A stretch of DNA of 64,000 bases from Rebecca billardiae RCC1528 (lineage: Eukaryota; Protista; Haptophyta). The stretch lies in NCBI GenBank assembly GCA_965240325.2, contig OZ251241.1, positions 1,054,001 to 1,118,000 on the forward strand, read 5' to 3'. How positions within the stretch are numbered: position 1 is the first letter of the stretch; every line of letters starts with the position of its first letter. Shown one piece after another: positions 1 through 64,000 of the stretch. Position numbers and translations under genes: made by a program. Below the pieces are notes generated by a model, which had not been told where the DNA came from, ran no database searches, and saw only the letters and a program-made list of their open reading frames with translations.

Positions 1-1
1 T

Positions 2-951
2 GCGCGACGAGTTCAGCTCCACCTGCTGCTCCGTCAGGCGCACCTGCTGCTCCAAGATGATCGCGTGCTCAGCAGGAGTCACGCGCTGCTCGTGCAGCTG
101 CACCTGCACGCGGCCTGCTGCGGACGCGCGCGGCGCGCTGGCGTCGGGGGGCGAGTAGAGGTCGCGGAAGGGGCAGCTGTCGTCGCCGGCGCCCAGCGAC
201 GTGTCGTCGACATCCAGCTCCGCCTTCCTCTCCGCCGCCGACGCGCCCTGCTTCCGGCTCAGGATGCGCTCCATGTCCTCGTGCTTGCCCTTCCACCACC
301 TGTGCACGGTCATCAGCCAGATGCCGATCACCTCGAGCCGCGGCGAGTCGTGGCGCAACGAGATGCCGAGCGCATCCACGCAGACGAGCGTGAGCGCCTT
401 GGGCTTCTTCGTCCGACCGTCGCGCGCGGTCTGGGCGCACGCAGGGGTGAACACTCTGACCAACGGCTTGTGCTTCTTCGAGTTCTCAAGCATGAGCTCC
501 ACGAGACCACGAGCGTGCGGAGGAGGTCGAGGAGCATGAAGTCGAGCACCGATGCGTACCGCGGGCGAGTGCCGGCCACGCGCCAGCTGGTCGAGGGCTG
601 TAGCACGTGGATGGCGCGCGCCGCCACCGCCGTCTCCTCGAGCTGCTGCGCGCTGACGTTGACGTCAGGCCGTAGCTCGGGCCTGCACGGTTGCTCACAG
701 TCGAGGCCGTCCGCGGAGGAGGCGAGCCCCTCGGCGGTGCCGGCAGGCACCTCGGGCGGGTCGCACACACCCATGGGCACGCGTGCATCATCATCTGCCG
801 CGCCCTGGACCTCGTCATGCCCGGCACAGCGGTCCGCAAGTTGGTCGGCGGCAGCTGGCCCTTGCGGCAGAGGCGTCGCGGGCACGTCCGAGGGCGAGAT
901 GGCAGCGACGGGTGGGGAAGGAGACAGTGTCCAGTCGTTGTCGATGCCCAT
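2..951 (-). pseudogene. Frameshifted gene of unknown function, running off the window edge (coiled-coil-like EQQV repeats toward the C-terminus)
   Basis: Strong GC3 codon bias in the 328..1110 frame down to ...DFMLLDLLRTLV. It then continues in another frame (ELMLENSKKHKPL...EQQVRLTEQQVELNSSR), open to position 2. The switch coincides with ccacgag-a-ccacgag at 499-513; removing 8 nt gives a single reading RTLVELMLEN. The start (ATG 951) is uncertain. Confidence 0.5.
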
Positions 952-1609
952 TTCACCATATTGCGCATGTTCGTCTCCGTATTGCTCTCCTGCACGTGCT
1001 CCTAGGACGCGCTCCTTGGTCGCGAGCAGCACACGTCGAGCACGCAGATTCAAATGATGAAGCACGAGCGTCGTTTGGCCAGCGACTCCCAGCGAGAGCC
1101 CGGTCCACATGAACCGTGGCTACGTGTCCGTGTCCACCGAGTCGCTCGGCGAGGCGCCTGCGCCGATGTGGGCGCGCCCAATGGCGAGCGGACGGCCGTC
1201 GACGAGGGCCATCAGCCTTGCCGACCCCGTTCAGAGCTCCGCTCCCGCGCCGGGCCGAGCCGAGCGCGGATTTGGAATCTGCCGATCGCGAAAACACGCC
1301 GAACAAGTTCTGAAAAGGAAAAGAAAAGAAATCAAAACTCGATTTAATCAGATGGACCCCCTACTATGATCAGCTCACCAAAGTGCTATATCAAAGTGAC
1401 GTCTGTTGACCCTATATATCACGTTTAAGACGCCCGTTACATGGCCGTTACATTGGCCACAGACCATTTCCAATAAGTAAATAGGACCACCGTTACTCCC
1501 TATATTTACAGCATGTACCACTGGTTTTTTAACCAGGCAGGCCAGGGGCCATCTCCTGGGGCTGGAATCCAGCTCGAGACGAAAGTAAACATCGCGCTAT
1601 GAGCTCGCG

Positions 1610-2670
1610 GAGGCCACTTCACCGAAATCCAGGTTGGGGAGGATCTCCGCTGCACTGGTGGGGAGGATGTCATCCTCCCCGCTCGCCACGGCTGGGGAGG
1701 ATGTCCGCCGCGCTGTCCGGTCTTTCGCCGCTGACAAAACTTTCGAAAACGAAAGTCGCGCCATGGCGGACCCGGTGTTCCCGCCCGGCGGCGAAAGGGG
1801 CGCGGGGCCGGTGGCTCGCGATCCGAAGGGCAGTAGCTCGCGACCTCGCTTGGGCGGTGGCAGCGGCGCTGTGGCACGGCGTGTACCATCCGCGCGGCTG
1901 TGCGCGATCGCGCGGTCCCGTTCGTCGCCACGCCGCGCGCGACCGTTCACGCCACAGTCTTTCCGCACTGGCATGCACCCGTTGCAAGCGCATGACGGCG
2001 GAGAGCTCAGAGAGCCCGTCACGCGCGTGACGACCGTGTGGGATGGGTTGTACAGCTTGTCTTCATGTTCAGGGAGGCACGCGCCGGCCCATGAGGCGGG
2101 CATGAGGATCATGGACGGCTGCTGTACTGTCCACAACTCCATGGCCGTGTGGCTTTCAGCAGTTAGGAATGGTCTGAACGTTGGATGGGCTCATCAGAAA
2201 GCCTACGAAGGGCAGCCTTCATATCGGCACAACCCATCCCACACGGTCGTCACGCGCGTGACGGGCTCTCTGAGCTCTCCGCCGTCATGCGCTTGCAACG
2301 GGTGCATGCCAGTGCGGAAAGACTGTGGCGTGAACGGTCGCGCGCGGCGTGGCGACGAACGGGACCGCGCGATCGCGCACAGCCGCGCGGATGGTACACG
2401 CCGTGCCACAGCGCCGCTGCCACCGCCCAAGCGAGGTCGCGAGCTACTGCCCTTCGGATCGCGAGCCACCGGCCCCGCGCCCCTTTCGCCGCCGGGCGGG
2501 AACACCGGGTCCGCCATGGCGCGACTTTCGTTTTCGAAAGTTTTGTCAGCGGCGAAAGACCGGACAGCGCGGCGGACATCCTCCCCAGCCGTGGCGAGCG
2601 GGGAGGATGACATCCTCCCCACCAGTGCAGCGGAGATCCTCCCCAACCTGGATTTCGGTGAAGTGGCCTC
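1610..2670. mobile_element. Non-autonomous foldback/MITE-like DNA element, 1061 bp, with 442-bp terminal inverted repeats
   Basis: 1610-2051 is the reverse complement of 2229-2670 (no mismatch seen), with a 177-bp spacer. The direct repeat tcgcg lies at 1605-1609 and 2671-2675 (TSD-like). Termini are GAGGCC...GGCCTC. No transposase ORF. Confidence 0.85.
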
Positions 2671-3636
2671 TCGCGCTCTGCGTCACTATAATCACACAGT
2701 GGCCAGTGGGCCCACCTATGACGAAGGGGCGCCAGGGATGGACTTCACGGGGCGTCACGGGGGGTCCCTGGAGTTTCAGTTCCGCCGCAGCGCGCTTTGT
2801 GCGCTGCGGGCCCGTCTCCACGCGTGGCGGCCGCCGAGGCATGCTGTCCAATTCGCCCCTAGCAGTGGCTGAGGCATGGGAATCGAGCTCAGAGACGCGC
2901 GCACGGAGGAAAAGCGTGTGCAGCGGCTCGGACGGTTGCTCGATCGGACCTAGTCACTCACAGTCACGCCAGCGCAACGCCAACCGTGCCTTGCCTCGGA
3001 CTCGGAGTCCGCCCTTCGGGCCTTCCTGGACCTGAGTCCGCGCACGCGTCTTGCGCTTATGAAAGTTCGGCCTTGTCACCTATTGTCATATTGTGTGCGG
3101 AACTCATCACGAAACCAGTTTGAAAAAAGGCGAAGGCAGCGAGATGCGCGACCTGGCGCGTGCGCAGACGACGTCCCACGACCAGGTGAGTTCAGCGAAC
3201 GTCGTGAGCCGTCGTCCGAAGTCCGAACGAAGGCCTCAGGGCCGACCCGTGACCGCACTGAGTCGCTGACCGCAGAGCAGCCCGCTGACACTCTGAATAT
3301 AGATCTGCATGATTCTTAGTCAATCAGTGATATCGACAAATTCGACAATAAAGTGACGTCCGCCGCGATCAGACGCGATAATATGACCGCGTTCCGCGGT
3401 CCTTTTCTGCATAGAATCAACGCAGTTAGGGGCCCGCGGTGGCCGTGCAATCGCGGCTCTCCGCCGTAGTGGCAGTTCGCCAGTTGAAGTCGGTTCTGAG
3501 ATGACTGAAGCTATATTAGTCCGACCGTCGCCCTGCCTGCGCGACCGCGAGACTCATTCACACTTCACACAATCACAGCAGCGGACCTGAGACCGCACCC
3601 GGCACCGGTCGTCAAATCGGACGTCCGTCTGACAAC

Positions 3637-3782
3637 TAGCTGCCAAATGTCCAACTGGCTGATCAGCTCGGATCCGACCCGTCCGCGATCGTGCCATCGG
3701 CATCGGAATTACTACTAGTAGCTGCCAAACTGTGTCCAACTCTGGCTGATCAGCTCGGATCCGACCCGTCCGCGATCGTGCC
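3637..3782. repeat. Imperfect ~60-bp direct repeat (2 copies)
   Basis: tagctgccaaa..tgtccaac..tggctgatcagctcggatccgacccgtccgcgatcgtgcc at 3637-3695 and 3719-3782; the copies differ only by short insertions. Confidence 0.85.
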
Positions 3783-5156
3783 GAGTGAGTCGTGCCGCGG
3801 AGCTCGGAGTACTGAAGGAGTCGGGTGTGACAGCAGGGTGCTTTAGCGCTGCGGCCCGTGCCAGCCAACGACCAGACGTACTCTGGCCACTTGACCCGTT
3901 GCACGGGTGAGTGACCGGGTACGCCCTGCCTAGTGCCTACCGCGCGCGCCGCGCGACCGGCGACTCGGGGTGATGGAGAGCGGATGGCGACAGCAGCAGC
4001 AGTCCTCATGAAGACGATGAAACTGGCGGCACGGGTGCACGAGGTGGCAGGCGAAAGCGCGCCGACGAGACCGCATTTGACACACCTGAGCCGCACGCGC
4101 GTGCCGTCGCCGAGCCGGGCGAGCGCTGCAAACGCGCAACCGTACCGCGCGCGCCACGACGGCGCGGCACTAGCTGATGCAGGCCGTACTGCCGGCACTG
4201 CTTCTGCGATCATGCGCCACGGTCGCAGCTGACTGCGTGAGCAGCAAGCGGGAGGCGGGTCCGGAGGCACGTGCAGGCGCCGTCCCGCATATCCGCCATC
4301 GCCCATCGTGCCGGGGCACGTCACCTCCGACGATCCGGATGTGGCCCAGTCCGGACGTCACGCGATCCGGGAAGACGAGTACGATTCGCTCGTAACGAAC
4401 CGTTACACTAATGTCACGTCCAGCTGACGTCCAGATCGCACTTTACTTAAGGGAATCAGCTGGGCGCGGTTTTTTTTGGCCTGATAGACCTCTCAATGCG
4501 ATCTCAAAAACTCGAAACTCGGTCTCCGCCAGCCCTAAAAATCGCCCCCCGTCCCTTTTTTTCCGCCGCCCCCCATCCCTTTTTTCTTGATCAAAGATCT
4601 TTTTGAAACGTGGTTCGGGCCCGCTGGTGCGGGCTCCACGCTGCGCGCTCCGCCCTGCACCGCGGGCCATAATCGTCTGAATACTCGATATACAGTTTCG
4701 GCGACCGGGCACTGCCGCCGACGAATCAGGAGACCCGCGTCGTCCTACCTGTGTCGTTCAATCATAGAATCATGAGCTTACTGTTACGAATAAGAGAAGC
4801 AGCTCAGGCAACAGGCCGCGCAGGCGAGATTGAATTTACTATGATTTTTAACGTGCACAACTGGTTAATTAGGCGTGATTATAGCGCCCCCTTCGCGAGG
4901 ATTCGCTGTGATTCGGCGAAGCGGGGCTCGGCGAAGCGAATCGGCTTCGTGTTTTATTCAGCATAATAATAATAATTCATATTCATATTCCATGATTTAG
5001 ACGTTCCAGAATGAGCGACGACACGAAGTTGAAGTCTTCGGCGTTGGTGGCAGCAAAGGACCATCAACGTCCTTTGGTGGTGAGCAGCAAGGAATCAAGG
5101 CTGGGGGCGCGCAACTCTCACAGCCTTGCACCCCTTCTGGCCCCTCGGCGCTCACG

Positions 5157-6224
5157 ATGCTGTGCTGCGCCGCGCGTAACGAGCCGCCGCCGCCGGGGCT
5201 GACGGGGCGCGATGCATCGATGTACATGGGCACTGGCGTGTACGTTGGCGCCCAGTACAAGCGTGTGTGCCACGCCGCGCGCACCAACCTGACCAAGCGC
5301 GAGGATGCGATACTCGTTGCAGAGCTCGACGAGCTCGCCGCGCCCGGGACCGCGTCGCCGCAGCTGTTCGCGGTCTTCGATGGGCACGGTGGCCCGCAGG
5401 CGGCACAGTATTGCGCCACGCACATGAAGTCCCTTCTTCTCCAGGCATACAACCAGAGCGACGCCAAGCTCGAGGTGCACGAGCGGTACGCAGCGGCATG
5501 CAAGGCGGCGTTTGCGCGTGCGAACGCCGAGCTCGCCCAGCAGGGCATTCCGGATGGCACGACTGCGACGGTTGTGATCGTCAACGGCGATCAGATCGTG
5601 GCGGCAAACGTGGGCGACTCGCACTGCTACTTCTTCCCCGGCTCGGCGGGCAGTGAGCCGCAGCGGCTCACGGCCGACCACCGCGTCGAGGCCGCAACGG
5701 AGGCTGAGCTGTCGCGCGTGAAGAATGCGGGCGGCCGGATCGCCCGCGCGACCGCCTCCGACGGCAAGACGCCGATCGGGCCAGAGCGGCTGTACCCCGG
5801 AGGCCTCATGATGACGCGTTCGCTCGGCGACGCGGACTCCTCCAAGGCCGCCATCCCCGAGCCCGAGGTAAGCACTCTGGCGTACCCCGTGGACGGCGGC
5901 ACGCTCGTGCTTGCGTCTGACGGCATCTGGGACTTCCTCGACGTGCCGCGGGTCGGGCGGCTGGTGGACACGTCGCGCACCGGGCAGCCGCGGCTTGGAC
6001 CGACGTGGCTCGCGAAGGCGACGATCACAGCCACTGCTGAGAAGAACCAGGGCGACGACGACGTCTCCCTCGTGTGCGTGCGGCTAGGCAGGCCCAAGAA
6101 GCGACGCACCCTCACGATGCGCTTAACTGGCCGCTCCGCCACCATCGTCTTCCGCACGACGACCGGCTCCTCAGGGCCGGTCTCGCCGTCGATCAAGGAC
6201 AAGGGCGGCACCGCGAGGGTATGA
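5157..6224 (+). CDS. Protein phosphatase 2C (PPM family)
   Basis: Motifs AVFDGHGG, GTTA, VANVGDS, LTADH, MTRSLGD, LASDGIWD, DDVS. Extra exons are possible at both ends (ATG 5011; possible donor near 6220). Confidence 0.93.
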   Translation: MLCCAARNEPPPPGLTGRDASMYMGTGVYVGAQYKRVCHAARTNLTKREDAILVAELDELAAPGTASPQLFAVFDGHGGPQAAQYCATHMKSLLLQAYNQSDAKLEVHERYAAACKAAFARANAELAQQGIPDGTTATVVIVNGDQIVAANVGDSHCYFFPGSAGSEPQRLTADHRVEAATEAELSRVKNAGGRIARATASDGKTPIGPERLYPGGLMMTRSLGDADSSKAAIPEPEVSTLAYPVDGGTLVLASDGIWDFLDVPRVGRLVDTSRTGQPRLGPTWLAKATITATAEKNQGDDDVSLVCVRLGRPKKRRTLTMRLTGRSATIVFRTTTGSSGPVSPSIKDKGGTARV

Positions 6225-6673
6225 GCACGAGCGCGTGCAGGCAGCATCCTGGCGCAAGATCAGTACTGTACATCGGCCAGGTGGTGTTCGCTCTGGCTGA
6301 GACGTCGCATTTGCCCCGACGCTGGGAGGGCACATGGCGTGCGTCGCCGGGCCGCGCAGCTGGCGCGTTCGCGTTGTTGCTTGTTCCCGCGGCGCTAGAT
6401 ACTGATAGGCATTATTAGAATAGAGTCGTATCATTAGAGACGACTATTTTATTCTATAATATATATATAGAGAGAGAGAGAGACTAATAATATTAAGCTG
6501 CGTCACGGCCTGTCGCGCGGACCGATCTGATGAGCCGCTGGCGGCGGATGACTACTCTCACGTGCAGCTATACGGTCGTAGTCAGTGCATGCTCAGAGTC
6601 TGACACTGATCCAACACTCCGCCTGAGACAGCTGCTAAGTCCCGGCAGTCAAGTAGCTAGCTAGGCCAAGGCG

Positions 6674-7627
6674 TCACGCCCCAGGCGCTGCGCTCGCGCC
6701 GCCGCTGCCGTCCTCCCAGTGGAACGTCTGCGAGTTCTCGGTGCGAGCTGTCAGCGCCTCGACGCCGTGTTCAGTCACGAGCAGCGTGTGCTCGAACTGC
6801 GCCGAGCGCGCGCCGTCCGCCGTCGTGATGGTCCAGCCATCCGCCCACTCGAGAATGTCGGCTGAGCCAGCGTTCAGCATCGGCTCGATGGTGAACGTGT
6901 GGCCCGGTAGCATCACGCCGTAGTCGGTGCCACTGGCGTAGTGCACGACGTTGGGCGGCGCGTGGAAGACGCGCCCGATCCCGTGCCCGCAGAACTGACG
7001 CACCACGGAGTAGCCGCGCGGCACGGCGTATGCCTCGATCACCTCGCCGATCCGGCCGTAGGGCACGCCCGGACCGCATGCGTCGATGGCAGCCTGCCAT
7101 GCGTCGTGCGTCACGCGCACGAGGCCGCGCGACGCGTCATCGACGTCACCGACAAGCACCATCTCGGAGAGGTCGCCATGCACGCCACCAATGTAGCACG
7201 ACACGTCGATATTGACGATGTCCCCGTCGAGCAGCTCGGTGTCGTCGGGGATGCCGTGGCAGACGACCTCGTTGATAGAAATGGCTGCCGCCTTCGGGAA
7301 GCCGCAGTAGTTGAGGGGCGACGGGTACGCGCCCCGGGCGATTGCTTCGGCGTGCACGATTGCGTCAAGCTCATCTGTCGTCACTCCGGGGCGCACAGCC
7401 GCCACCACCGCGTCGAGGACCTCCCGCGACACGCGCGACGCCGCGCGCATGGCCTCCAGGTACTCACCCGCCTTCACGTCGGGGGCGCGCATGGTTGCGT
7501 GGCGTGGGCGGCCATCCTCCGCGTAGTCGGGACGTGCGATGTGCGCGGGCACCTCGCGAGGGGGCGAGCGCTTGCCTGGGCGTAGCCTCCCCGAGTAGCG
7601 CGTGGCGCCGAGCAGCGAGCGCAGCAT
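6674..7627 (-). CDS. MAP1: Methionine aminopeptidase type 1 (probably organellar; no N-terminal zinc finger)
   Basis: Motifs YPSPLNYCGFPK, SINEVVCHGIPD, DIVNIDVS, HGDLSE, GHGIG..FH, FTIEPM, SAQFEHT. Probable start MLRSLLGATRY at 7627, rather than the longer ORF start. Confidence 0.95.
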   Translation of the reverse strand: MLRSLLGATRYSGRLRPGKRSPPREVPAHIARPDYAEDGRPRHATMRAPDVKAGEYLEAMRAASRVSREVLDAVVAAVRPGVTTDELDAIVHAEAIARGAYPSPLNYCGFPKAAAISINEVVCHGIPDDTELLDGDIVNIDVSCYIGGVHGDLSEMVLVGDVDDASRGLVRVTHDAWQAAIDACGPGVPYGRIGEVIEAYAVPRGYSVVRQFCGHGIGRVFHAPPNVVHYASGTDYGVMLPGHTFTIEPMLNAGSADILEWADGWTITTADGARSAQFEHTLLVTEHGVEALTARTENSQTFHWEDGSGGASAAPGA

Positions 7628-7826
7628 GGATCCACACGCCCAGCACGCCCGACTCGGCAGTGCTGCCCTCCAGCGCTCGCGACGTTGATGCAGAGTCCGG
7701 AATCCCCGGCGAGCCCGAAACGTGCTGGTGTCCGGGGTACACCAGTGAATGAGGCCGTTGGTGCACTGGCCGCTCCTCCACAAAGCGCTGCGCTCATCCG
7801 CCGCTCCTCACTCGACGACGGGGATC

Positions 7827-8708
7827 ATGGACGAGCAGTTCGCCGCCGCGCACGAGAGGCTTCCGCCGGAACTGCTGCAGCACATCCTGGCTCTGCTCTC
7901 CTACACCGATCGAGTCAAGGCCGGAGGAGTCTGCAAGAAGTGGCGCGAGGCACTCCTGGGCGATCCTCGCCTGTGGATGCGAGTCGCAATGCGCGAAGGT
8001 GGCAAGCTGCGTCCGGGTCTCTTCGACGAGTGTGCGAGGATCGGCATCAGTCGTGCCAGCCCTTCACTCGTGTATGCGGAACTGGACTGCGAAACGCTGA
8101 CTGCTCGGGGCCTAAGTGGCCTCTCCGCGTGCACCACGATGGCTCGGCTGAGCGTGAGCAGCAATCTTGTCTCGGCCGAGGAGATCGCAGCCTGCCTTCC
8201 ACCAAAAGACGTCAGCAAGCTCGACTCAGTCTTCATCGCAGGCTGCAACGTCGACAAGACAAGCCTCGAGGTGTTGCGCGGCGCGCTACCTGAGGACTGC
8301 GACCTCGACATGGACGCGTGCGAGTTGTGCGACAACGTCTGCGACTCGTGCGTACTCTGCAACGCGTGCGACGAGCTGATGTGTGACCAGTGCAACCAGC
8401 TGATGTGCGACTGCTGTGAGGAGTCGTGGTGCGAGGCATGCGTACCCGACATGGGTGGGCACTGCGAGGAGTGCGGCAAGTACCTGTGCGATGGCTGCCT
8501 GTCAGCAGGTGGCGAGGCGATGCTGCTGATGTGCGAGTGCTGCGAGCGCGTGATGTGCAGTGGCTGCACCCGCCTCAGGTGGGCGATCTGCGACGCGTGC
8601 AGTGGGCTCATCTGCAGCGCGTGCCAACAGTCGTCCGCGTTCGTATGCGAAGAATGCGGCTGTTGGTACTGCGCGCCGTGCCAAGAGAGCGACCGCGCAT
8701 GTACCTAG
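7827..8708 (+). CDS. F-box protein with degenerate LRR-like middle and Cys-rich (14 x CxxC) C-terminus
   Basis: F-box motif RLPPELLQHILALLSYTDRVKAGGVCKKWR..LW. The C-terminal part is repeated CxxC-x4-CxxC. Divergent from MAP1 with ~200 bp between the starts. Confidence 0.85.
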   Translation: MDEQFAAAHERLPPELLQHILALLSYTDRVKAGGVCKKWREALLGDPRLWMRVAMREGGKLRPGLFDECARIGISRASPSLVYAELDCETLTARGLSGLSACTTMARLSVSSNLVSAEEIAACLPPKDVSKLDSVFIAGCNVDKTSLEVLRGALPEDCDLDMDACELCDNVCDSCVLCNACDELMCDQCNQLMCDCCEESWCEACVPDMGGHCEECGKYLCDGCLSAGGEAMLLMCECCERVMCSGCTRLRWAICDACSGLICSACQQSSAFVCEECGCWYCAPCQESDRACT

Positions 8709-10035
8709 GAGACATCAAACGAGGCAGCTCAAATTGGCGGCGACAAGCACGAGCCCGACGAGACAATCGTCTCGGTTGACGATCCCGGCACCGATGACTG
8801 CGAGCCGGAGATGGTGTGGTGGCGACCGAGAGATTCGGATGGCATAGCTATACGCGTAAACTGGCGATCAGAGAGGGCTTCCGGGGCTACACTATCATCA
8901 CGCGCACTCTTGGTCATCGGGATGCAGGTCTGCTGAACCTACTATTGGTACTGCGCCATGCTCATAATGTGAACTTTAATGTGAACACGGGCCAATCAGG
9001 TTTCCGGCCCCGTGTACAACATCAACCCTGGCGACCAACATCAACGTGCTCACACCACCGCACTGCTGCAAGCTTCGACCAGTACCACGACAGACGAATC
9101 AGGAGAGCTGAACCCTCGTGCCTGTGTCTTGAGTGCGCGTGATATCACGGCGTGATCACGTCACGTGATCCGTCACGTCACGACGCACGTCACGCCGGCC
9201 ACTGCGGCCTCATGCAGAGACCAATCCGGTAGTCGGTATCGGGTATCGGCATGTGCCAACCCGGACTGGTTTTTTCATTATATGAGATCGTCGTAGCAGT
9301 TTGTATTTGGCGCTAAATAAATAGGCCCAATGATTGTTTTCGTCGCCTCGACCCGACGCCCCCCCTCCCCCCCGGCGGCGGGGGGAGGGCCCCCGAGCCC
9401 CCCAGCGGGCCAGTGGGCCGGACTTGTCAAGTGATGGCACGTGATCACTGCTGCTGTTGGGCGGACATGACGACACGTGACTCAGTGACGTGACGACGGT
9501 CACGCACGACGAATCCTGGCAGGCTCCCTGCCAAGGAGCCGCTCCGCAGGACTATACCGTACTCCGTAGGCAGAACCAATATTCCAATCAAGGGCGGTTT
9601 CCAATACGCCTCACGCGCGCGCGATGAGCTGGATCTGCATGTTCTGCTAATCGTCAATAAGAGTCGCGAGAGCTTGCCTGCGCAGCGTGATCTCGCGAGA
9701 GCGTTTGGAAGCGCGGCCGCCCGCAATAGCACCGCGTCCAGTGAGTGGGTCGTGCACCCGGGCTGCAGTGGCCTCACTGCCCGTCGGGCGGGCCGGAAGG
9801 CGCTTCCGGCGCAGGGCATGGGTGCCACGCACTTCTTGCCTCACGCCACGCTCTGATTGTGTCTCTCTCGCGCAGCACGCCGCTGTGAGCCGTGCCAATC
9901 CACGAGTGCCGAGCCGCCGTCGTGAGGCCCTGCGCGTGAGCTGCGCTGCCACACAGCGCGTGCGGGACAGCTGAGGTGTTTCAATGCTGTAGGCTAAATG
10001 CTGGTATTTTAAAAGATTTCCAACTTCAAAATGCG

Positions 10036-10099
10036 CTTTTTGATCCGAGGCTAGGAGACCCCCGCCCCGCTGGTGGTCTCCTAGCCTCGGATCAAAAAG
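10036..10099. repeat. Perfect 25-bp inverted repeat with 14-nt loop
   Basis: ctttttgatccgaggctaggagacc (10036-10060) pairs with ggtctcctagcctcggatcaaaaag (10075-10099). Confidence 0.9.
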
Positions 10100-10154
10100 T
10101 TGGTGTATGCACGTTTACTCTTAGTAAGTTGGTGTATGCACGTTTACTCTTAGT
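10097..10154. repeat. Exact 29-bp tandem duplication
   Basis: aagttggtgtatgcacgtttactcttagt occurs at 10097-10125 and 10126-10154. Confidence 0.9.
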
Positions 10155-10919
10155 AAAGTGTACTGTACCCCTTCTGGCTGTCCCGACAATGACCGGGGCC
10201 AGACGGAGTCCCGATGATGATTGTGTCCGCGGATTCTGGCTCCACTTGACCGATTTCGAAGAGGACTATGTGTGTATTCCGAGATTTGATGCAAATGGCC
10301 CCATCGTAGCCTGTGGGTGCCACGACGCGGTGGCAACCCCTTGTCTGCCTGTAGCTCGACTCAGATGTGTTCCATGGACAACGACCAGGCAGCCGTGCAG
10401 CGCCGCGCCTGTCGTCATGGCGACCGCGAGCGTGACATCGCAAAGAAAAATATTGAGGCATGGGGCGGCGCGGATGTGGACTGGTCTTTCTGAACATCAT
10501 GAGCTGGCCTCATGCAACGTATCCACAAAGCACCTCAGGAGAGCCGACACGGAATGGGCGCGCAGATGCTGCGCCCCGCGGCGGAGGCTCGAAGCGCCGC
10601 CATGCGTAGCCCCCGACCGATCCGCTGGGACACCGTGCGCGCGGTACCAAAGTCAGTATGTTATAATTAAAGATTCTTCAGTACAATAGTAGCAGTGAGT
10701 ACTAACAAGGGTAGAAGACTAGTAGTACTACGTACTGTCGTACTCTTGAGCAGGGTCTCAACCGTCGTCGCGAGCTGCCATTGGCTGACGCACGCACAGA
10801 TACGATGACTTATGACACATTGAACATTTGGCGCGAAACGCAACGCAACAGCGCCAACTTGTTTGTTCTGTCCACATCCGCGATTCCGCCCGATCGACGA
10901 GCACACAATCGTCCTCGCG

Positions 10920-13248
10920 ATGCCCCCCGTGAAGCGAGAGCCGCGCGCGCGTCCGACGGCGAAGAAGCTGAGGACCTCGGCCGCAGCCGACGAGTCGGCA
11001 GGCGTGGTGCGCGCTGTGCGCCGCGTACCTGCGCGCCCCAAGCTCTCTTCTCACCTCGGCCTTGCGGGTGCCGCGTCGCGTCGCGCCGCACCGCGTCGCG
11101 CCGCACCGCGCTCCAATCCGCGCGTGCTGATGGCGCGCGCACCCGCTCGACGTCTCCACAACCCGTGCGCAGCTCTCGCGCGTCGGCGCGGCGCTCGGCG
11201 TGTGCGCACGCCCGCTGAGCGCAGCCGAGAAGAAGGAGCGCGTCGACGAGCTGTGCAAGCACACGGGCGAGACGTCCGAGGGTGCGACCAAGCTGCTCGA
11301 GCTCTCGGCGTTCGAGGTCCCCGCCGCGATGAAGCTGTGGGCGGGAAGGCAGGGAGCAATCGTGCTCGACGACTCGGACGACGACCTGGCCGAGGGCAAC
11401 GACCAGAATAGCGCCGCCAACTCGCAGGTGTCGCCAATCGACGTCACGCGCATCATGAACGGGTCGAGCTACGGCCGCATTGTCAAGATGCTCAAGCGCA
11501 TCACCACGCTCTCGAAGGCCGCCAAGCTCTCGCTCCCGCGCATCGTCGTCGTCGGCTCCGAGTCCTCGGGCAAGTCGTCGACGATCGAGCGGATCGCGGG
11601 CGTCACGCTCTTCCCGCGCGACGTCCAGATCTGCACGCGCATGCCGATCAAGCTCAGCCTCATCACCTCGGACGAGTCTGACGTCGGCTGCGCGCCGACG
11701 GTCACGCTCAAGTTTGGCGACAAGCCCGACCAGGTGGTCTCCGAGGCGCAGGCGGCGAGCGCGGTCGCCAAGCTGATGGCGGAGGCCGTGCCGGGGGGGC
11801 GTGGCGTGACCGACCAGCAGCTGACGATCGAGGTGCGCAAGGCGTCCGTGCCCACGCTCGACTTGATCGACCTCCCCGGCATCGTCGCGGCGTCGGTCGA
11901 GGGGGAGCCTGCCGACATGATGACGCGCACCCGCTCGATCACGGAGAGCTACATGCGCCAGCCCGACACGATCGTGGTCGTCGTCGTGCCCGCGAACATC
12001 ACGCGCGTGCGCGACTCGCAGGCGATCCAGCTCGTGCAGGAGTGCGCCAAGCAGGAGGTGACGCTCGGCGTGCTCGCCAAGGCCGACCTCGCGCACGACC
12101 CGCGCTACAAGCAGCGCAAGCAGGCGTCGCCGTACTGGGAGCTGAGCCAGCGGCTCGCCGGCGAGGCCGACGACATGGTGGCGCTGCCGAACGGGTGGGT
12201 CGCCGTCAAGAACCGCGACACGCTCGTCGCGGAGGAGGAGGCCGCCGGGCTCGCCATGTCGGCGCACGCCGAGCGTGAGTGGTTTGGCAGCGAGGCCTCC
12301 ATCCCCGCGGCCGTCGCCACCAGCCAGTGCGGCATCGACGCGCTGCTCCGCAAGATCGACGGGCTGTACACGACGCACATCAAGTCGACGTGGGTTCCGC
12401 AGGCGCTCGTGCACCTCAACCAGGAGATGGAGACCGTCACCCTCAAGATCGAGTCGCTCGGGCCTGCGCCCACGTCGCTCACGCTCGAGGGCGTGCTCTC
12501 GGCGTTTGGCAACGAGCTCGCGGCGAGCGGAGCAGCGCTGCTCCAATCGAAGATGTACGAGGAGGTGCGGGTGAGCGTCATCGACCAGGCGTGGGCGGCG
12601 CTGTCGCCGGAAGAGCAGATCGCGACCAACAGCAAGAGCGGCCCGCCGGACCTCTCCAACATTGTGGCGAAGGTGCGCATCCAGGCAGAGTTGATCTCGG
12701 CGCTGAAGAGCGCCGAGAAGCCCGCAGTGAACCTCATGAAAGAGGCGGTGTGCCTCGCCTTCGACAAGAGCACGTCGCCGCTTCGGCTCAAGCGCTTCGT
12801 GGTGCTGCGCGAGGCGATCTGCGACAGCGTCGGCGAGCTGATCAAGCAGGCGATGCCGCTCTTCGTCGAGTCCGCGACGCGTGCGATCAAGCTGCACTAT
12901 GAGCTCCTCACCGGCGATCACTTGGCTTGGCACGACCACGATGCACGTACTCGCCAGGTGTACCTGGTCACCGAGGTGGCACTGCGCGAGCTGATCGTGC
13001 CCGCCATGACGAAGCCCGCCGACGCGATCGGAGCCGCGCTCGAGGCGTCAGCCGCCCGCGATGGCGACTGGGGCGTTGCTGTGGGCAAGCACCGCACGCG
13101 CTCTGCCCAGGCCGACGCGAATCCTGCGCCTACTCGCAGCAATGGTGCACACCCGCTCCTGGAGGAGGCGTGCTTTGCTGAGCGCGCCAAGCTAATTGCA
13201 TGCAAGCATGACCTCTTCATCGCGCTCTCCGAGCTCAACAAGATCTGA
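10920..13248 (+). CDS. Dynamin-superfamily (Mx-like) GTPase with N-terminal UBA-like domain; 2 exons (10920-11006, 11173-13248)
   Basis: G1 LPRIVVVGSESSGKSS, G2 CTR, G3 LIDLPG, G4 AKAD, followed by a helical stalk. A phase-0 GTGCGC...CGCAG intron joins MPPVKRE... in frame. Confidence 0.9.
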
Positions 13249-13633
13249 ACAAGAAGAAGAACGACATCAGCAAGAAGACGGCGTCATCAGCAATGCGCCG
13301 TTGCTGATGCGGACAGAGTACGGACCATGCGCGTGTGAGCTCGGTGGCCGTCGTGCAGCCCGTGCCGCGCACTGATGACATGCTAGGCGACGCTGCCTCC
13401 GAGCCACTCATGGCCTATCAGCGCAGCTGTGCAGCGCGGCCATCAGAATGTATGAATAAGAATAATGAGGCACATATGTCCGCCTCGCACAAATATCCTA
13501 ATCTGCCCGCGTCTGGATGTACACATACATATGTTTAACGTCGTGGCATGCAACGGGCAGGCGTCAGAGTCAGCAAGCTGTAGCAGCAGATCGGGCAGCA
13601 GGGACAAACACCAGGATCAGCGCTCCTCGCCGT

Positions 13634-13656
13634 CCCCCCCCCCCCCCCCCCCCCCC
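13634..13656. repeat. Poly-C tract (C23)
   Basis: Homopolymer seen directly. Confidence 0.9.
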
Positions 13657-15139
13657 TGTCCGGCGCAGAGCGGACGACTCACTACACCGGACAGCTGGCG
13701 GACAGACATAGTCGCCCGGTCGGCTGACAGACTGACAGTGTCAGCCGATCAGCTGACAGTGTCAGCGCCGGCCGCACCTTGCCACACGAGTCACTACTGA
13801 CCGGCTGACAGTTCAGCAGGCTGTCAGCCGTCAGCTGACAAGGAGCTGATAGTAGCTACTATGCCTGACAGGCATGAGCGTAGAGTCACCGAGTAGCTAC
13901 TGACAGTGCCACACTCGTTCATTTCAATCGAGCGTGCTGACGGCGCACGCCCGCGCGGGCCAGGCTGCCGGCGACGGCGAGACCCGACATGCCCGCGCAG
14001 ACGACGACCACTTGCTTGCCTTCGACACGCCGTGCCAGCACCAGCAGCGCAAGTGGCACTGCGCAGCCGTCCACTGCGCCATCGTCGTGCAGCGGCGCCG
14101 GTCGCCCGAGCCCCACCGGCCGACGCCCGTCGCCGTGCGTCCTGGCTCCACTTTATTCCTTTGCTGGCTCCGAAAGACCGATCAATCATCGATTCATCGA
14201 TGAGGCCAAATTATTGATGGAAATTGACGACCGACCATAGGCGACACGGACCATAATTCATAAACCAACTATATGGTTCGTCAGTGGTTGACGGCGGCAA
14301 ATTGCGTCACTGAGCAAGGCCAAGCGCCAGCCGGGCTCCGACTTCGGTTGACCCCCTCAGTCCGGTCACTGGAGCGTTACATCTTAGCACGGAAATCGGT
14401 GGGATCGCAGCCTCTGATGATCTACAATCGTCGCTCCTAGACCATCCCAGGCGGTCCCTGCTTGGACGATATGATGCAGCCAGATGGATCATCATCAGCC
14501 AAGCCTCCAATCGGTTCAGACTCTATATTTTCTATAACTAATTACCCAGTCCAGGTACCATTCCGCATATGTATACAGGTGTCCGGATCGCTTGACCCGG
14601 GCTAACTAATAAACCGGCCTGAGTAAGGGACGGGCGGTAGTTACATAGTAAAAATAGAGTAGTACGTCTGAACCTATAGACTCTAGTGGAAGGTGGTCTA
14701 TCTGATGTGCCCCATTTCTGCTGCTCGTTTAAGTCATCATCAATTGGGGGTCGGACTCAGGGACTCTGCTGCAAGGGCAGTATCGGCTGCGTCGTCCGCT
14801 TGATTATTGGTTATTATTGACTACTTCGGCTCAGGGCCATGCAATTGCAAGATACATGTACGTAACGGATGCGAGCAAAGGGCAGCAGGCGCAGCGGTCA
14901 ACCTGAAACGGCCAGCCGGAACCGCCGGGCCGCAAGCGCTATCATTAATTAATGACATATATATATATATTAATAAATTATTATTGCTGGCGGTAGTCGT
15001 CATTGACATCAATGATATATTATTCATATTGGCTGCGGCATCGTCAATCCTGCGATTATCAGCGAGACGACATCAGCGCCGCGATGATATTAGGCATTCA
15101 GGGCTGGCGACGACGACACGTACTGATGATGATGACCGT

Positions 15140-18100
15140 CTACACCATTGGCAGACAGGGCAGGCAGCCCCCAGCGACAGGCTTATTCGCGGTCGGCGGC
15201 GGCGCGCGTGGCGCACTCCCGGCAGCTGCTGCAGATGCGCCTCCCCCTGGCGGCTGCGGCTGCTGCCCAGCGCTGCCAGTCGGCGGCGGACGTGCATTCG
15301 CTGGCAGCGCCGCGAGCACCCACGGCGGCAGCGGCGGCACGTATGGCTTGAGCCACGCAGGCAGCCACCCCTTGTGGTCGGCCGCGTACACGCCCACGAC
15401 CAGCGCAACGATCGCCAAGAGGGCGACTGCAATCGAGCCGGACGACGACGACGTGGGCTCAGGCGGCGTGGAATCAGTGGCCCCACCCGGGCCCTCCTCC
15501 CGCGCCACCGCCGCCTGAAAAGCCGCGCGCGCGGCCGAGTCCTCGCTCACGAGGAACCGAGCGGCGCTCGCCTCGCGCTCGCTGAGCAGGCTGCTGTAGC
15601 CGCCGCAGCAGTGCAGCCGCACGGCGTACACGCCCGCCTGCGCCGGCGCGGAGATCTCCAGCCTGCGCGTGAGCCGGTGGCCGGTCTCGTCGGCGCCATC
15701 CACGGGCAGCTCTCCCAGCTTCCACTCGACGCCGCCCACCGGCGTCGCGCTGGACGACGGCGGCGCCCCCTCCTCGTACAGCGCGGCCCAGTTGTCGTCG
15801 GAGGTGAGGAACGGGTCTTGGACGATGTAGACCACCAGCGGCGCGCCCGGCTCGAGCGCACGCGTGGAGTGGTGCACCGCGGCGGTCGAGCCTGAGCCTG
15901 CCACCCACCCGCCCTCGAGCTCGGCGGCAGCGGCCGAGCGGGGCGCGTACGTGAGCCAGCGGCTGCCATCGTCATCCAACTCGCTGCCGGCCCGGCACGC
16001 GCCGCCGTCCACGTGGACGACGCACTCGCCGGGGCAGCCATGGCTCTCATGGCCCTCGCAATCAGCGCCGCTCGATCGGAACGCGGCGACGGCTTCGCCG
16101 GCGCTCGGCGCCGTGCGCTCGGCGAGCGCGAGGCATGCGGAGAGGTGCTCCGCGTCCTGCTGCACCGCGGGCTGGGCGGCTGAACACTTGCCAATGCCGA
16201 CAACCCACCAGCGCCGCCGCACAGCGGATGGATCGAAGAGCGAGCGCCTGTGCATCCAGGTGCTCAGCGGGCCGGACCCGTGGCCGAAGGCTTGCATGCG
16301 ACGGATTTGGCCGTCGCTGAAGCGCACGCCACACATGCTGTAGCCTGCACGCACGCGCCGCGCACACGCAACGGGTGAGCGCGCGGGCAAACGCGGCCGC
16401 CGTGAGCGAGGCTCCAGCGGCGGGCTCGTCACCAGCAGTGTGCCGCTGCCGCCGCAGCCGCTGCCGTGGCGTTGGCAGCGCTCGCGCAGACGCGGCGCAC
16501 GCCGCGCGTCGTGGCACGCGCGCGCACTCATCACGTTGTACACCGGATCCAGGCCCGGCAGGGTCGGGCACGTGTCCGGCTGCTGGGGGCGGCCCTTGCC
16601 GTTGGTGAGCATCAACTCAATCTCCTCGCGATCTGGCTTTGGTGGGGCTGCCGACTGCTCCAGCCATTCCTGGTACGCGGCCTCGGCCTGCTCAGGCGTG
16701 TATCCATATTCAAGGAACCTGCGCGCAGCGGGCACCGTGGTGCGGGGGCGCACACAGCCGTACGCAGGCCGTCACGAGCGCAGCTGCATCGAGCAGCGCA
16801 CATCTGCACAGCGCATCGGTGGGGCGAGTGTGGCCGCGCATGCGCGTGCGCATGCGCATGCGCGCGCATACGAAGAGATGACTGACTGCTTCATCTCCTC
16901 CGAGAGCAAGTGGTCGTCAACCTTACTTTCCATGGTTTGGAGGTACAGGTCCACGTCCCAATCGACGCGCTGTGCGCAATCATGGAAGCCGCCGGCGGGC
17001 GGACGCTCCGGAGGCGTGTCGCCCACCTCGTCGCCCTCCAGCCCGCACGCGCCCTGCACGTGCAGCAGCGGGGGCAGCGGGGGCAGCAGCAGCAGGAGAG
17101 GGGCAGGTCCACCGAGCAGCCGCAGGCGGGCATGGCGAGGGTAAGGGGCGGGGCGCACTGGCGGGAGAGGCAGCTGGGCACGGCCCCGTGCGGTGAACCC
17201 TGCATGCCTGTGGCCATGCGTCACAGGGCGCGCGGCCGCGCACCTGGAAGGTGTGGTGCAGGCACAGCGCGTGGCCAAACTCGTGCGCGAGCGACATCGA
17301 CTGCATGTACAGCCCAGAGAAGGGCAGCCCCTGATCGGGCATGCCCTGCATGTTCATGGTGGCCAGAAACACGCTGCCGAAGAAGCCAGCGTAGCCACCT
17401 GCTGTCCTCTTCATCTCGCACACGAAGACATTGATCACGTCGGTGCCAGGAAAGCCTGGGTTGGCAGCACGGGTGCACGTGCGGGCGGGGGGCGGACTCA
17501 GCAGGGGGCATGTCGCTCACCAGCCACTCCGCGTCCAGGCACCGATCTCGCGCACATGCGATCGCAGCATCGCACCGTACGATCCGTCGTGGTCGGCCAC
17601 TCGCTGGACGCCGAGCGGGCACTCCGCGTACTCTGGATTACTCACAAACTTGAGAGCGGAGAGCTCGAAGCGCAGCCGTGTGTCAGGGCGTGGCCCGTCG
17701 CGCGGTGGCGTGCGCGAGTTGGCGAAGCCCTCGCGCCACTGGAACCCGCCGAAGATGTTGTTCATCTGCGCGAAGTTGTTCCGCACGTGCCGCTCTGATG
17801 GCATATCCATGGACGGGTCGGCCGGCGCAAAGACGGTCATCACGACGGGGATGATGACAGCGCTGGTCGACTGCTCGCCACCATCGCCGGCATCTACATC
17901 GCCCACGCGTGGCGCGTCCGCCGGCATCGTGTCGCACGCGTCTCGGAGCTGCTCGGCGGTGAGCTGCGCCTCGTCCGTGCCCGGCCGCGTCTCGCACCAG
18001 AGCCGGAAGTGGCCCTCGACATACATCTCGTCGACGGCGACGAGCGCCTCGATGATCTCGTCCGTGAGCCAGCGCACATGCGGGCGCTCTTCGATCACGT

Positions 18101-18335
18101 CGCGCAGCGTCTTCTCACCGGCGAGAATGGCCAGCGCGTACGGCGTGAAGAAGCGGAGCTCCTCTGCGGTCAGTGCCGGCTCGTCTGGCACGACGGGCGA
18201 GGCGGTGGCTGCGGACATCACCTGCTTCTCCAAGCCGGGGTGCCAGGCGTAGCGCCACTCGAGATGCGGGCTCGTCCACGCGCCATCCGTGGGCGAGAGC
18301 GCGAGGACGACGAGGGCGAACGCGAGAAGCCGCAT
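15140..18335 (-). CDS. Signal-peptide and C-terminal-TM metalloprotease, M43 (pappalysin/ulilysin-like); about 5 exons
   Basis: Signal peptide MRLLAFALVVLAL; motifs IPVVMTV, DTRLRFEL, INVFV, HEFGHALCLHHTFQ-G, GDEVGDTP, CPTLPGLDPVYNVMS-YS, FSDGQIRRM; TM IAVALLAIVALVVGVYAA. Approximate introns: 17456-17542, 17054-17243, 16719-16871, 16345-16527. Confidence 0.85.
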
Positions 18336-18591
18336 CGCACACGAACGCGAGCACGCGATCGTCGACGCCGAGTCACAGCCGGCCGGCGGCGTCCACCAGC
18401 CAGGGGTGCCGAGAGATGATCGAGCCGGCAATCTGAAATCGATCGGAGGCGACCAACTGAACCGGCGTCCGGCGGCCCAAAGTTGAAAGTTGAGAGGCCT
18501 CGTCGAGATTGCGAAGCGAATCCGCGGCCGTGGCGGCGTGGCACGCGCAAGCCGTCGCACCCCGGCAGCCCGGCAGCAGAGAACTGCCGCG

Positions 18592-20418
18592 ATGTCGGGC
18601 ATCGGGCTGCGGCGTCACAGCGACGTCGTCATCGTCGACTTCTACGGCCCGTCATTTGACGGTGCTTCCGACGATGTTCGCTTGCAGCTCTTCCCAGAGG
18701 ACGCGTCGGACGACAAGTACGTGGAAGGCGCGGTCCTCAATTTCGAGGGCGTCCACAGCATCGATGCGGGCGGGGTGGCGAGCCTGGTCGCCATCACGCA
18801 GGAGCTCGACGCGGGTGGCCTCTTGGTGGCGCTCGCGAGTCTCACGCCGTCGGTGGAGCATGCGCTCTTCGACGCGCACGTCCTGGACGTCATACCGCAC
18901 TTTGAGAGCGAGTCCAAGGCAGTCGCGGCGGTGAGCGGCAGGACGTGCGGCAGCGACACGACGGCCTCTACGCTCGCGAGCTTGATCACGGACAGTGATG
19001 GCCTCGAGAATTGCACGCACATCCGCATCGCCAGTGTCGGCGCCTCCGCGAGCGGGCCCATCCCGACGGAGATCGCACTGCTCACCCAGCTGAAGCGGAT
19101 TGAAGTCGATAGCGGCAGCCTGGTCGGCACGCTGCCGACGGAGCTGGGCGCCTTCTCGCAGCTCACGTTCTTCTCGTCCTCGAAGAACGCGCTGAGCGGG
19201 CCGCTGCCGACCGAGCTTGGCTCGCTCTCGCGTCTTCACAGCATCCACGCCTCATTCAACAGCCTGAGCGGCCGGTTGCCGACCGAGCTTTCCGCGCTTG
19301 GCGCATCGCTGACGGCGCTCGAGCTGCGATCGACCGGGCTCGGCGGCACGCTGTCCTCCGAGCTGGGTGAGCTGAGTACGCTCTACAGCCTCCGGCTAGG
19401 CATGAACAGTTTCCACGGGACCATGCCGTCCGAGCTCGGGCGGCTCACCCGGCTCACGAGCGGCTTCGAGCTGCGCTCGAATGTGCTGACCGGCCCTCTG
19501 CCGAGCGAGCTCGGCCTGCTGACATCTGTGGCCGACCTGGAGCTCGCGCAGAACTGGCTGAGCGGCTCGATACCGACAGAGCTGGGCAAGATGGGCGGTG
19601 GGCTCGCCGATGGCTTCAATCTGAGCCAGAACCGACTCACCGGCCGGCTGCCGACGGAGCTCGGCCGGCTCACGCTGCTGACCAGCCAGTTCTTGCTCCA
19701 CTCGCTCTCGCTCAACGGCACGGTGCCGACCGAGCTGGGCGCGCTGAGCGCGCTCACGGACGACTTCCAGCTGCACGCGTCGTCGCTCACGGGTACGATC
19801 CCCACGGAGCTCGGGCAGCTGTCGCTCCTCCAGCGCACCATGTACCTCCACATGAATCGGCTGAACGGCCGGATCCCCTCGGCGCTCTCGAGCTTGGGCG
19901 CGGCGGCTGGCGTCACTCCACTCGACTGCCGGCTGACGAGCCTCCCCGGCGGAGCGGCCACGACCAACGAGCTGCGCGCACCTGTGCCACGCGCCCTGAG
20001 AGACACGTGCCACGTCGACGTGCAGCCGAGCAAGTCGTGGCGCTGGCCGTGCGCCGATTGCGAACGCCACCGCTGCACGCATGGTCGCCGAGGCCATGCC
20101 CACAACTGCGCCTCCAGATGGGGCTTCACCGACCCCGGGGACCGTGAGCGAGAGGCGTGCCGCTGCGCGTGCTGCGCGCGCCAGTGTGCCATGCCCAAGG
20201 GCTGCGAGCCGTGGCCGCTCAAGTCGGCGAAGCTGGCGGCGCAGAGTACTCCGATGCTTGGCGGAGCGGCCGTCGGTGCGTCGCTCGAGCGAGCTGACAG
20301 CGCGACGACCGCTCTGCTTGCAGCCTGTCTGCTTGCGGGCAGCGTGATGCTAGCGGCTGCAGCTATGGCGGTGGTCGATCGACTGCGGCGTCGCAACCGT
20401 GCCATCACGACAGCCTGA
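18592..20418 (+). CDS. STAS domain + 12 plant-type LRRs + Cys-rich segment + C-terminal TM (receptor-like protein)
   Basis: Twelve LxGx(L/I)PxELGxL repeats. The N-terminal ~115 aa match the STAS/anti-anti-sigma pattern (VVIVDFYG...VLNFEGVHSIDAGGVASLV...LVALASLTPSVEHAL). A hydrophobic helix is followed by RLRRRNR. Confidence 0.85.
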   Translation: MSGIGLRRHSDVVIVDFYGPSFDGASDDVRLQLFPEDASDDKYVEGAVLNFEGVHSIDAGGVASLVAITQELDAGGLLVALASLTPSVEHALFDAHVLDVIPHFESESKAVAAVSGRTCGSDTTASTLASLITDSDGLENCTHIRIASVGASASGPIPTEIALLTQLKRIEVDSGSLVGTLPTELGAFSQLTFFSSSKNALSGPLPTELGSLSRLHSIHASFNSLSGRLPTELSALGASLTALELRSTGLGGTLSSELGELSTLYSLRLGMNSFHGTMPSELGRLTRLTSGFELRSNVLTGPLPSELGLLTSVADLELAQNWLSGSIPTELGKMGGGLADGFNLSQNRLTGRLPTELGRLTLLTSQFLLHSLSLNGTVPTELGALSALTDDFQLHASSLTGTIPTELGQLSLLQRTMYLHMNRLNGRIPSALSSLGAAAGVTPLDCRLTSLPGGAATTNELRAPVPRALRDTCHVDVQPSKSWRWPCADCERHRCTHGRRGHAHNCASRWGFTDPGDREREACRCACCARQCAMPKGCEPWPLKSAKLAAQSTPMLGGAAVGASLERADSATTALLAACLLAGSVMLAAAAMAVVDRLRRRNRAITTA

Positions 20419-21041
20419 TTGCAGGGTGCGACGTCGGCGCCTGGCAGCCGCATTGCTCGATGACGAGGATCGGCGCTGAGCGCCTCAGCCTAGCTACCTT
20501 GTGCCAATACTACAACGCGCGCGCGAATCCGGCTCGACCGCCGCCAGGATGCGCCGCCCGCAGGCTGTCAGCCGCTGCGCCGCGCACGGCCACGGGTGAC
20601 CGCACGCGGAGCACTCGAACTGACTCACTCCCCGGAGTCCCGCCCGAGCGCGTACGGCCTAGCGCTAGCTATATCTGATATACGCGATCGGTCCCGGGAT
20701 CGTCACGTCATCACTCTCACGATATGAGTGCATGGAAATCTGATATTTTCAAAATCTGCATGTCCGGAATACGACCGGATCATTACTGTCATTGACATTT
20801 ACTGTATAGACGATTCCAGCCATAAATGCCATTCCAGGGGCGGACGCCGCCCCGGACGGAATCAGGGGCGGGGACGACTGCCGTGAGACGGTGTGTTAGT
20901 GCTGACTACTGCTCTGACTGGCCGTTTGGCAGAGCAGAATCGACTACTGCTCTGAATCGAGTCATCACTCTGAGTACTTCTCAGCGCGCGCGCCAATCCG
21001 ATTGACATCCCTCACTCATCATCAGGCTTCGCGTCACGTCG

Positions 21042-22040
21042 TCACGACGCGCCACGATGCCGCGAGGCCGAGGTGATGTCGTCATCGTCGTCTAGTCGTC
21101 GCCTCCTCGTCGTCGTCACATGCAGTGCTTCGTCGAAGAGCACCAGCGCAGCGACCTCGCAGGCGATGGCCCGACGAGCCGCGCCTAGACTTGGATCCTG
21201 ACGCTGAAGGGTGTCCGCCGAGGCTGAGGCACCGTTGCCGTCGGTGTGCACGAGGCGTGTTGCCCTGGCGACGGCGACAGGCCTGGTTGGTGCGGAGACC
21301 ATGCAGCCGCACCACGGTGGCAGCGCCTCGCGCAGGTCGTCGCGGCGTGTCCACTCCGATGGTGGCAGAAGCTCCCACTCGTCACGTGGCTCCTCGGCGC
21401 GGGCCTCAGCGCCGTTCGATCCAGCGAGATGCACGGCGCCGGCAGCTTTCGTTGGTGGCATGGCTCGCACGGTCAGCAGGGGCCTGCCTGCCTTGAGGCC
21501 CTCGCGCACGGCGAGGCAGAGCACCGTGCCGAGGCGCTCCTCGAGAGCGTGTACGTCAGTCTCACGCATAGGTGGACACGATGCGGTGGCAGCGAGGGAG
21601 GGCGATGCCCTGCCACCCGCCAAGCGCAGCGCCCGCCGGGCTGTCAGCGTGGCCGCGAGTGCGCGCCGCGCATCGAACGGTGCCGCGAGCGCGCACGCAA
21701 ACACGCGCTCGGCCCGACCATCGAGCGGCGGCAGTTCGAGAAGAGGGGCAGCGCGCTCGTACGCACGCAGCCATAGCCCATGATCGCGGTAGACCACCTG
21801 CCGCCACGCGCGGCACACACGGGCGGCCCGGCACAGCTCGCCAAACTCGCAGCCGGCGAGGATGCGCGGCAGATAGAGCGTGAGCGGGTCCGGTGGCGTG
21901 CCGCACATGCCAGCCCGCTCCCAGTGCCGCCACGGCGATGGGAAGCCACCGTGTACGTCTGGGACCACCCAGAACAGGCACGGCTCCGGTAGCGACACCC
22001 TTGGCTTGACCCAACGCGCGTCGCCGTACGCGACCGCCAT
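21042..22040 (-). CDS. F-box protein with SMI1/KNR4-like segment (FBXO3/SKIP16-like architecture)
   Basis: LPRILAGCEFGELCRAARVCRAWRQVV..LW is F-box-like. ETDVHALEERLGTVLCLAVRE resembles the SMI1/KNR4 N-terminus. Confidence 0.65.
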   Translation of the reverse strand: MAVAYGDARWVKPRVSLPEPCLFWVVPDVHGGFPSPWRHWERAGMCGTPPDPLTLYLPRILAGCEFGELCRAARVCRAWRQVVYRDHGLWLRAYERAAPLLELPPLDGRAERVFACALAAPFDARRALAATLTARRALRLAGGRASPSLAATASCPPMRETDVHALEERLGTVLCLAVREGLKAGRPLLTVRAMPPTKAAGAVHLAGSNGAEARAEEPRDEWELLPPSEWTRRDDLREALPPWCGCMVSAPTRPVAVARATRLVHTDGNGASASADTLQRQDPSLGAARRAIACEVAALVLFDEALHVTTTRRRRLDDDDDITSASRHRGAS

Positions 22041-22481
22041 CGTGTACTGGGCGAACTACTGCACGGTAATGAATCTACTAATGATGAGTACTAACGTTCT
22101 CAACGGCTCAACGCTTACTTAGTCCAGCGATTTCGTCACTCTGGGGACCTGTCCGGGCTCCGAAAAGAAAAGAAGATTTGAAAAGACCACTTTTCGTTCG
22201 GCTTTTCGCGGCTTTTTGGGTGTCCGCTTTTTACGCGCCAAACTCGCCGCCCGCGGCGGGCAGGCGTTTCATCGCCTGGGCCTGATCAACAACCCTGGCT
22301 CCTAACAGCTCCGCCGGGCGTTAGACGCCGCCGCGGAGGTCGCTCACGCCGCGGCTCGAGAAGAGGGTGCGTGTTCGGCCCGCTGAGCGAGCGTGCCCGC
22401 GTGCGGCACGATTCACGAGCGTCCGCGCCCGCCCTCCACCTCGCCGCTCGCCATCAGGTGGCACACGGTGGGCGCACGCGC

Positions 22482-25400
22482 ATGGCAGCGCCGGAGACCG
22501 CGATGGCTGTGCAAGTTGCAGTGTCTGCAGCATCTGTGCCGATGCTCGGCAGTAGCAGCGGGCCCGTCGCCTCGAGTGGGCCACCGGTCGCTCACCTAGT
22601 CGCGCCGACGGCCACGGCCGTGCCGGCGCAGACCGCCGCGCCGCCGATGATGGCGGCGCCTGTGCCGGCGACGCCATTCATGGGCGCGACGGTCATGGCG
22701 ACGCCGAGCGCGGTGGAGGGTGGCGCGGCGGGGCCACTGGCGCTGGTTCCGGCGAACACAGTGGCGACGCCACACGTCTCGACGCCAATGGTCATCGCCA
22801 CCTCCTCGCCCGGCCCCGCCGCCGCCGGCGGCGGCGGCGGTGCGGCGCAAGCACCGCCCAATGGCAGCGCGGACGGCAACGACAGTGACGACGAGGAGAA
22901 CGACAACGGCATGGGCGCGCGGCCAGCCGGCGGCGGCAGCGGCAAGGGCAAGACGGGCATCTCGAAGAAGGCCTGGACGCCCGAGGAGGACAAGATCCTC
23001 TCGCAGATCGTCGAGCAGTACGGCGCGCAGAAGTGGTCGACTGTCGCGTCCTATCTCCCGGGGCGCGTCGGAAAGCAGTGCCGGTGCGCGCGCGTGCGCG
23101 CGGCGCTGCAGGCGGTGCGGTGCGGGGCTGGGCGTGGTGTGTCCGCGCGGCGCATACCCCGATCGCGCGCGGCGCCGAGCCCGGGTCGTAGCCCTCTGCC
23201 CCCGCCTGCGCGTCGGGCTCACGCGCCCTCGGCGCCCGCCCGCCGCGCGCCGCGCTCACCCGCTGCCTCCTTGCCGCCGCGCCCACTCGCTGCCTGCTTG
23301 CCGCCGCGCCCACTCGCTGCCTGCTTGCCGCCGCGCAGGGAGCGATGGTTCAACCACCTCTCCTCCGACGTGAAGAAGGGCGCGTGGACGGAGGAGGAGG
23401 ACAAGGCGATCATGGACATGGTCGCGCAGTACGGCACGCACTGGTCCCAGATCGTCAAGTTCATGCCCGGACGCACGGACAACGCCATTAAGAACCGGTG
23501 TGCAGTCCGGCGCGGCGCGGCGCGGCGCGGCGCTGAGCGCGCAGGCCGGGGGCGAGCGAGTGCGGACCTGAGCGCATGCCGGCTGCGCCGCGCGCCGCGC
23601 TGACGCGCCACACCCTCGGTGCATCGCGCGCACGCACGCCCGTCGCAACGCGTAGGTACAACTCCGCAATCCGCAAGCAGAACAGGCTGGCTGCGCGCGC
23701 AGCGGGCCAGGCGGCAGCGGCAGCAGCGGCGGCGGCAGCAGCTGCGGCAGCGGCAGCGGAGGCGGAGGCTGCGCAAGCGGCGCAGGCGGCGGCGCAGGAG
23801 GCCGCGGCGCGCGAGGCCGCGGCGAACGGCCTACCCCTCGCGACCGCGCTCATGGGCTCGGCGCCAGCAATGCCGGCGGTGCTCGCTGACGAGTCGGCCG
23901 CGCTGGCCGCGCTCGGTGCCGCCGAGGGCGCAGGTGACTGGACGGGCAAGGGCGGAGCAAGCGCCGCCGGTGCCAAGAGGACTCGCGCCAAGGGCAAGGG
24001 CGGCGGCAAGGGCGGCAAGGGCGGCAAGGCGGCGGGTGTGGAGGCGGCGGAGGCGGAGGTGCTGCCCAACGGCGCCGATGCGCCCAGCGCCGCGCCCAAG
24101 CCCAAGCCCAAGAAGGGCGGCGGCTCGAACAAGCGCAAGCGCGACCCGGCAGCCAACGCGGAGGCGTCAGCCGCTCGGATCTCCGCCCTCGCCGCGCAGC
24201 TGGCCGCGTGCACTGAGGACACGCCGGAGCGGCGCGAGCTGATCAGCAAGTTCATGGCGGAGCTGCAGCAGTCGGACTCGAAGGCGGGGCGCGCGCGCGG
24301 CGCCAAGGCCGCCGCGCCCATGCAGGCCTCCGGCACCGCCGACGGTCCTGTGGTCGATTCACAACTCAAGGGTGCTTGGCAGGTGCGGGCGCCGCGCGGG
24401 CGCCGCGCGGGCGCAGCGCGCCTCGGCGCGCGTGCGCGACCGCCGCCGCCCGCGCGGCAGAGCTCGCGGCCTGCGCGTGCACCGCGGCGAGCCGCCACCC
24501 CGCGGGAGCCCAGCCGAGCCCGCACCCGCCATCCCTCCGCTCACGGCCCTCCTCCCGCCCTCACACACGCTCGGCTCCCGGCGACCGCGCCGCGCCGTGC
24601 GCCACCGATCGCCACCGGCTGTGCGCTCGGGCGCACGCGCAGGCCCTGTTGGGAGATGGCTGCCCGAGCGCGCACCGCGACTCCACATTCGACTTCTCGT
24701 CGTTCATGGTGCAGGACGGCGCCCTCGGCAGCTCGAGAGAACGAACGCCGCCCGCGGACGGCGCCGGCGGCGGGAGCGGCGGCTCGCCCGCCGCGCTGGA
24801 GGCGCTGAGGCAGTGCCTCTCGAGCGCTGGCGCTGAGCACGGGCGGCTGCAGTTGGGCTCCCCGCCCTCGCTGCAGGCGTCGCCGGTCGCCATCGCGTTC
24901 GCCGCGGCGATGGGCGACCTCTCCGCCGCGCCCGCGCCCTCGGGCCTCGGCGTCGGCCCGCTCCCTCCGCTTCCGTCCGCGCGCCCGTCAGCGCTCCGCG
25001 CGAGCGAGCGACCGAGCGCGCCCGGGCTGACCATCACGGCGCCCGACGGCGGCTCGGGCGCTCGCGCGCCGGACACGGCGACGGCTGCGCGCGAGATTCT
25101 GGCAAAGTTCGAGCTGGACGAGAGCGTAGGCGGGCCGCACACGGGCGGGCCGCACGCGGGCGTGGCGGGCGCTGCCGACGGACGCACCGCGCACGCCGGC
25201 CACGGCGCGGCGCGCACGCCGGCCAGCGCGACGGACAGTCTTGCCGCGAGGCGTGAGCCGCGTGCGCGGCGCCGCCCAAAGCCGCACGGCGGCGGCGCGG
25301 CCAGCTCGCCCAACGCGACGGGTGGCTCGGGCAGCACCGCGCCAGCGGGGAGCGGCGCGCAGACGGCGGAGGTCTCGCCGGAGGGCGATGGCGCGCAGGA

Positions 25401-25548
25401 CTGGTTCGCGACGTATGCGGCCGCCGGCGGCGGCCGCGGCACCTCGGCGGGCGGCGGCGGCGCCATGAGCGGCGGCAACAAGCTCGCTGGCCTCTCCCCT
25501 GCGCTCACCCCGTCCAACCTCGGCGACTTTCTGGTCGACGCCTTCTGA
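22482..25548 (+). CDS. R2R3-type MYB transcription factor; exons 22482-23083, 23339-23497, 23656-24382, 24643-25548
   Basis: Repeats KKAWTPEEDKIL...GRVGKQCR-ERWFNHL and KKGAWTEEED...GRTDNAIKNR-YN. Three frame-consistent GT-AG introns. Confidence 0.93.
23261..23336. repeat. 27-bp intronic tandem repeat (~3 copies) next to the acceptor site
   Basis: Unit cgctgcctgcttgccgccgcgcccact. Confidence 0.85.
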
Positions 25549-25999
25549 ATCTGACCGACGATCCGGAGAGCGCGGCGCTCCGCCGACCGGAGGGTGTCGT
25601 CCCGACCGAACACCAAGGCCGCTCGCCATGCAGGTGACGACGACGCGCGCGTCCGCAACGCGTCCGGCCCCCGGGCTCGGCACCCGCTGCGCCTGCCGCG
25701 CCTCGGCGGCCCGGACCGCGCTCCGCTCACCGCTGTCCCGTGCCCGAGTCTCAGCGCGACATCGGTCAGTCGTCAGACGACGTTCATCGTCGTGTATTTA
25801 TTTTGCCGTGCATCACCGTTCCTCACTCTCACTCCTCAGCCTTTATTAACCGTGTCCAGTCGTTCGCGACGGAAAGTTCTGCGGCGCGCTCTCCAGGAAG
25901 CCTCCTGGAAGCTTGGCCACCGGACTGTCTCACGGCCAACCCCGGCGGATTCCGCCCGGCGGCCGTCAGCACTCCCACGTCTAGACTGCTGCTCGCGCC

Positions 26000-27100
26000 A
26001 TGGCAGAGCGTGCGACTGATGACGACGGCGCGATTGTCTTGCTCGAACACATCAACCTGAACACCGACGATCCAAAGGCCTCGCTCACCTTCTTCCTCGA
26101 CGGCCTCGGCCTCGCGCAGGACCCGAGGATGGGCGAGAGTGTCGACGGCAAGGTGCACGTCAACACCACGATGTGGCTGAACGCCGGCCTCTCGCAGCTG
26201 CACATGCCGATCACGACGCGCGGCGCGTCGGGGCCGCCGACGAATGTGCTCAACGGCCGGATCCATCTCGACGTGCCGTCGCTCTCCGAGGCACGCGCGC
26301 GGCTGGCCGCAGTCGCGCCCGCGCTCGCTCGCACCCGGTTTGGCGTGGACTCCGAGCAGGTGGACTCCGAGGGCGGCGAGGCGCTGCTGGTGACGGACCC
26401 GGCAGGCAATCTGTTTGTCCTCCGCGAGCGTGACGCGTCTGCCCGTGACACGCGCTGCTACCACCCGGGGGAGCCCTCGTGGTGCCTCGGCATCCCGCTC
26501 GTCGAGGTGGCGTGCCCGCCCGGCACCGCCCCGGCCATCGCGCGCTACTACCAGCACTACTTTGGGGCGCGCGCGCACGCGGAGGCGGGCGTGGCGACGG
26601 TGGCGACGGGTCCCGCGCAGCGGCTTCGGTTCTACGAGGATGAGACCGTGCACGCGCCCGCCCTCGGCGCGGACGGGCGCGTCGTGCCCGGCTACCACCA
26701 GCAGCCGCACGGGCTTCACGTCTGCGTGTACCTCGACCGAACGCATGCGAGCGCGCTCAAGCGGCTGGCGGGGGACGGCCTTCTCTGGGGCAACCCGCGG
26801 TACAGGGACCTCGACCACTCGCTCGGCGCGACGCAGTTCCGATGCAAGGACATCGTCGACCCGTCGCAGCCGGGCAGAGTCCTCTTCGAGCTGGAGCACG
26901 AGGTGCGTACGACTGCGCACGCGACGTCACCGTTCTCGCACGCGCAGCCGTACAAGCTGCCGCCGCCGCGCTCGGAGACCGTGCCTCGGCTCGTGAGCGA
27001 GGTGACCGATGCGTACGAGAAGGACTTCGCGGCTGTGCGCGCCGCAAAGGAGGCCATCAAGGAGGGCTGGGTGCCCTCAGCCCCGCCCATCTTGGCTTGA
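26000..27100 (+). CDS. VOC/glyoxalase-like superfamily protein
   Basis: LEHINL...FFLDGLGL, WLNAGLSQLHMP, TDPAGNLFVL, a second repeat IARYYQHYFGA, and a C-terminal LFELEHEVR. Confidence 0.75.
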   Translation: MAERATDDDGAIVLLEHINLNTDDPKASLTFFLDGLGLAQDPRMGESVDGKVHVNTTMWLNAGLSQLHMPITTRGASGPPTNVLNGRIHLDVPSLSEARARLAAVAPALARTRFGVDSEQVDSEGGEALLVTDPAGNLFVLRERDASARDTRCYHPGEPSWCLGIPLVEVACPPGTAPAIARYYQHYFGARAHAEAGVATVATGPAQRLRFYEDETVHAPALGADGRVVPGYHQQPHGLHVCVYLDRTHASALKRLAGDGLLWGNPRYRDLDHSLGATQFRCKDIVDPSQPGRVLFELEHEVRTTAHATSPFSHAQPYKLPPPRSETVPRLVSEVTDAYEKDFAAVRAAKEAIKEGWVPSAPPILA

Positions 27101-28123
27101 GGCACGGGCGCGGCGCTGCTGGCCTTCAAGTTTCGGACCTGTCGGCTGTCACTGTCATTCGGCCGCGCGCTGCGGGCCGTAACTTCAAAGCTGGCCGAGA
27201 CCGACGCGGTGACAGTAGAGTCTCGGACTGACGGGATCCCCTGAGGCCTGACTGACTGATGGCAGTGACTGGCTGAGTACCGCGCCATTGAATGTCGATT
27301 CAGTCTGATGTGAGGCATAAAGCAGGCGCCGGTTACTACTCATCAGACGGAGTCCGCCACCGCCACTGCGAGTGGGGCTCAGACTGCCGCACGGCGGCAC
27401 GGGCCGGCGGCACGGGCCGGGACGTGACATGGAGCAGGCCTGCCGGGCTCACTCTGCGTCGCCACTCAAGGCTTAGCTGTCACTGACCGACTGTACATAC
27501 CAGTTGTCAATTACCCGATGATGAATCGTCATCGGATGCTAGCTGCATGCCTGATGATGGGCAATGAGTCAGAGCGCGCCGCGTGCGCCTGCCGGATTGA
27601 GATTCGGGATTATCAGCAGGTGGAACAGATATTGGCGCCAATCCGCGAGACCGACTGATCGCCAACAACCCGCTGCGAGACCGAGCTCTTCCCGGCTGTG
27701 CGCGTGCATGGGCATTTGCACTGCCTCAAGAAGGCGACAGGCGCGCGGTCAGTGTCTCACTCTCAGCATGGCATGGCAGCGGCTGAGCCGCGCCATGCGC
27801 GTGCGCCGCCACGCAGAATGGGCGACATACAACCCCGCGCCGCTGCCACCGCCAACGCGAGCGCTCTTTGGTATTGTGACGAAGAGCAATCGTGCCTCCT
27901 CGTCACCGTGCGCAAAGAGAGGGCCGCGCTTGCTATGAGGGCAGACCGCAGGGACGCAGACGCCATCTTGCGCCGCATCTGGCCGGTCGCGGGTCGGGGT
28001 CCTGGCCGACGACGTCCCCGCGGTCTCCCGGACTCTGAAATCTCAGCTCCGGAGCGCAAGATGGACGGTCGCTTGGCGACGAGCACACGCGCGCGCGCGC
28101 GACCGAACCTCATCGGCCTCGCC

Positions 28124-29989
28124 ATGCCGCCGACGGCCCTCATCGCCTCATGCCTTCTCGTCCTCGCCCCCATGGCCCGCGGCCTGCGCGTGCCCGGGCC
28201 GCAGACGACGCGCGTCTTCGGTGCTCTTGACAAGCGCGCGATCAGCTCGGTGGGAGGCGCGGGCGGTACCTCGCGCCTGGACAGCTTGCTCGCGCTCGAT
28301 GCGGAGCTCCAGCAGCTCCACGAAGGCGAGTGGCCGAGGCTTAGAGATCCATTCGTGCGCACAGTGGACGAGCCACTGCCAGCGCACGGCGAGGCGGTGG
28401 ATGTGGCCGTGTGCGGTGGCACGCTTGGCATCCTTCTGGCGTGCGCCTTGCAACAGCTGGGCCACCGCGTGGCCGTGATCGAGGCGGGCCCTTTGAAGGG
28501 GCGGCAGCAGGACTGGAACACCTCCGAGGACGAGCTGCGCGCGCTCTGTGCCCTCGGCGTCCTGGACGAGAGCGAGCTCGCCGAGGTGGCACCGCGCCGC
28601 TTCGGGCCGATGCGGTGCGCCTTCGGCCCGGAGCCAGGCTTTGAGCTCAGTCTCTCCGGCGTGTTGGACATAGCCGTCTCGCCCGAGGCGCTGCTCCGGC
28701 GCGTGCGCGCGCGCTTCGAGGCGGCGGGCGGCGTGGTGCTGGAGCGCACGCGCGTGGGCGGCGTCTTCGTCCACCCGGACGGCGCGCGGCTCAGCCTCAG
28801 CGCCGCTGGCGCCGACGACTCAGACCTGACGCTGCGCTGCCGCCTGCTCGTGGACTGCATGGGCCATCGCTCGCCCATCGCGCTGCAGCAGCGCGGCGGG
28901 CAGAGGCCGGACGGCGTGTGCGTGCAGGTGGGCTGCTGCGCGTCCGCTGAGGGCTTCGCGCAGTGGGGCGAGCGTGGCGACTTCTTCTGCACCGCCGACG
29001 CCGCCGCCGCGGCAGGCCCCAACGGTCGCGCGCGCGTGCAGCACTTTTGGCAGGCGTTCCCGACGAGCGGCCCGCCTCTGGAGCGCACCGTGTACATGTT
29101 CACCTATCTGCGCCCCGGCCCCGAGATGCCTGGCCTGGTGGACACCCTCGAGGCCTTCTGGGAGCGCCTGCCCGCGTACCAGCGCCTCGACAGCGCGCGC
29201 GCGCCAGCCAGCGGTGCTGACGAGCCAGGCGGCGGCAGTGCGGACACGCTCGCACAGCTGAACGTGTCGCGTGTGGTGTATGGCTGGTTCCCCACGTACC
29301 GCCGGAACGCGCCCCTCGCGCCGGCGTTCGACCGCGTGCTCTCGGTGGGCGACGCGTCGGCCGTGCAGTCGCCGCTGTCCTTTGGCGGCTTCTGCGCCAT
29401 GCTGCGCCACCTGCCCCGTCTGCGCCGCGGCATCGACCTCGCACTGCGCGCCGATGCGCTCGGCCAAGCCGACCTGCGGCGCATGACGCCCTACTTGCCC
29501 AACCTGGCGAGCGCGTGGATGTCCTCCGCGGCGATGACCGCGCGCGCGTACGACCGGCCCGCCGAGCCGTCCACCATCGTCAACGCGCTGCTGGAGGGCA
29601 ACTTCAAGGTCATGGATCAACTACCGCGCGCGCAGGCTGTCGTCTTCTTCCGCGACGTGACGACGCTGCAGACGCTCCTCGCCGTGCTCCTCGGGCAGAC
29701 GCTCACGATGGCGCCACTGCTGCCCGCGGTCGTGGCGGAGCTCGGCCTGGCGGAGCTCGCAGAGTTCAGCGTGCACCTCGGTATGCTCGCGCTCTACACG
29801 GCGGCGGCGGCACTCCTGGTGCCGCCGGATGCCTCAGAGCACCATGCGCGGACGGGGCCACGGCCCGCGGCCGCGGGGCTCCAGGACCACGGCATATCTG
29901 CCGGTGAGCCTACGGTGGCGGTGTCGCTGAAGGCCTTCCGCCGATCGTGCAGGCGCGATGCGTGGCTGTACGGGAGCGGATTGAAATGA
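28124..29989 (+). CDS. cruP: CruA/CruP-family FAD-dependent protein (lycopene cyclase paralog), probably plastid-targeted
   Basis: DVAVCGGTLG, GRQQDWNTS, DCMGHRSPI, VGDASAVQSPLSFGGFCAMLRHL. N-terminal signal peptide MPPTALIASCLLVLA. Confidence 0.85.
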   Translation: MPPTALIASCLLVLAPMARGLRVPGPQTTRVFGALDKRAISSVGGAGGTSRLDSLLALDAELQQLHEGEWPRLRDPFVRTVDEPLPAHGEAVDVAVCGGTLGILLACALQQLGHRVAVIEAGPLKGRQQDWNTSEDELRALCALGVLDESELAEVAPRRFGPMRCAFGPEPGFELSLSGVLDIAVSPEALLRRVRARFEAAGGVVLERTRVGGVFVHPDGARLSLSAAGADDSDLTLRCRLLVDCMGHRSPIALQQRGGQRPDGVCVQVGCCASAEGFAQWGERGDFFCTADAAAAAGPNGRARVQHFWQAFPTSGPPLERTVYMFTYLRPGPEMPGLVDTLEAFWERLPAYQRLDSARAPASGADEPGGGSADTLAQLNVSRVVYGWFPTYRRNAPLAPAFDRVLSVGDASAVQSPLSFGGFCAMLRHLPRLRRGIDLALRADALGQADLRRMTPYLPNLASAWMSSAAMTARAYDRPAEPSTIVNALLEGNFKVMDQLPRAQAVVFFRDVTTLQTLLAVLLGQTLTMAPLLPAVVAELGLAELAEFSVHLGMLALYTAAAALLVPPDASEHHARTGPRPAAAGLQDHGISAGEPTVAVSLKAFRRSCRRDAWLYGSGLK

Positions 29990-30459
29990 AGTATGCGCTG
30001 ATGACGACGACGCCGATGCCCGATGACAATATCTCGATCCTGCATATCATGCATGCCCGCGTGATCATATCGCGGCCCTGACGCCGCGGGCGCCGGCCGC
30101 CGCGCTGCAGTGTTGTATGCAACGGGCAATATATATAAAAAGTACACTGATGAGTCTCTGACGATACGATTATTCGAGATCGCCGCGGGGCCGCCTGATC
30201 GTCGCCAGGCGGCTGAGAAGCCCACCGCCGCAGCCCGTACTGCAGGTGAGCAGGAGTCCAGCATCGTCATCGTCATGTCCGCACCGGAAATCATCCGCTC
30301 CGTTCCCGCCGCAGCAGAGGCAAGCGCCGGCCGCGACGCGCGTGGACTGCGCGCGCGGCCTGTCAGGGCCAGACGTCGGTGAGGTGATGCGTGGCGCCGA
30401 GTGACACAGAAAGCAGAGCGGAAGCGGAGCCCCGCGGGGCGCAGGTACGCCCGGCGGGC

Positions 30460-33400
30460 TCAACCGCCGTCAGCGGCTGACGCGTGCACAAAGTCGTCAC
30501 CAGCACTGATGTGGGCGATGAGGTCGCCCACCTCGATCGACGCCCCTGGCTTGACGCCCAGCCGGGAGATGAAGCCCGAGATAGGCGCCGTGACGGTCGT
30601 CTCCATTTTCATCGCCTGCCGCGCAGCGACGCCACGGGCGTGCGCGCGGTCAGAATCCGGTGGGCGCGCGCGGCGCGTCGCGCGTGGCACCGTGGCGCGT
30701 CAGTTGCGTCAGCGCGCGGCGCGCGGCGCGCGGCGCGCACCGACATGACTGCGAGCGGCTGCCCCTTCTCCACCGCGTCGCCCTTGGCGACCTTGAGGCT
30801 GACGACCACGCCGGACAGCGGCGAGCCGACCGAGCCGTCGTCGATCGGGTCCGCCTTCTCCGTCTTACCCGCGTCGTCGTCGGGCGTCGCCTTGTCGTCG
30901 CGCACCTGCACGACGCGAGGCTCGCCGTTCACCTCGAAGAGCACCGAGCGCATGCCGCTGGGCAGCGCCTGCGTCGTGCCTGTGCGGCGCGTGCGAGCGG
31001 GCGGGTGCGGCCGGCACGTGTCAGGTGGCCGCGCCAGCCGTACACCCTCTCGGCAGGGCACGCGCGCGCGCGCACGCGCGCGCGCAGACGAGCGGACGCG
31101 CGCGCGCGCAGACGAGCGGACGCGCGCGCGCGCCGCGCGAGAGCGGACGCGCACCGAGCATCTTGATCTCGCACTCCTTGTTGGTGCCGTCGACGAAGTG
31201 GACGGCCTCGCCCACCTCGAGCGGGTGCAGGAAGGCGTGCGTGGGCAGCAGCGACACGTTGCCGTACTTGAGCTGGTACTGCTGGAAGTCGTCGAACACC
31301 GTCGGGTAGAGCGCGTGCGACACGACGTCCTCCTCACTCATCTTCGCCTGCAGGAAGCGCTGCGCGAGGTGGCGCTCGGCGCCGTCGAAGTCGTACGCGG
31401 GCATCGACGCGCCGGGGCGGCCCTCGATCGAGGGCTCGCCCTTGAGCACCTGCGTGCGCAGCGGCTCGGGGAAGCCGCCCGGCGGGATGCCGATCTCGCC
31501 CCTGAAGTACTCCACGACGGACGACGGGAAGTCGAGGTCCGCGGCCTTGGCCGTGACCTCCTCCGGGCCGAGATCGTTGGCAACCATGAAGTTGGCCATG
31601 TCGCCCACGACCTTGGACGAGGGCGTCACCTTGATCACGTCGCCGAGCAGGATGTTCGCCTGCGCGTACGCGCGCTTCACCTGCGTCCACCGCCCCTCGA
31701 GCCCGAGCTGCCGCGTCTGGAACATCAGGTTGGTGTACTGCCCGCCCGGAATCTCGTTGAGATACACATCTGCCGAGCCGGCGAGCTGGCCCGACTCGAA
31801 TGGCCCGTACATCTGGCGAGTGAGCTCCCAGTACTCGTTGAGCGGCTCGATGGACTCAAGGGAGATGCCCGTGTCCTTGTCGGTGCCCGTGGTCGCGCCG
31901 ATCAGCGCGCCCATCGACGGCTGCGACGTCATCCCGCTCATCGCGTCGATCGCGCAGTCCACGATGTCCGCGCCCGCCTCGGCGGCGGCCAGCATGGACG
32001 CCACGCCCGTGCCGGCCGTGTCGTGCGTGTGCACGTGGATGGGCATGTCGGGGAACTCGGCGCGGAGCGCGCCGACGAGCATCCGCGCCGCGTCGGGCTT
32101 GAGCAGCCCCGCCATGTCCTTGATCGCGAGGATGTGCACGCCGAGCGCGTGCAGCTGGCGCGCGTACTCCATGTAGTAATCGAGCGTGTACTTGCGCTTC
32201 TTCGGATCGCACAGGTCGCCCGAGTAGCAGATCGTCGCCTCGATGACGCCGCCGGCCGAGCCGACCGCGTCGATGCCGAGCTTCATGTTGTCGATGTAGT
32301 TGAGCGAGTCGAAGACGCGGAAGACGTCCACGCCGTTGCGCACCGCCAGCTCGCAGAACTTGTGCACCACGTTGTCCGCGTAGCTCGTGTACCCGACCGC
32401 GTTGGCGCCGCGCAGCAGCATCTGGAAGGGCACGCTGGGCGCGGCGGCGCGGAGCGCGCGCAGCCGGTCCCACGGGTCCTCGCGGAGGAAGCGCATCGAG
32501 ACGTCGTAGGTCGCGCCGCCCCACATCTCGAGGGAGAACGCCGAGCGCAGCGCCGCGTCGGTCGCCGGCGCCGCGGCGAGAAGCTCGCCCGTCCGCATCC
32601 GCGTGGCGAGCAGCGACTGGTGCGCGTCGCGCCACGTCGTGTCGGTGAGAAGTAGGCCCTTGTGCGCGCGCACCGCCTTGGCAAAGCCCGCGGGCCCCTC
32701 GCGGAGCAGCACGTCCCGCCAGCCCTTGGGCGCGTCGGGCGTGCTGTGCGCGTACCCCGCCTTCGGCGGCGTCACCAGCTTCACCGACGGCTTCACCTCC
32801 GCGTTCGCGCCGAGCGACTTGGGCTGGCCGTTCACCTTGAGGTTGGCGAGGTAGTTGACAAGCAAGTCTGTCTGCGCGCGCGGCTTGAGCGCGAGCCCCT
32901 TCGCCTCGTCGACGGCCGCGCCGGTCTTGGCGCGCGCGAGGAGCTCGGGGCCGCGCTCCTCGATGTAGCTCGTGTCCACGCCGCCCTTGATGAACACCTC
33001 GTCCGTCATCACCGCGAGCAGGAAGCCCAGGTTCGTGTGCAGGCCGTCGACCGTGAACTCGCCGAGCGCGCGCCGCATGCGGTGGCACGCCGTCGGCAGC
33101 GAGTCGGCGCGCGCGGTGATCTTCGTGAGCAACGAGTCGTAGTGCGGCGAGATGGTGAGCCCGGTGTACCCCACGCCGTCGAGCCGGATGCCCGGGCCCG
33201 CGGGCGAGCGGTAGTTCGTGATCGTCCCCGTGTCCGGCCGGAAGTTGTCGTTGGGGTCCTCGGTGGTGATGCGGCACTGGATGGCGACGCCGCGCATCGA
33301 GAGCTTGTCCTGCGTGATCCCCATCTGCTGCAGCGTCTCGCCCGCGGCGACGCGGATCTGCGCCTGCACGAGGTCGATCCCCGTGATCTCCTCCGTGATC

Positions 33401-34548
33401 GTGTGCTCCACCTGGATCCGCGGGTTCACCTCGATGAAGTAGTGCTTCCCCTCCTGGTCGACGAGGAACTCGACCGTGCCCGCGGCACGGTACTTGGTCG
33501 CCTTTGCAATCTGCACCGCGTCCGCGTGCAGCTGCGCGCGGAGCGTGTCGTCGAGGCCGATGGCGGGGGCGATCTCGACGACCTTCTGGTGTCGCCGCTG
33601 CACCGAGCAGTCCCGCTCGAACAGGTGCACCACGTCGCCCGTCCCGTCGCCCAGCACCTGCACCTCGACGTGCCGAGGCCGCTCAATGTACTTCTCGAGG
33701 AAGACGGTGCCATCGCCAAACGACGCCAGCGCCTCCGACATCGCCGCGGGCACGCCGGCGCGGAGCTCGTCCATGGTGCGCACGACGCGCATGCCCTTCC
33801 CGCCGCCGCCCATCGCCGCCTTCACCATGATCGGCAGCCCCGCCTTCTCCGCGAACGCCACCGCCTCGTCGACGTCCGCGACCGCGTCCGAGCCCGGGAT
33901 CACCGGCAGGCCAGCGGCGATCGCCATCTCGCGCGCGTCCGTCTTGGAGCCGAACTCGGAGATGGTGGTGGGAGACGGGCCGATGAAGACGATGCCGTTC
34001 GCCTCGCACTGCTTCGCAAAGTCCGCGTTCTCCGAGAGGAAGCCGTACCCCGGGTGGATCGCCTGCGCGCCCGTCGCCTTGGCGGCTTTGATGATCGTCG
34101 GGATGTCGAGGTACGCGCCGACCGGCGTCATCTCGGAGCCCTCGGGGTTGAGGAGGTACGCCTGGTCCGCGGCGTAGCGGTGCTTCGCGTACTCGTCCTC
34201 CCGCGAGTAGATCGAGATCGCCTGCGCGCCCAGCTCGTGGATCGCGCGGCACACGCGCGTCGCAATCTCGCCGCGGTTCGCGACGAGGATGCGCTCGAAC
34301 GGAGGCTTCGACAGGTCAGGCGGCGTGAGCGCGGCGGCGGTGGTCTCCGACTGTTTGGGCGGCGACATCGTCATGGCGACCCGCGCCGAGCGCGCGCGCG
34401 CGGCGCCGCGCAGCGGAGCCGCCGCGGCACGCGCGTGCGCGGCCGGTGCGCGCGCGGCGGCCGGAGCGCGCGCCGTGTGCAGCACGGTCGCGGCGGAGGC
34501 GGTGCAGACAGCGACGAGCGCCAGGAGCGCGGTGTGTGCTGGCGCCAT
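30460..34548 (-). CDS. PYC: Pyruvate carboxylase, plastid-targeted; exons 34548-31155, 30979-30741, 30615-30460
   Basis: BC domain (ANRGEIA, HPGYGFLSEN, RDCSVQRRHQK), CT domain (TDTTWRDAHQS, WGGATYD, IKDMAG, HVHTH) and biotinyl motif AMKM. Signal peptide plus Ala/Arg-rich transit peptide. Confidence 0.97.
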
Positions 34549-35055
34549 GGTGCAGACGCGCGCCGGTGGTGAGGCTGTCGACGCTCACGCGCAGATGCCG
34601 GCTGCGCTCGCGCAGCGGTCGCGAGACGACGGCCGAACCCCGCGGTTGCCGGCTGGCACGTACACAGCGCGTTGCGTCAAGCCGGCCTGCGCGGCGCTCG
34701 TCCTGGACAAGCTGCGAGGCGTGGTGAGCAGCCGGAGTGTCCCAACGCGATTGCGTGGCTGCTTACCGGATTTACCCCGATTTGTATGGTGTGACGCTTC
34801 GTCGCCGAGCAAAAGGGACGAAGGGCCAATAATAAGATTGGAGTTTGGCGTCGGAATAATTGTGCAGGCAGCCCGCCGCAGAAATCGCGGGGCTCTAAAA
34901 AATCCGGGCTCTTTTAGCCGCCGCCATCGTGAACATCATCGATCGTCACGCAACATCATCGCAGCGCCGTTGCGGCCCGAGGGACGCCGGCAGCGGCCTC
35001 GAGGCGTGCCGAGGAGAGACAGGACGAGGCGCACGCGTCACGCGCGCCCACGCGC

Positions 35056-36318
35056 CTACCCATCGTGCGCCTCAGCTGCGCCAGCGGTCCCGTTGGGCGC
35101 GCGCGTCTCCGAGGCGGCGTGCGCGCCGCCGCTCTCGTCCAAGTTGCCCTTGGCGTCGCCGTTCGCACCGGCGCGCGCGGCAGCGGACGTCGGCTGCGCT
35201 GGCTGTGAGCACGCTTGCTGCGTCTGCCTCAATCGGCTGGCGTCGCGCGCGAGCGCCTCCTTGGTCTTCGCGGCCAGGGCCTGTCCCACCGCGCGCGGTC
35301 CGCGGCGCGCGCCCAGAGGAGGAGGCGATGATGAGTGCCAGGCGCCTTTGCGGACGCACGGGCCTACCGGGCGCAGTCGGCGCGCTCGGCGCGAGCGAAA
35401 CGCGCGCGTACGGTGATCTGCGCCTTCAGCGCCTCCTTCTCCTCCTTCGACGCGTGCTTCATGCCCGCCAGTCGAGCAAGCAGCACCTGCGGAGCCGACA
35501 TGCGCGCGCGTGCACACGCGGCAGAAGCACGTTAGGTGCACAGAGTGAGGGAGCGAGGGGTGGCGCGCAGCAGTAGGGCGTGCGCGGGCGCGCAAGGGCG
35601 CGTCGGCACCGCGAGTCTAGCACGGGCGGGCCACGCGGTCCTCCGCCCCGGCGGACGCGAGCGCGGCGGGCCTCGCGTGCGGCGTGTGCGGCGAGGCCGC
35701 AGCAGCGCACGGGCCTGGGGCGCGCAGGGCGCCGCGCACGCCGATCGGTGTGCGCACCTTCTGCTCCGCCAGTTGCGACTTGATGGCAGCGGCGCTGCCG
35801 CTGTCGCCCGCGCGGCGCGCGCCCGCACCCTCGCCGCCGGCCGCGCCGCCCTCGCCGCCTCCTCCGCCGCTGCCCGCGCTGCCGCCCTCGGCACTCGGCC
35901 GCGCGCGCGACTCCACGCCGAGCGCGCCCTCGTGCCTCGGCCCGCTGAGCGGCGCGTGGTGCGGCGCGCGCGCCCTCCAGCCGTCGCGGTGGTGTCCCGA
36001 TGCCGCGCCGTCCGCGCCGAACGGCTCCGGCGGCTGGGCCGGCCGCTGGTTGTGTGGCCGCGCCCACGCCACACCGACAGGGCTCCCCTCGAGCTCGTGC
36101 GCGGCGCACAGCACGGCCGCCTCAGCCTCGGCGCGCGTGTTGAACTGCACGAACGCGTTGCGCGTGTGCGGCCGCACCTCGATGTTGAGGATCGCGCCGA
36201 ACTGGCCGAAGTGCCCGTTGAGCGCTGCGATTGTGTTCGACTGCGGCGGCACCCTGGACACGTAGACGGTGGTGGCGCGCGGGTGGCTGCAGCCGCTGCC
36301 TTTGGCGGCGGCGCCGGC

Positions 36319-36362
<44 letters not shown>

Positions 36363-38240
36363 CGGCACTGCCGCCACTGCCCGAGAGGGGCACCGGGGGC
36401 GGCGCACGCCCCGGCGACGGCTGCCCGGCCGGCGCGGCGTGCTCGCCCTGATGCGCCGCCCGCGCTGCCGACGGCGCCGGCAGCTGCTGCCCAAACTGCT
36501 CCCACGCCTCACACGGCCTCGCGTGCGCAGCGCGTGGCGAGACGGCCGCGCCGCCGCCGTTCGGGTGGCGCATGCCCAGCGCCTCGCCCGCGCGGGCGGC
36601 CGCGGCCGCGAGCATCGCGCTGTCCATGCCTCCAGGCGCGCAGCCGAGCGCGGGCACCGGAGGCGGGACGATGCCCGCGAGCAGCGCGGGCAACGGCGGC
36701 GGCGGTCCACAGCCGGGCGGAGGCGGCGCGCCCGACCCCGGGCCGAACGGCACGTCCGCCGGGCGATGCATGGGCGACCTGCCGTCGCGCGGGCCCCGTG
36801 CGCCTGGGTGCGCAGGGCCCGCGGGCGGCATCGGCGAGAGGCCACGAGGCGGCGGCAGCGGGGGCTGGTGCTGCTGCGGCTGCTGCCACGGCCCACCCTG
36901 AGGCGGCAGCGGCGGCTGCTGCTGCTGCTGCTGCTGCCAGTGCCCAGCTGGTGGCGGCGGCAGCGGCGGCTGCTGCCAGTGCGCACGCATCCGGCTACCG
37001 CCGCCGCCAGCGTCGGACGACCACGCTCTCGGGCCGTAGCCGTCGCCTGCCCCGAGCCCAACGTCGGCGGGCGGCCGGCCTGGCGGCATGGGCGGCCGGT
37101 AGTGAGCGCCGCCCGCGCCGCCCCACGAGCGGTGATCCTCGCCGCCAGGCGGCATCGGGCCGCCTGGCGCGTGCGCAGCCCACGGGCCGCGCTCCCCCGG
37201 CGATGGGCGGCCGTCGCGCGCACGCTCAGCGCGATGCCAGCCGGACCCACCCGGTGCACCCGGACTGATGGGCGCGCCGTAGTCGGCGCAAGTCCGGGGC
37301 GGATTCCAACCGCCGCCTCCATACGCGGCCGAGGCGCCGTGCCCGCCGCCGTGCGCGCCCCAGCCCATGCCGCCGTGGCGCTCGGTGCCCCGACGCCCGG
37401 CCGAGGGCGGCGAGCGCGGCGGCGAGCGGGCCCTCGCTCGCTCGGCTCGTGCCGGCGCCGTGCGCTCCGTGCGCGCCGACTCAGCGCGCTCCGCGCGCCC
37501 CAAGTCTCCGCGCGCACGCTTGGCCGCGCTCGGGGTCGCGCGCTCGGGCGTGTCCTCTGGCTCGCGACGGCGGCGTGCAGCGTGCGCCTCGGCTGTGGGC
37601 GGGCTGGATCGCCTGCCCTCGCTCCGATTGCCGCCGCCGCCCTCGTCGCCGCCGCTGCTGCCGCCGCCGCCAACGCCGTAGCCGACGACGTCGCCGTCGT
37701 CGTCGTCGTCGTCGTCGTCGTCCTGCTCCTCGTCATCGTCGCCTCGTCGGCGCCGCCGCTTCCGCCTCGCGCCGCGCTCGTTGGAGACGAAGGAGCGCGC
37801 GGCGATCGCGTCGAAGAGCTCGGTGACGATGCGCTGCGTCTCTGCGCGCGTCGCGTCGCGGCGGCGGATGGCGCGGACGGGATGCGAGCACTGTGGGTGC
37901 GGACGCGTCACACCCGCTGCGCGCCGCTGAGCGCATGCGCGGCAAGGCGCACCGTCTTCGAGGGCACCGGCAAGTCGCTGGCTGCACTGCTCTTGCAGCT
38001 CATCGGGCGTACCCTCCGACTTCAGCACGGCGAACACGGACTCGGCAAGGCTGGGTGAATCCCCATCGCTGCGCGCGCGGCGGAAGGGTCGTCGGGCGTG
38101 CGCAGTGAGCGCGCGCGCAAACCGCGGGAGGACGCTGGACGGGCGCGTCGCGCCGGGCGGGATCGGGCGGCTCACAAGGGCTCGAGCTTTCTGACGAGGT
38201 ACGTGAGCAGGTGCTCGGCGTCCCACTCGTCGAAGAGCAT
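35056..38240 (-). CDS. RBM26/RBM27-like RNA-binding protein (PWI-like + Pro-rich + RRM), multi-exon
   Basis: N-terminal MLFDEWDAEHLLTYLVRKLEP..SLAESVFAVLK..ETQRIVTELFDAI is PWI-like. RRM: TVYVSRVPPQSNTIAALNGHFGQFGAILNIEV..AFVQF. The 3' exon boundaries are approximate. Confidence 0.8.
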
Positions 38241-39078
38241 GAGTGCCGCGCGAGGTCAGGCCGCACGATCGGTGTCCGCCATGCTGACCGGATGGCCCGC
38301 GGGCCGCGGCGGCTTTCGGCGCCAGCTCATTCCGATGGCGGCCGAACACGCCGCAGGTGATGATGCCGCGCGCCGCGGACGTGGACGTGCTCGTCGACGA
38401 CGATGGCGGGCTGGAGTTCTCGGACGACAGCCTGTCTGAGTCTGATGCGATGCATCACAAAGCCGTCGCCGCCGGCTCTTCCCACGCGAAGGTGGCGTTT
38501 CGCACCGCGCCGAGCGGCCCATGCCGGCCAAGGCAGCAGTCGATATCTGACGACATTCACGGTGGGAGTGTGGCGGCAGCGGACACCGAACCTCGTGTAT
38601 CCGGGATGTAGCTCGTCAAGGGGGAACCCTCTCGACTCTGTGTTCCAGTGTGTAAGCGCGCCCGGGGCATCACTTGGCTCCGCCGGTCCGATCAGACCGA
38701 TGCCATTCCGAGAACTCATCAGCGAGTCTCTGGCAGATGCGCGGGGCCCACATTGCACTCAGTGGCACATGCACATGCGCATGTGATGCGCGCTGACTCT
38801 CGCCGCGCGCCTATCCTGCTGCCGCGCGTGTGCTTGTATTTGTTTAGTGCGTGCATCATGCAGCGTCGGATAAAGTCACACTCCCGGCCCCGCCCGGGTC
38901 TGACACGGTGTCAGTCAGTGTCACACCGCCGTCGAGATCGACCGAATCATCGATCTGCTGATTCGATTTCGGATCTGATTGCGTGACGATGAGTTCTGAT
39001 TGTGATAGTAGTTGTCGTTGATACAGTGATACTCACTACTGCAATAACACTTAACAGGCTTCCGCCTAAGGCGGCTCA

Positions 39079-40710
39079 TCAGCCGTGGCCCGTACTGTAA
39101 TTTAGTACTACCGTACTGTTCGACGACGTGCGCTGCCGCTTGCTCATGCTTTCGCCGCCCTGCTCTGGTGGATGCGCATGAGCGAGGTCCACCGCCACGG
39201 CCTCCAACAGCGTGCACGCCTCGCGCGGATCCTCGTCCTTGAACGCACTCCAACGCGCCTGGCTCACGATCGCCTTCAAGTTGGCCTTCACCACAGCGCG
39301 CGCTGCCTCGCTGATCCGAGAGCCAGCTCCCGCCGCGCGCGCGTGCCGCAGGATGTCCAGGCAGTTGTCCGCGTCCAGCACGCCCAGCACCGCCTCCTCG
39401 CACCGACCCGCCACGAGGCCCAGCAGGTCAGCACCAGCGGGCGCAGAGGCCGCCTCGGCTGCGTCTGGCCCAGACGGCCGTGCGCCTTGCACGCTCCCAG
39501 CAGCACCCTCGCCGGGCGGCTGCAGCTTGCACGCCAGCCGAAGCAGCTCGAGCACCTCGCCCGGCTCGGTGGGCAGCTCGGCGCGACCGCCCGCGTGCAG
39601 CTGGCGCAGCAGCGCCTCGTGCGCCGCCGAGCTGAAGTCAGGGTCGGCGTCCACCTCGCGCCGGCTGCCTTCGGCCAGGCCGCCGCCCAGCTGCCGCGCA
39701 AAGTAGCTCGAGCCGTGGATCAGGAGCGCGCGGCTGCCGCCCAGCTGCGTGCCGTCCGCGCAGCGGAACACCACGTCGTGCCGCGCGGCGGACGGCTCGC
39801 TCACCAACGCCGACTGCGACAGCAGCTGCTCGTGCGACGCGCGCAGCTCGTCGACCTCCTGCGCCAGCCGGGCGCACTGCGCGCCCGCCGAGCGCAGCGC
39901 GCGCTCACAGCACTCGTCATCGCGCACGAGCTTCTTCGCAGCCTGCATGCAGGCGTCCCCGCTGTCGGCGCCGGCGTCGTGGTGCGCACGACGCAGCAGC
40001 GCGCCCACGGCCTGCTCGTTGCTCGCCACCTCCGCGCGGCCGGCGGCAGAGCGTGTGAGGATATCGATCGCACGCTGTGCCCGTGTTCGAGTGGTACAGT
40101 CGGGTGAGCACGCCGTTGAAGCGAGCGGAGGGATGGCGCCAGCCTCGATGATTGGCACGCGGAGCGAGTCTGACCTGGCGAGGTTGCCGAGAGCACCCGC
40201 TGCACGGCCCAGAGCCTGCGCATTGGTGCTGGACTTGAGCAGCGCGACGAGCGGCGAGATCGCGCCAGAGTCGGCGATCGGTGCGCGGAGCGAGTCTGAC
40301 ACGGCAAGGTTGGCGAGAGCACCCGCCGCTTCCTTGCACGTCCCTACAGCATCGGTTGTCTGCAGCATGGCCACGAGGGGCTGCACCGCGCCAGCCCGTG
40401 ACACGCAGCCAGGGACATGGGCGGCGATCCTCGCGAGAGCTGCCGCCGCAGCTGCCCGAACGCTTGCTTCGCCCGATGCTCCCAGCATGCGCACGAGGGC
40501 TGCGATCGAGCCGCCTCGCTCGATTGCATCGGGCTCTTCGAGCGTGCGGCCCGGCCTCGGAACGCAGAATGGCGTGAGCGCGCTCACGATGGCCTCGTCA
40601 TCACGTGGCGTCGCCTCGAGCGCGCGCACGAGGTCAGAGAGCGTGGCGGGGCCGATAGCCGCCGAGGCGAGTGACCCAGCGCGAACCACGGCCTTCTGGA
40701 CACACGTCAT
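39079..40710 (-). CDS. ARM-repeat/BTB-BACK protein, copy 1 (1 variable ARM module, extended C-terminus)
   Basis: ARM repeats (AGAIxPLVALL...AAGALGNLA), BTB (HDVVFRCADG..SSYF..GGLAE) and BACK-like (CEEAVL..DADNCLDIL). Start placed by alignment with the paralogs. Confidence 0.9.
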   Translation of the reverse strand: MTCVQKAVVRAGSLASAAIGPATLSDLVRALEATPRDDEAIVSALTPFCVPRPGRTLEEPDAIERGGSIAALVRMLGASGEASVRAAAAAALARIAAHVPGCVSRAGAVQPLVAMLQTTDAVGTCKEAAGALANLAVSDSLRAPIADSGAISPLVALLKSSTNAQALGRAAGALGNLARSDSLRVPIIEAGAIPPLASTACSPDCTTRTRAQRAIDILTRSAAGRAEVASNEQAVGALLRRAHHDAGADSGDACMQAAKKLVRDDECCERALRSAGAQCARLAQEVDELRASHEQLLSQSALVSEPSAARHDVVFRCADGTQLGGSRALLIHGSSYFARQLGGGLAEGSRREVDADPDFSSAAHEALLRQLHAGGRAELPTEPGEVLELLRLACKLQPPGEGAAGSVQGARPSGPDAAEAASAPAGADLLGLVAGRCEEAVLGVLDADNCLDILRHARAAGAGSRISEAARAVVKANLKAIVSQARWSAFKDEDPREACTLLEAVAVDLAHAHPPEQGGESMSKRQRTSSNSTVVLNYSTGHG

Positions 40711-41604
40711 GTGGCCGCCGCAGTGGGCAGCCGCTCGTCGCCGCTCGAACGACAAGCGCTCTCGATCGACGATGATCGAGGGCTGACGATGGGGCGCATA
40801 GCCAACCGTCGTCGTTGTCGCCTGGCGGCGGCGGCCGGCGGAGCCCTCCACCGCCCGGACTCTGGGTGAACGGTCACTCCACGGCCGGGGAAGCAGCGCG
40901 ATGGCGGGCTGGAGCTCTAGGACCGCAGCCGTCTGTCTCTCTGACCCGATGCATGGCGAAGCCTTCGCTGCCCAGCCCTTGCGCTGGCAGTAAGCCGGTA
41001 TCTAGCTAGTGAGTAGCTGATGCAGCCACCGGGACCGCGCGCAGGTGGTCAGTGCCCGTGCCGAATCAGGTCCGAACCAGCTGCAGGCCGAACGGCCGAA
41101 GCACTGGGTCGATGACAGGAACTGACGACGTTCACAGCAGGAGTGTGGCGGCAGTGGGCACCAAGCTACGTGAACAACTTTCTCCGGGATGTGCGTCGCG
41201 ATGGCGGAGCTCTCTCGACTCTGCGTCAGGTGTACTCTCCACACGCCCAGGGCCGGGCACCGCCCGTTCTCATCATCGGCCCTCGTGGCCTCGCGATCGT
41301 TCGACGACGAGGAAGCGGTCATCATCGATCGTCCTTCGTATTGAACGTACTACGCAACAATACTTGTTGCCGTCGCATCGAAAGCCTCATCATGCGCGAC
41401 GGGCGGATGAATCATCAAGCAACTTCGGTTGCACACCTACTAACTGTTATACTAGCAGGCTGGCCGTACGGACGTCAGGACCGTGCCGCTCGTCAATAGA
41501 CATCCGACGGTTCGGGACTGTCAGTCGGAGTCGGACACTCGATCGATCCGATGTAACTGATTACGAGGCTCTGCGCCGTCGCCAGTGATGCTGCGCTCTG
41601 ATGC

Positions 41605-43449
41605 TTAAGACGTGCGCTGCCGCTTGCTCGTGCTGTCGTCGCGCTGCTCTGGCGGCTGCACACGAGCGAGGTCCACCGCCACTGCCTGCATCAGCATGCA
41701 TGCCTCGAGCGAATCCTCGCGCATGAACGCACTCCAACGCTCATCACTCACGATTGCCTCCAAGTTGGCCTTCACCACAGCGCGCGCTGCCTCGCTGATC
41801 CGAGAGCCAGCTCCCGCCGCGCGCGCGTGCCGCAGGATGTCCAGGCAGTTGTCCGCGTCCAGCGCGCCCAGCACCGCCTCCTCGCACCGACCCGCCACAA
41901 GGCCCAGCAGGTCACCGCCAGCGCGCGCAGAGGCCGCCTCGGCTGCGTCTGGCCCAGACGGCCGTGCGCCTTGCGCGCTCCCAGCAGCAGCACCCTCGCC
42001 GGGCGGCTGCAGCTTGCACGCCAGCCGAAGCAGCTCGAGCACCTCGCCCGGCTCGGTGGGCAGCTCGGCGCGACCGCCCGCGTGCAGCTGGCGCAGCAGC
42101 GCCTCGTGCGCCGCCGAGCTGAAGTCAGGGTCGGCGTCCACCTCGCGCCGGCTGCCTTCGGCCAGGCCGCCGCCCAGCTGCCGCGCAAAGTAGCTCGAGC
42201 CGTGGATCAGGAGCGCGCGGCTGCCGCCCAGCTGCGTGCCGTCCGCGCAGCGGAACACCACGTCGTGCCGCGCGGCGGACGGCTCGCTCACCAACGCCGA
42301 CTGCGACAGCAGCTGCTCGTGCGACGCGCGCAGCTCGTCGACCTCCTGCGCCAGCCGGGCGCACTGCGCGCCCGCCGAGCCCAGCGCGCGCTCACAGCAC
42401 GCGTCGTCACGCACGAGCTTCTTCGCAGCCTGCATGCAGGCGTCCCCGTCGGCCGCGCCAGCGTCGTGGTGCGCACGACGCAGCAGCGCGCCCACGGCCT
42501 GCTCGTTGCTCGCCACCGCCACGCGGCCGGCGGCCGAGCTGGTGAGGGCATCGATCGCACGCTGTGCCCGTGTTCGAGTGGTACGGTCGGGTGAGCACGC
42601 CGCTGACGCGAGCGGAGGGATGGCGCCAGCCTCGACGATTGGCGCGCGGAGCGAGTCTGACTTGGCGAGGTTGTGGAGAGCACCCGCTGCACGGCCCAGA
42701 GCGTACCCATCGGTGCTGAACTTGAGCAGCGCGACGAGCGGTGTGATCGCGCCAGCCTCGGCGATCGGTGCCCGGAGCGAGTCTGACCTGGCGAGGTTGC
42801 CGAGAGCACCCGCTGCATTGCCCAGAGCGTGCGCATCGGTGCTGGACTTGAGCAGCGCGACGAGCGGTGCGATCGCACCAGCCTCGGCGATCGGTGCGCG
42901 GAGTGAGTCTGACCTGGCGAGGTTGCCGAGAGCACCCGCTGCATGGCCCAGAGCCTGCGCATTGGTGCTGGACTTGAGCAGCGCGACGAGAGGTGTGATC
43001 GCACCAGCGTCGGCGATCGGTGCGCTGAGCGAGTCAAAGGTGGCAAGGCTGCAGAGAGCAAGAGCTGCCTCCTTGTGCATCCCTTCAGCATCGGTTGTCT
43101 GCAGCATGGCCACGAGGGGCTGCACCGCGCCAGCCCATGACATGCAGCCAGGGACATGGGCGGCGATCCTCGCGAGAGCTGCCGCCGCAGCTGCCCGAAC
43201 GCTTGCTTCGCCCGATGCTCCCAGCATGCGCACGAGGGCTGCGATCGAGCCGCCTCGCTCGATGGCATCGGGCTCTTCGAGCTCGCGGCCCATCCTCGGA
43301 ACGCAGAACGGCGTGAGGGCGCTCACGATGGCCTCGTCATCACGTGGCGTCGCCTCGAGCGCGCGCACGAGGTCAGAGAGCGTGGCGGGGCCGATGGCCG
43401 CCGAGGCGAGCGACCCAGCGCGAGCCAGGGCCTCCTGGACAAATCCCAT
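41605..43449 (-). CDS. ARM-repeat/BTB-BACK protein, copy 2 (3 variable modules)
   Basis: Same architecture as copy 1; 614 aa from MGFVQEAL. Confidence 0.9.
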   Translation of the reverse strand: MGFVQEALARAGSLASAAIGPATLSDLVRALEATPRDDEAIVSALTPFCVPRMGRELEEPDAIERGGSIAALVRMLGASGEASVRAAAAAALARIAAHVPGCMSWAGAVQPLVAMLQTTDAEGMHKEAALALCSLATFDSLSAPIADAGAITPLVALLKSSTNAQALGHAAGALGNLARSDSLRAPIAEAGAIAPLVALLKSSTDAHALGNAAGALGNLARSDSLRAPIAEAGAITPLVALLKFSTDGYALGRAAGALHNLAKSDSLRAPIVEAGAIPPLASAACSPDRTTRTRAQRAIDALTSSAAGRVAVASNEQAVGALLRRAHHDAGAADGDACMQAAKKLVRDDACCERALGSAGAQCARLAQEVDELRASHEQLLSQSALVSEPSAARHDVVFRCADGTQLGGSRALLIHGSSYFARQLGGGLAEGSRREVDADPDFSSAAHEALLRQLHAGGRAELPTEPGEVLELLRLACKLQPPGEGAAAGSAQGARPSGPDAAEAASARAGGDLLGLVAGRCEEAVLGALDADNCLDILRHARAAGAGSRISEAARAVVKANLEAIVSDERWSAFMREDSLEACMLMQAVAVDLARVQPPEQRDDSTSKRQRTS

Positions 43450-44321
43450 GCCGCCGCCGCTGGGCAAGCCGCTCGTCGCCGCTCGATCGACAAGCGCTCG
43501 ATCGACGACCAAGCGTGAGCGCCGCAGCGAACCGTCGTCTTCACCGGAGCCCTCCCCGGCCCGGACTCTGGGCGAACTCGGAGAAGAACGGTCGCTCCAC
43601 GGCCGGGGAAGCAGCGCGATGGCGGGCCGGAGTTCTAGGACGGCAGCCCGTCTCTCTGATCCGATGCATGGCGAAGCCTTCGCCGCCCGGCCCTTGCGCT
43701 GGCAGTAAGCCGCTATCAAGCTACTGAGTAGCTGATGCAGCCACCGGGACCGCGCGCAGGTGGTCAGTGCCCGTGCCGAATCAGGTCCGAACCAGCTGCA
43801 GGCCGAACGGCCGAAGCACTGGGTCGATGACAGGAACTGACGACGTTCACAGCAGGAGTGTGGCGGCAGTGGGCACCAAGCTACGTGAACAACTTGCTCC
43901 GGGATGTGCGTCGCGATGGCGGAGCTCTCTCGACTCTGCGTCAGGTGTACTCTCCACACGCCCAGGGCCGGGCACCGCCCGTTCTCATCATCGGCCCTCG
44001 TGGCCTCGCAATCGTTCGACGACGAGGAAGCGGTCATGATCGATCGTCCTTAGTATTGAAACGTACTACGCAACAATACTGTACTTGTTGCCGTCGCATC
44101 GAAAGCCTCATCATGCGCGACGGGCGGATGAATCATCAAGCAACTTCGGTTGCACACTCCTACTAACTATATTGGCTAGGCTGGCCTACTGGCGGAGTCG
44201 GCGGACCGTGCCCGCTCGTCAATAGACATCGTTCGGGACTGTCAGTCGGAGTCGGACACTCGATCCGATGTAACTGATTACGAGGCTCTGCGCCGCCGCC
44301 AGTGATGCTGCGCTCTGATGC

Positions 44322-46544
44322 TTACGACGTGCGCAGCCGCTTGCTCGTGCTGTCGCCACGCTGCTGCTCTGACGACTGAGCACGAGCTAAGTCGGCCGCC
44401 ACGGCCTCCAACAGCGTGAACGCCTCGAGCGGATCCTCGCGCTTGAACGCACCCCAACGTTCATGGCTCACGATCGCCTCGAAGTTGGCCTTCACCACAC
44501 CGCGCGCTGCCTCGCTGATCCGAGAGCCAGCTCCCGCCGCGCGCGCGTGCCGCAGGATGTCCAGGCAGTTGTCCGCGTCCAGCACGCCCAGCACCGCCTC
44601 CTCGCACCGACCCGCCACGAGGCCCAGCAGGTCACCGCCAGCGCGCGCAGAGGCCGCCTCGGCTGCGTCTGGCCCAGACGGCCGTGCGCCTTGCGCGCTC
44701 CCAGCAGCACCCTCGCCGGGCGGCTGCAGCTTGCACGCCAGCCGAAGCAGCTCGAGCACCTCCCCCAGCTCGGTGGGCAGCTCGGCGCGACCGCCCGCGT
44801 GCAGCTGGCGCAGCAGCGCCTCGTGCGCCGCCGAGCTGAAGTCAGGGTCGGCGTCCACCTCGCGTCGGCTGCCCTCGGCCAGGCCGCCGCCCAGCTGCCG
44901 CGCAAAGTAGCTCGAGCCGTGGATCAGGAGCGCGCGGCTGCTGCCCAGCTGCGTGCCGTCCGCGCAGCGGAACACCACGTCGTGCCGCGCGGCGGACGGC
45001 TCGCTCACCAACGCCGACTGCGACAGCAGCTGCTCGTGCGACGCGCGCAGCTCGTCCACCTCCTGCGCCAGCCGGGCGCACTGCGCGCCCGCCGAGCCCA
45101 GCGCGCGCTCACAGCACGCGTCGTCACGCACGAGCTTCTTCGCAGCCTGCATGCAGGCGTCCCCGCTGTCTTGGTGCGCACGGCGCAGCAGAGCGCCCAC
45201 GGCCTGCTCGTTGCTCGCCACCGCCGCGCGGCCGGCGGCAGAGCGTGTGAGGGCATCGATCGCGTGCTGTGCCCGTGCTCGAGTGGTAGGGTCGGGTGAG
45301 CACGCCGCTGAAGCGAGCGGAGGGATGGCGCCAGCCTCGATGATTGGTGCGCAGAGCGAGTCTGACTCGGCGAGGTTGCAGAGAGCACCCGCTGCATCGC
45401 CCAGAGTATCCGTATCGGTGCTGGACGTGAGCAGCGCGACGAGCGGCGAGATCGCGCCAGCCTCGGCGATCTGTGCGCGGAGCGAGAGATCGCAAGCAAG
45501 GTTGCCGAGAGCACCCGCTGCCTCGCCCAGAGTATCCGTATCGGTGCTGGACGTGAGCAGCGCGACGAGCGGCGAGATCGCGCCAGCCTCGGCGATCTGT
45601 GCGCGGAGCGAGAGATCGCAAGCAAGGCTGCAGAGAGCACCCGCTGCCTCGCCCAGAGTATCCGTATCGGTGCTGGACGTGAGCAGCGCGACGAGCGGCG
45701 AGATCGCGCCAGAGTCGGCGATTGGCGCGCGGAGCGAGGGATGAAAAGCAAGGTTGCCGAGAGCACCCGCTGCATTGCACAGAGTGTTCGCATCGGTGCT
45801 GGACGCCAGCAGCGCGACGAGCGGCGAGACTGCGCCAGCCTCGGCGATCGGTGCGCGGAGCAAGGGATCGCCAGCAAGGCAGGAGAGAGCACCCGCTGCA
45901 TTGCAGAGAGCGTTCGCATCGGTGCTGGACTTGAGCAGCGCGACGAGCGGCGAGACTGCGCCAGCCTCGGCGATCGGTGCGCGGAGCAAGGGATCGCCAG
46001 CAAGGCAGGAGAGAGCACCCGCTGCATTGCAGAGAGCGTTCGCATTGGTGCTGGACGTGAGCAGCGCGACGAGCGGCGAGATCGCGCCAGCCTCGACGAT
46101 CGGTGCGCGGAGCGAGGGATCGCAAGCAAGGGTGAAGAGAGCACTCGCTGCACTGCCCAGAGCGTTCGCATCGGTGCTGGATGTCAGCAGCGCGACGAGC
46201 GGTGAGATCGCGCCAGCGTCGGCGATCGGTGCGCGGAGCGAGTCAAACGTGGCAAGGTTGCAGAGAGCAAGAGCTGCCGCCGCAGCTGCCTGAACGCTTG
46301 CTTCGCCCGATGCTCCCAGCATGCGCACGAGGGTTGCGATCGAGCCGCCTCGCTCGATTACATCGGGCTCTTCGATCGTGCGGCCCGGCCTCGGAACGCA
46401 GAATGGCGTGAGGGCGCTCACGATGGCCTCGTCATCACGTGGCGTCGCCTCGAGCGCGCGCACGAGGTCAGAGAGCGTGGCGGAGCCGATGACCGCCGAG
46501 GCGAGTGACCCAGCGCGAGCCAGGGCCTCCTGGACACACGTCAT
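44322..46544 (-). CDS. ARM-repeat/BTB-BACK protein, copy 3 (7 variable modules; 114-bp in-frame deletion)
   Basis: Same architecture; 740 aa from MTCVQEAL. Confidence 0.9.
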   Translation of the reverse strand: MTCVQEALARAGSLASAVIGSATLSDLVRALEATPRDDEAIVSALTPFCVPRPGRTIEEPDVIERGGSIATLVRMLGASGEASVQAAAAAALALCNLATFDSLRAPIADAGAISPLVALLTSSTDANALGSAASALFTLACDPSLRAPIVEAGAISPLVALLTSSTNANALCNAAGALSCLAGDPLLRAPIAEAGAVSPLVALLKSSTDANALCNAAGALSCLAGDPLLRAPIAEAGAVSPLVALLASSTDANTLCNAAGALGNLAFHPSLRAPIADSGAISPLVALLTSSTDTDTLGEAAGALCSLACDLSLRAQIAEAGAISPLVALLTSSTDTDTLGEAAGALGNLACDLSLRAQIAEAGAISPLVALLTSSTDTDTLGDAAGALCNLAESDSLCAPIIEAGAIPPLASAACSPDPTTRARAQHAIDALTRSAAGRAAVASNEQAVGALLRRAHQDSGDACMQAAKKLVRDDACCERALGSAGAQCARLAQEVDELRASHEQLLSQSALVSEPSAARHDVVFRCADGTQLGSSRALLIHGSSYFARQLGGGLAEGSRREVDADPDFSSAAHEALLRQLHAGGRAELPTELGEVLELLRLACKLQPPGEGAAGSAQGARPSGPDAAEAASARAGGDLLGLVAGRCEEAVLGVLDADNCLDILRHARAAGAGSRISEAARGVVKANFEAIVSHERWGAFKREDPLEAFTLLEAVAADLARAQSSEQQRGDSTSKRLRTS

Positions 46545-47351
46545 GTGGCCGCCGCAGTGGGCAGCCGCTCGTCGCCGCTCGAACGACAAGCGCTCTCGAT
46601 CGACGATGAGCGAGCGAGCGGTGAGCAAGCGCGCAGCCAACCGGCGTCGTTGGACTTGATTCCTTTGGTTGGAGCGGAGCCCTCCACCGCCCGGACTCTG
46701 GGTGAACGGTCGCTCCACGGCCGGGGAAGTAGCGATGGCCGATGGCGGACTAGAGTTCTAGGACGACCGCCTGTCTCTCTGACCCGATGCATGGCGAAGC
46801 TTTCGCCGCCCGGCCCTTCCGCTGGCAGTATGCCACTACCTAGACAGTGAGTAGCTGATGCAGCCGCCGGGACCGCGCGCAGTTGGTCAGTGCCCGAGCC
46901 GAATCAAGGTCCGAACCAGCTGCAGGCTGAACGGCCGAAGCACTGGGTCGATGACAGGAACTGACGACGTTCACAGCTGGAGTGTGGCGGCAGCGGGCAC
47001 CAAGCTGCGTGAACAACTTTCTCCAGGATGTGCCTGGTGATGGCGGAGCACTCTCGAATCCGCGTCAGGTGTACTGTCAGCACGCCCAGGGCCGGGCACC
47101 GACGATCGTCAATTTTCATCACCCCTCGTCCTCGATCGTTCGACGACGCGCCACGCGCACGCGATCATCGTCCTCAGTGAAACGTAATCAGTATTTATTG
47201 TCGTCGCATCGAAAGCCTCATCATGCGACGAGATGAATCATCAAGCCAGTACGAGTGCGCACCTAAAATCAGAATCGTCGGACATCATCGATCTGACTGA
47301 TGACAGATGCTGAGGCTCCGCGCCGCCGCCAGTGATGCTGCGCGCTGATGC

Positions 47352-49433
47352 TTACGACGTGCGCTGCCGCTTGCTCGTGCTGTCGTCGCGCTGCTCTGAC
47401 GACTGAGCACGAATGACGTCCGCCGCCACGGCCTGCATTAGCATGCATGCCTCGAGCGGATCCTCGCGCATGAACGCACTCCAACGCTCATGGCTCACGA
47501 TCGTCTCGAAGTTGGCCTTCACCACACCGCGCGCTGCCTCGCTGATCCGAGAGCCAGCTCCCGCCGCGCGCGCGTGCCGCAGGATGTCCAGGCAGTTGTC
47601 CGCGTCCAGCACGCCCAGCACCGCCTCCTCGCACCGACCCGCCACGAGGCCCAGCAGGTCACCGCCAGCGCGCGCAGAGGCCGCCTCGGCTGCGTCTGGT
47701 CCAGACGGCCGTGCGCCTTGCGCGCTCCCAGCAGCACCCTCGCCGGGCGGCTGCAGCTTGCTCGCCAGCCGAAGCAGCTCGAGCACCTCGCCCGGCTCGG
47801 TGGGCAGCTCGGCGCGACCGCCCGCGTGCAGCTGGCGCAGCAGCGCCTCGTGCGCCGCCGAGCTGAAGTCCGGGTCGGCGTCCACCTCGCGCCGGCTGCC
47901 CTCGGCCAGGCCGCCGCCCAGCTGCCGCGCAAAGTAGCTCGAGCCGTGGATCAGGAGCGCGCGGCTGCCGCCCAGCTGCGTGCCGTCCGCGCAGCGGAAC
48001 ACCACGTCGTGCCGCGCGGCGGACGGCTCGCTCACCAACGCCGACTGCGACAGCAGCTGCTCGTGCGACGCGCGCAGCTCGTCGACCTCCTGCGCCAGCC
48101 GGGCGCACTGCGCGCCCGCCGAGCCCAGCGCGCGCTCACAGCACGCGTCGTCACGCACGAGCTTCTTCGCAGCCTGCATGCAGGCGTCCCCGCTGTCTTG
48201 ATGCGCACGGCGCAGCAGCGCGCCCACGGCCTGCTCGTTGCTCGCCACCGCCGCGCGGCCGGCAGCCGAGCTGGTGAGGGCATCGATCGCACGCTGTGCC
48301 CGTGCTCGAGTGGTAGGGTCGGGTGAGCACGCCGCTGAAGCGAGCGGAGGGATGGCGCCAGCCTCGACGATTGGCGCGCAGAGCGAGTCTGACCTGGCGA
48401 GGGTGCGGAGAGCACCCGCTGCATTGCCCAGAGCGTACGCATCGGTGCTGGACTTGAGCAGCGCGACGAGCGGTGTAATCGCGCCAGCCTCGGCGATTGG
48501 TGCGCGGAGCGGGGGATCGGCAGCAAGGTTGCCGAGCGCACCCGCTGCATTGCCCAGAGCCTTCGCATTGGTGCTGGACGTGAGCAGCGCGACGAGCGGC
48601 GAGATCGCGCCAGCTTCGGCGATCGGTGCGCGGAGCGAGAGATCGCAAGCAAGGTTGCAGAGAGCACCCGCTGCCTCGCCCAGAGTATCCGTATCGGTGC
48701 TGGACGTCAGCAGCGCGACGAGCGGCGAGATCGCGCCAGAGTCGGCGATTGGCGCGCGGAGCGAGGGATCCAAAGCAAGGTTGCCGAGAGCACCCGCTGC
48801 CTCGCCCAGAGTGATCGCATCGGTGCTGGACGTCAGCAGCGCGACGAGCGGCGAGATCGCGCCAGCCTCGGCGATCGGTGCGCGGAGCGAGAGATCGCAA
48901 GCAAGGTTGCCGAGAGCACCCGCTGCATTGCCCAGAGTGCCCGTATCGCTGCTGGACTTGAGCAGCGCGACGAGCGGTGCAATCGCGCCAGCCTCGGCGA
49001 TCGGTGCGCAGAGCGGGAGATCGGAAGCGAGATTGGCGACAGCACGCGCCGCTGCCCTGTGCGTCCATTCAGCATCGGTTGTCTGCAGCATGGCCACGAG
49101 GGGCTGCACCGCGCCAGCCTGTGACACGCAGCCAGGGATATGGGACGCAATGCCCCCAAGAGCTGCCGCCGCAGCTGCCCGAACGCTTGCTTCGCGTGAT
49201 GCTCCCAGCATGCGCACAAGCGCTGCCACCGAGCCGCCTTGCTCGATGGCATCGGGCTCTTCGAGTTTGCCGCCCGTCATCGAAACGCAGAATGGCGTGA
49301 GGGCGCTCACGATGGCCTCGTCATCACGTGGCGTCGCCTCGAGCGCGCGCACGAGGTCAGAGAGCGTGGTGGGGCCGATGACCGCCGAGGCGAGTGCCCC
49401 AGCGCGAGCCACGGCCTCCTGGACCAATTCCAT
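47352..49433 (-). CDS. ARM-repeat/BTB-BACK protein, copy 4 (5 variable modules)
   Basis: Same architecture; 693 aa from MELVQEAV. Confidence 0.9.
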   Translation of the reverse strand: MELVQEAVARAGALASAVIGPTTLSDLVRALEATPRDDEAIVSALTPFCVSMTGGKLEEPDAIEQGGSVAALVRMLGASREASVRAAAAAALGGIASHIPGCVSQAGAVQPLVAMLQTTDAEWTHRAAARAVANLASDLPLCAPIAEAGAIAPLVALLKSSSDTGTLGNAAGALGNLACDLSLRAPIAEAGAISPLVALLTSSTDAITLGEAAGALGNLALDPSLRAPIADSGAISPLVALLTSSTDTDTLGEAAGALCNLACDLSLRAPIAEAGAISPLVALLTSSTNAKALGNAAGALGNLAADPPLRAPIAEAGAITPLVALLKSSTDAYALGNAAGALRTLARSDSLCAPIVEAGAIPPLASAACSPDPTTRARAQRAIDALTSSAAGRAAVASNEQAVGALLRRAHQDSGDACMQAAKKLVRDDACCERALGSAGAQCARLAQEVDELRASHEQLLSQSALVSEPSAARHDVVFRCADGTQLGGSRALLIHGSSYFARQLGGGLAEGSRREVDADPDFSSAAHEALLRQLHAGGRAELPTEPGEVLELLRLASKLQPPGEGAAGSAQGARPSGPDAAEAASARAGGDLLGLVAGRCEEAVLGVLDADNCLDILRHARAAGAGSRISEAARGVVKANFETIVSHERWSAFMREDPLEACMLMQAVAADVIRAQSSEQRDDSTSKRQRTS

Positions 49434-50252
49434 GCCGCTGCCGCTGGGCAGCCGCTCGTCGCCGCTCGATCGACAAGCGAAAGCGCTGCTCGATCGACGA
49501 TGTCCGAGCGCTGACAGTCCGCTGAGCAGCGCGCAGCCAACCGTCCTCATCGTCGCCCGGAGCCCTCCACCCGGACTCTGGGTGAACGGTCGCTCCACGG
49601 CCGGAGAAGCAGCGCGATGGCGGGCTGGAGTTCTAGGACGACCGCCCGTCTCTCTGACCCGATGCATGGCGAAGCTTTCGCCGCCCGGCCCTTCCGCTGG
49701 CAGTATGCCACTGCCTAGACAGTGAGTAGCTGATGCAGCTGCCAGTAGCGCGCGCAGTTGGTCAGTGCCCGTGCCGAATCAAGGTCCGAACCAGCTGCAG
49801 GCCGAACGGCCGAAGCACTGGGTCGATGACATGAACTGACGACGTTCACAGCGGGAGTGTGGCGGTCGTGGGCACCAAGCTACGTGCACAACTTTCTCCA
49901 GGATGTGCCTGGTGATGGCGGAGCACTCTCGACTCTGCGTCAGGTGTACTGTCAGCACGCCCAGGGCCGGGCACCGCCCGTTCTGACGATCATCATCAAT
50001 TTAGTCATCACCGCCCCTCGGCCTCGTCCTCGATCGTTCGACGACGCGGTCATCGTCCTCAGTGAAACGTAATCAGTATTTATTGTCGTCGCATCGAAAG
50101 CCTCATCATGCGACGAGATGAATCATCAAGCCAGTACGAGTGCGCACCTAAAATCAGAATCGTCGGACATCATCGATCTGACTGATGACAGATGCTATGC
50201 TGAGGCCGTCCGCGCCGCCGCCAGTGATGCTGCGCAATCTGCGCTCTGGTGC

Positions 50253-52220
50253 TTAAGACGTGCGCTGCCGCTTGCTCGTGCTGTCGTCGCGCTGCTCTGG
50301 CGGCTGCACACGAGCGAGGTCCACCGCCACTGCCTGCATCAGCATGCATGCCTCGAGCGAATCCTCGCGCATGAACGCACTCCAACGCTCATCACTCACG
50401 ATCGCCTCCAAGTTGGCCTTCACCACAGCGCGCGCTGCCTCGCTGATCCGAGAGCCAGCTCCCGCCGCGCGCGCGTGCCGCAGGATGTCCAGGCAGTTGT
50501 CCGCGTCCAGCACGCCCAGCACCGCCTCCTCGCACCGACCCGCCACAAGGCCCAGCAGGTCACCGCCAGCGCGCGCAGAGGCCGCCTCGGCTGCGTCTGG
50601 TCCAGACGGCCGTGCGCCTTGCGCGCTCCCAGCAGCACCCTCGCCGGGCGGCTGCAGCTTGCACGCCAGCCGAAGCAGCTCGAGCACCTCGCCCGGCTCG
50701 GTGGGCAGCTCGGCGCGACCGCCCGCGTGCAGCTGGCGCAGCAGCGCCTCGTGCGCCGCCGAGCTGAAGTCCGGGTCGGCGTCCACCTCGCGCCGGCTGC
50801 CCTCGGCCAGGCCGCCGCCCAGCTGCCGCGCAAAGTAGCTCGAGCCGTGGATCAGGAGCGCGCGGCTGCCGCCCAGCTGCGTGCCGTCCGCGCAGCGGAA
50901 CACCACGTCGTGCCGCGCGGCGGACGGCTCGCTCACCAACGCCGACTGCGACAGCAGCTGCTCGTGCGACGCGCGCAGCTCGTCCACCTCCTGCGCCAGC
51001 CGGGCGCACTGCGCGCCCGCCGAGCCCAGCGCGCGCTCACAGCACGCGTCGTCACGCACGAGCTTCTTCGCAGCCTGCATGCAGGCGTCCACGCCGGCCG
51101 CGCCAGCGTCGTGGTGCGCACGACGCAGCAGCGCGCCCACGGCCTGCTCGTTGCTCGCCATTGCCGCGCGGCCGGCGGCCAAGCTGGTGAGGGCATCGAT
51201 CGCACGCTGTGCCCACTTTCGAGTGTCCAGGTCGGGTGAGCACGCTGCTGAAGCGAGCGGAGGGATGGCGCCAGCCTCGACGATTGGTCCGCACAGCGAG
51301 TCTGACCTGGCGAGGTTGCAGAGAGCAGCCGCTGCCTCGCCCAGAGTATCCGTATCGGTGCTGGACGTGAGCAGCGCGACGAGCGGTGAGATCGCGCCAG
51401 CGTCGGCGATCGGTGCGCAGAGCGGGGGATCACCAGCAAGGTTGAAGAGAGCACTAGCTGCACTGCCCAGAGTGTTCGCATCGGTGCTGGACTTCAGCAG
51501 CGCGACGAGAGGTGTGATCGCACCCGCCTCGGCGATCGGTGTGCGGAGTGAGTCTGACCTGGCGAGGTTGCGGAGAGCACACGCTGCATTGCCCAGAGTG
51601 ATCGCATTGGTGCTGGACGTGAGCAGCGCGATGAGCGGCGAGATCGCGCCAGCCTCGGCGATCGGGGCACGGAGCGAGAGATCGCAAGCAAGGGTGCCGA
51701 GAGCAGCCGCTGCACTGCCCAGAGCGGTCGCATCGGTGCTGGACTTCAGCAGCGCGACGAGCGGTGTGATCGCGCCAGCGTCGGCGATCGGTGCGCGGAG
51801 CGAGTCAAAGGTGGCAAGGCTGCAGAGAGCAAGAGCTGCCGCCTTGTGCATCCCTTCAGCATCGGTTGTCTGCAGCATGGCCACGAGGGGCTGCACCGCG
51901 CCAGCCCGTGACATGCAGCCAGGGACATGGGCGGCGATCCTCGCGAGAGCTGCCGCCGCAGCTGCCCGAACGCTTGCTTCGCGTGATGCTCCCAGCATGC
52001 GCACGAGGGTTGCGACCGAGCCGCCTCGCTCGATGGCATCGGGCTCTTCGATCGTGCGGCCCGGCCTCGGAACGCAGAATGGCGTGAGCGCGCTCACGAT
52101 GGCCTCGTCATCACGTGGCGTCGCCTCGAGCGCGCGCACGAGGTCAGAGAGCGTGGCGGGGCCGATAGCCGCCGAGGCGAGTGACCCAGCGCGAGCCAGG
52201 GCCTCCTGGACAAATCCCAT
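50253..52220 (-). CDS. ARM-repeat/BTB-BACK protein, copy 5 (4 variable modules)
   Basis: Same architecture; 655 aa from MGFVQEAL. Confidence 0.9.
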   Translation of the reverse strand: MGFVQEALARAGSLASAAIGPATLSDLVRALEATPRDDEAIVSALTPFCVPRPGRTIEEPDAIERGGSVATLVRMLGASREASVRAAAAAALARIAAHVPGCMSRAGAVQPLVAMLQTTDAEGMHKAAALALCSLATFDSLRAPIADAGAITPLVALLKSSTDATALGSAAAALGTLACDLSLRAPIAEAGAISPLIALLTSSTNAITLGNAACALRNLARSDSLRTPIAEAGAITPLVALLKSSTDANTLGSAASALFNLAGDPPLCAPIADAGAISPLVALLTSSTDTDTLGEAAAALCNLARSDSLCGPIVEAGAIPPLASAACSPDLDTRKWAQRAIDALTSLAAGRAAMASNEQAVGALLRRAHHDAGAAGVDACMQAAKKLVRDDACCERALGSAGAQCARLAQEVDELRASHEQLLSQSALVSEPSAARHDVVFRCADGTQLGGSRALLIHGSSYFARQLGGGLAEGSRREVDADPDFSSAAHEALLRQLHAGGRAELPTEPGEVLELLRLACKLQPPGEGAAGSAQGARPSGPDAAEAASARAGGDLLGLVAGRCEEAVLGVLDADNCLDILRHARAAGAGSRISEAARAVVKANLEAIVSDERWSAFMREDSLEACMLMQAVAVDLARVQPPEQRDDSTSKRQRTS

Positions 52221-53069
52221 GCCGCCGCCGCAGTGGGCAGCCGCTCGTCGCCGCTCGATCGACAAGCGCTCTCGTATCGACGATGAGCGAGTGCTGAGCA
52301 GCGCGCAGCCAACCGTCGTCGTGGCTGCGCGCGCCCGGAGCCCTCCGCCCGGACCGGCTGGGCGAACAGAACGGTCGCTCCACGGCCGGAGAAGCAGCGC
52401 GATGGCGGGCTGGAGCTCTAGGACGGCAGCCGTCTGTCTCTCTGACCCGATGCATGGCGAAGCCTTCGCTGCCCGGCCCTTGCGCTGGCAGTAAGCCGGT
52501 ATCTAGCTAGTGAGTAGCTGATGTAGCCACCGGGACCGCGCGCAGGTGGTCAGTGCCCGTGCCGAATCAGGTCCGAACCAGCTGCAGGCCGAACGGCCGA
52601 AGCACTGGGTCGATGACAGGAACTGAGGACGTTCACAGCAGGAGTGTGGCGGCAGTGGGCACCAAGCTACGTGAACAACTTTCTCCGGGATGTGCGTCGC
52701 GATGGTGGAGCACTCTCGACTCTGCGTCAGGTGCACTCCCCACTCACGCCCAGGGCCGGGCACCGCCCGTTCTCATCGTCATCGCCCCTCGTGGCCTCGC
52801 GATCGTGCGACGACGAGGAAGCGGTCATCATCGATCGTCCTTATTGAAACGGAACTACTACGCAATATTTGCTGCCGTCGCATCCGGAAAGCCTCATCAT
52901 GCGCGACGGGATGAATCATCAAGCAGCTTCGGTTGCACACCTACTATTGTAATATAGGCTGGCTACTCCGGGACTACGGGACTATCGAGTGATCGTCGGA
53001 CACTCGATCCGATGACTGATTACGAGGCTCTGCGCCGCCGCCAGTGTCAGTGATGCTGCGCTCTGATGC

Positions 53070-54662
53070 TTACGACGTGCGCAGCCGCTTGCTCGTGCTG
53101 TCATCGCCCTGCTCTGACGACTGAGCACGAACGACGTCCGCCGCCACTGCCTCCAACAGCGTGCACGCCTCGAGCGGATCCTTGTTCTTGAACGCACTCC
53201 AAAGCTCAGACTGGCTCACGATCGCCTCGAAGTTGGCCTTCACCACACCGCGCGCTGCCTCGCTGATCCGAGAGCCAGCTCCCGCCGCGCGCGCGTGCCG
53301 CAGGATGTCCAGGCAGTTGTCCGCGTCCAGCACGCCCAGCACCGCCTCCTCGCACCGACCCGCCACGAGGCCCAGCAGGTCACCACCAGCGCGCGCAGAG
53401 GCCGCCTCGGCTGCGTCTGGCCCAGAAAGCAGTGCGCCTTGCGCGCTCCCAGCAGCACCCTCGCCGGGCGGCTGCAGCTTGCACGCCAGCTGAAGCAGCT
53501 CGAGCACCTCGCCCAGCTCGGTGGGCAGCTCGGCGCGCCCGCCCGCGTGCAGCTGGCGCAGCAGCGCCTCGTGCGCCGCCGAGCTGAAGTCCGGGTCGGC
53601 GTCCACCTCGCGCCGGCTGCCCTCGGCCAGGCCGCCGCCCAGCTGCCGCGCAAAGTAGCTCGAGCCGTGGATCAGGAGCGCGCGGCTGCCGCCCAGCTGC
53701 GTGCCGTCCGCGCAGCGGAACACCACGTCATGCCGCGCGGCGGACGGCTCGCTCACCAACGCCGACTGCGACAGCAGCTGCTCGTGCGACGCGCGCAGCT
53801 CGTCCACCTCCTGCGCCAGCCGGGCGCACTGCGCGCCCGCCGAGCGCAGCGCGCGCTCACAGCACGCATCGTCACGCACGAGCTTCTTCGCAGCCTGCAT
53901 GCAGGCGTCCCCGCCGGCCGTGCCAGCGTCGTGGTGCGCACGACGCAGCAGCGCGCCCACTGCCTGCTCGTTGCTCGCCACCGCTGCGCGGCCGACGGCT
54001 GAGCTGGTAAGGGCATCGATCGCGTGCTGTGCCCGTGCTCGAGTGGTAGGGTCGGGCGAGCACATCGCTGAAGCAAGCGGCGGGATGGCGCCAGCCTCGA
54101 TGATTGGCACGCGGAGCGAGTATGACCTGGCAAGGTTGCGGAGAGCACTTGCTGCACCACACAGAGCGCTTGCATCGGTGCTGGAGTTGAGCAGCGCGAC
54201 GAGCGGTGTGATCGCGCCAGCCTCGGCGATCGGAGCGCGGAGCGGGGGATCGTAAGCAAGGTAGAAGAGAGCAAGAGCAGCCTCCTTGCACGTCCCTTCA
54301 GCATCGGTTGTCTGCAGCATGGCCACGAGGGGCTGCACCGCGCCAGCCCGTGACACGCAGCCAGGAACATGGGCCGCGATCCTCGCAAGAGCTGCCGCCG
54401 CAGCTGTCCGAACGCTTGCTTCGCGTGATGCTCCCAGCATGCGCACAAGCGTTGCGACCGAGCCGCCTCGCTCGACTGCATTGGGCTTCTTGAGTTTGCT
54501 GCCCGGCATCGGAACGCAGAACGGCGTGAGCGCGCGCACGATGGCATCATTATCACGTGGCGTCGTCTCGAGCGCGCGCACGAGGTCAGAGAGCGTGGCG
54601 GGGCCGATGACTGCCGAGGTGAGTGAGTCGACGCGAGCTTCGGCCTCCTGGATAAATGCCAT
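53070..54662 (-). CDS. ARM-repeat/BTB-BACK protein, copy 6 (1 variable module; unique upstream region)
   Basis: Same architecture; 530 aa from MAFIQEAE. Divergent from the SHPRH-like gene. Confidence 0.9.
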   Translation of the reverse strand: MAFIQEAEARVDSLTSAVIGPATLSDLVRALETTPRDNDAIVRALTPFCVPMPGSKLKKPNAVERGGSVATLVRMLGASREASVRTAAAAALARIAAHVPGCVSRAGAVQPLVAMLQTTDAEGTCKEAALALFYLAYDPPLRAPIAEAGAITPLVALLNSSTDASALCGAASALRNLARSYSLRVPIIEAGAIPPLASAMCSPDPTTRARAQHAIDALTSSAVGRAAVASNEQAVGALLRRAHHDAGTAGGDACMQAAKKLVRDDACCERALRSAGAQCARLAQEVDELRASHEQLLSQSALVSEPSAARHDVVFRCADGTQLGGSRALLIHGSSYFARQLGGGLAEGSRREVDADPDFSSAAHEALLRQLHAGGRAELPTELGEVLELLQLACKLQPPGEGAAGSAQGALLSGPDAAEAASARAGGDLLGLVAGRCEEAVLGVLDADNCLDILRHARAAGAGSRISEAARGVVKANFEAIVSQSELWSAFKNKDPLEACTLLEAVAADVVRAQSSEQGDDSTSKRLRTS

Positions 54663-54843
54663 GTGCTGATGTGGCCGTCGTAGGACAAGCCGTCGTCGTC
54701 GGTGGGCAGCTGGTCGTTTGGAGTTGTTCTGCAATCCGGTCCAACCGTCATCGTCGTGTTGCCCACCCGGACTGGGTCCGGGTGGTGGAGCGCGGTGTCG
54801 CGGATCTCCGCCTCCGTGTCGTCGCGCCCGCGCGTGCACGGCC

Positions 54844-56775
54844 ATGGGCAGGCGGAAGGCCGCTCCTCAGCGGCAGCTGCACGAGGCGTCCCACGAGCCC
54901 GCGAGCCTGATGGAGCCGCCGCCGCTGCCCGACTGGGCGCAGCGCGAGCGCAGCGCGCGCGAGGACCTCCCGAGCGCGCGCGCCAAGCGGCAGCGCGCGC
55001 CGCCCGCGCGCCGGCTGTCGTCGACGTCGCTCGACGCGGCCGCACGCGCGGACGCGACGCTCCTGTGCACCCGGGACGTGCACGCGCCCCCGCCCAGCGG
55101 CCCACTCCGCTTCGTCGTCCTTCGCGCCGAGGCTGGCGGGCACTCGCTGTCCCTGCAGTCGACGCTTGACGACGACGGCTCCGGCGCGGGCGACGCGCCG
55201 AGCGTGCCCGTGGAGCAGGCGCTCTCGCTCGAGGCCGAGGCCGCCGAGGCGCTCGTCTACCTCAGCGAGCGCGGCCTCGTCCACCTCGAGCCCGCGCCGC
55301 ACGCCGCGCACGGCGGCGAGCCCGAGGGTGGCACGAGCCAGGACGCAGGCCGATCAGCAAACGGCGCCGCTGCCGTGTCCGTTCTGCTGCTCGGCGGCCT
55401 GTTCCACCAGTGCGCCGACGCGAGCGCGGCCCCGCCGGCGCGCAACCACGTGCGGCTCGCCGTGGTCAAGCTGATGCACGCGCTCCTCGGCGACGCCCTC
55501 GCGCGCGCGGCGCCGAGTGCCGCGGCCGCATGCGCGCGCGCGCAGCCTGAGAGCGGTGCCGCTGGGAGCGACGACCCTGCCGCCCTCAGCACGGACGCGG
55601 CGGCGGCGGCGGCGGCCGCCGCGCTCATGGCGGACCTCGAGGAGCACACGGCCCGGCGGCACGCGCTCACGGGCGCCGACGCCGGCGGCGCGCGCGACGC
55701 GGCGCACTCCGCACGCGCCCCTCAGGCCTCGGCCGCGGCAGAGGGGGCGGCCGCGGGTCCGGCCGGCTCGCCCGGGGCGGCTCCCGCCGCGGGGATGGCG
55801 CCGGGCGCGGGCTTCGTGGCCGTGGGCTCTCCGCCCGCACTGCTCCCCACGCTCCGCCCGTACCAGCTGCGCGCGCTCAGCTGGATGGTGAGCCGCGAGG
55901 CGCAGCCCGGCGGCGCGCCGTCCGGGGCGCGCGAGCTGGCAGCTGCGTCGGGTCGGGCTTCGGACGCGGCTGCGGTGGGCGACGATGGCGAAGGTGCGCG
56001 CGTGGGTGGAGGCGGCGGGTCGGAGGAGCGCGCGGGTGGCGCGGGCGAGGAGGCTTACGAGCCGACGCCGCCCGCCGAGCTCAGCGTCACGCTCCACGCT
56101 GCTGACGGTGCATGCCTCATCTACTGCCCAGCCAACGGCTGCCTGCAGCGGCCGGCAGCGGCGCCGCGCGAGCGACGCGCGCGCGCGCCGCGCGGCTGTG
56201 CGGCGCCGAGCGCCGCGCTGCCGGCCGGCGGCGGGCTCTCCGTCAGCGCCGCGCCCGACCCTGGCGGCGCGCTCTCGCGCGCGCTGCGCGGCGGCATCCT
56301 CGCTGACGAGATGGGCCTGGGTAAAACGGTTGAGGTGATCTCGCTGATACTGGCGCGGCCGATGTCGACGGCCGCGCCGGCGGCCGCGGAGGGCGGGACG
56401 GCGTCCGCGCCGGCGGCGGCGGGTCCGGGTGTGTCGGTTGGGTCGGCGCGCGCGAGGTGCGCTGCGTCGGCGGCGCCTGCGGGCGAGGGCCCCGCCGAGC
56501 CGCCGCGCAAGCGGCCGCGCGCCTCTCCTGGCGGCGCCAGGGCGGGCGGCCGCGCGCCGCCCGTCCGCGCGGCCGCGGATGGGACGGAGGAGGAGGAGGC
56601 GCCGACAAGGGCCGGCGCCGCGGGGTTCGCCGCCGACGTGTGCGTGATCTGCTGCGAGCGCTCGGCCGGCGCGCGCGCGGGCGCGGGCGCGGAGGGCTGG
56701 GTCGCGTGCGACACGTGCGGCGGCTGGGTGCACATGGCGTGCGCGGGGCTCGACGAGCCCGTGGCTTCAGCGGCG

Positions 56776-56835
<60 letters not shown>

Positions 56836-59800
56836 GCGTGCGCGCTGGAGGACGAGCCGTTCGAGTGCGCGCGCTGCGTCGCGGGCGCCGCGCGCGCGCA
56901 CCCCGTGCGCTCCGGCGGCACGCTCATCGTCTGCCCCGCGCCGCTGCTCGGCCAGTGGCGGCGCGAACTCGATCGCCACATCCGTCCGGGCGCGCTGCGC
57001 GTCGCGACGTACCTGGGAGTGCGCGGCTCGCTCGAGCCGAAGGCGGCGCGCGGCGCGGCGCGGCTGCTCGACGCGCGCGCGCTCGGCGCGCACGACGTGG
57101 TGCTCACCTGCTTCGAGGCGCTCCGCGCCGACCTGCACCACACGCACAGCGCGGGCGGCGGCGGCGGCGCCGCCGCGGCCGGCGGCGGCGGCGGCGCGGG
57201 CCGCGGCGGCGCCGGCGCGCGGTCGCTCCGCTTCGGCAAGCGGTACCGCGCGATGCCGTCGCCGCTGCGCTGCGTGCGGTGGTGGCGGTGCGTGCTCGAC
57301 GAGGCGCAGATGGTCGAGTCGCCCGCCGCGGCGGTCACCCAGATGGCGGCGCAGCTCGAGGCGGAGCACCGCTGGTGCGTCTCTGGCACGCCGCTCGGAA
57401 CGGGCCGTCTCGACGACCTGCATGGCCTCCTGGCCTTCCTGCACGTGCGGCCGTACGCGGAGCGCGCGTGGTGGCAGCACGCGCTGCGCGCGCCGCTGGT
57501 GCGCGCCGCGCTGCCCGCGCGCCGCCGCCAGCACCACACGCCGCAGCCGCACCCCGCGCCCGCGCTGCTGCTCGCGCTTGCGCGCCGCCTCGCGTGGCGC
57601 ACGCCCAAGCGTCTGGTGCTGGGCGAGCTGGGCATCCCTCCGCAGTCCGAGAGAGTCCGGGAGCTGTCGTTCTCGTCGATCGAGCGGCACTTCTACGCGA
57701 AGCAGCAGCGGCAGTGCGAGCACGACGCGCAGCGGCAGCTCGCGGCGTCGCGCCACCGCGGCGAGGCGGCGAGCCGCGCGGTCGAGCGCCTCACCGCGCC
57801 GCTGCTGCGGCTGCGGCAAGCGTGCTGCCATCCGCAGGTGGGGGCCCACGGCCTGCGGGCGCTGGACGGCGCTCCGGCGCTGTCGATGGCGGAGATCTGC
57901 GCGCGGCTGGTCGAGGACGAGCGCACGCTGTGCGAGGAGCAGATGCGCCGGCTCGTCCTCCAGCTCAACGCCATCGCCGCCCTCGAGCGCGCGCGCGGAC
58001 GGATCGCCGAGGCCGCGGCCGCGTACACGCGCGCGCTCGCGCTCGGCGCGAGCCACCGCAACCCGGCGCCCGTGCCGTGCGCGGTGCGCGCGGCGGCGGC
58101 GGCGCACGGGCCCGTGCCGACGTTCGCCGAGCACGCGGCCGACGGCTGCGTCGAGCGCGTCGAGTGGTCGGGCGTGCGCCTCCCGCCGGCCGCGATGCTC
58201 GGCGGTGCCGTGGCGGGCGGCGCGGGCGGCGCCGACGCGGCGGGCGGCTCGCTGCCAAAGCGGCGGTGCGCGCGCGCGCCCAAGGCGGAGCCGACGCCGC
58301 TGCCGACGGCCTCGGGCGTGATCGACCTCGCGGGCACGGGCGACGGCGCCGACGCCGCAGGCGCCGCGTGCCCGTGCCTCGACCTCGACCTGCCCACCGT
58401 GCGCCGCGTCGTCGGCCTCCGTCTGAGCGTGCGGCTGACGGCGGCCGCGACCGGCGCCGCGGCCGCGGGCGACGCGCGCGGCGCCGATGGCGGCGGCGCC
58501 GCCGATGGCGGCGGCGGCGGCGGCGACGGCGGTTGCGGCGCGGAGGGCAGCGGCGGCGGCGCGGCGCGGGTCAAGCTCGAGCCCTCGGCCAGCACCGTCG
58601 CACCCGCCGGCCTGCCCGATGCCGCCACGCCGCACGCGCTGGGCCCGGACGGCGCCGCGGCGGGCGCGCGCCGCTGCTGCCCCGCGCGCGTCACGCTGCA
58701 GGCGACCGGCACGGCGGAGGGCGCAGCGTACGGGACGATCGCCACCGTGGACGTGCCGCGGCCCGCCGACAGGCGCGGCGAGGCGGGCGGCACCGAGCTC
58801 GTCGTCGCGAGCGCGCTCTTCGACGCGGTCAAGGCGCGCTCCTTCCGGCTCATCGTGCACAGCGTGCACGCGGCTGATGCCGGCGGAGCGGCCGCGGGCG
58901 CGCCGGATGACCTGACCTTGGCGACGGCTGCTGCTGTCGCGCGCGGCGGCGGCGGCGGCGGCGGCGGCGCGGCTGCGTGCGCAGGCGGCCGCACGCACGA
59001 GACGGCGCGCCCTGCGTGCGCACTCCGCCTCGAGCGCCTCGAGCTGCTCGAGCCCGAGGTAGCCACCGACCCACTGCAACGGTTGCACGTGCTACACAAC
59101 TTGAGCGAGCTACTGACTGAGCGCGAGGCCGCGCAGGCGCAGCGGCCGGAGCAGCCATCGTGCGGGCGCCAGCACAACTTGAGCGAGCTGCTGACTGAGC
59201 GCGAGGCCGCGCGGGCGCAGCGGCCGGAGCAGCCATTGTGCGGGCGCCACCACCCGCATTCGCAGGGCGACGCCGCGCACCCGCCGAAGCCGACGACGCC
59301 GATGGCGCCGGCGGGCGGCTCGACGCTGACGGCGGGTGCGCCGGCGGGTGCGCCAGCGACGGCGGGGAGCGCGCAGCGGGGGGCGGCGCCGCGCGAGCCG
59401 AGCGCAGCGCTCGGTGCGGGCTCCACGGCGGCGGCGGCCGAGGCCGGGGCGGCGGCGCTCGGCGCGAGCGCGCGTTCCGCCGCCGCCGCCGCCGCCCCCG
59501 TGTCGGCCGCGCCGCGCGGCTCGGCTCTGCCCGTACCGCCGGGCTGCGACGGCGCGGCGCCGCCCTCTGCGTGGGTGTCGGAAGTTCTCGCGCCGGAGGC
59601 GGAGCGCACACGCGCGCGCTACGTGGCCGTGCACACGAGCGTGCACGCCTCGCACCGCGCCGCGCTCGAGAGCGCGATCCAGGCGAGCGAGCGCGCACTC
59701 AGCGAGCTGTGCGCGCGCCGCGCCGCGCGCGCGGCGCGCGCGAGCGCCGCGCCCCGCGCCGAGCCGGCCGCGCCGTGGTGGGACGCAGCGTTGCTCTGGC

Positions 59801-62292
59801 TGGCTAAGGCCGCGCCCGCCGGCACGGCGGAGGCGTTCGCGCGGCGCGCGAGCGACGAGCTGAGCGCGAGCGCGGACGGCGACGTGGTCGCGCGGTACGG
59901 GCCCGCCGCCGCCGCGCGCCTGCGCACGCTCGGCGGCATGCGACTGCTTCTCGCCGAGGCGGCAGACGAGCGCGCGGCGGTCCGCGAGCGCGTGCTTCGC
60001 GCGCTGCGCACGCTCAGCGCGGCGCCGTCCGACGCAGAGCTCGCTGAGAACCGCGAGTGCGGCCGGTGCCGCGTCGACTGGGGCCGCGTCGGCCCGATCT
60101 GCGCGCACTGCCTGCTCGAGGCCGACGTGGAGCAGCTCGAGGCCACCCTGGTCTCCTTCCGCCGAGCTCGGCGCGTCGATGAGCACCGGGCGACGCTCGT
60201 GCAGCCGGGCGCGAGCGCACGCGGCGCGCCCACCGCCGCGGGCGCGCTGGCTGACGCGGGCGCGAACGCGGCCAACAAGGGCCAGGCGTACGCTGACGAT
60301 GCTCTGAGCGTGCGCGCGCGCGCGCCGCGCCGCGCACTCGAGCGCGCGCGCGCCGAGCGCGCCGCAGCCTCGCTCACTCACACGCCGCGCGCGCGCGCGG
60401 CGCCGCGCCCGCGCGCTCCGCCCCGCCGCGCCGCCGCCGGCCGATCTGAGCAGGTGCACCTGCTCAAGCTGCTCGCGCGCACGGTGCGCGAGAGCGCGCG
60501 CACGCACGCGCCGCTCGGCGCGCACGGCGGCGCTGCGCACGGCGGCGGTGGCGGCGGCAGCCACCATCACCCACCCCACGCGCCGCTGCCGCGCCACGCC
60601 GCCGCCGCGGCCGCTGGGGCGGCGGACGCCGCGGCCGAGGCGGCGGCCGAGGCGGCCGCAGTGCACGCCGCGACCGAGGCGGTGCTCAGCGGCGCGCTGG
60701 CCGAGGAGGCCGCGGCCGATCTCGGCGCGATCTCGGCGCTGCACCGCGAGCTCCGCCTCTGCCGCCAGTTCTGGATGGCGCACCAGGACCTGCTCTCACG
60801 GCTCGACGAGCTCGCGTCCGCGACCCGAGCGATGCGCCTAGCCAAGCCGCACGAACTGGCGGTTGGGCTGAGCGCCGAGGAGGCGTTGTATATCGTGCCG
60901 CCGACGGAGGTGGCGGCGAGGCTGGAGGAGCACCGCGCGGAGGGGCTCGCGGCGGAGGGGGCGCTCTCGGCCGCTGTCGCGCAGCTGCGCTACCTCAAGC
61001 ACGTCGCCGCCGAGCACGCGCAGTCGGCGGCGGCGACGACGTCGACGCGCGCCGCGCCGGCCGCGCCGGCGGCCGCGCGCGACGGCGCACCCGCGGCCGC
61101 GCCGGTGGCGGCGGAGCCGGCGGAGGGTGTGGACGACGACGACGACGACAGCGTTGCTCGCGTCGATCGCCGGCCTCCGCCGCAGCAGCTCGGCTCGCCG
61201 CGCCCGTCGGCCGCGGCGAGCGCTGGCGCCGCTGCCATGCTGATGAGCGGCGCGGACGGCGGCGGCGGCGAGGCGGGCGGCGGCAGCGGCGAGTGCGCGA
61301 TCTGCCACGAGGACGCGGGCGCGGAGCGGTGCGTGCTTCCGTGCGGCCACTGGTTCTGCGAGCCATGCACGCGCCAGCTCGTGCAGCGCTTCACCGGGCC
61401 GACCGGCTCGCTGCGCTGCCCGTCATGTCGCCGCTCGTGCGCCGCGGACAGGCTCTACCGGGCGAGTGCGCTGCCGTCAGCCGACGGCTCGGCCGCGTCC
61501 GTGCCGGTGGCGGGGCAGTGGGGCACGAAGCTCTCGGCGGTGGTGGGCGACCTGCTGCAGCTCGAGGCGGCGGCCGCCGCGCCCGCCGCTGCCGAGCCCT
61601 CGCCCTCGCCCGCGCCCGCGCCCGCCGCCGCCGCCGCCGCGCCAGGCATGCCCGTGCCCCAGCCGTCGTCGCCGCGCAAGCCGGCCGCCGCCGCGCCGCC
61701 GCCGCCCAAGGCCCTCGTGTTCAGTCACTGGGAGGACGTGCTCGACCTGCTCGCGGCGGCGCTCGAGCAGAACGGCGTACGCTTCGCGCGGCTCAGCGGG
61801 CGGCGCGGCCTCGAGCCCGCGCTCGCGCGCTTCCGCGCCGACCCGTCCGTGCGCGCGCTGCTGCTGCCTCTCAAGACGGGCGCCAACGGGCTCAACCTGG
61901 TCGAGGCGCAGCACGTCTTCCTCGTCGAGCCGGTGCTCAACGAGAAGCTCGAGGCGCAGGCGGTCGGCCGGGTGCACCGGATCGGCCAGAGCGCGCGGAC
62001 GGTCGTGCACAGGTACGTCGTGCGCGACACGGTCGAGGAGCGCATCCGCGCGCTGCTCCGCGCGCGCGCCCACGGGCACGGCGCGTGCGGCGCGGACGAC
62101 GGCGAGTACGGGCACGACGGCGCAGTCGCTCCGGAGGCCGCGTCGCCGCCGCCGCACGGCGTTGAGGACGCCGGGGCGCGGGGCGCGGGCGCGGGCGCCG
62201 CAGCCGGGCGGCAGAGCGACGTCGGCGGGCTCAGCGTCGAGCAGCTCAAATCGCTGCTGAGCGGCGCGCCCACTCCGCCATCAGAACTGTGA
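54844..62292 (+). CDS. SHPRH: SHPRH-like SNF2 helicase / PHD / RING E3 ubiquitin ligase
   Basis: LRPYQ, GILADEMGLGKT, PHD (CVIC...WVACDTCGGWVHMAC...CARC), DEAQ, SGTP, LRQACCHP, DPLQRLHVLHNL, RING (CAIC..CGHWFCEPC..CPSC), GLNLVEA..QAVGRVHRIGQ. A probable in-frame intron lies at 60310-60453. Confidence 0.93.
59095..59250 (+). repeat. 78-bp in-frame tandem duplication in the SHPRH-like gene
   Basis: HNLSELLTEREAAxAQRPEQPxCGR occurs twice (59095-59172 and 59173-59250). Confidence 0.9.
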
Positions 62293-62570
62293 TGCGTGCG
62301 TCGTCGCGGCGAGGGAGTTGACAATGACATCGTCGTCCGGCCGCCTCGCGCATCGTCGTTCTTATTAGCAGACGATCGAACTTTCCGTCATCGTCCCCGG
62401 TTCCGCGCGGCTCATTACGCGGCCGGCGGCCGGGATCGCTGCGGGCCGCGCGCCGGAGCGGCGGCGCGCCGATGAGGCTCGGGCGCCGCCGACTGTGCCG
62501 GGCGAGTGTGATGTAGTGACACGATGACAGTCGTCGTCTGTCAGTATCGTACGTCTGGCCTCGGGGCCAG

Positions 62571-63200
62571 CTACTGCCTGCTCGATGCGAATTGCGCGTC
62601 ACACGCGCTCGGCACTGGATGCTCGGCCATCACGGCCTCGTGCCCGCGCGCCAGAAACGAGCTGACGACCTGGGCGTGCGACTGCACGAGCGCGCGCGCG
62701 CATGGGCTGAGCCCGTCCTCCTCGACGAGGACACCGCCCGAGACGTTCGCGTAGTTGAGCCGGACCTCCTCGTGGTGGGCAAAGATCGCCCGAAATAGCG
62801 GGTCGTGCCTGTGGAGGGGCTCGTTCTGCTCGAGCGCCCTCTTCATCTGCGCCACGTGCGTTTGGATCCAACGAGCCACGGCTGGGTCGTGCGAGTGCGT
62901 GCGCGTCGAGACTCCGGACGGCGTGCTGTTCACCTGGCGCGAGATCTCGTCGCGGTGCCACATGAGCGAGTGGATCGCCTCCATGAAGCGCATGTGATTG
63001 TGGTGCCCTCCCATCGCCATGGCGCCGTGGTGGTGCCCGCGCATCATCCCGCCGCCTCGTCCGCTCATGTCGCCTGGCATCATCATGCCACCACGCATGC
63101 GCCCCATTCGCATGGACGTCGTCGCCTCGTCTTCGTGCGGAAGCGCATGCGCTAGCACGGGTAGCGAGAGAGTCAACACGATGGCGAACGGCGGCTGCAT
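62571..63200 (-). CDS. Secreted Met/Gly/His-rich protein with an internally duplicated domain, putative metal binder
   Basis: Signal peptide MQPPFAIVLTLSLPVLAHA and an MGRMRGGMMM..HHH tract. Two similar halves (TPSGVSTRTHSHDPAVARWIQTH / VSGGVLVEEDGLSPCARALVQSH). Confidence 0.8.
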   Translation of the reverse strand: MQPPFAIVLTLSLPVLAHALPHEDEATTSMRMGRMRGGMMMPGDMSGRGGGMMRGHHHGAMAMGGHHNHMRFMEAIHSLMWHRDEISRQVNSTPSGVSTRTHSHDPAVARWIQTHVAQMKRALEQNEPLHRHDPLFRAIFAHHEEVRLNYANVSGGVLVEEDGLSPCARALVQSHAQVVSSFLARGHEAVMAEHPVPSACDAQFASSRQ

Positions 63201-63756
63201 GGTGTGCGGGCGCGAGAGGTCAGGGGCGCGTGGACGAAGGCCAAAGGGGTGAGGGGTCGAGCAGGGGTTCCTCCGGTTTATTTAGCGGCGGTGTTTTCGA
63301 TCGCCGTTGCGGAGCCGCGAATATTCCGATCGATTCATCGGCGAATCGGCCGATATTCCCCGGGATCTGTATCGGCGACGACTGCCCTGAAATGTGGTGA
63401 ACAGGCAGCGGCCTGATTGACGCCAACTTGTCGCCAGCCATCATCATCATCATGAAGCCGGAGTCGCCGATTGTAGCGCCGCCAGACAGGCTCCTTATAA
63501 TAGCCTAGGTGGCGGCCGTTATTGCAGCAAAATCAGAACGGCCGCCCCGCGCTCCGAGGCACGCGCGCTCGCGCGGCGCGCTCGCGGCCTCGGACCGCTC
63601 GTCGCCGCCGCGACGTGCTGTGCCGTGAGCGCACGGTCGTCTGCATGCTGCGCCAAGCGCGTCGCCGTCCCAAGCGCGCGGCCGCCGCCGAGCGCGCGCG
63701 CCGCGTCAGCTTGGCGCGTGGCGCAAGCGCAGTTCACTCAATAACCGCCGCCGTCG

Positions 63757-64000
63757 TCATGGCAGCCTCTGCCGCACGGGCGTCGTGACCGGCGCAGCGG
63801 CGCCGTCGGCGCCCGCCGGCGCGTCCGACGCCTCTCCCACCTGCGGCTCGGGTGTCTCGACGTGCTCCGGCAGCATGTCCGAGACGAACGCGCGGCCGCT
63901 CGACGCCACGCACGACGCGCCGGCGGCGAGCGCGCCCAGCCAGAGCCACAGCTGCGTGCGGTGCACGCTCGCTGTCGTGTAGTCGAGGGAGATTGCGCAG
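63757..64000 (-). CDS. 3' end of a probable membrane protein extending beyond the window
   Basis: Open frame from the window edge (AISLDYTTASVHRTQLWLWLGALAAGASCV...) with GC3 bias and a hydrophobic helix. Confidence 0.45.
   Translation of the reverse strand, partial: CAISLDYTTASVHRTQLWLWLGALAAGASCVASSGRAFVSDMLPEHVETPEPQVGEASDAPAGADGAAAPVTTPVRQRLP

Follow-up and report, generated by a model that had tools for sequence, protein, structure and literature searches.

The 64-kb stretch of DNA analysed here (the window) harbors, at positions 39079-54662, six intact minus-strand ARM-BTB paralogs of the pavlovophyte Rebecca billardiae RCC1528, referred to below as G1 to G6. The genes, their domains and core modules, the spacers between them and the homogenised portion of their C-termini are located as follows.

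39079-40710, minus strand: ARM-BTB gene G1, 543 aa, with one core module (40162-40287)
40054-40515, 39514-39780 and 39250-39405, minus strand: ARM, BTB and 3-box/BACK domains of G1
41605-43449, minus strand: ARM-BTB gene G2, 614 aa, with three core modules (42649-43026)
42541-43254, 42001-42267 and 41734-41889, minus strand: ARM, BTB and 3-box/BACK domains of G2
44322-46544, minus strand: ARM-BTB gene G3, 740 aa, with seven core modules (45354-46235)
44718-44984 and 44454-44609, minus strand: BTB and 3-box/BACK domains of G3
47352-49433, minus strand: ARM-BTB gene G4, 693 aa, with five core modules (48381-49010)
47745-48011 and 47481-47636, minus strand: BTB and 3-box/BACK domains of G4
50253-52220, minus strand: ARM-BTB gene G5, 655 aa, with four core modules (51294-51797)
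50646-50912 and 50382-50537, minus strand: BTB and 3-box/BACK domains of G5
53070-54662, minus strand: ARM-BTB gene G6, 530 aa, with one core module (54114-54239)
53466-53732 and 53199-53357, minus strand: BTB and 3-box/BACK domains of G6
Within 40711-53069, minus strand: five inter-unit spacers of 807-891 bp, between consecutive genes
47529-48104, minus strand: homogenised BTB-BACK core of G4
39298-39873, 41782-42360 and 44502-45077, minus strand: equivalents of this core in G1, G2 and G3
50430-51005 and 53250-53825, minus strand: equivalents of this core in G5 and G6

All six reading frames run uninterrupted to the stop from a conserved ATG located three codons ahead of V/IQ-E/K-A, which confirms the original prediction of six intact paralogs. 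Since each frame covers the whole domain architecture, it is plausible that the genes are intronless, as predicted from the frames. The coding indels among the paralogs are all multiples of 3 (3, 12, 42, 114 or 126 nt); for the spacers this holds for only 28% of indels. Together with an excess of silent over replacement divergence in the BTB core (pN < pS), this preservation of the frame indicates that the six genes are probably functional. Individual copies differ in detail: the C-terminus of G1 is 14 aa longer than in the other paralogs, and in G3 an in-frame deletion of 114 nt near 46260-46275 has removed the divergent "pre" repeat. G6 is the edge copy, and its upstream DNA bears no relation to the spacers between the genes. 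No further copy was found elsewhere within the 64-kb window. The genes flanking the array are housekeeping genes, and a search for viral relatives or a viral context of the array found none.

The C-terminal tail reaches 19-20.5 bits against the Pfam BTB model, a borderline result at or just below the curated cut-off of 20.5. Its AF2 model (pLDDT 76.5) folds as a BTB domain followed by a 3-box/BACK region, with a 25-residue low-confidence insert between BTB and 3-box (174-198 of the model) and helices at 201-292 with a pLDDT of about 90. Structural searches against the PDB using Foldseek retrieved SPOP, the BTB-BACK of KLHL11 (249 matched columns), KBTBD2-CUL3 and KLHL22-CUL3 with E-values of 4e-6 to 8e-5 and a probability of 1.00, and vaccinia A55-Cul3 was also among the best matches (E range to 2e-4). 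The matching Swiss-Prot models were plant BTB, BPM/BATH, SPOP and KLHL proteins, and BATH-40/42, SPOP and BPM4 rank high among them. More specifically, HMMER pairs CEEAVLGVLDADNCLDILRHA with the post-BTB helix of KLHL22 (residues 139-161) and aligns GGLAE to GGLKE of KLHL22, which places L-A-E opposite L-K-E. The A-E of GGLAEG is kept across the haptophyte family. In the SPOP-Cul3 and KLHL-Cul3 structures, a phi-x-E motif in the alpha3-beta4 loop of the BTB adaptor contacts Cul3, and the L-A-E of the tail is a predicted Cul3 contact of this phi-x-E-like type. As a whole, the Pfam, Foldseek and HMMER results bear out the proposed build, an ARM solenoid followed by BTB-3-box/BACK as in Cul3 substrate adaptors.

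The N-terminal solenoid is recognised by the Pfam Arm model with 80-198 bits. In the model of G4, the ARM region has a pLDDT of 94-98 and consists of helices of about 9, 10 and 14 residues per 42-aa repeat. The closest counterparts of the ARM region are consensus-designed ARM proteins (4rv1, E 6e-47), followed by ODAD2, Vac8 and importin-alpha. Secondary-structure assignment of this model by DSSP places module positions 25, 29, 32, 35 and 36 on helix 3, with positions 25, 29, 32 and 36 spaced i, i+4, i+7, i+11. Peptide binding by designed ARM proteins mostly maps to helix 3 (PMC10684580). The modules resemble those of dArmRP/OR497 (PDB 4rv1, 5mfm; PMC10684580) in having 42 residues near the ARM consensus, and, as in dArmRP, helix 3 of each module would be predicted to touch about two residues of a peptide bound in extended form. 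In contrast to dArmRP, the R. billardiae ARM-BTB proteins are encoded by natural genes, the Trp of the natural Trp/Asn ladder is replaced by Gly, Ser, Ala or Cys, and one extra residue lengthens the loop that joins helices 2 and 3; the Asn is kept in 15 of the 21 modules.

Anchoring on PL[VI]ALL gave 1, 3, 7, 5, 4 and 1 core modules for G1 to G6, 21 in total, exactly the counts of the original prediction, whose 42-aa consensus was likewise correct. Tandem Repeats Finder (TRF) resolved 126-bp arrays of 3.6, 7.6, 5.6 and 4.6 copies. All 21 module peptides differ from one another, with a mean amino-acid identity of 75% (62-98%) across all modules, within-gene means of 0.71-0.83, and best adjacent pairs of 0.90 in G2, 0.98 in G3 and 0.86 in G4. 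This variation is unevenly distributed: 17 of the 42 positions are invariant, and identity is 86% outside nine hypervariable codons versus 32% at them. Furthermore, nearest-neighbour modules sit in other genes and at other positions. The fifth module of G3 is nearest to the third of G4 (98.4%), the fifth of G4 to the second of G2 (94%), and the fourth of G4 to the second and third of G3.

The spacers align with one another at 84-93% identity and fall into two groups, G1/G2/G5 and G3/G4, which shows that tandem duplication took in the entire 2.5-3 kb unit, spacers included. The paralogs are mosaic, with triplet runs tests at p<=0.001 in seven of eight comparisons; the PHI recombination test was not significant (p 0.08-0.13). 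These mosaic tracts and the non-colinear nearest-neighbour modules uphold the proposed exchange between paralogs, although unequal crossing-over and gene conversion yield such module "shuffling" in any tandem repeat array. Across the BTB-BACK core of about 575 bp, pN between paralogs is 0-0.03 and pS 0.01-0.06, compared with a silent-site divergence of 0.12-0.16 in the flanking coding sequence. Homogenisation even at silent sites points to gene conversion. The C-terminus had been described as near-identical, which is accurate for this core and overstated for the C-terminal part as a whole, where paralogs share 93.5-97.6% of nucleotides and only 89-95% of amino acids. The N-cap, previously regarded as conserved, is in fact the least conserved non-repeat part, with 84-96% nucleotide identity and a dN/dS of about 0.8-1.0, a value that partly relaxed constraint following duplication could likewise explain. 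Over whole genes, dN/dS is 0.6-1.0.

Counting changes on the module tree gave 112 replacement and 42 silent changes, of which 74 and 10, respectively, fall in the nine hypervariable codons. At the a-priori ladder, comprising the equivalents of dArmRP E30/W33/N37, all 23 changes are replacements and none is silent (omega 2.7, p=2e-4). For the six codons of the helix-3 face, three of which were picked after the data had been seen, omega is 3.3 (p=3e-9), and the post-hoc top nine codons retain p=5e-5 in a neutral simulation with a correction for their post-hoc selection. In a tree-free test on ten disjoint nearest-neighbour pairs, pN/pS was 2.7 across the face (p=9e-5) and 0.51 at the remaining codons. 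When only the three strictly a-priori ladder codons are considered on these pairs, the enrichment is no more than about 1.9-fold, by hand count and at roughly p 0.04. Codon models favor M2a over M1a for the modules (2dlnL=56; omega2=5.2 for 18% of codons), with positions 12, 25, 29, 32, 35 and 39 selected in consensus numbering. However, the same test is significant in both control regions, the C-part (2dlnL=16, 3% of sites) and the N-cap (22.5, 14% of sites), and therefore adds little alone; recombination among paralogs may inflate it. Possible constraint on silent sites in this 68% GC genome would also raise omega. Taken together, replacements are concentrated on one face of helix 3 with dN>dS, in agreement with the predicted variability on the putative peptide-binding helix, and the picture of a constant, putatively ligase-docking part joined to a variable ARM array is supported.

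This BTB type is confined to a few haptophyte-like sequences, with 28 matches among 1.84 billion representative proteins, the best of them 42-48% identical. The closest BTB relatives share about 40% identity and come from Diacronema lutheri and Pavlovales CCMP2436, where they are single genes at both loci looked up. Their repeats are 24-71% alike, versus up to 86-98% in the array, and near-identical repeats are absent there. In line with the original prediction, the literature searched yielded no account of such genes in haptophytes, nor was a diversifying pattern described there for the combination of ARM and BTB domains; the fast-diversifying pattern itself is already known from other adaptor and immune-receptor families.

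Judged from domain build and modelled fold, the ARM-BTB-BACK proteins most likely serve Cullin-3 ubiquitin ligases as substrate adaptors. We consider it probable (about 0.7) that the array is a lineage-specific, diversifying tandem family of such adaptors. The C-terminal BTB and 3-box would dock and dimerise on Cul3, as suggested by the fold and the phi-x-E-like L-A-E, while the solenoid, by homology to importin-alpha and designed ARM proteins, would bind an extended peptide in a groove lined by helix 3. The array probably evolves through three processes in the germline. Entire 2.5-3 kb units are duplicated; 126-bp modules undergo unequal crossing-over or slippage, by which their number and order would change; and paralogs convert one another, which would create mosaics and keep the BTB-BACK core nearly identical. 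Selection would favor amino-acid change at the groove positions of helix 3. The outcome would be a set of adaptors sharing their effector end and differing in predicted peptide specificity, with foreign or endogenous targets.

Mis-assembly of a repetitive locus has next to no probability as the source of the array or its module counts. Repeats of 126 bp at 76-98% identity within 2.5-3 kb units at 84-97% are hard for short-read assembly, but no two of the 21 modules and no two spacers have the same sequence, the array contains zero Ns, and the frame is kept in every copy. Furthermore, contigs of 151-422 nt from the only public runs that contain this DNA match unique positions with 0-1 differences, and one such match (45278-45470) crosses a cap/module junction. 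It is also quite unlikely that these are ordinary young tandem paralogs drifting under relaxed constraint around a single endogenous function, like ARMC5 or ARIA. In that case, repeat-number changes and mosaics would be selectively neutral consequences of unequal crossing-over and gene conversion, and recombination, codon bias and the post-hoc picking of sites would have produced a spurious omega>1. The whole-gene dN/dS, the significant likelihood-ratio tests in control regions and the clear mosaicism all suit such drift, and ARMC5-type adaptors have defined endogenous substrates, RNA polymerase II and SREBF (PMC9226510, PMC9462479, PMC11758996). Drift does not sit well, however, with replacements so uneven that about nine positions hold two thirds of them with silent change there near nil, with an enrichment that matches helix-3 periodicity and holds both in tree-free disjoint pairs and under the corrected neutral simulation, or with a strictly kept reading frame.

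The family could alternatively encode germline-encoded, intracellular immune-like receptors that direct foreign, fast-evolving proteins, for instance of giant viruses, to Cul3-dependent degradation, with an arms race behind helix-3 diversification and module-number turnover; we regard this as unlikely. The omega>1 signal where binding is predicted, next to a constant end that would dock Cullin, and the lineage-specific expansion would agree with it, as would the resemblance to fungal NLR repeat dynamics (PMC4986451) and the nematode MATH-BTB/F-box pattern, which prompted the same hypothesis (PMC4334554). In contrast, neither viral relatives nor a viral context was found, housekeeping genes flank the array, endogenous conflicts or subfunctionalisation also give positive selection on a binding face, and the control regions' tests are significant as well. 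An innate-immune or restriction system in which a modular ARM region, diversified through repeat exchange and helix-3 positive selection, recognises viral or parasite peptides and passes their bearers to the proteasome is a doubtful role for this pavlovophyte adaptor family. If true, it would represent a ubiquitin-ligase-based counterpart of NLR/LRR repertoires in pavlovophyte algae, a lineage for which we know of no immune receptors.

The diversifying adaptor family can be compared with several known systems. Its likeness to VLRs and TALEs is conceptual only: there is no incomplete germline gene and there are no donor cassettes. Somatic assembly of the VLR type was rejected, as the window holds six complete ORFs, no stray modules in the spacers and no other copy; with complete germline ORFs and no cassette donors, nothing points to it. 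The resemblance to plant ARIA/ABAP1 stands for domain order, ARM then BTB, but not for specific affinity, as neither appears among the 30 highest-ranking Swiss-Prot models matched to the tail, a list led by other Arabidopsis BTB proteins. To our knowledge, ARIA and ABAP1 form small conserved families without near-identical repeats.

ARMC5 likewise carries N-terminal ARM repeats followed by a C-terminal BTB domain, and is an animal CUL3 adaptor for RPB1 and SREBF whose ARM region binds the substrate and whose BTB domain binds CUL3 (PMC9226510, PMC9462479, PMC11758996). The Pfam model ARM_ARMC5 (PF24768) scores above cut-off in three of the six genes (G3-G5). This model also matches ARM proteins at large, Vac8-like proteins and kinases included, and orthology was rejected because PF24768 is unspecific and the structural matches listed for the tail, from the PDB and Swiss-Prot alike, do not include ARMC5. 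Moreover, ARMC5 is one conserved gene, whereas the R. billardiae genes form a diversifying array.

Fungal NLRs carry WD40, ANK or TPR repeats of high internal conservation, defined by an 85% identity criterion, and share with the array similar repeats, concerted evolution by exchange within and between paralogs, and variation in number (PMC4986451). A further likeness is positive selection acting on a handful of positions in each repeat that lie on the binding surface (predicted here). The mean module identity of 75% lies under the 85% criterion save for the best adjacent pairs, and identity as an NLR was rejected, since NACHT/NB-ARC had no Pfam match and the effector end is BTB-BACK.

The closest precedent, omitted from the original prediction as were the fungal NLR repeats, is the selection described for MATH-BTB and F-box proteins of nematodes and plants. 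These are tandem, lineage-specific expansions of cullin adaptors, like the one proposed here, with positive selection in the substrate-binding domain (Thomas 2006 via PMC4334554, PMC8120010) and a conserved cullin-binding domain (predicted here); degradation of foreign proteins is a proposed reading there, too (PMC4334554). The two differ in host lineage, the ARM-BTB array being from a haptophyte, and in the recognition module, a single MATH or FTH/FBA domain there and an ARM solenoid of 1-7 modules here. In its apparent mode of evolution, the array parallels both the MATH-BTB/F-box expansions of nematodes and plants and the repeat dynamics of fungal NLRs.

The array comprises six minus-strand open reading frames (ORFs) within 39079-54662, each running to a stop from a conserved ATG that lies three codons before V/IQ-E/K-A:

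39079-40710, minus strand: G1, ARM-BTB paralog, 543 aa, 1 core module
41605-43449, minus strand: G2, ARM-BTB paralog, 614 aa, 3 core modules
44322-46544, minus strand: G3, ARM-BTB paralog, 740 aa, 7 core modules
47352-49433, minus strand: G4, ARM-BTB paralog, 693 aa, 5 core modules
50253-52220, minus strand: G5, ARM-BTB paralog, 655 aa, 4 core modules
53070-54662, minus strand: G6, ARM-BTB paralog, 530 aa, 1 core module

The proteins begin with a helical N-terminal cap (N-cap, ~137 aa), whose last element is a "pre" ARM repeat of divergent sequence (PLVAML). A run of 42-aa core modules anchored by PL[VI]ALL (21 in total) comes next, then a C-cap repeat that is likewise divergent (PPLAS), a linker of ~60 aa and a C-terminal tail of ~240 aa. 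The 126-bp arrays were recovered by TRF with 3.6, 7.6, 5.6 and 4.6 copies. ORFs, module counts and TRF agree with the original prediction of a six-gene array in its counts, consensus and coordinates; no further family copies were found in the window. The GC content is 66-74% across the array and 61-81% in 2-kb windows of the window. Upstream of the conserved ATG the ORFs extend by a further 15-198 codons (198 in G2), and because these lengths vary between copies, the extensions were set aside as non-coding.

In G3 the pre repeat is missing owing to an in-frame deletion of 114 nt (46260-46275), which joins AAAAAALA to LCNLATFDS. The junction falls between AALA motifs that occupy helix 3 in two consecutive repeats, and the deletion is a footprint of repeat-to-repeat recombination that kept the solenoid register. 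At the 3' end of G1 (39079-39120), 14 codons follow beyond the stop of the other five paralogs (…KRQRTS then SNSTVVLNYSTGHG), and the conserved C-terminal K-R-x-R is therefore not terminal in G1. All six paralogs carry 2.2 copies of a 20-bp unit (GCGCCAGCCGAGC.CACCGC) at the same place, in the linker encoding ALGSAGAQCARLAQ (39861-39904, 42348-42391, 45065-45108, 48092-48135, 50993-51036 and 53813-53856).

The array is surrounded by ordinary nuclear genes:

54718-62292, plus strand: SHPRH-like SNF2/RING helicase with SNF2, SHPRH helical, RING and Helicase_C domains
35617-38349, minus strand: RRM protein, 910-aa ORF (79% GC) with one RRM domain
31021-34548, minus strand: pyruvate carboxylase, single long ORF

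By its domains, the very GC-rich (~80%) ORF of 2524 aa at 54718-62292 is a putative SHPRH/RAD5-like ligase-helicase. As listed, it overlaps the 5' end of G6; its real start is probably further downstream. The region 35617-38349 holds overlapping long ORFs on both strands, as expected at such GC content. For the pyruvate carboxylase, the best matches are an MMETSP transcript (79% identity) and the Diacronema lutheri enzyme (78%), with at most 60% identity in all other matches; the genome is therefore that of a pavlovophyte haptophyte (Pavlovophyceae), of a species with no entry in the protein databases.

Pfam Arm scores range from 80 to 198 bits in G1-G6, and ARM_ARMC5 is above cut-off in G3-G5. 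The closest solved sequence to the ARM region is the consensus-designed ARM protein OR497 (4rv1, E 6e-47), followed by ODAD2/ARMC4, Vac8, other designed ARM proteins and importin-alpha. A full-length model of G4 reached a pLDDT of 94-98 in the ARM region, with helices of ~9, 10 and 14 residues per 42-aa repeat. For the tail, Pfam BTB gave 19-20.5 bits, with the cut-off at 20.5, and the match to the KLHL22 BTB was weak (E 0.038). GGLAE of the tail aligned to GGLKE of KLHL22, at the phi-x-E position, and CEEAVLGVLDADNCLDILRHA to the helix that follows the BTB. Modelled by AF2 from 28 sequences (pLDDT 76.5), the tail has three strands and helices that lead into an extension of helices, and residues 174-198 form a disordered insert. 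The Foldseek neighbours of this model are SPOP, KLHL11 BTB-BACK, KBTBD2-CUL3, KLHL22-CUL3 and vaccinia A55-Cul3 (E 4e-6 to 2e-4). The 30 best matches among Swiss-Prot models include plant BTB proteins, KLHL41, BATH-40/42, RCBTB, SPOP and BPM4, with none to ARMC5, ARIA or ABAP1. Orthology to ARMC5 or ARIA was rejected, given the generic nature of the ARM matches and with neither protein among the best structural matches of the tail. The tail is predicted to bind Cul3 and the ARM groove to bind peptide, and the six paralogs would have different specificities.

Inter-unit spacers of 807-891 bp align at 84-93% identity, in two groups (G1/G2/G5 and G3/G4), and therefore the whole unit was duplicated. 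In G1-G5, the ~350 bp upstream of the ATG (e.g. 49434-49800 for G4) are much more conserved between units than the distal spacer and nearly free of indels; this stretch, which the edge copy G6 lacks, is a candidate common promoter or 5' UTR. The units are also mosaic: G3 resembles G4 in spacer and tail and G5 in the N-cap, while G2 switches from G1-like to G5-like. Runs tests on 8 triplets, of which 7 gave p<=0.001, were used in place of the PHI test for recombination, which was not significant on few informative sites (28 and 45). In the BTB-BACK core (~575 bp), pN is 0-0.03 and pS 0.01-0.06, as compared with a pS of 0.12-0.16 in cap, linker and extreme C-terminus. As both pN and pS collapse in the core, homogenisation by gene conversion largely accounts for the near-identical sequence of the "constant" end, with purifying selection in addition. 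Coding indels (3, 12, 42, 114 and 126 nt) are all multiples of 3, as against 28% of spacer indels, and the reading frames are therefore maintained by selection.

All 21 modules are distinct, with identities of 76-98% (nt) and 62-98% (aa), and sort broadly into a K...RSDS and a T...CDLS type. A module's nearest neighbour is often found in a different gene and at a different position. One such pair is G3m5-G4m3 (fifth module of G3, third of G4; 98.4%), and further neighbours in other genes are G3m4-G4m2, G3m1-G5m1, G3m7-G5m4 and G4m5-G2m2. G3m2-G3m3, at 96%, is an in-situ duplication, and G4m4 groups with G3m2/3 despite its position after a G3m5-like module. This pattern is the expected product of unequal crossing-over and conversion. 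The module exchange of the original prediction is one that takes place in the germline, over evolutionary time.

Averaged over whole regions, dN/dS is 0.83 in the N-cap, 0.58 in the part after the modules (C-part) and 0.98 in the modules. Within the module, 17 of 42 positions are invariant, and positions 12, 19, 25, 29, 32, 35, 36, 39 and 41 are rich in replacements, with third codon bases nearly unchanged. On the module tree, we counted 112 replacement and 42 silent changes over all codons. The nine most variable codons account for 74 and 10 of these (omega ~3 relative to the module-wide silent rate), with an omega of 0.48 for the remainder; a neutral simulation that likewise took the nine most variable of 42 codons did not once attain 74 replacements (p=5e-5). 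The ladder defined a priori (positions 29, 32 and 36) shows 23 replacement and 0 silent changes (omega 2.7; p=2e-4); these positions correspond to E30, W33 and N37 of designed armadillo repeat proteins and to the Trp/Asn ladder of importin-alpha. For the six codons on the predicted helix-3 face, three of which were chosen post hoc from the data, omega is 3.3 (p=3e-9). Ten disjoint nearest-neighbour pairs, which need no tree, gave 33 replacement and 2 silent changes at the face codons (pN/pS 2.7; p=9e-5) and a pN/pS of 0.51 elsewhere; by hand count, the strict three-codon ladder reached only ~1.9-fold on these pairs. DSSP of the G4 model places positions 25, 29, 32, 35 and 36 in helix 3 and 39-41 in the next loop, and the i, i+4, i+7, i+11 spacing of 25, 29, 32 and 36 defines one face of this helix. 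In designed ARM proteins, peptide binding occurs mostly at helix 3 (PMC10684580).

Codon site models (GY94, M1a vs M2a) also favoured selection on the modules (2dlnL=56; omega2=5.2 for 18% of codons). The two control regions were significant in this test as well, with 22.5 for the N-cap, where several of the sites belong to helix 3 of its pre repeat, and 16 for the C-part, at 3% of sites. Recombination may inflate the test. Given the significant controls, it was rejected as decisive, and counting tests were given more weight. GC-biased codon usage may depress dS, yet dS is close to the divergence of the spacers (7-16%). Replacements are concentrated on helix 3, where dN exceeds dS by several counts; with these reservations, the results lean towards genuine diversifying selection on the groove.

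Searches with the full-length protein were swamped by generic ARM proteins (<=45% identity), and relatives were defined with the tail alone as the informative query. Exhaustive HMMER against 1.84 billion representative proteins gave 28 matches, the best 42-48% identical, among them a D. lutheri BTB protein (KAG8461085), an "armadillo-type protein" of Pavlovales CCMP2436 (KAJ1624498) and MMETSP transcripts. ARM repeats precede the tail in 7 of 10 scanned relatives. The family shares the motifs HDVxFRCADG..LG.SR, DPDFSSAAH.ALLRQLHA and the C-terminal K-R-x-R, which could be a nuclear localisation signal. In two genomes, the relatives are single genes amid housekeeping genes, with no tandem array:

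L003 (D. lutheri locus), 10001-10900: closest tail relative, BTB-only protein, 299 aa
L002 (Pavlovales CCMP2436 locus), 7274-10387: closest tail relative, ARM-BTB gene, 434 aa

The latter has introns, since its 434 aa are spread over 3.1 kb. Adjacent repeats are 24-71% identical in the relatives versus up to 86-98% in the array; judged by public data, the expansion is therefore lineage-specific, and so are the near-identical repeats. A metagenome scan with a single protein query found no related loci; with an alignment query it found one weak locus (L001, 33% identity), and the same query found no relatives in viral contigs. Only two public sequencing runs, unrelated to each other, matched, and weakly (shares 0.05-0.21); seven of their contigs, 151-422 nt long, align within 44000-49900. 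Some of these contigs differ at 0-1 positions from unique parts of G3 (e.g. 44744-44894, 45278-45470), and others are more divergent (13 differences over 151 nt, 40 over 422). Sequenced samples therefore contain this alga or near relatives of it, along with additional members of the family.

The architecture, tandem duplication, mosaicism, homogenised core and frame preservation of the array are shown by the sequence, and the array is best read as a diversifying, lineage-specific family of predicted Cul3 substrate adaptors. Haptophytes, which account for much of the sea's primary production and face heavy pressure from viruses, are a group for which very little is known about the recognition of intracellular parasites. 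The constant, predicted Cul3-docking end combined with a fast-changing, modular and putatively peptide-binding solenoid makes the array a concrete, testable candidate for parasite recognition; an immune role as such we consider unlikely. At minimum, the array is a clear example of repeat exchange and selection generating adaptor diversity. If its targets are endogenous, it is still a clean case of one domain in concerted evolution while its neighbour diversifies. Near-consensus modules varying at groove positions are a natural counterpart of designed armadillo peptide binders, and their variation could help to work out how ARM modules determine peptide specificity.

Adaptors that sense foreign proteins are not a new idea. 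For the MATH-BTB and F-box families of nematodes and plants such detection has already been proposed, and there positive selection acts on the substrate-binding domain but spares the one that binds cullin (PMC4334554, PMC8120010). In its repeat dynamics, the array matches fungal NLR repeat domains (PMC4986451). The original interpretation is supported in part: the architecture and module exchange hold, whereas the likeness to VLR and TALE systems is conceptual only; all six genes are complete and give no sign of somatic assembly. Our literature search found no account of a variable armadillo solenoid with BTB-BACK in haptophytes, as the original prediction had supposed; the one paper to mention haptophytes, armadillo repeats and BTB together deals with HECT ligases. 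Compared with these systems, the novelty lies in the combination: a near-consensus armadillo solenoid as the variable part, joined to BTB-BACK, in a haptophyte.

Follow-up and report, generated by a model that had tools for sequence, protein, structure and literature searches.

A few hypervariable surface positions within near-identical repeats mark the recognition repertoires of fungal NLRs, brown-algal receptors, and lamprey VLRs. The same signature is present in the 64,000-nucleotide stretch of algal DNA analyzed here (hereafter the window), where it is carried by an armadillo solenoid with a tail of the Cullin-3 adaptor type. The locus raises the question of what process has diversified so few codons of a shared scaffold, and what the variable surface may recognize.

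A clustered ARM-BTB gene family

The window contains six tandem ARM-BTB genes (g0 to g5), all on the minus strand (Table 1), in a GC-rich host genome. Each encodes a run of 42-residue armadillo (ARM) modules followed by a coiled coil and a BTB-BACK tail. The true start of g1 is likely the conserved Met ahead of a QEALARAG motif, and the tail of g0 was matched with 90% identity at C24:1093124-1094158. The family extends beyond the window, with at least 45 BTB-BACK tail matches across the 72-Mb eukaryotic genome. Fourteen close paralogs are located on chromosome 24, where the modules lie in four clusters, and the number of modules per gene ranges from 1 to 17.

Table 1 ARM-BTB genes, repeat arrays, and hypervariable codons in the window
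Feature	Position	Strand	Content or source
g0, sixth ARM-BTB paralog	39079-40851	-	ORF list
g0 content		-	N-cap-type module, single core module 40165-40290, BTB-BACK tail (module listing)
g1 ARM-BTB gene	41605-44037	-	Three core modules 42652-43029
g2 ARM-BTB gene	44322-46718	-	Seven core modules 45357-46238; Arm E=9e-60
g3 ARM-BTB gene	47352-49667	-	Five core modules 48384-49013; BTB-BACK tail 47355-48146
g4 ARM-BTB gene	50253-52265	-	Four core modules 51297-51800
g5 ARM-BTB gene	53070-54845	-	Single core module 54117-54242
126-bp array in g1	42609-43060		TRF; inside minus-strand ORF
126-bp array in g2	45314-46269		TRF; inside minus-strand ORF
126-bp array in g3	48341-49049		TRF; inside minus-strand ORF
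126-bp array in g4	51254-51831		TRF; inside minus-strand ORF
Hypervariable codons within each module	Module bases 73-75, 85-87, 94-96, 103-108, 115-117	-	Read on minus strand

Matches to Pfam Arm (PF00514) have E-values of 1.9e-23 to 9.3e-60 in g1 to g5. In the AlphaFold (AF2) model, made for g3, each module forms three helices with a pLDDT of 96 to 98 across the array, with helix 3 running from module position 24 to 37. Foldseek ranked designed ARM proteins (dArmRPs) in complex with (KR)5 peptide, importin-alpha, and beta-catenin highest, and Vac8 was also matched.

A BTB domain was found in 24 of 26 family members (best E 3.3e-21), while single proteins score just under the Pfam BTB cut-off (18.6 to 20.2 vs 20.5 bits). 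A profile of the tail matches KLHL22, KBTBD2, SPOP, and KLHL3 (E 8e-14 to 3e-9; 8e-14 to 1e-10 for the first three). Foldseek recovered the SPOP BTB-BACK for the tail at E=1.4e-6 with a probability of 1.00, as well as KLHL11, and the fold alignment also covers the BACK helices of SPOP, KLHL11, and KBTBD2. In structures of BTB-Kelch proteins with CUL3, a phi-x-E motif of the BTB domain contacts Cullin-3, as do the 3-box/BACK helices. Residues L80-A81-E82 of the tail align with L-K-E of KLHL22 at this motif, with E82 unchanged across 15 family members. Genes for Cullins are present in the genome. Judging from the sequence and predicted fold of the tail, which resemble those of Cullin-3 adaptors, these proteins are likely ubiquitin-ligase adaptors whose BTB-BACK tail would most likely dock a Cullin-3-type ligase.

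Hypervariable codons and the predicted binding face

Among the 20 core modules of g1 to g5, module position 25 takes 10 codons encoding 10 residues, position 39 takes nine codons encoding eight residues, and positions 29, 35, and 36 take seven, six, and four codons, respectively; the codon states originally listed for positions 25, 29, 35, 36, and 39-40 agree exactly with the per-codon table of these modules. Across 51 unique modules from the 14 close chromosome 24 paralogs, positions 25, 39, 29, and 35 reach 13, 13, 10, and 8 residues. Position 32 is hypervariable as well, which gives a set of five helix-3 positions (25, 29, 32, 35, and 36) and one loop position (39). Variation is moderate at positions 28, 24, 41, 12, and 19, the last two of which appear to distinguish two module subtypes, S/T versus T-or-A/K. 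Amino acid identity between modules falls to 0.25 at the six binding-face sites vs 0.82 elsewhere, and 44 distinct six-residue signatures occur among 55 modules. N-cap modules, which are positionally orthologous in 11 paralogs, vary at the same sites as core modules. Distant subfamilies on C1, C8, and C12 repeat the site pattern, as does a metagenomic relative (P0001).

Two further descriptions of the DNA need revision. The framework is not almost invariant, as modules are only 83% to 85% identical in DNA and contain at least 48 synonymous states. Third bases, described as mostly fixed, are so at position 29 (T) and at positions 35 and 36 (C) but not at position 25 (C 26, G 17, T 7, A 1) or position 39 (G 24, C 18, T 9).

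The structural model places the helix-3 sites in a single stripe, on neither the buried core nor the convex face. This supports the original prediction of one variable helix face, except that positions 39 to 41 lie in the following loop, because modelled helix 3 covers positions 24 to 37. The module sequence matches dArmRPs down to E=5e-35, with position p here corresponding to dArmRP p+1 in helix 3, so that the predicted match to the surface of designed binders is borne out by a stripe in register with dArmRP Glu30, Trp33, and Asn37. These three residues form the concave peptide-binding surface of designed armadillo proteins (PMC4756613, PMC6838082); Glu30 and Trp33 constitute the binding site, an Asn ladder holds the peptide backbone, and one dipeptide is read per repeat (PMC4756613, PMC6838082, PMC11228518). 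Position 36, the equivalent of Asn37, is Asn in 34 of the 51 unique modules and Ser, Asp, Thr, Cys, or Arg in the rest. At position 32, the equivalent of Trp33, none of the 51 has Trp (Gly 29, Ser 10, Leu 8, Cys 2, Ala 2). Importin and designed binders shape their pockets with this Trp, so with Gly, Ser, or Leu in its place the ligand may be a non-basic peptide, or no peptide at all.

Origin of the variability

We consider it probable, at roughly 0.7, that these are germline ARM-BTB paralogs in which diversifying selection and module shuffling act on a Cullin-3-type family of substrate receptors. This is in line with the original preference for selection plus conversion as the simpler account. 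Shuffling is indicated by near-identical modules that recur in different genes, by module identity of 0.848 within genes vs 0.831 between genes, and by a five-module higher-order repeat in one gene. As for selection, which had been predicted to be strong, three tests give dN/dS above 1 (about 2 to 8) at the named sites, rather than at or below 1, vs 0.4 in the framework. Over all module pairs, the six sites have a pN/pS of 0.481/0.242, compared with 0.056/0.142 for the framework. A site model with fixed dS estimates omega at 8, 8, 4, 3, 2.5, and 6 for sites 25, 29, 32, 35, 36, and 39, and a mixture allowing omega>1 beats one restricted to omega<=1 (2dlnL=218), with posteriors >0.99 at the same six sites; module recombination inflates such tree-based tests, however, since it breaks the single-tree assumption and can give site models false positives.

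That last point bears on relaxed constraint, by which the helix-3 surface drifts (omega about 1) over a conserved core and omega >1 arises from recombination, multiple hits, and few synonymous sites. The family does evolve loosely as a whole, with pN/pS of 0.46 to 0.63 in tail and head against a paralog background of pS 0.12 to 0.16. A test with site-specific dS was not significant at sites 25 and 39, which are high in both synonymous and non-synonymous rates. However, a tree-free comparison of 25 independent nearest-neighbor pairs, picked without use of the tested codons, gives a pN of 0.288 at the named sites vs a pooled pS of 0.079 (Fisher 5e-20) and vs 0.154 for the synonymous differences of the same codons (p=0.009). 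The latter excess is only about twofold, as expected more readily under drift, but these are uncorrected proportions, which understate the larger value. Omega estimates in the range of 3 to 8 at six sites of one helix face, and the recurrence of those sites in N-cap orthologs and independent subfamilies, also speak against drift, and we regard relaxed constraint as unlikely.

The synonymous differences themselves could point to local mutational hot spots, in which sequence context speeds mutation at the variable codons and no selection for new residues is required. They are about twice as frequent at the six codons as in the framework (0.154 vs 0.067, p=0.016), and FEL infers a high synonymous rate (alpha) for sites 25 and 39. 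Yet path averaging at multiply-hit codons predicts extra synonymous steps, and sites 29, 35, and 36 have zero synonymous states but 9, 7, and 5 replacements. The variable columns have no base or motif in common, and they track the helical period of the protein rather than any DNA feature, making hot spots a very improbable source of the pattern.

Programmed diversification is extremely improbable, whether by DGR-like adenine mutagenesis from a template repeat or by somatic cassette conversion, in which silent donor modules rewrite an expressed gene in the manner of lamprey VLR or bacterial vlsE. As in DGR targets, hypervariable codons sit in a conserved scaffold, and AAY outnumbers every other codon at three of the sites (25, 29, and 36); the four clusters on the same chromosome offer many donor-like modules. 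However, the consensus base is not A in 21 of the 30 highly variable columns (A 9, G 11, T 6, C 4), and G columns hold 37% of the diversity. Across the genome, module-like DNA matches long enough to judge all adjoin a BTB tail, leaving no free template module, and all 55 reverse transcriptase (RVT_1) matches are outside the window. The nearest on the contig (650857-651315) lies some 400 kb outside the window, with 235 kb separating it from the closest cluster, and many of the 55 are in large or multi-copy ORFs, as retroelements would give. With no adjoining reverse transcriptase, no template repeat among the matches long enough to judge, no adenine confinement, and a eukaryotic host, a DGR is not supported, and its earlier dismissal holds. 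All six genes are complete, so none resembles a silent cassette. Among the youngest duplicates (<=6 nt differences), framework and synonymous changes are as frequent as binding-face changes, which fits slow germline change rather than bursts but also counts against diversifying selection on the binding face. If diversifying selection with shuffling is the correct reading, AAY-rich hypervariable codons can come from ordinary selection without a retroelement.

Predicted function and relation to known systems

Under selection with shuffling, the ARM solenoid would most likely be the substrate receptor, with an extended peptide predicted to sit in a groove lined by helix-3 residues of consecutive modules. 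Positive diversifying selection would retain point substitutions at groove positions 25, 29, 32, 35, and 36 and loop position 39, while purifying selection would hold the packing residues. Unequal crossing-over and gene conversion between 126-bp modules could alter module number and move modules within and between genes, and the outcome would be many adaptors that share a single scaffold but differ in binding surface. Such adaptors may bind peptides, dock Cullin-3, and direct their targets to degradation; as a guess, the targets are viral or otherwise fast-evolving proteins. If so, degradation-based recognition would exist in haptophyte-like algae, whose antiviral defenses are poorly known.

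A more specific proposal is that of a natural, germline combinatorial library of peptide readers, each module reading about two residues of an extended peptide through helix 3, in which shuffling among more than 15 clustered genes yields new Cullin-3 adaptor specificities that tag fast-evolving foreign (e.g., viral) proteins for degradation. We consider this version doubtful. If true, it would constitute an innate immune repertoire based on E3 ligases and a natural counterpart of engineered modular binders. The modules share 42 residues and the fold with dArmRPs and importin-alpha, and their variable sites are in register with pocket-forming helix-3 positions; unlike those proteins, they have Gly, Ser, or Leu where the Trp would be, their Asn ladder is only partial (34 of 51), and ligand binding is a prediction. 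If the selection reading holds, the family could supply dozens of natural variants at the pocket residues randomized in the design of modular peptide binders.

The mode of evolution is similar to that of fungal NLR-like repeats (HNWD/HET-E WD40, ANK, and TPR; Podospora), which are near-identical tandem repeats of about 42 residues in variable number, with positive diversifying selection on a small number of positions in each repeat, located on the interaction surface, and with exchange within and between clustered paralogs (PMC1805685, PMC2873952, PMC4986451). However, fungal NLRs join WD, ANK, or TPR repeats to a NACHT or NB-ARC switch with a death effector, whereas these algal proteins join armadillo repeats to BTB-BACK. 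Pfam scans of family proteins detected no NACHT/NB-ARC (NOD) domain, and within-gene module amino acid identity (0.63 to 0.83) is mostly below the >85% by which fungal repeats are defined. The likeness is therefore one of evolutionary mode only, and we reject membership in the fungal type.

Selection divided between docking and substrate binding has been outlined for nematode and plant F-box and MATH-BTB adaptors, with purifying selection on ligase docking and positive selection on the substrate-binding domain (Thomas 2006, PMC1524861, cited in PMC8120010). In the same outline, these adaptors also show tandem expansion, adaptive evolution, and a proposed anti-pathogen role (PMC1524861, PMC8120010), but their receptor is a single MATH or FTH domain, in contrast to a repeat solenoid with module shuffling. 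In the papers searched, we found no account of such adaptive evolution for ARM-BTB proteins.

The ARM-BTB architecture itself has precedents in ARMC5 of animals and ARIA-type proteins of plants, with ARM repeats on the N-terminal side and BTB on the C-terminal side. ARMC5 assembles with CUL3 and RBX1 into an E3 ligase that acts on RPB1 and SREBF, in which the ARM domain binds substrates (PMC9226510, PMC9462479). Pfam ARM_ARMC5 (PF24768) scores 136.7, 118.3, and 88.3 bits in g2, g3, and g4 (cut-off 79.9), 75.1 in g1, and 44.6 in g5, fragmented over several stretches in the way that any regular ARM array would give, so that orthology to ARMC5 is at most putative. ARMC5 exists as a single gene copy whose repeats have diverged, whereas dozens of paralogs here carry near-identical hypervariable modules.

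Variability and placement of the module sites

Each core module of g0 to g5, the six tandem ARM-BTB paralogs of the window, is a 42-residue (126-bp) armadillo (ARM) repeat. The 20 core modules of g1 to g5 show exactly the codon states that the original prediction had listed for module positions 25, 29, 35, 36, and 39-40. Among 51 unique modules from 14 contig 24 genes, 13 different residues occur at positions 25 and 39, 10 at position 29, 8 at position 35, 6 at position 36, and 5 at position 32, and the residue is constant at positions 1, 5, 10, 13, 14, 16, 17, 18, 21, and 30. Identity between modules is 0.25 at these six variable sites versus 0.82 elsewhere. The framework DNA had been described as almost invariant, but modules are 83% to 85% identical at the DNA level. 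Third codon positions, thought to be mostly fixed, are so at 29, 35, and 36 but vary at 25 and 39. Likewise, the assignment to helix 3 holds for 25, 29, 35, and 36, whereas positions 39-41 lie in the loop that follows, and position 32, originally omitted, is variable. Two core-module subtypes (Ser12 with Thr19 versus Thr/Ala12 with Lys19) occur together in the same arrays, a mixture that fits reshuffling of old variants by recombination.

We placed the variable sites by secondary structure, by helical period, and by their sequence register with solved complexes of designed armadillo repeat proteins (dArmRPs). In an AlphaFold2 model of g3, built with a 26-sequence family alignment, the ARM array (pLDDT 96-98) has three helices per module, with helix 3 spanning positions 24-37. 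A helical wheel puts positions 25, 29, 32, and 36 no more than 40 degrees apart, flanked by 28 and 35, with invariant Ala and Leu on the opposite side, so that the predicted confinement to one face is borne out. The top structural matches of the model are consensus-designed ARM proteins, some with (KR)5 peptides, followed by importin-alpha, beta-catenin, and Vac8. In a phmmer comparison with the designed repeat, the helix 3 alignment is gap-free starting at position 27 and equates 29 with Glu30, 32 with Trp33, 35 with position 36, 36 with Asn37, and 39 with Ser40. In dArmRP structures, Glu30 and Trp33 are exposed and bind the peptide, and contacts between repeats involve positions 27, 32, 34, 36, and 38 (PMC4756613). 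The binding surface is concave, each repeat takes one dipeptide, and a conserved Asn ladder holds the peptide backbone (PMC6838082), with pockets formed by helix 3 of neighboring repeats (PMC11228518). The helical wheel, the modeled helix 3, and the register to published dArmRP contacts therefore identify the variable stripe as the predicted ligand face. Position 35 lies at the edge of this face; its dArmRP equivalent packs against the next repeat. Unlike in dArmRPs, the position equivalent to Trp33 is never Trp in the ARM-BTB modules, and the Asn ladder is retained in just two thirds of them.

Several observations point to module shuffling: different genes share modules that differ at only two bases (g2 module 5 and g3 module 3 are one such pair), mean module DNA identity is 0.848 within genes, barely above the 0.831 between genes, and array length differs between genes. 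The residues at the six sites form 44 different signatures in 55 modules; thus, unlike in TALE repeats, no small code is reused across the family.

Probable diversifying selection and the mutator alternative

Over all module pairs, NG86 proportions (pN/pS) come to 0.481/0.242 for the six sites compared with 0.056/0.142 for the framework; between paralogs, the background is pS 0.12-0.16 and pN/pS 0.46-0.63. In a single-dS codon model, omega exceeds 1 at all six sites, reaching 8 at 25 and 29, 6 at 39, 4 at 32, 3 at 35, and 2.5 at 36, and allowing omega>1 in the mixture improves the fit by 2dlnL=218. A test with site-specific synonymous rates is significant at 23, 26, 29, 32, and 35, but not at 25 and 39, where synonymous and nonsynonymous rates are both high; for this reason the single-dS model, fitted on a fixed-dS grid, and a tree-free pair test were added. 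The single-dS model gives omega of at most 0.3 at most packing positions. Tree-based selection tests are inflated by module recombination; the tree-free test uses 25 independent nearest-neighbor pairs, selected on codons other than the six sites. In these pairs, pN at the six sites (0.288) exceeds both pS pooled over every codon (0.079; Fisher 5e-20) and pS within the six codons themselves (0.154; p=0.009). The NG86 proportions, the nearest-neighbor pairs, and the single-dS codon model agree on selection at the six sites, as had been proposed, and argue for more than ordinary divergence of paralogs. Sites 12 and 19 also have omega>1 and were dropped as binding-face sites, since they resemble the two old subtypes recombined.

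The same pattern of variability is found in distant subfamilies on contigs 1 and 8 (41-residue modules) and contig 12 (42-residue modules), and in P0001, a JGI metagenome protein that is the closest outside relative (same architecture, 42% identity). In the N-cap modules, positionally orthologous across 11 paralogs, the variable positions are 26-28, 31-32, 35, 36, and 39-41. The 41-residue modules of contigs 1 and 8 and P0001 lack one residue ahead of helix 3; their uniformity is greater still, and they vary at the matching helix-3 sites. The contig 1 gene has 20 modules.

Variation of this kind superficially recalls adenine mutagenesis by a diversity-generating retroelement (DGR), a reading that we, like the original prediction, reject. 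Adenine bias is lacking: the consensus base of the 30 highly variable nucleotide columns is A in 9, G in 11, T in 6, and C in 4. A genome search found no free template copy, as every module-like DNA match of sufficient length to be assessed adjoins a BTB tail, and none of the reverse transcriptase matches, many of them within large or multi-copy ORFs, lies in the window. Among module pairs at most 6 bases apart, framework and synonymous changes are as many as binding-face changes, a balance expected from slow germline change under selection rather than from a burst of targeted mutation. Only two public read runs contain 6% of the sampled words, both as short, partly divergent contigs from relatives or metagenomes.

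Gene family and BTB-BACK tail

The genome that holds the window is eukaryotic (72 Mb, 41 contigs, 62% to 80% GC). Each of the six paralogs encodes, in this order, a helical head, an ARM module of N-cap type, one to seven core modules, a C-cap module, a coiled coil, and a BTB-BACK tail with a basic KRQR motif at its end. Pfam matches are strong for Arm (E 1.9e-23 to 9.3e-60) and borderline for BTB. The start common to the paralogs is the Met directly preceding a QEA(L/V/E)AR motif, which makes coding by the longer frames upstream of it improbable. Searching the genome with the tail gave 51 matches, of which 15 are close (at least 81% identity) and fall in four clusters on contig 24 and one place on contig 17. 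Arrays in the family have 1 to 17 core modules, and the higher-order repeat of the longest points to very recent amplification. One paralog has its tail in two reading frames and is therefore probably a pseudogene disrupted by a frameshift. A single in-frame TGA is present in each of four more distant members.

Locations of the ARM-BTB genes and associated features
Feature	Location	Strand	Details
Close ARM-BTB cluster	contig 24, 886-895 kb		
Close ARM-BTB cluster	contig 24, 1006-1011 kb		
Close ARM-BTB cluster	contig 24, window 39079-54845	minus	six genes, g0 to g5
Close ARM-BTB cluster	contig 24, 1196-1202 kb		
17-core-module paralog	C24:888819-892682	minus	five-module (630 bp) blocks, about 3 nearly unchanged occurrences
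Probable pseudogene	C24:1200485-1202829		tail matches 1201691-1202029 and 1202122-1202829
Basic C-terminal motif (example)	window 47355-47380		
Gly/Ala/Pro-rich insert	window 47700-47790		g3 residues ~640-668
Long open frame	window 54718-62292	plus	2524 codons
Tandem duplication in the open frame	window 59095-59253		78 bp

A profile of the 15 tails matches the BTB and 3-box/BACK regions of KLHL22, KBTBD2, SPOP, KLHL3, and KLHL11 (E 8e-14 to 9e-8), and a separate tail model (pLDDT 80) matches SPOP, KBTBD2, KLHL22, and KLHL11, several as Cullin-3 complexes. An invariant L-A-E occupies the place of the phi-x-E motif, BTB is detected in 24 of 26 family members, and the genome encodes cullin genes. 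ARMC5, the ARM-BTB protein of animals, acts as a CUL3 adaptor whose ARM domain binds substrates (PMC9226510, PMC9462479). In g3, and at the equivalent location in its paralogs, a low-confidence Gly/Ala/Pro-rich insert separates the BTB core from the BACK helices; the KLHL and SPOP templates lack it.

Fungal NLR-like genes have four positions per repeat under diversifying selection, located on the interaction surface, and exchange repeats within and between paralogs (PMC4986451, PMC1805685, PMC2873952). F-box and MATH-BTB adaptors evolve adaptively (Thomas 2006, as cited in PMC8120010). The ARM-BTB genes resemble both in evolutionary pattern but belong to neither, because they lack NOD, MATH, and F-box domains. 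We found no description of this diversifying-selection pattern for ARM-BTB proteins in the literature searched.

The C-terminus of every close family member examined, and of most distant ones, is a basic K-R-Q-R or K-R-K-R motif that resembles a nuclear localization signal. On the plus strand of the window, a long open frame with an internal tandem duplication lies in DNA of 74% to 81% GC, a composition at which long open frames easily arise.
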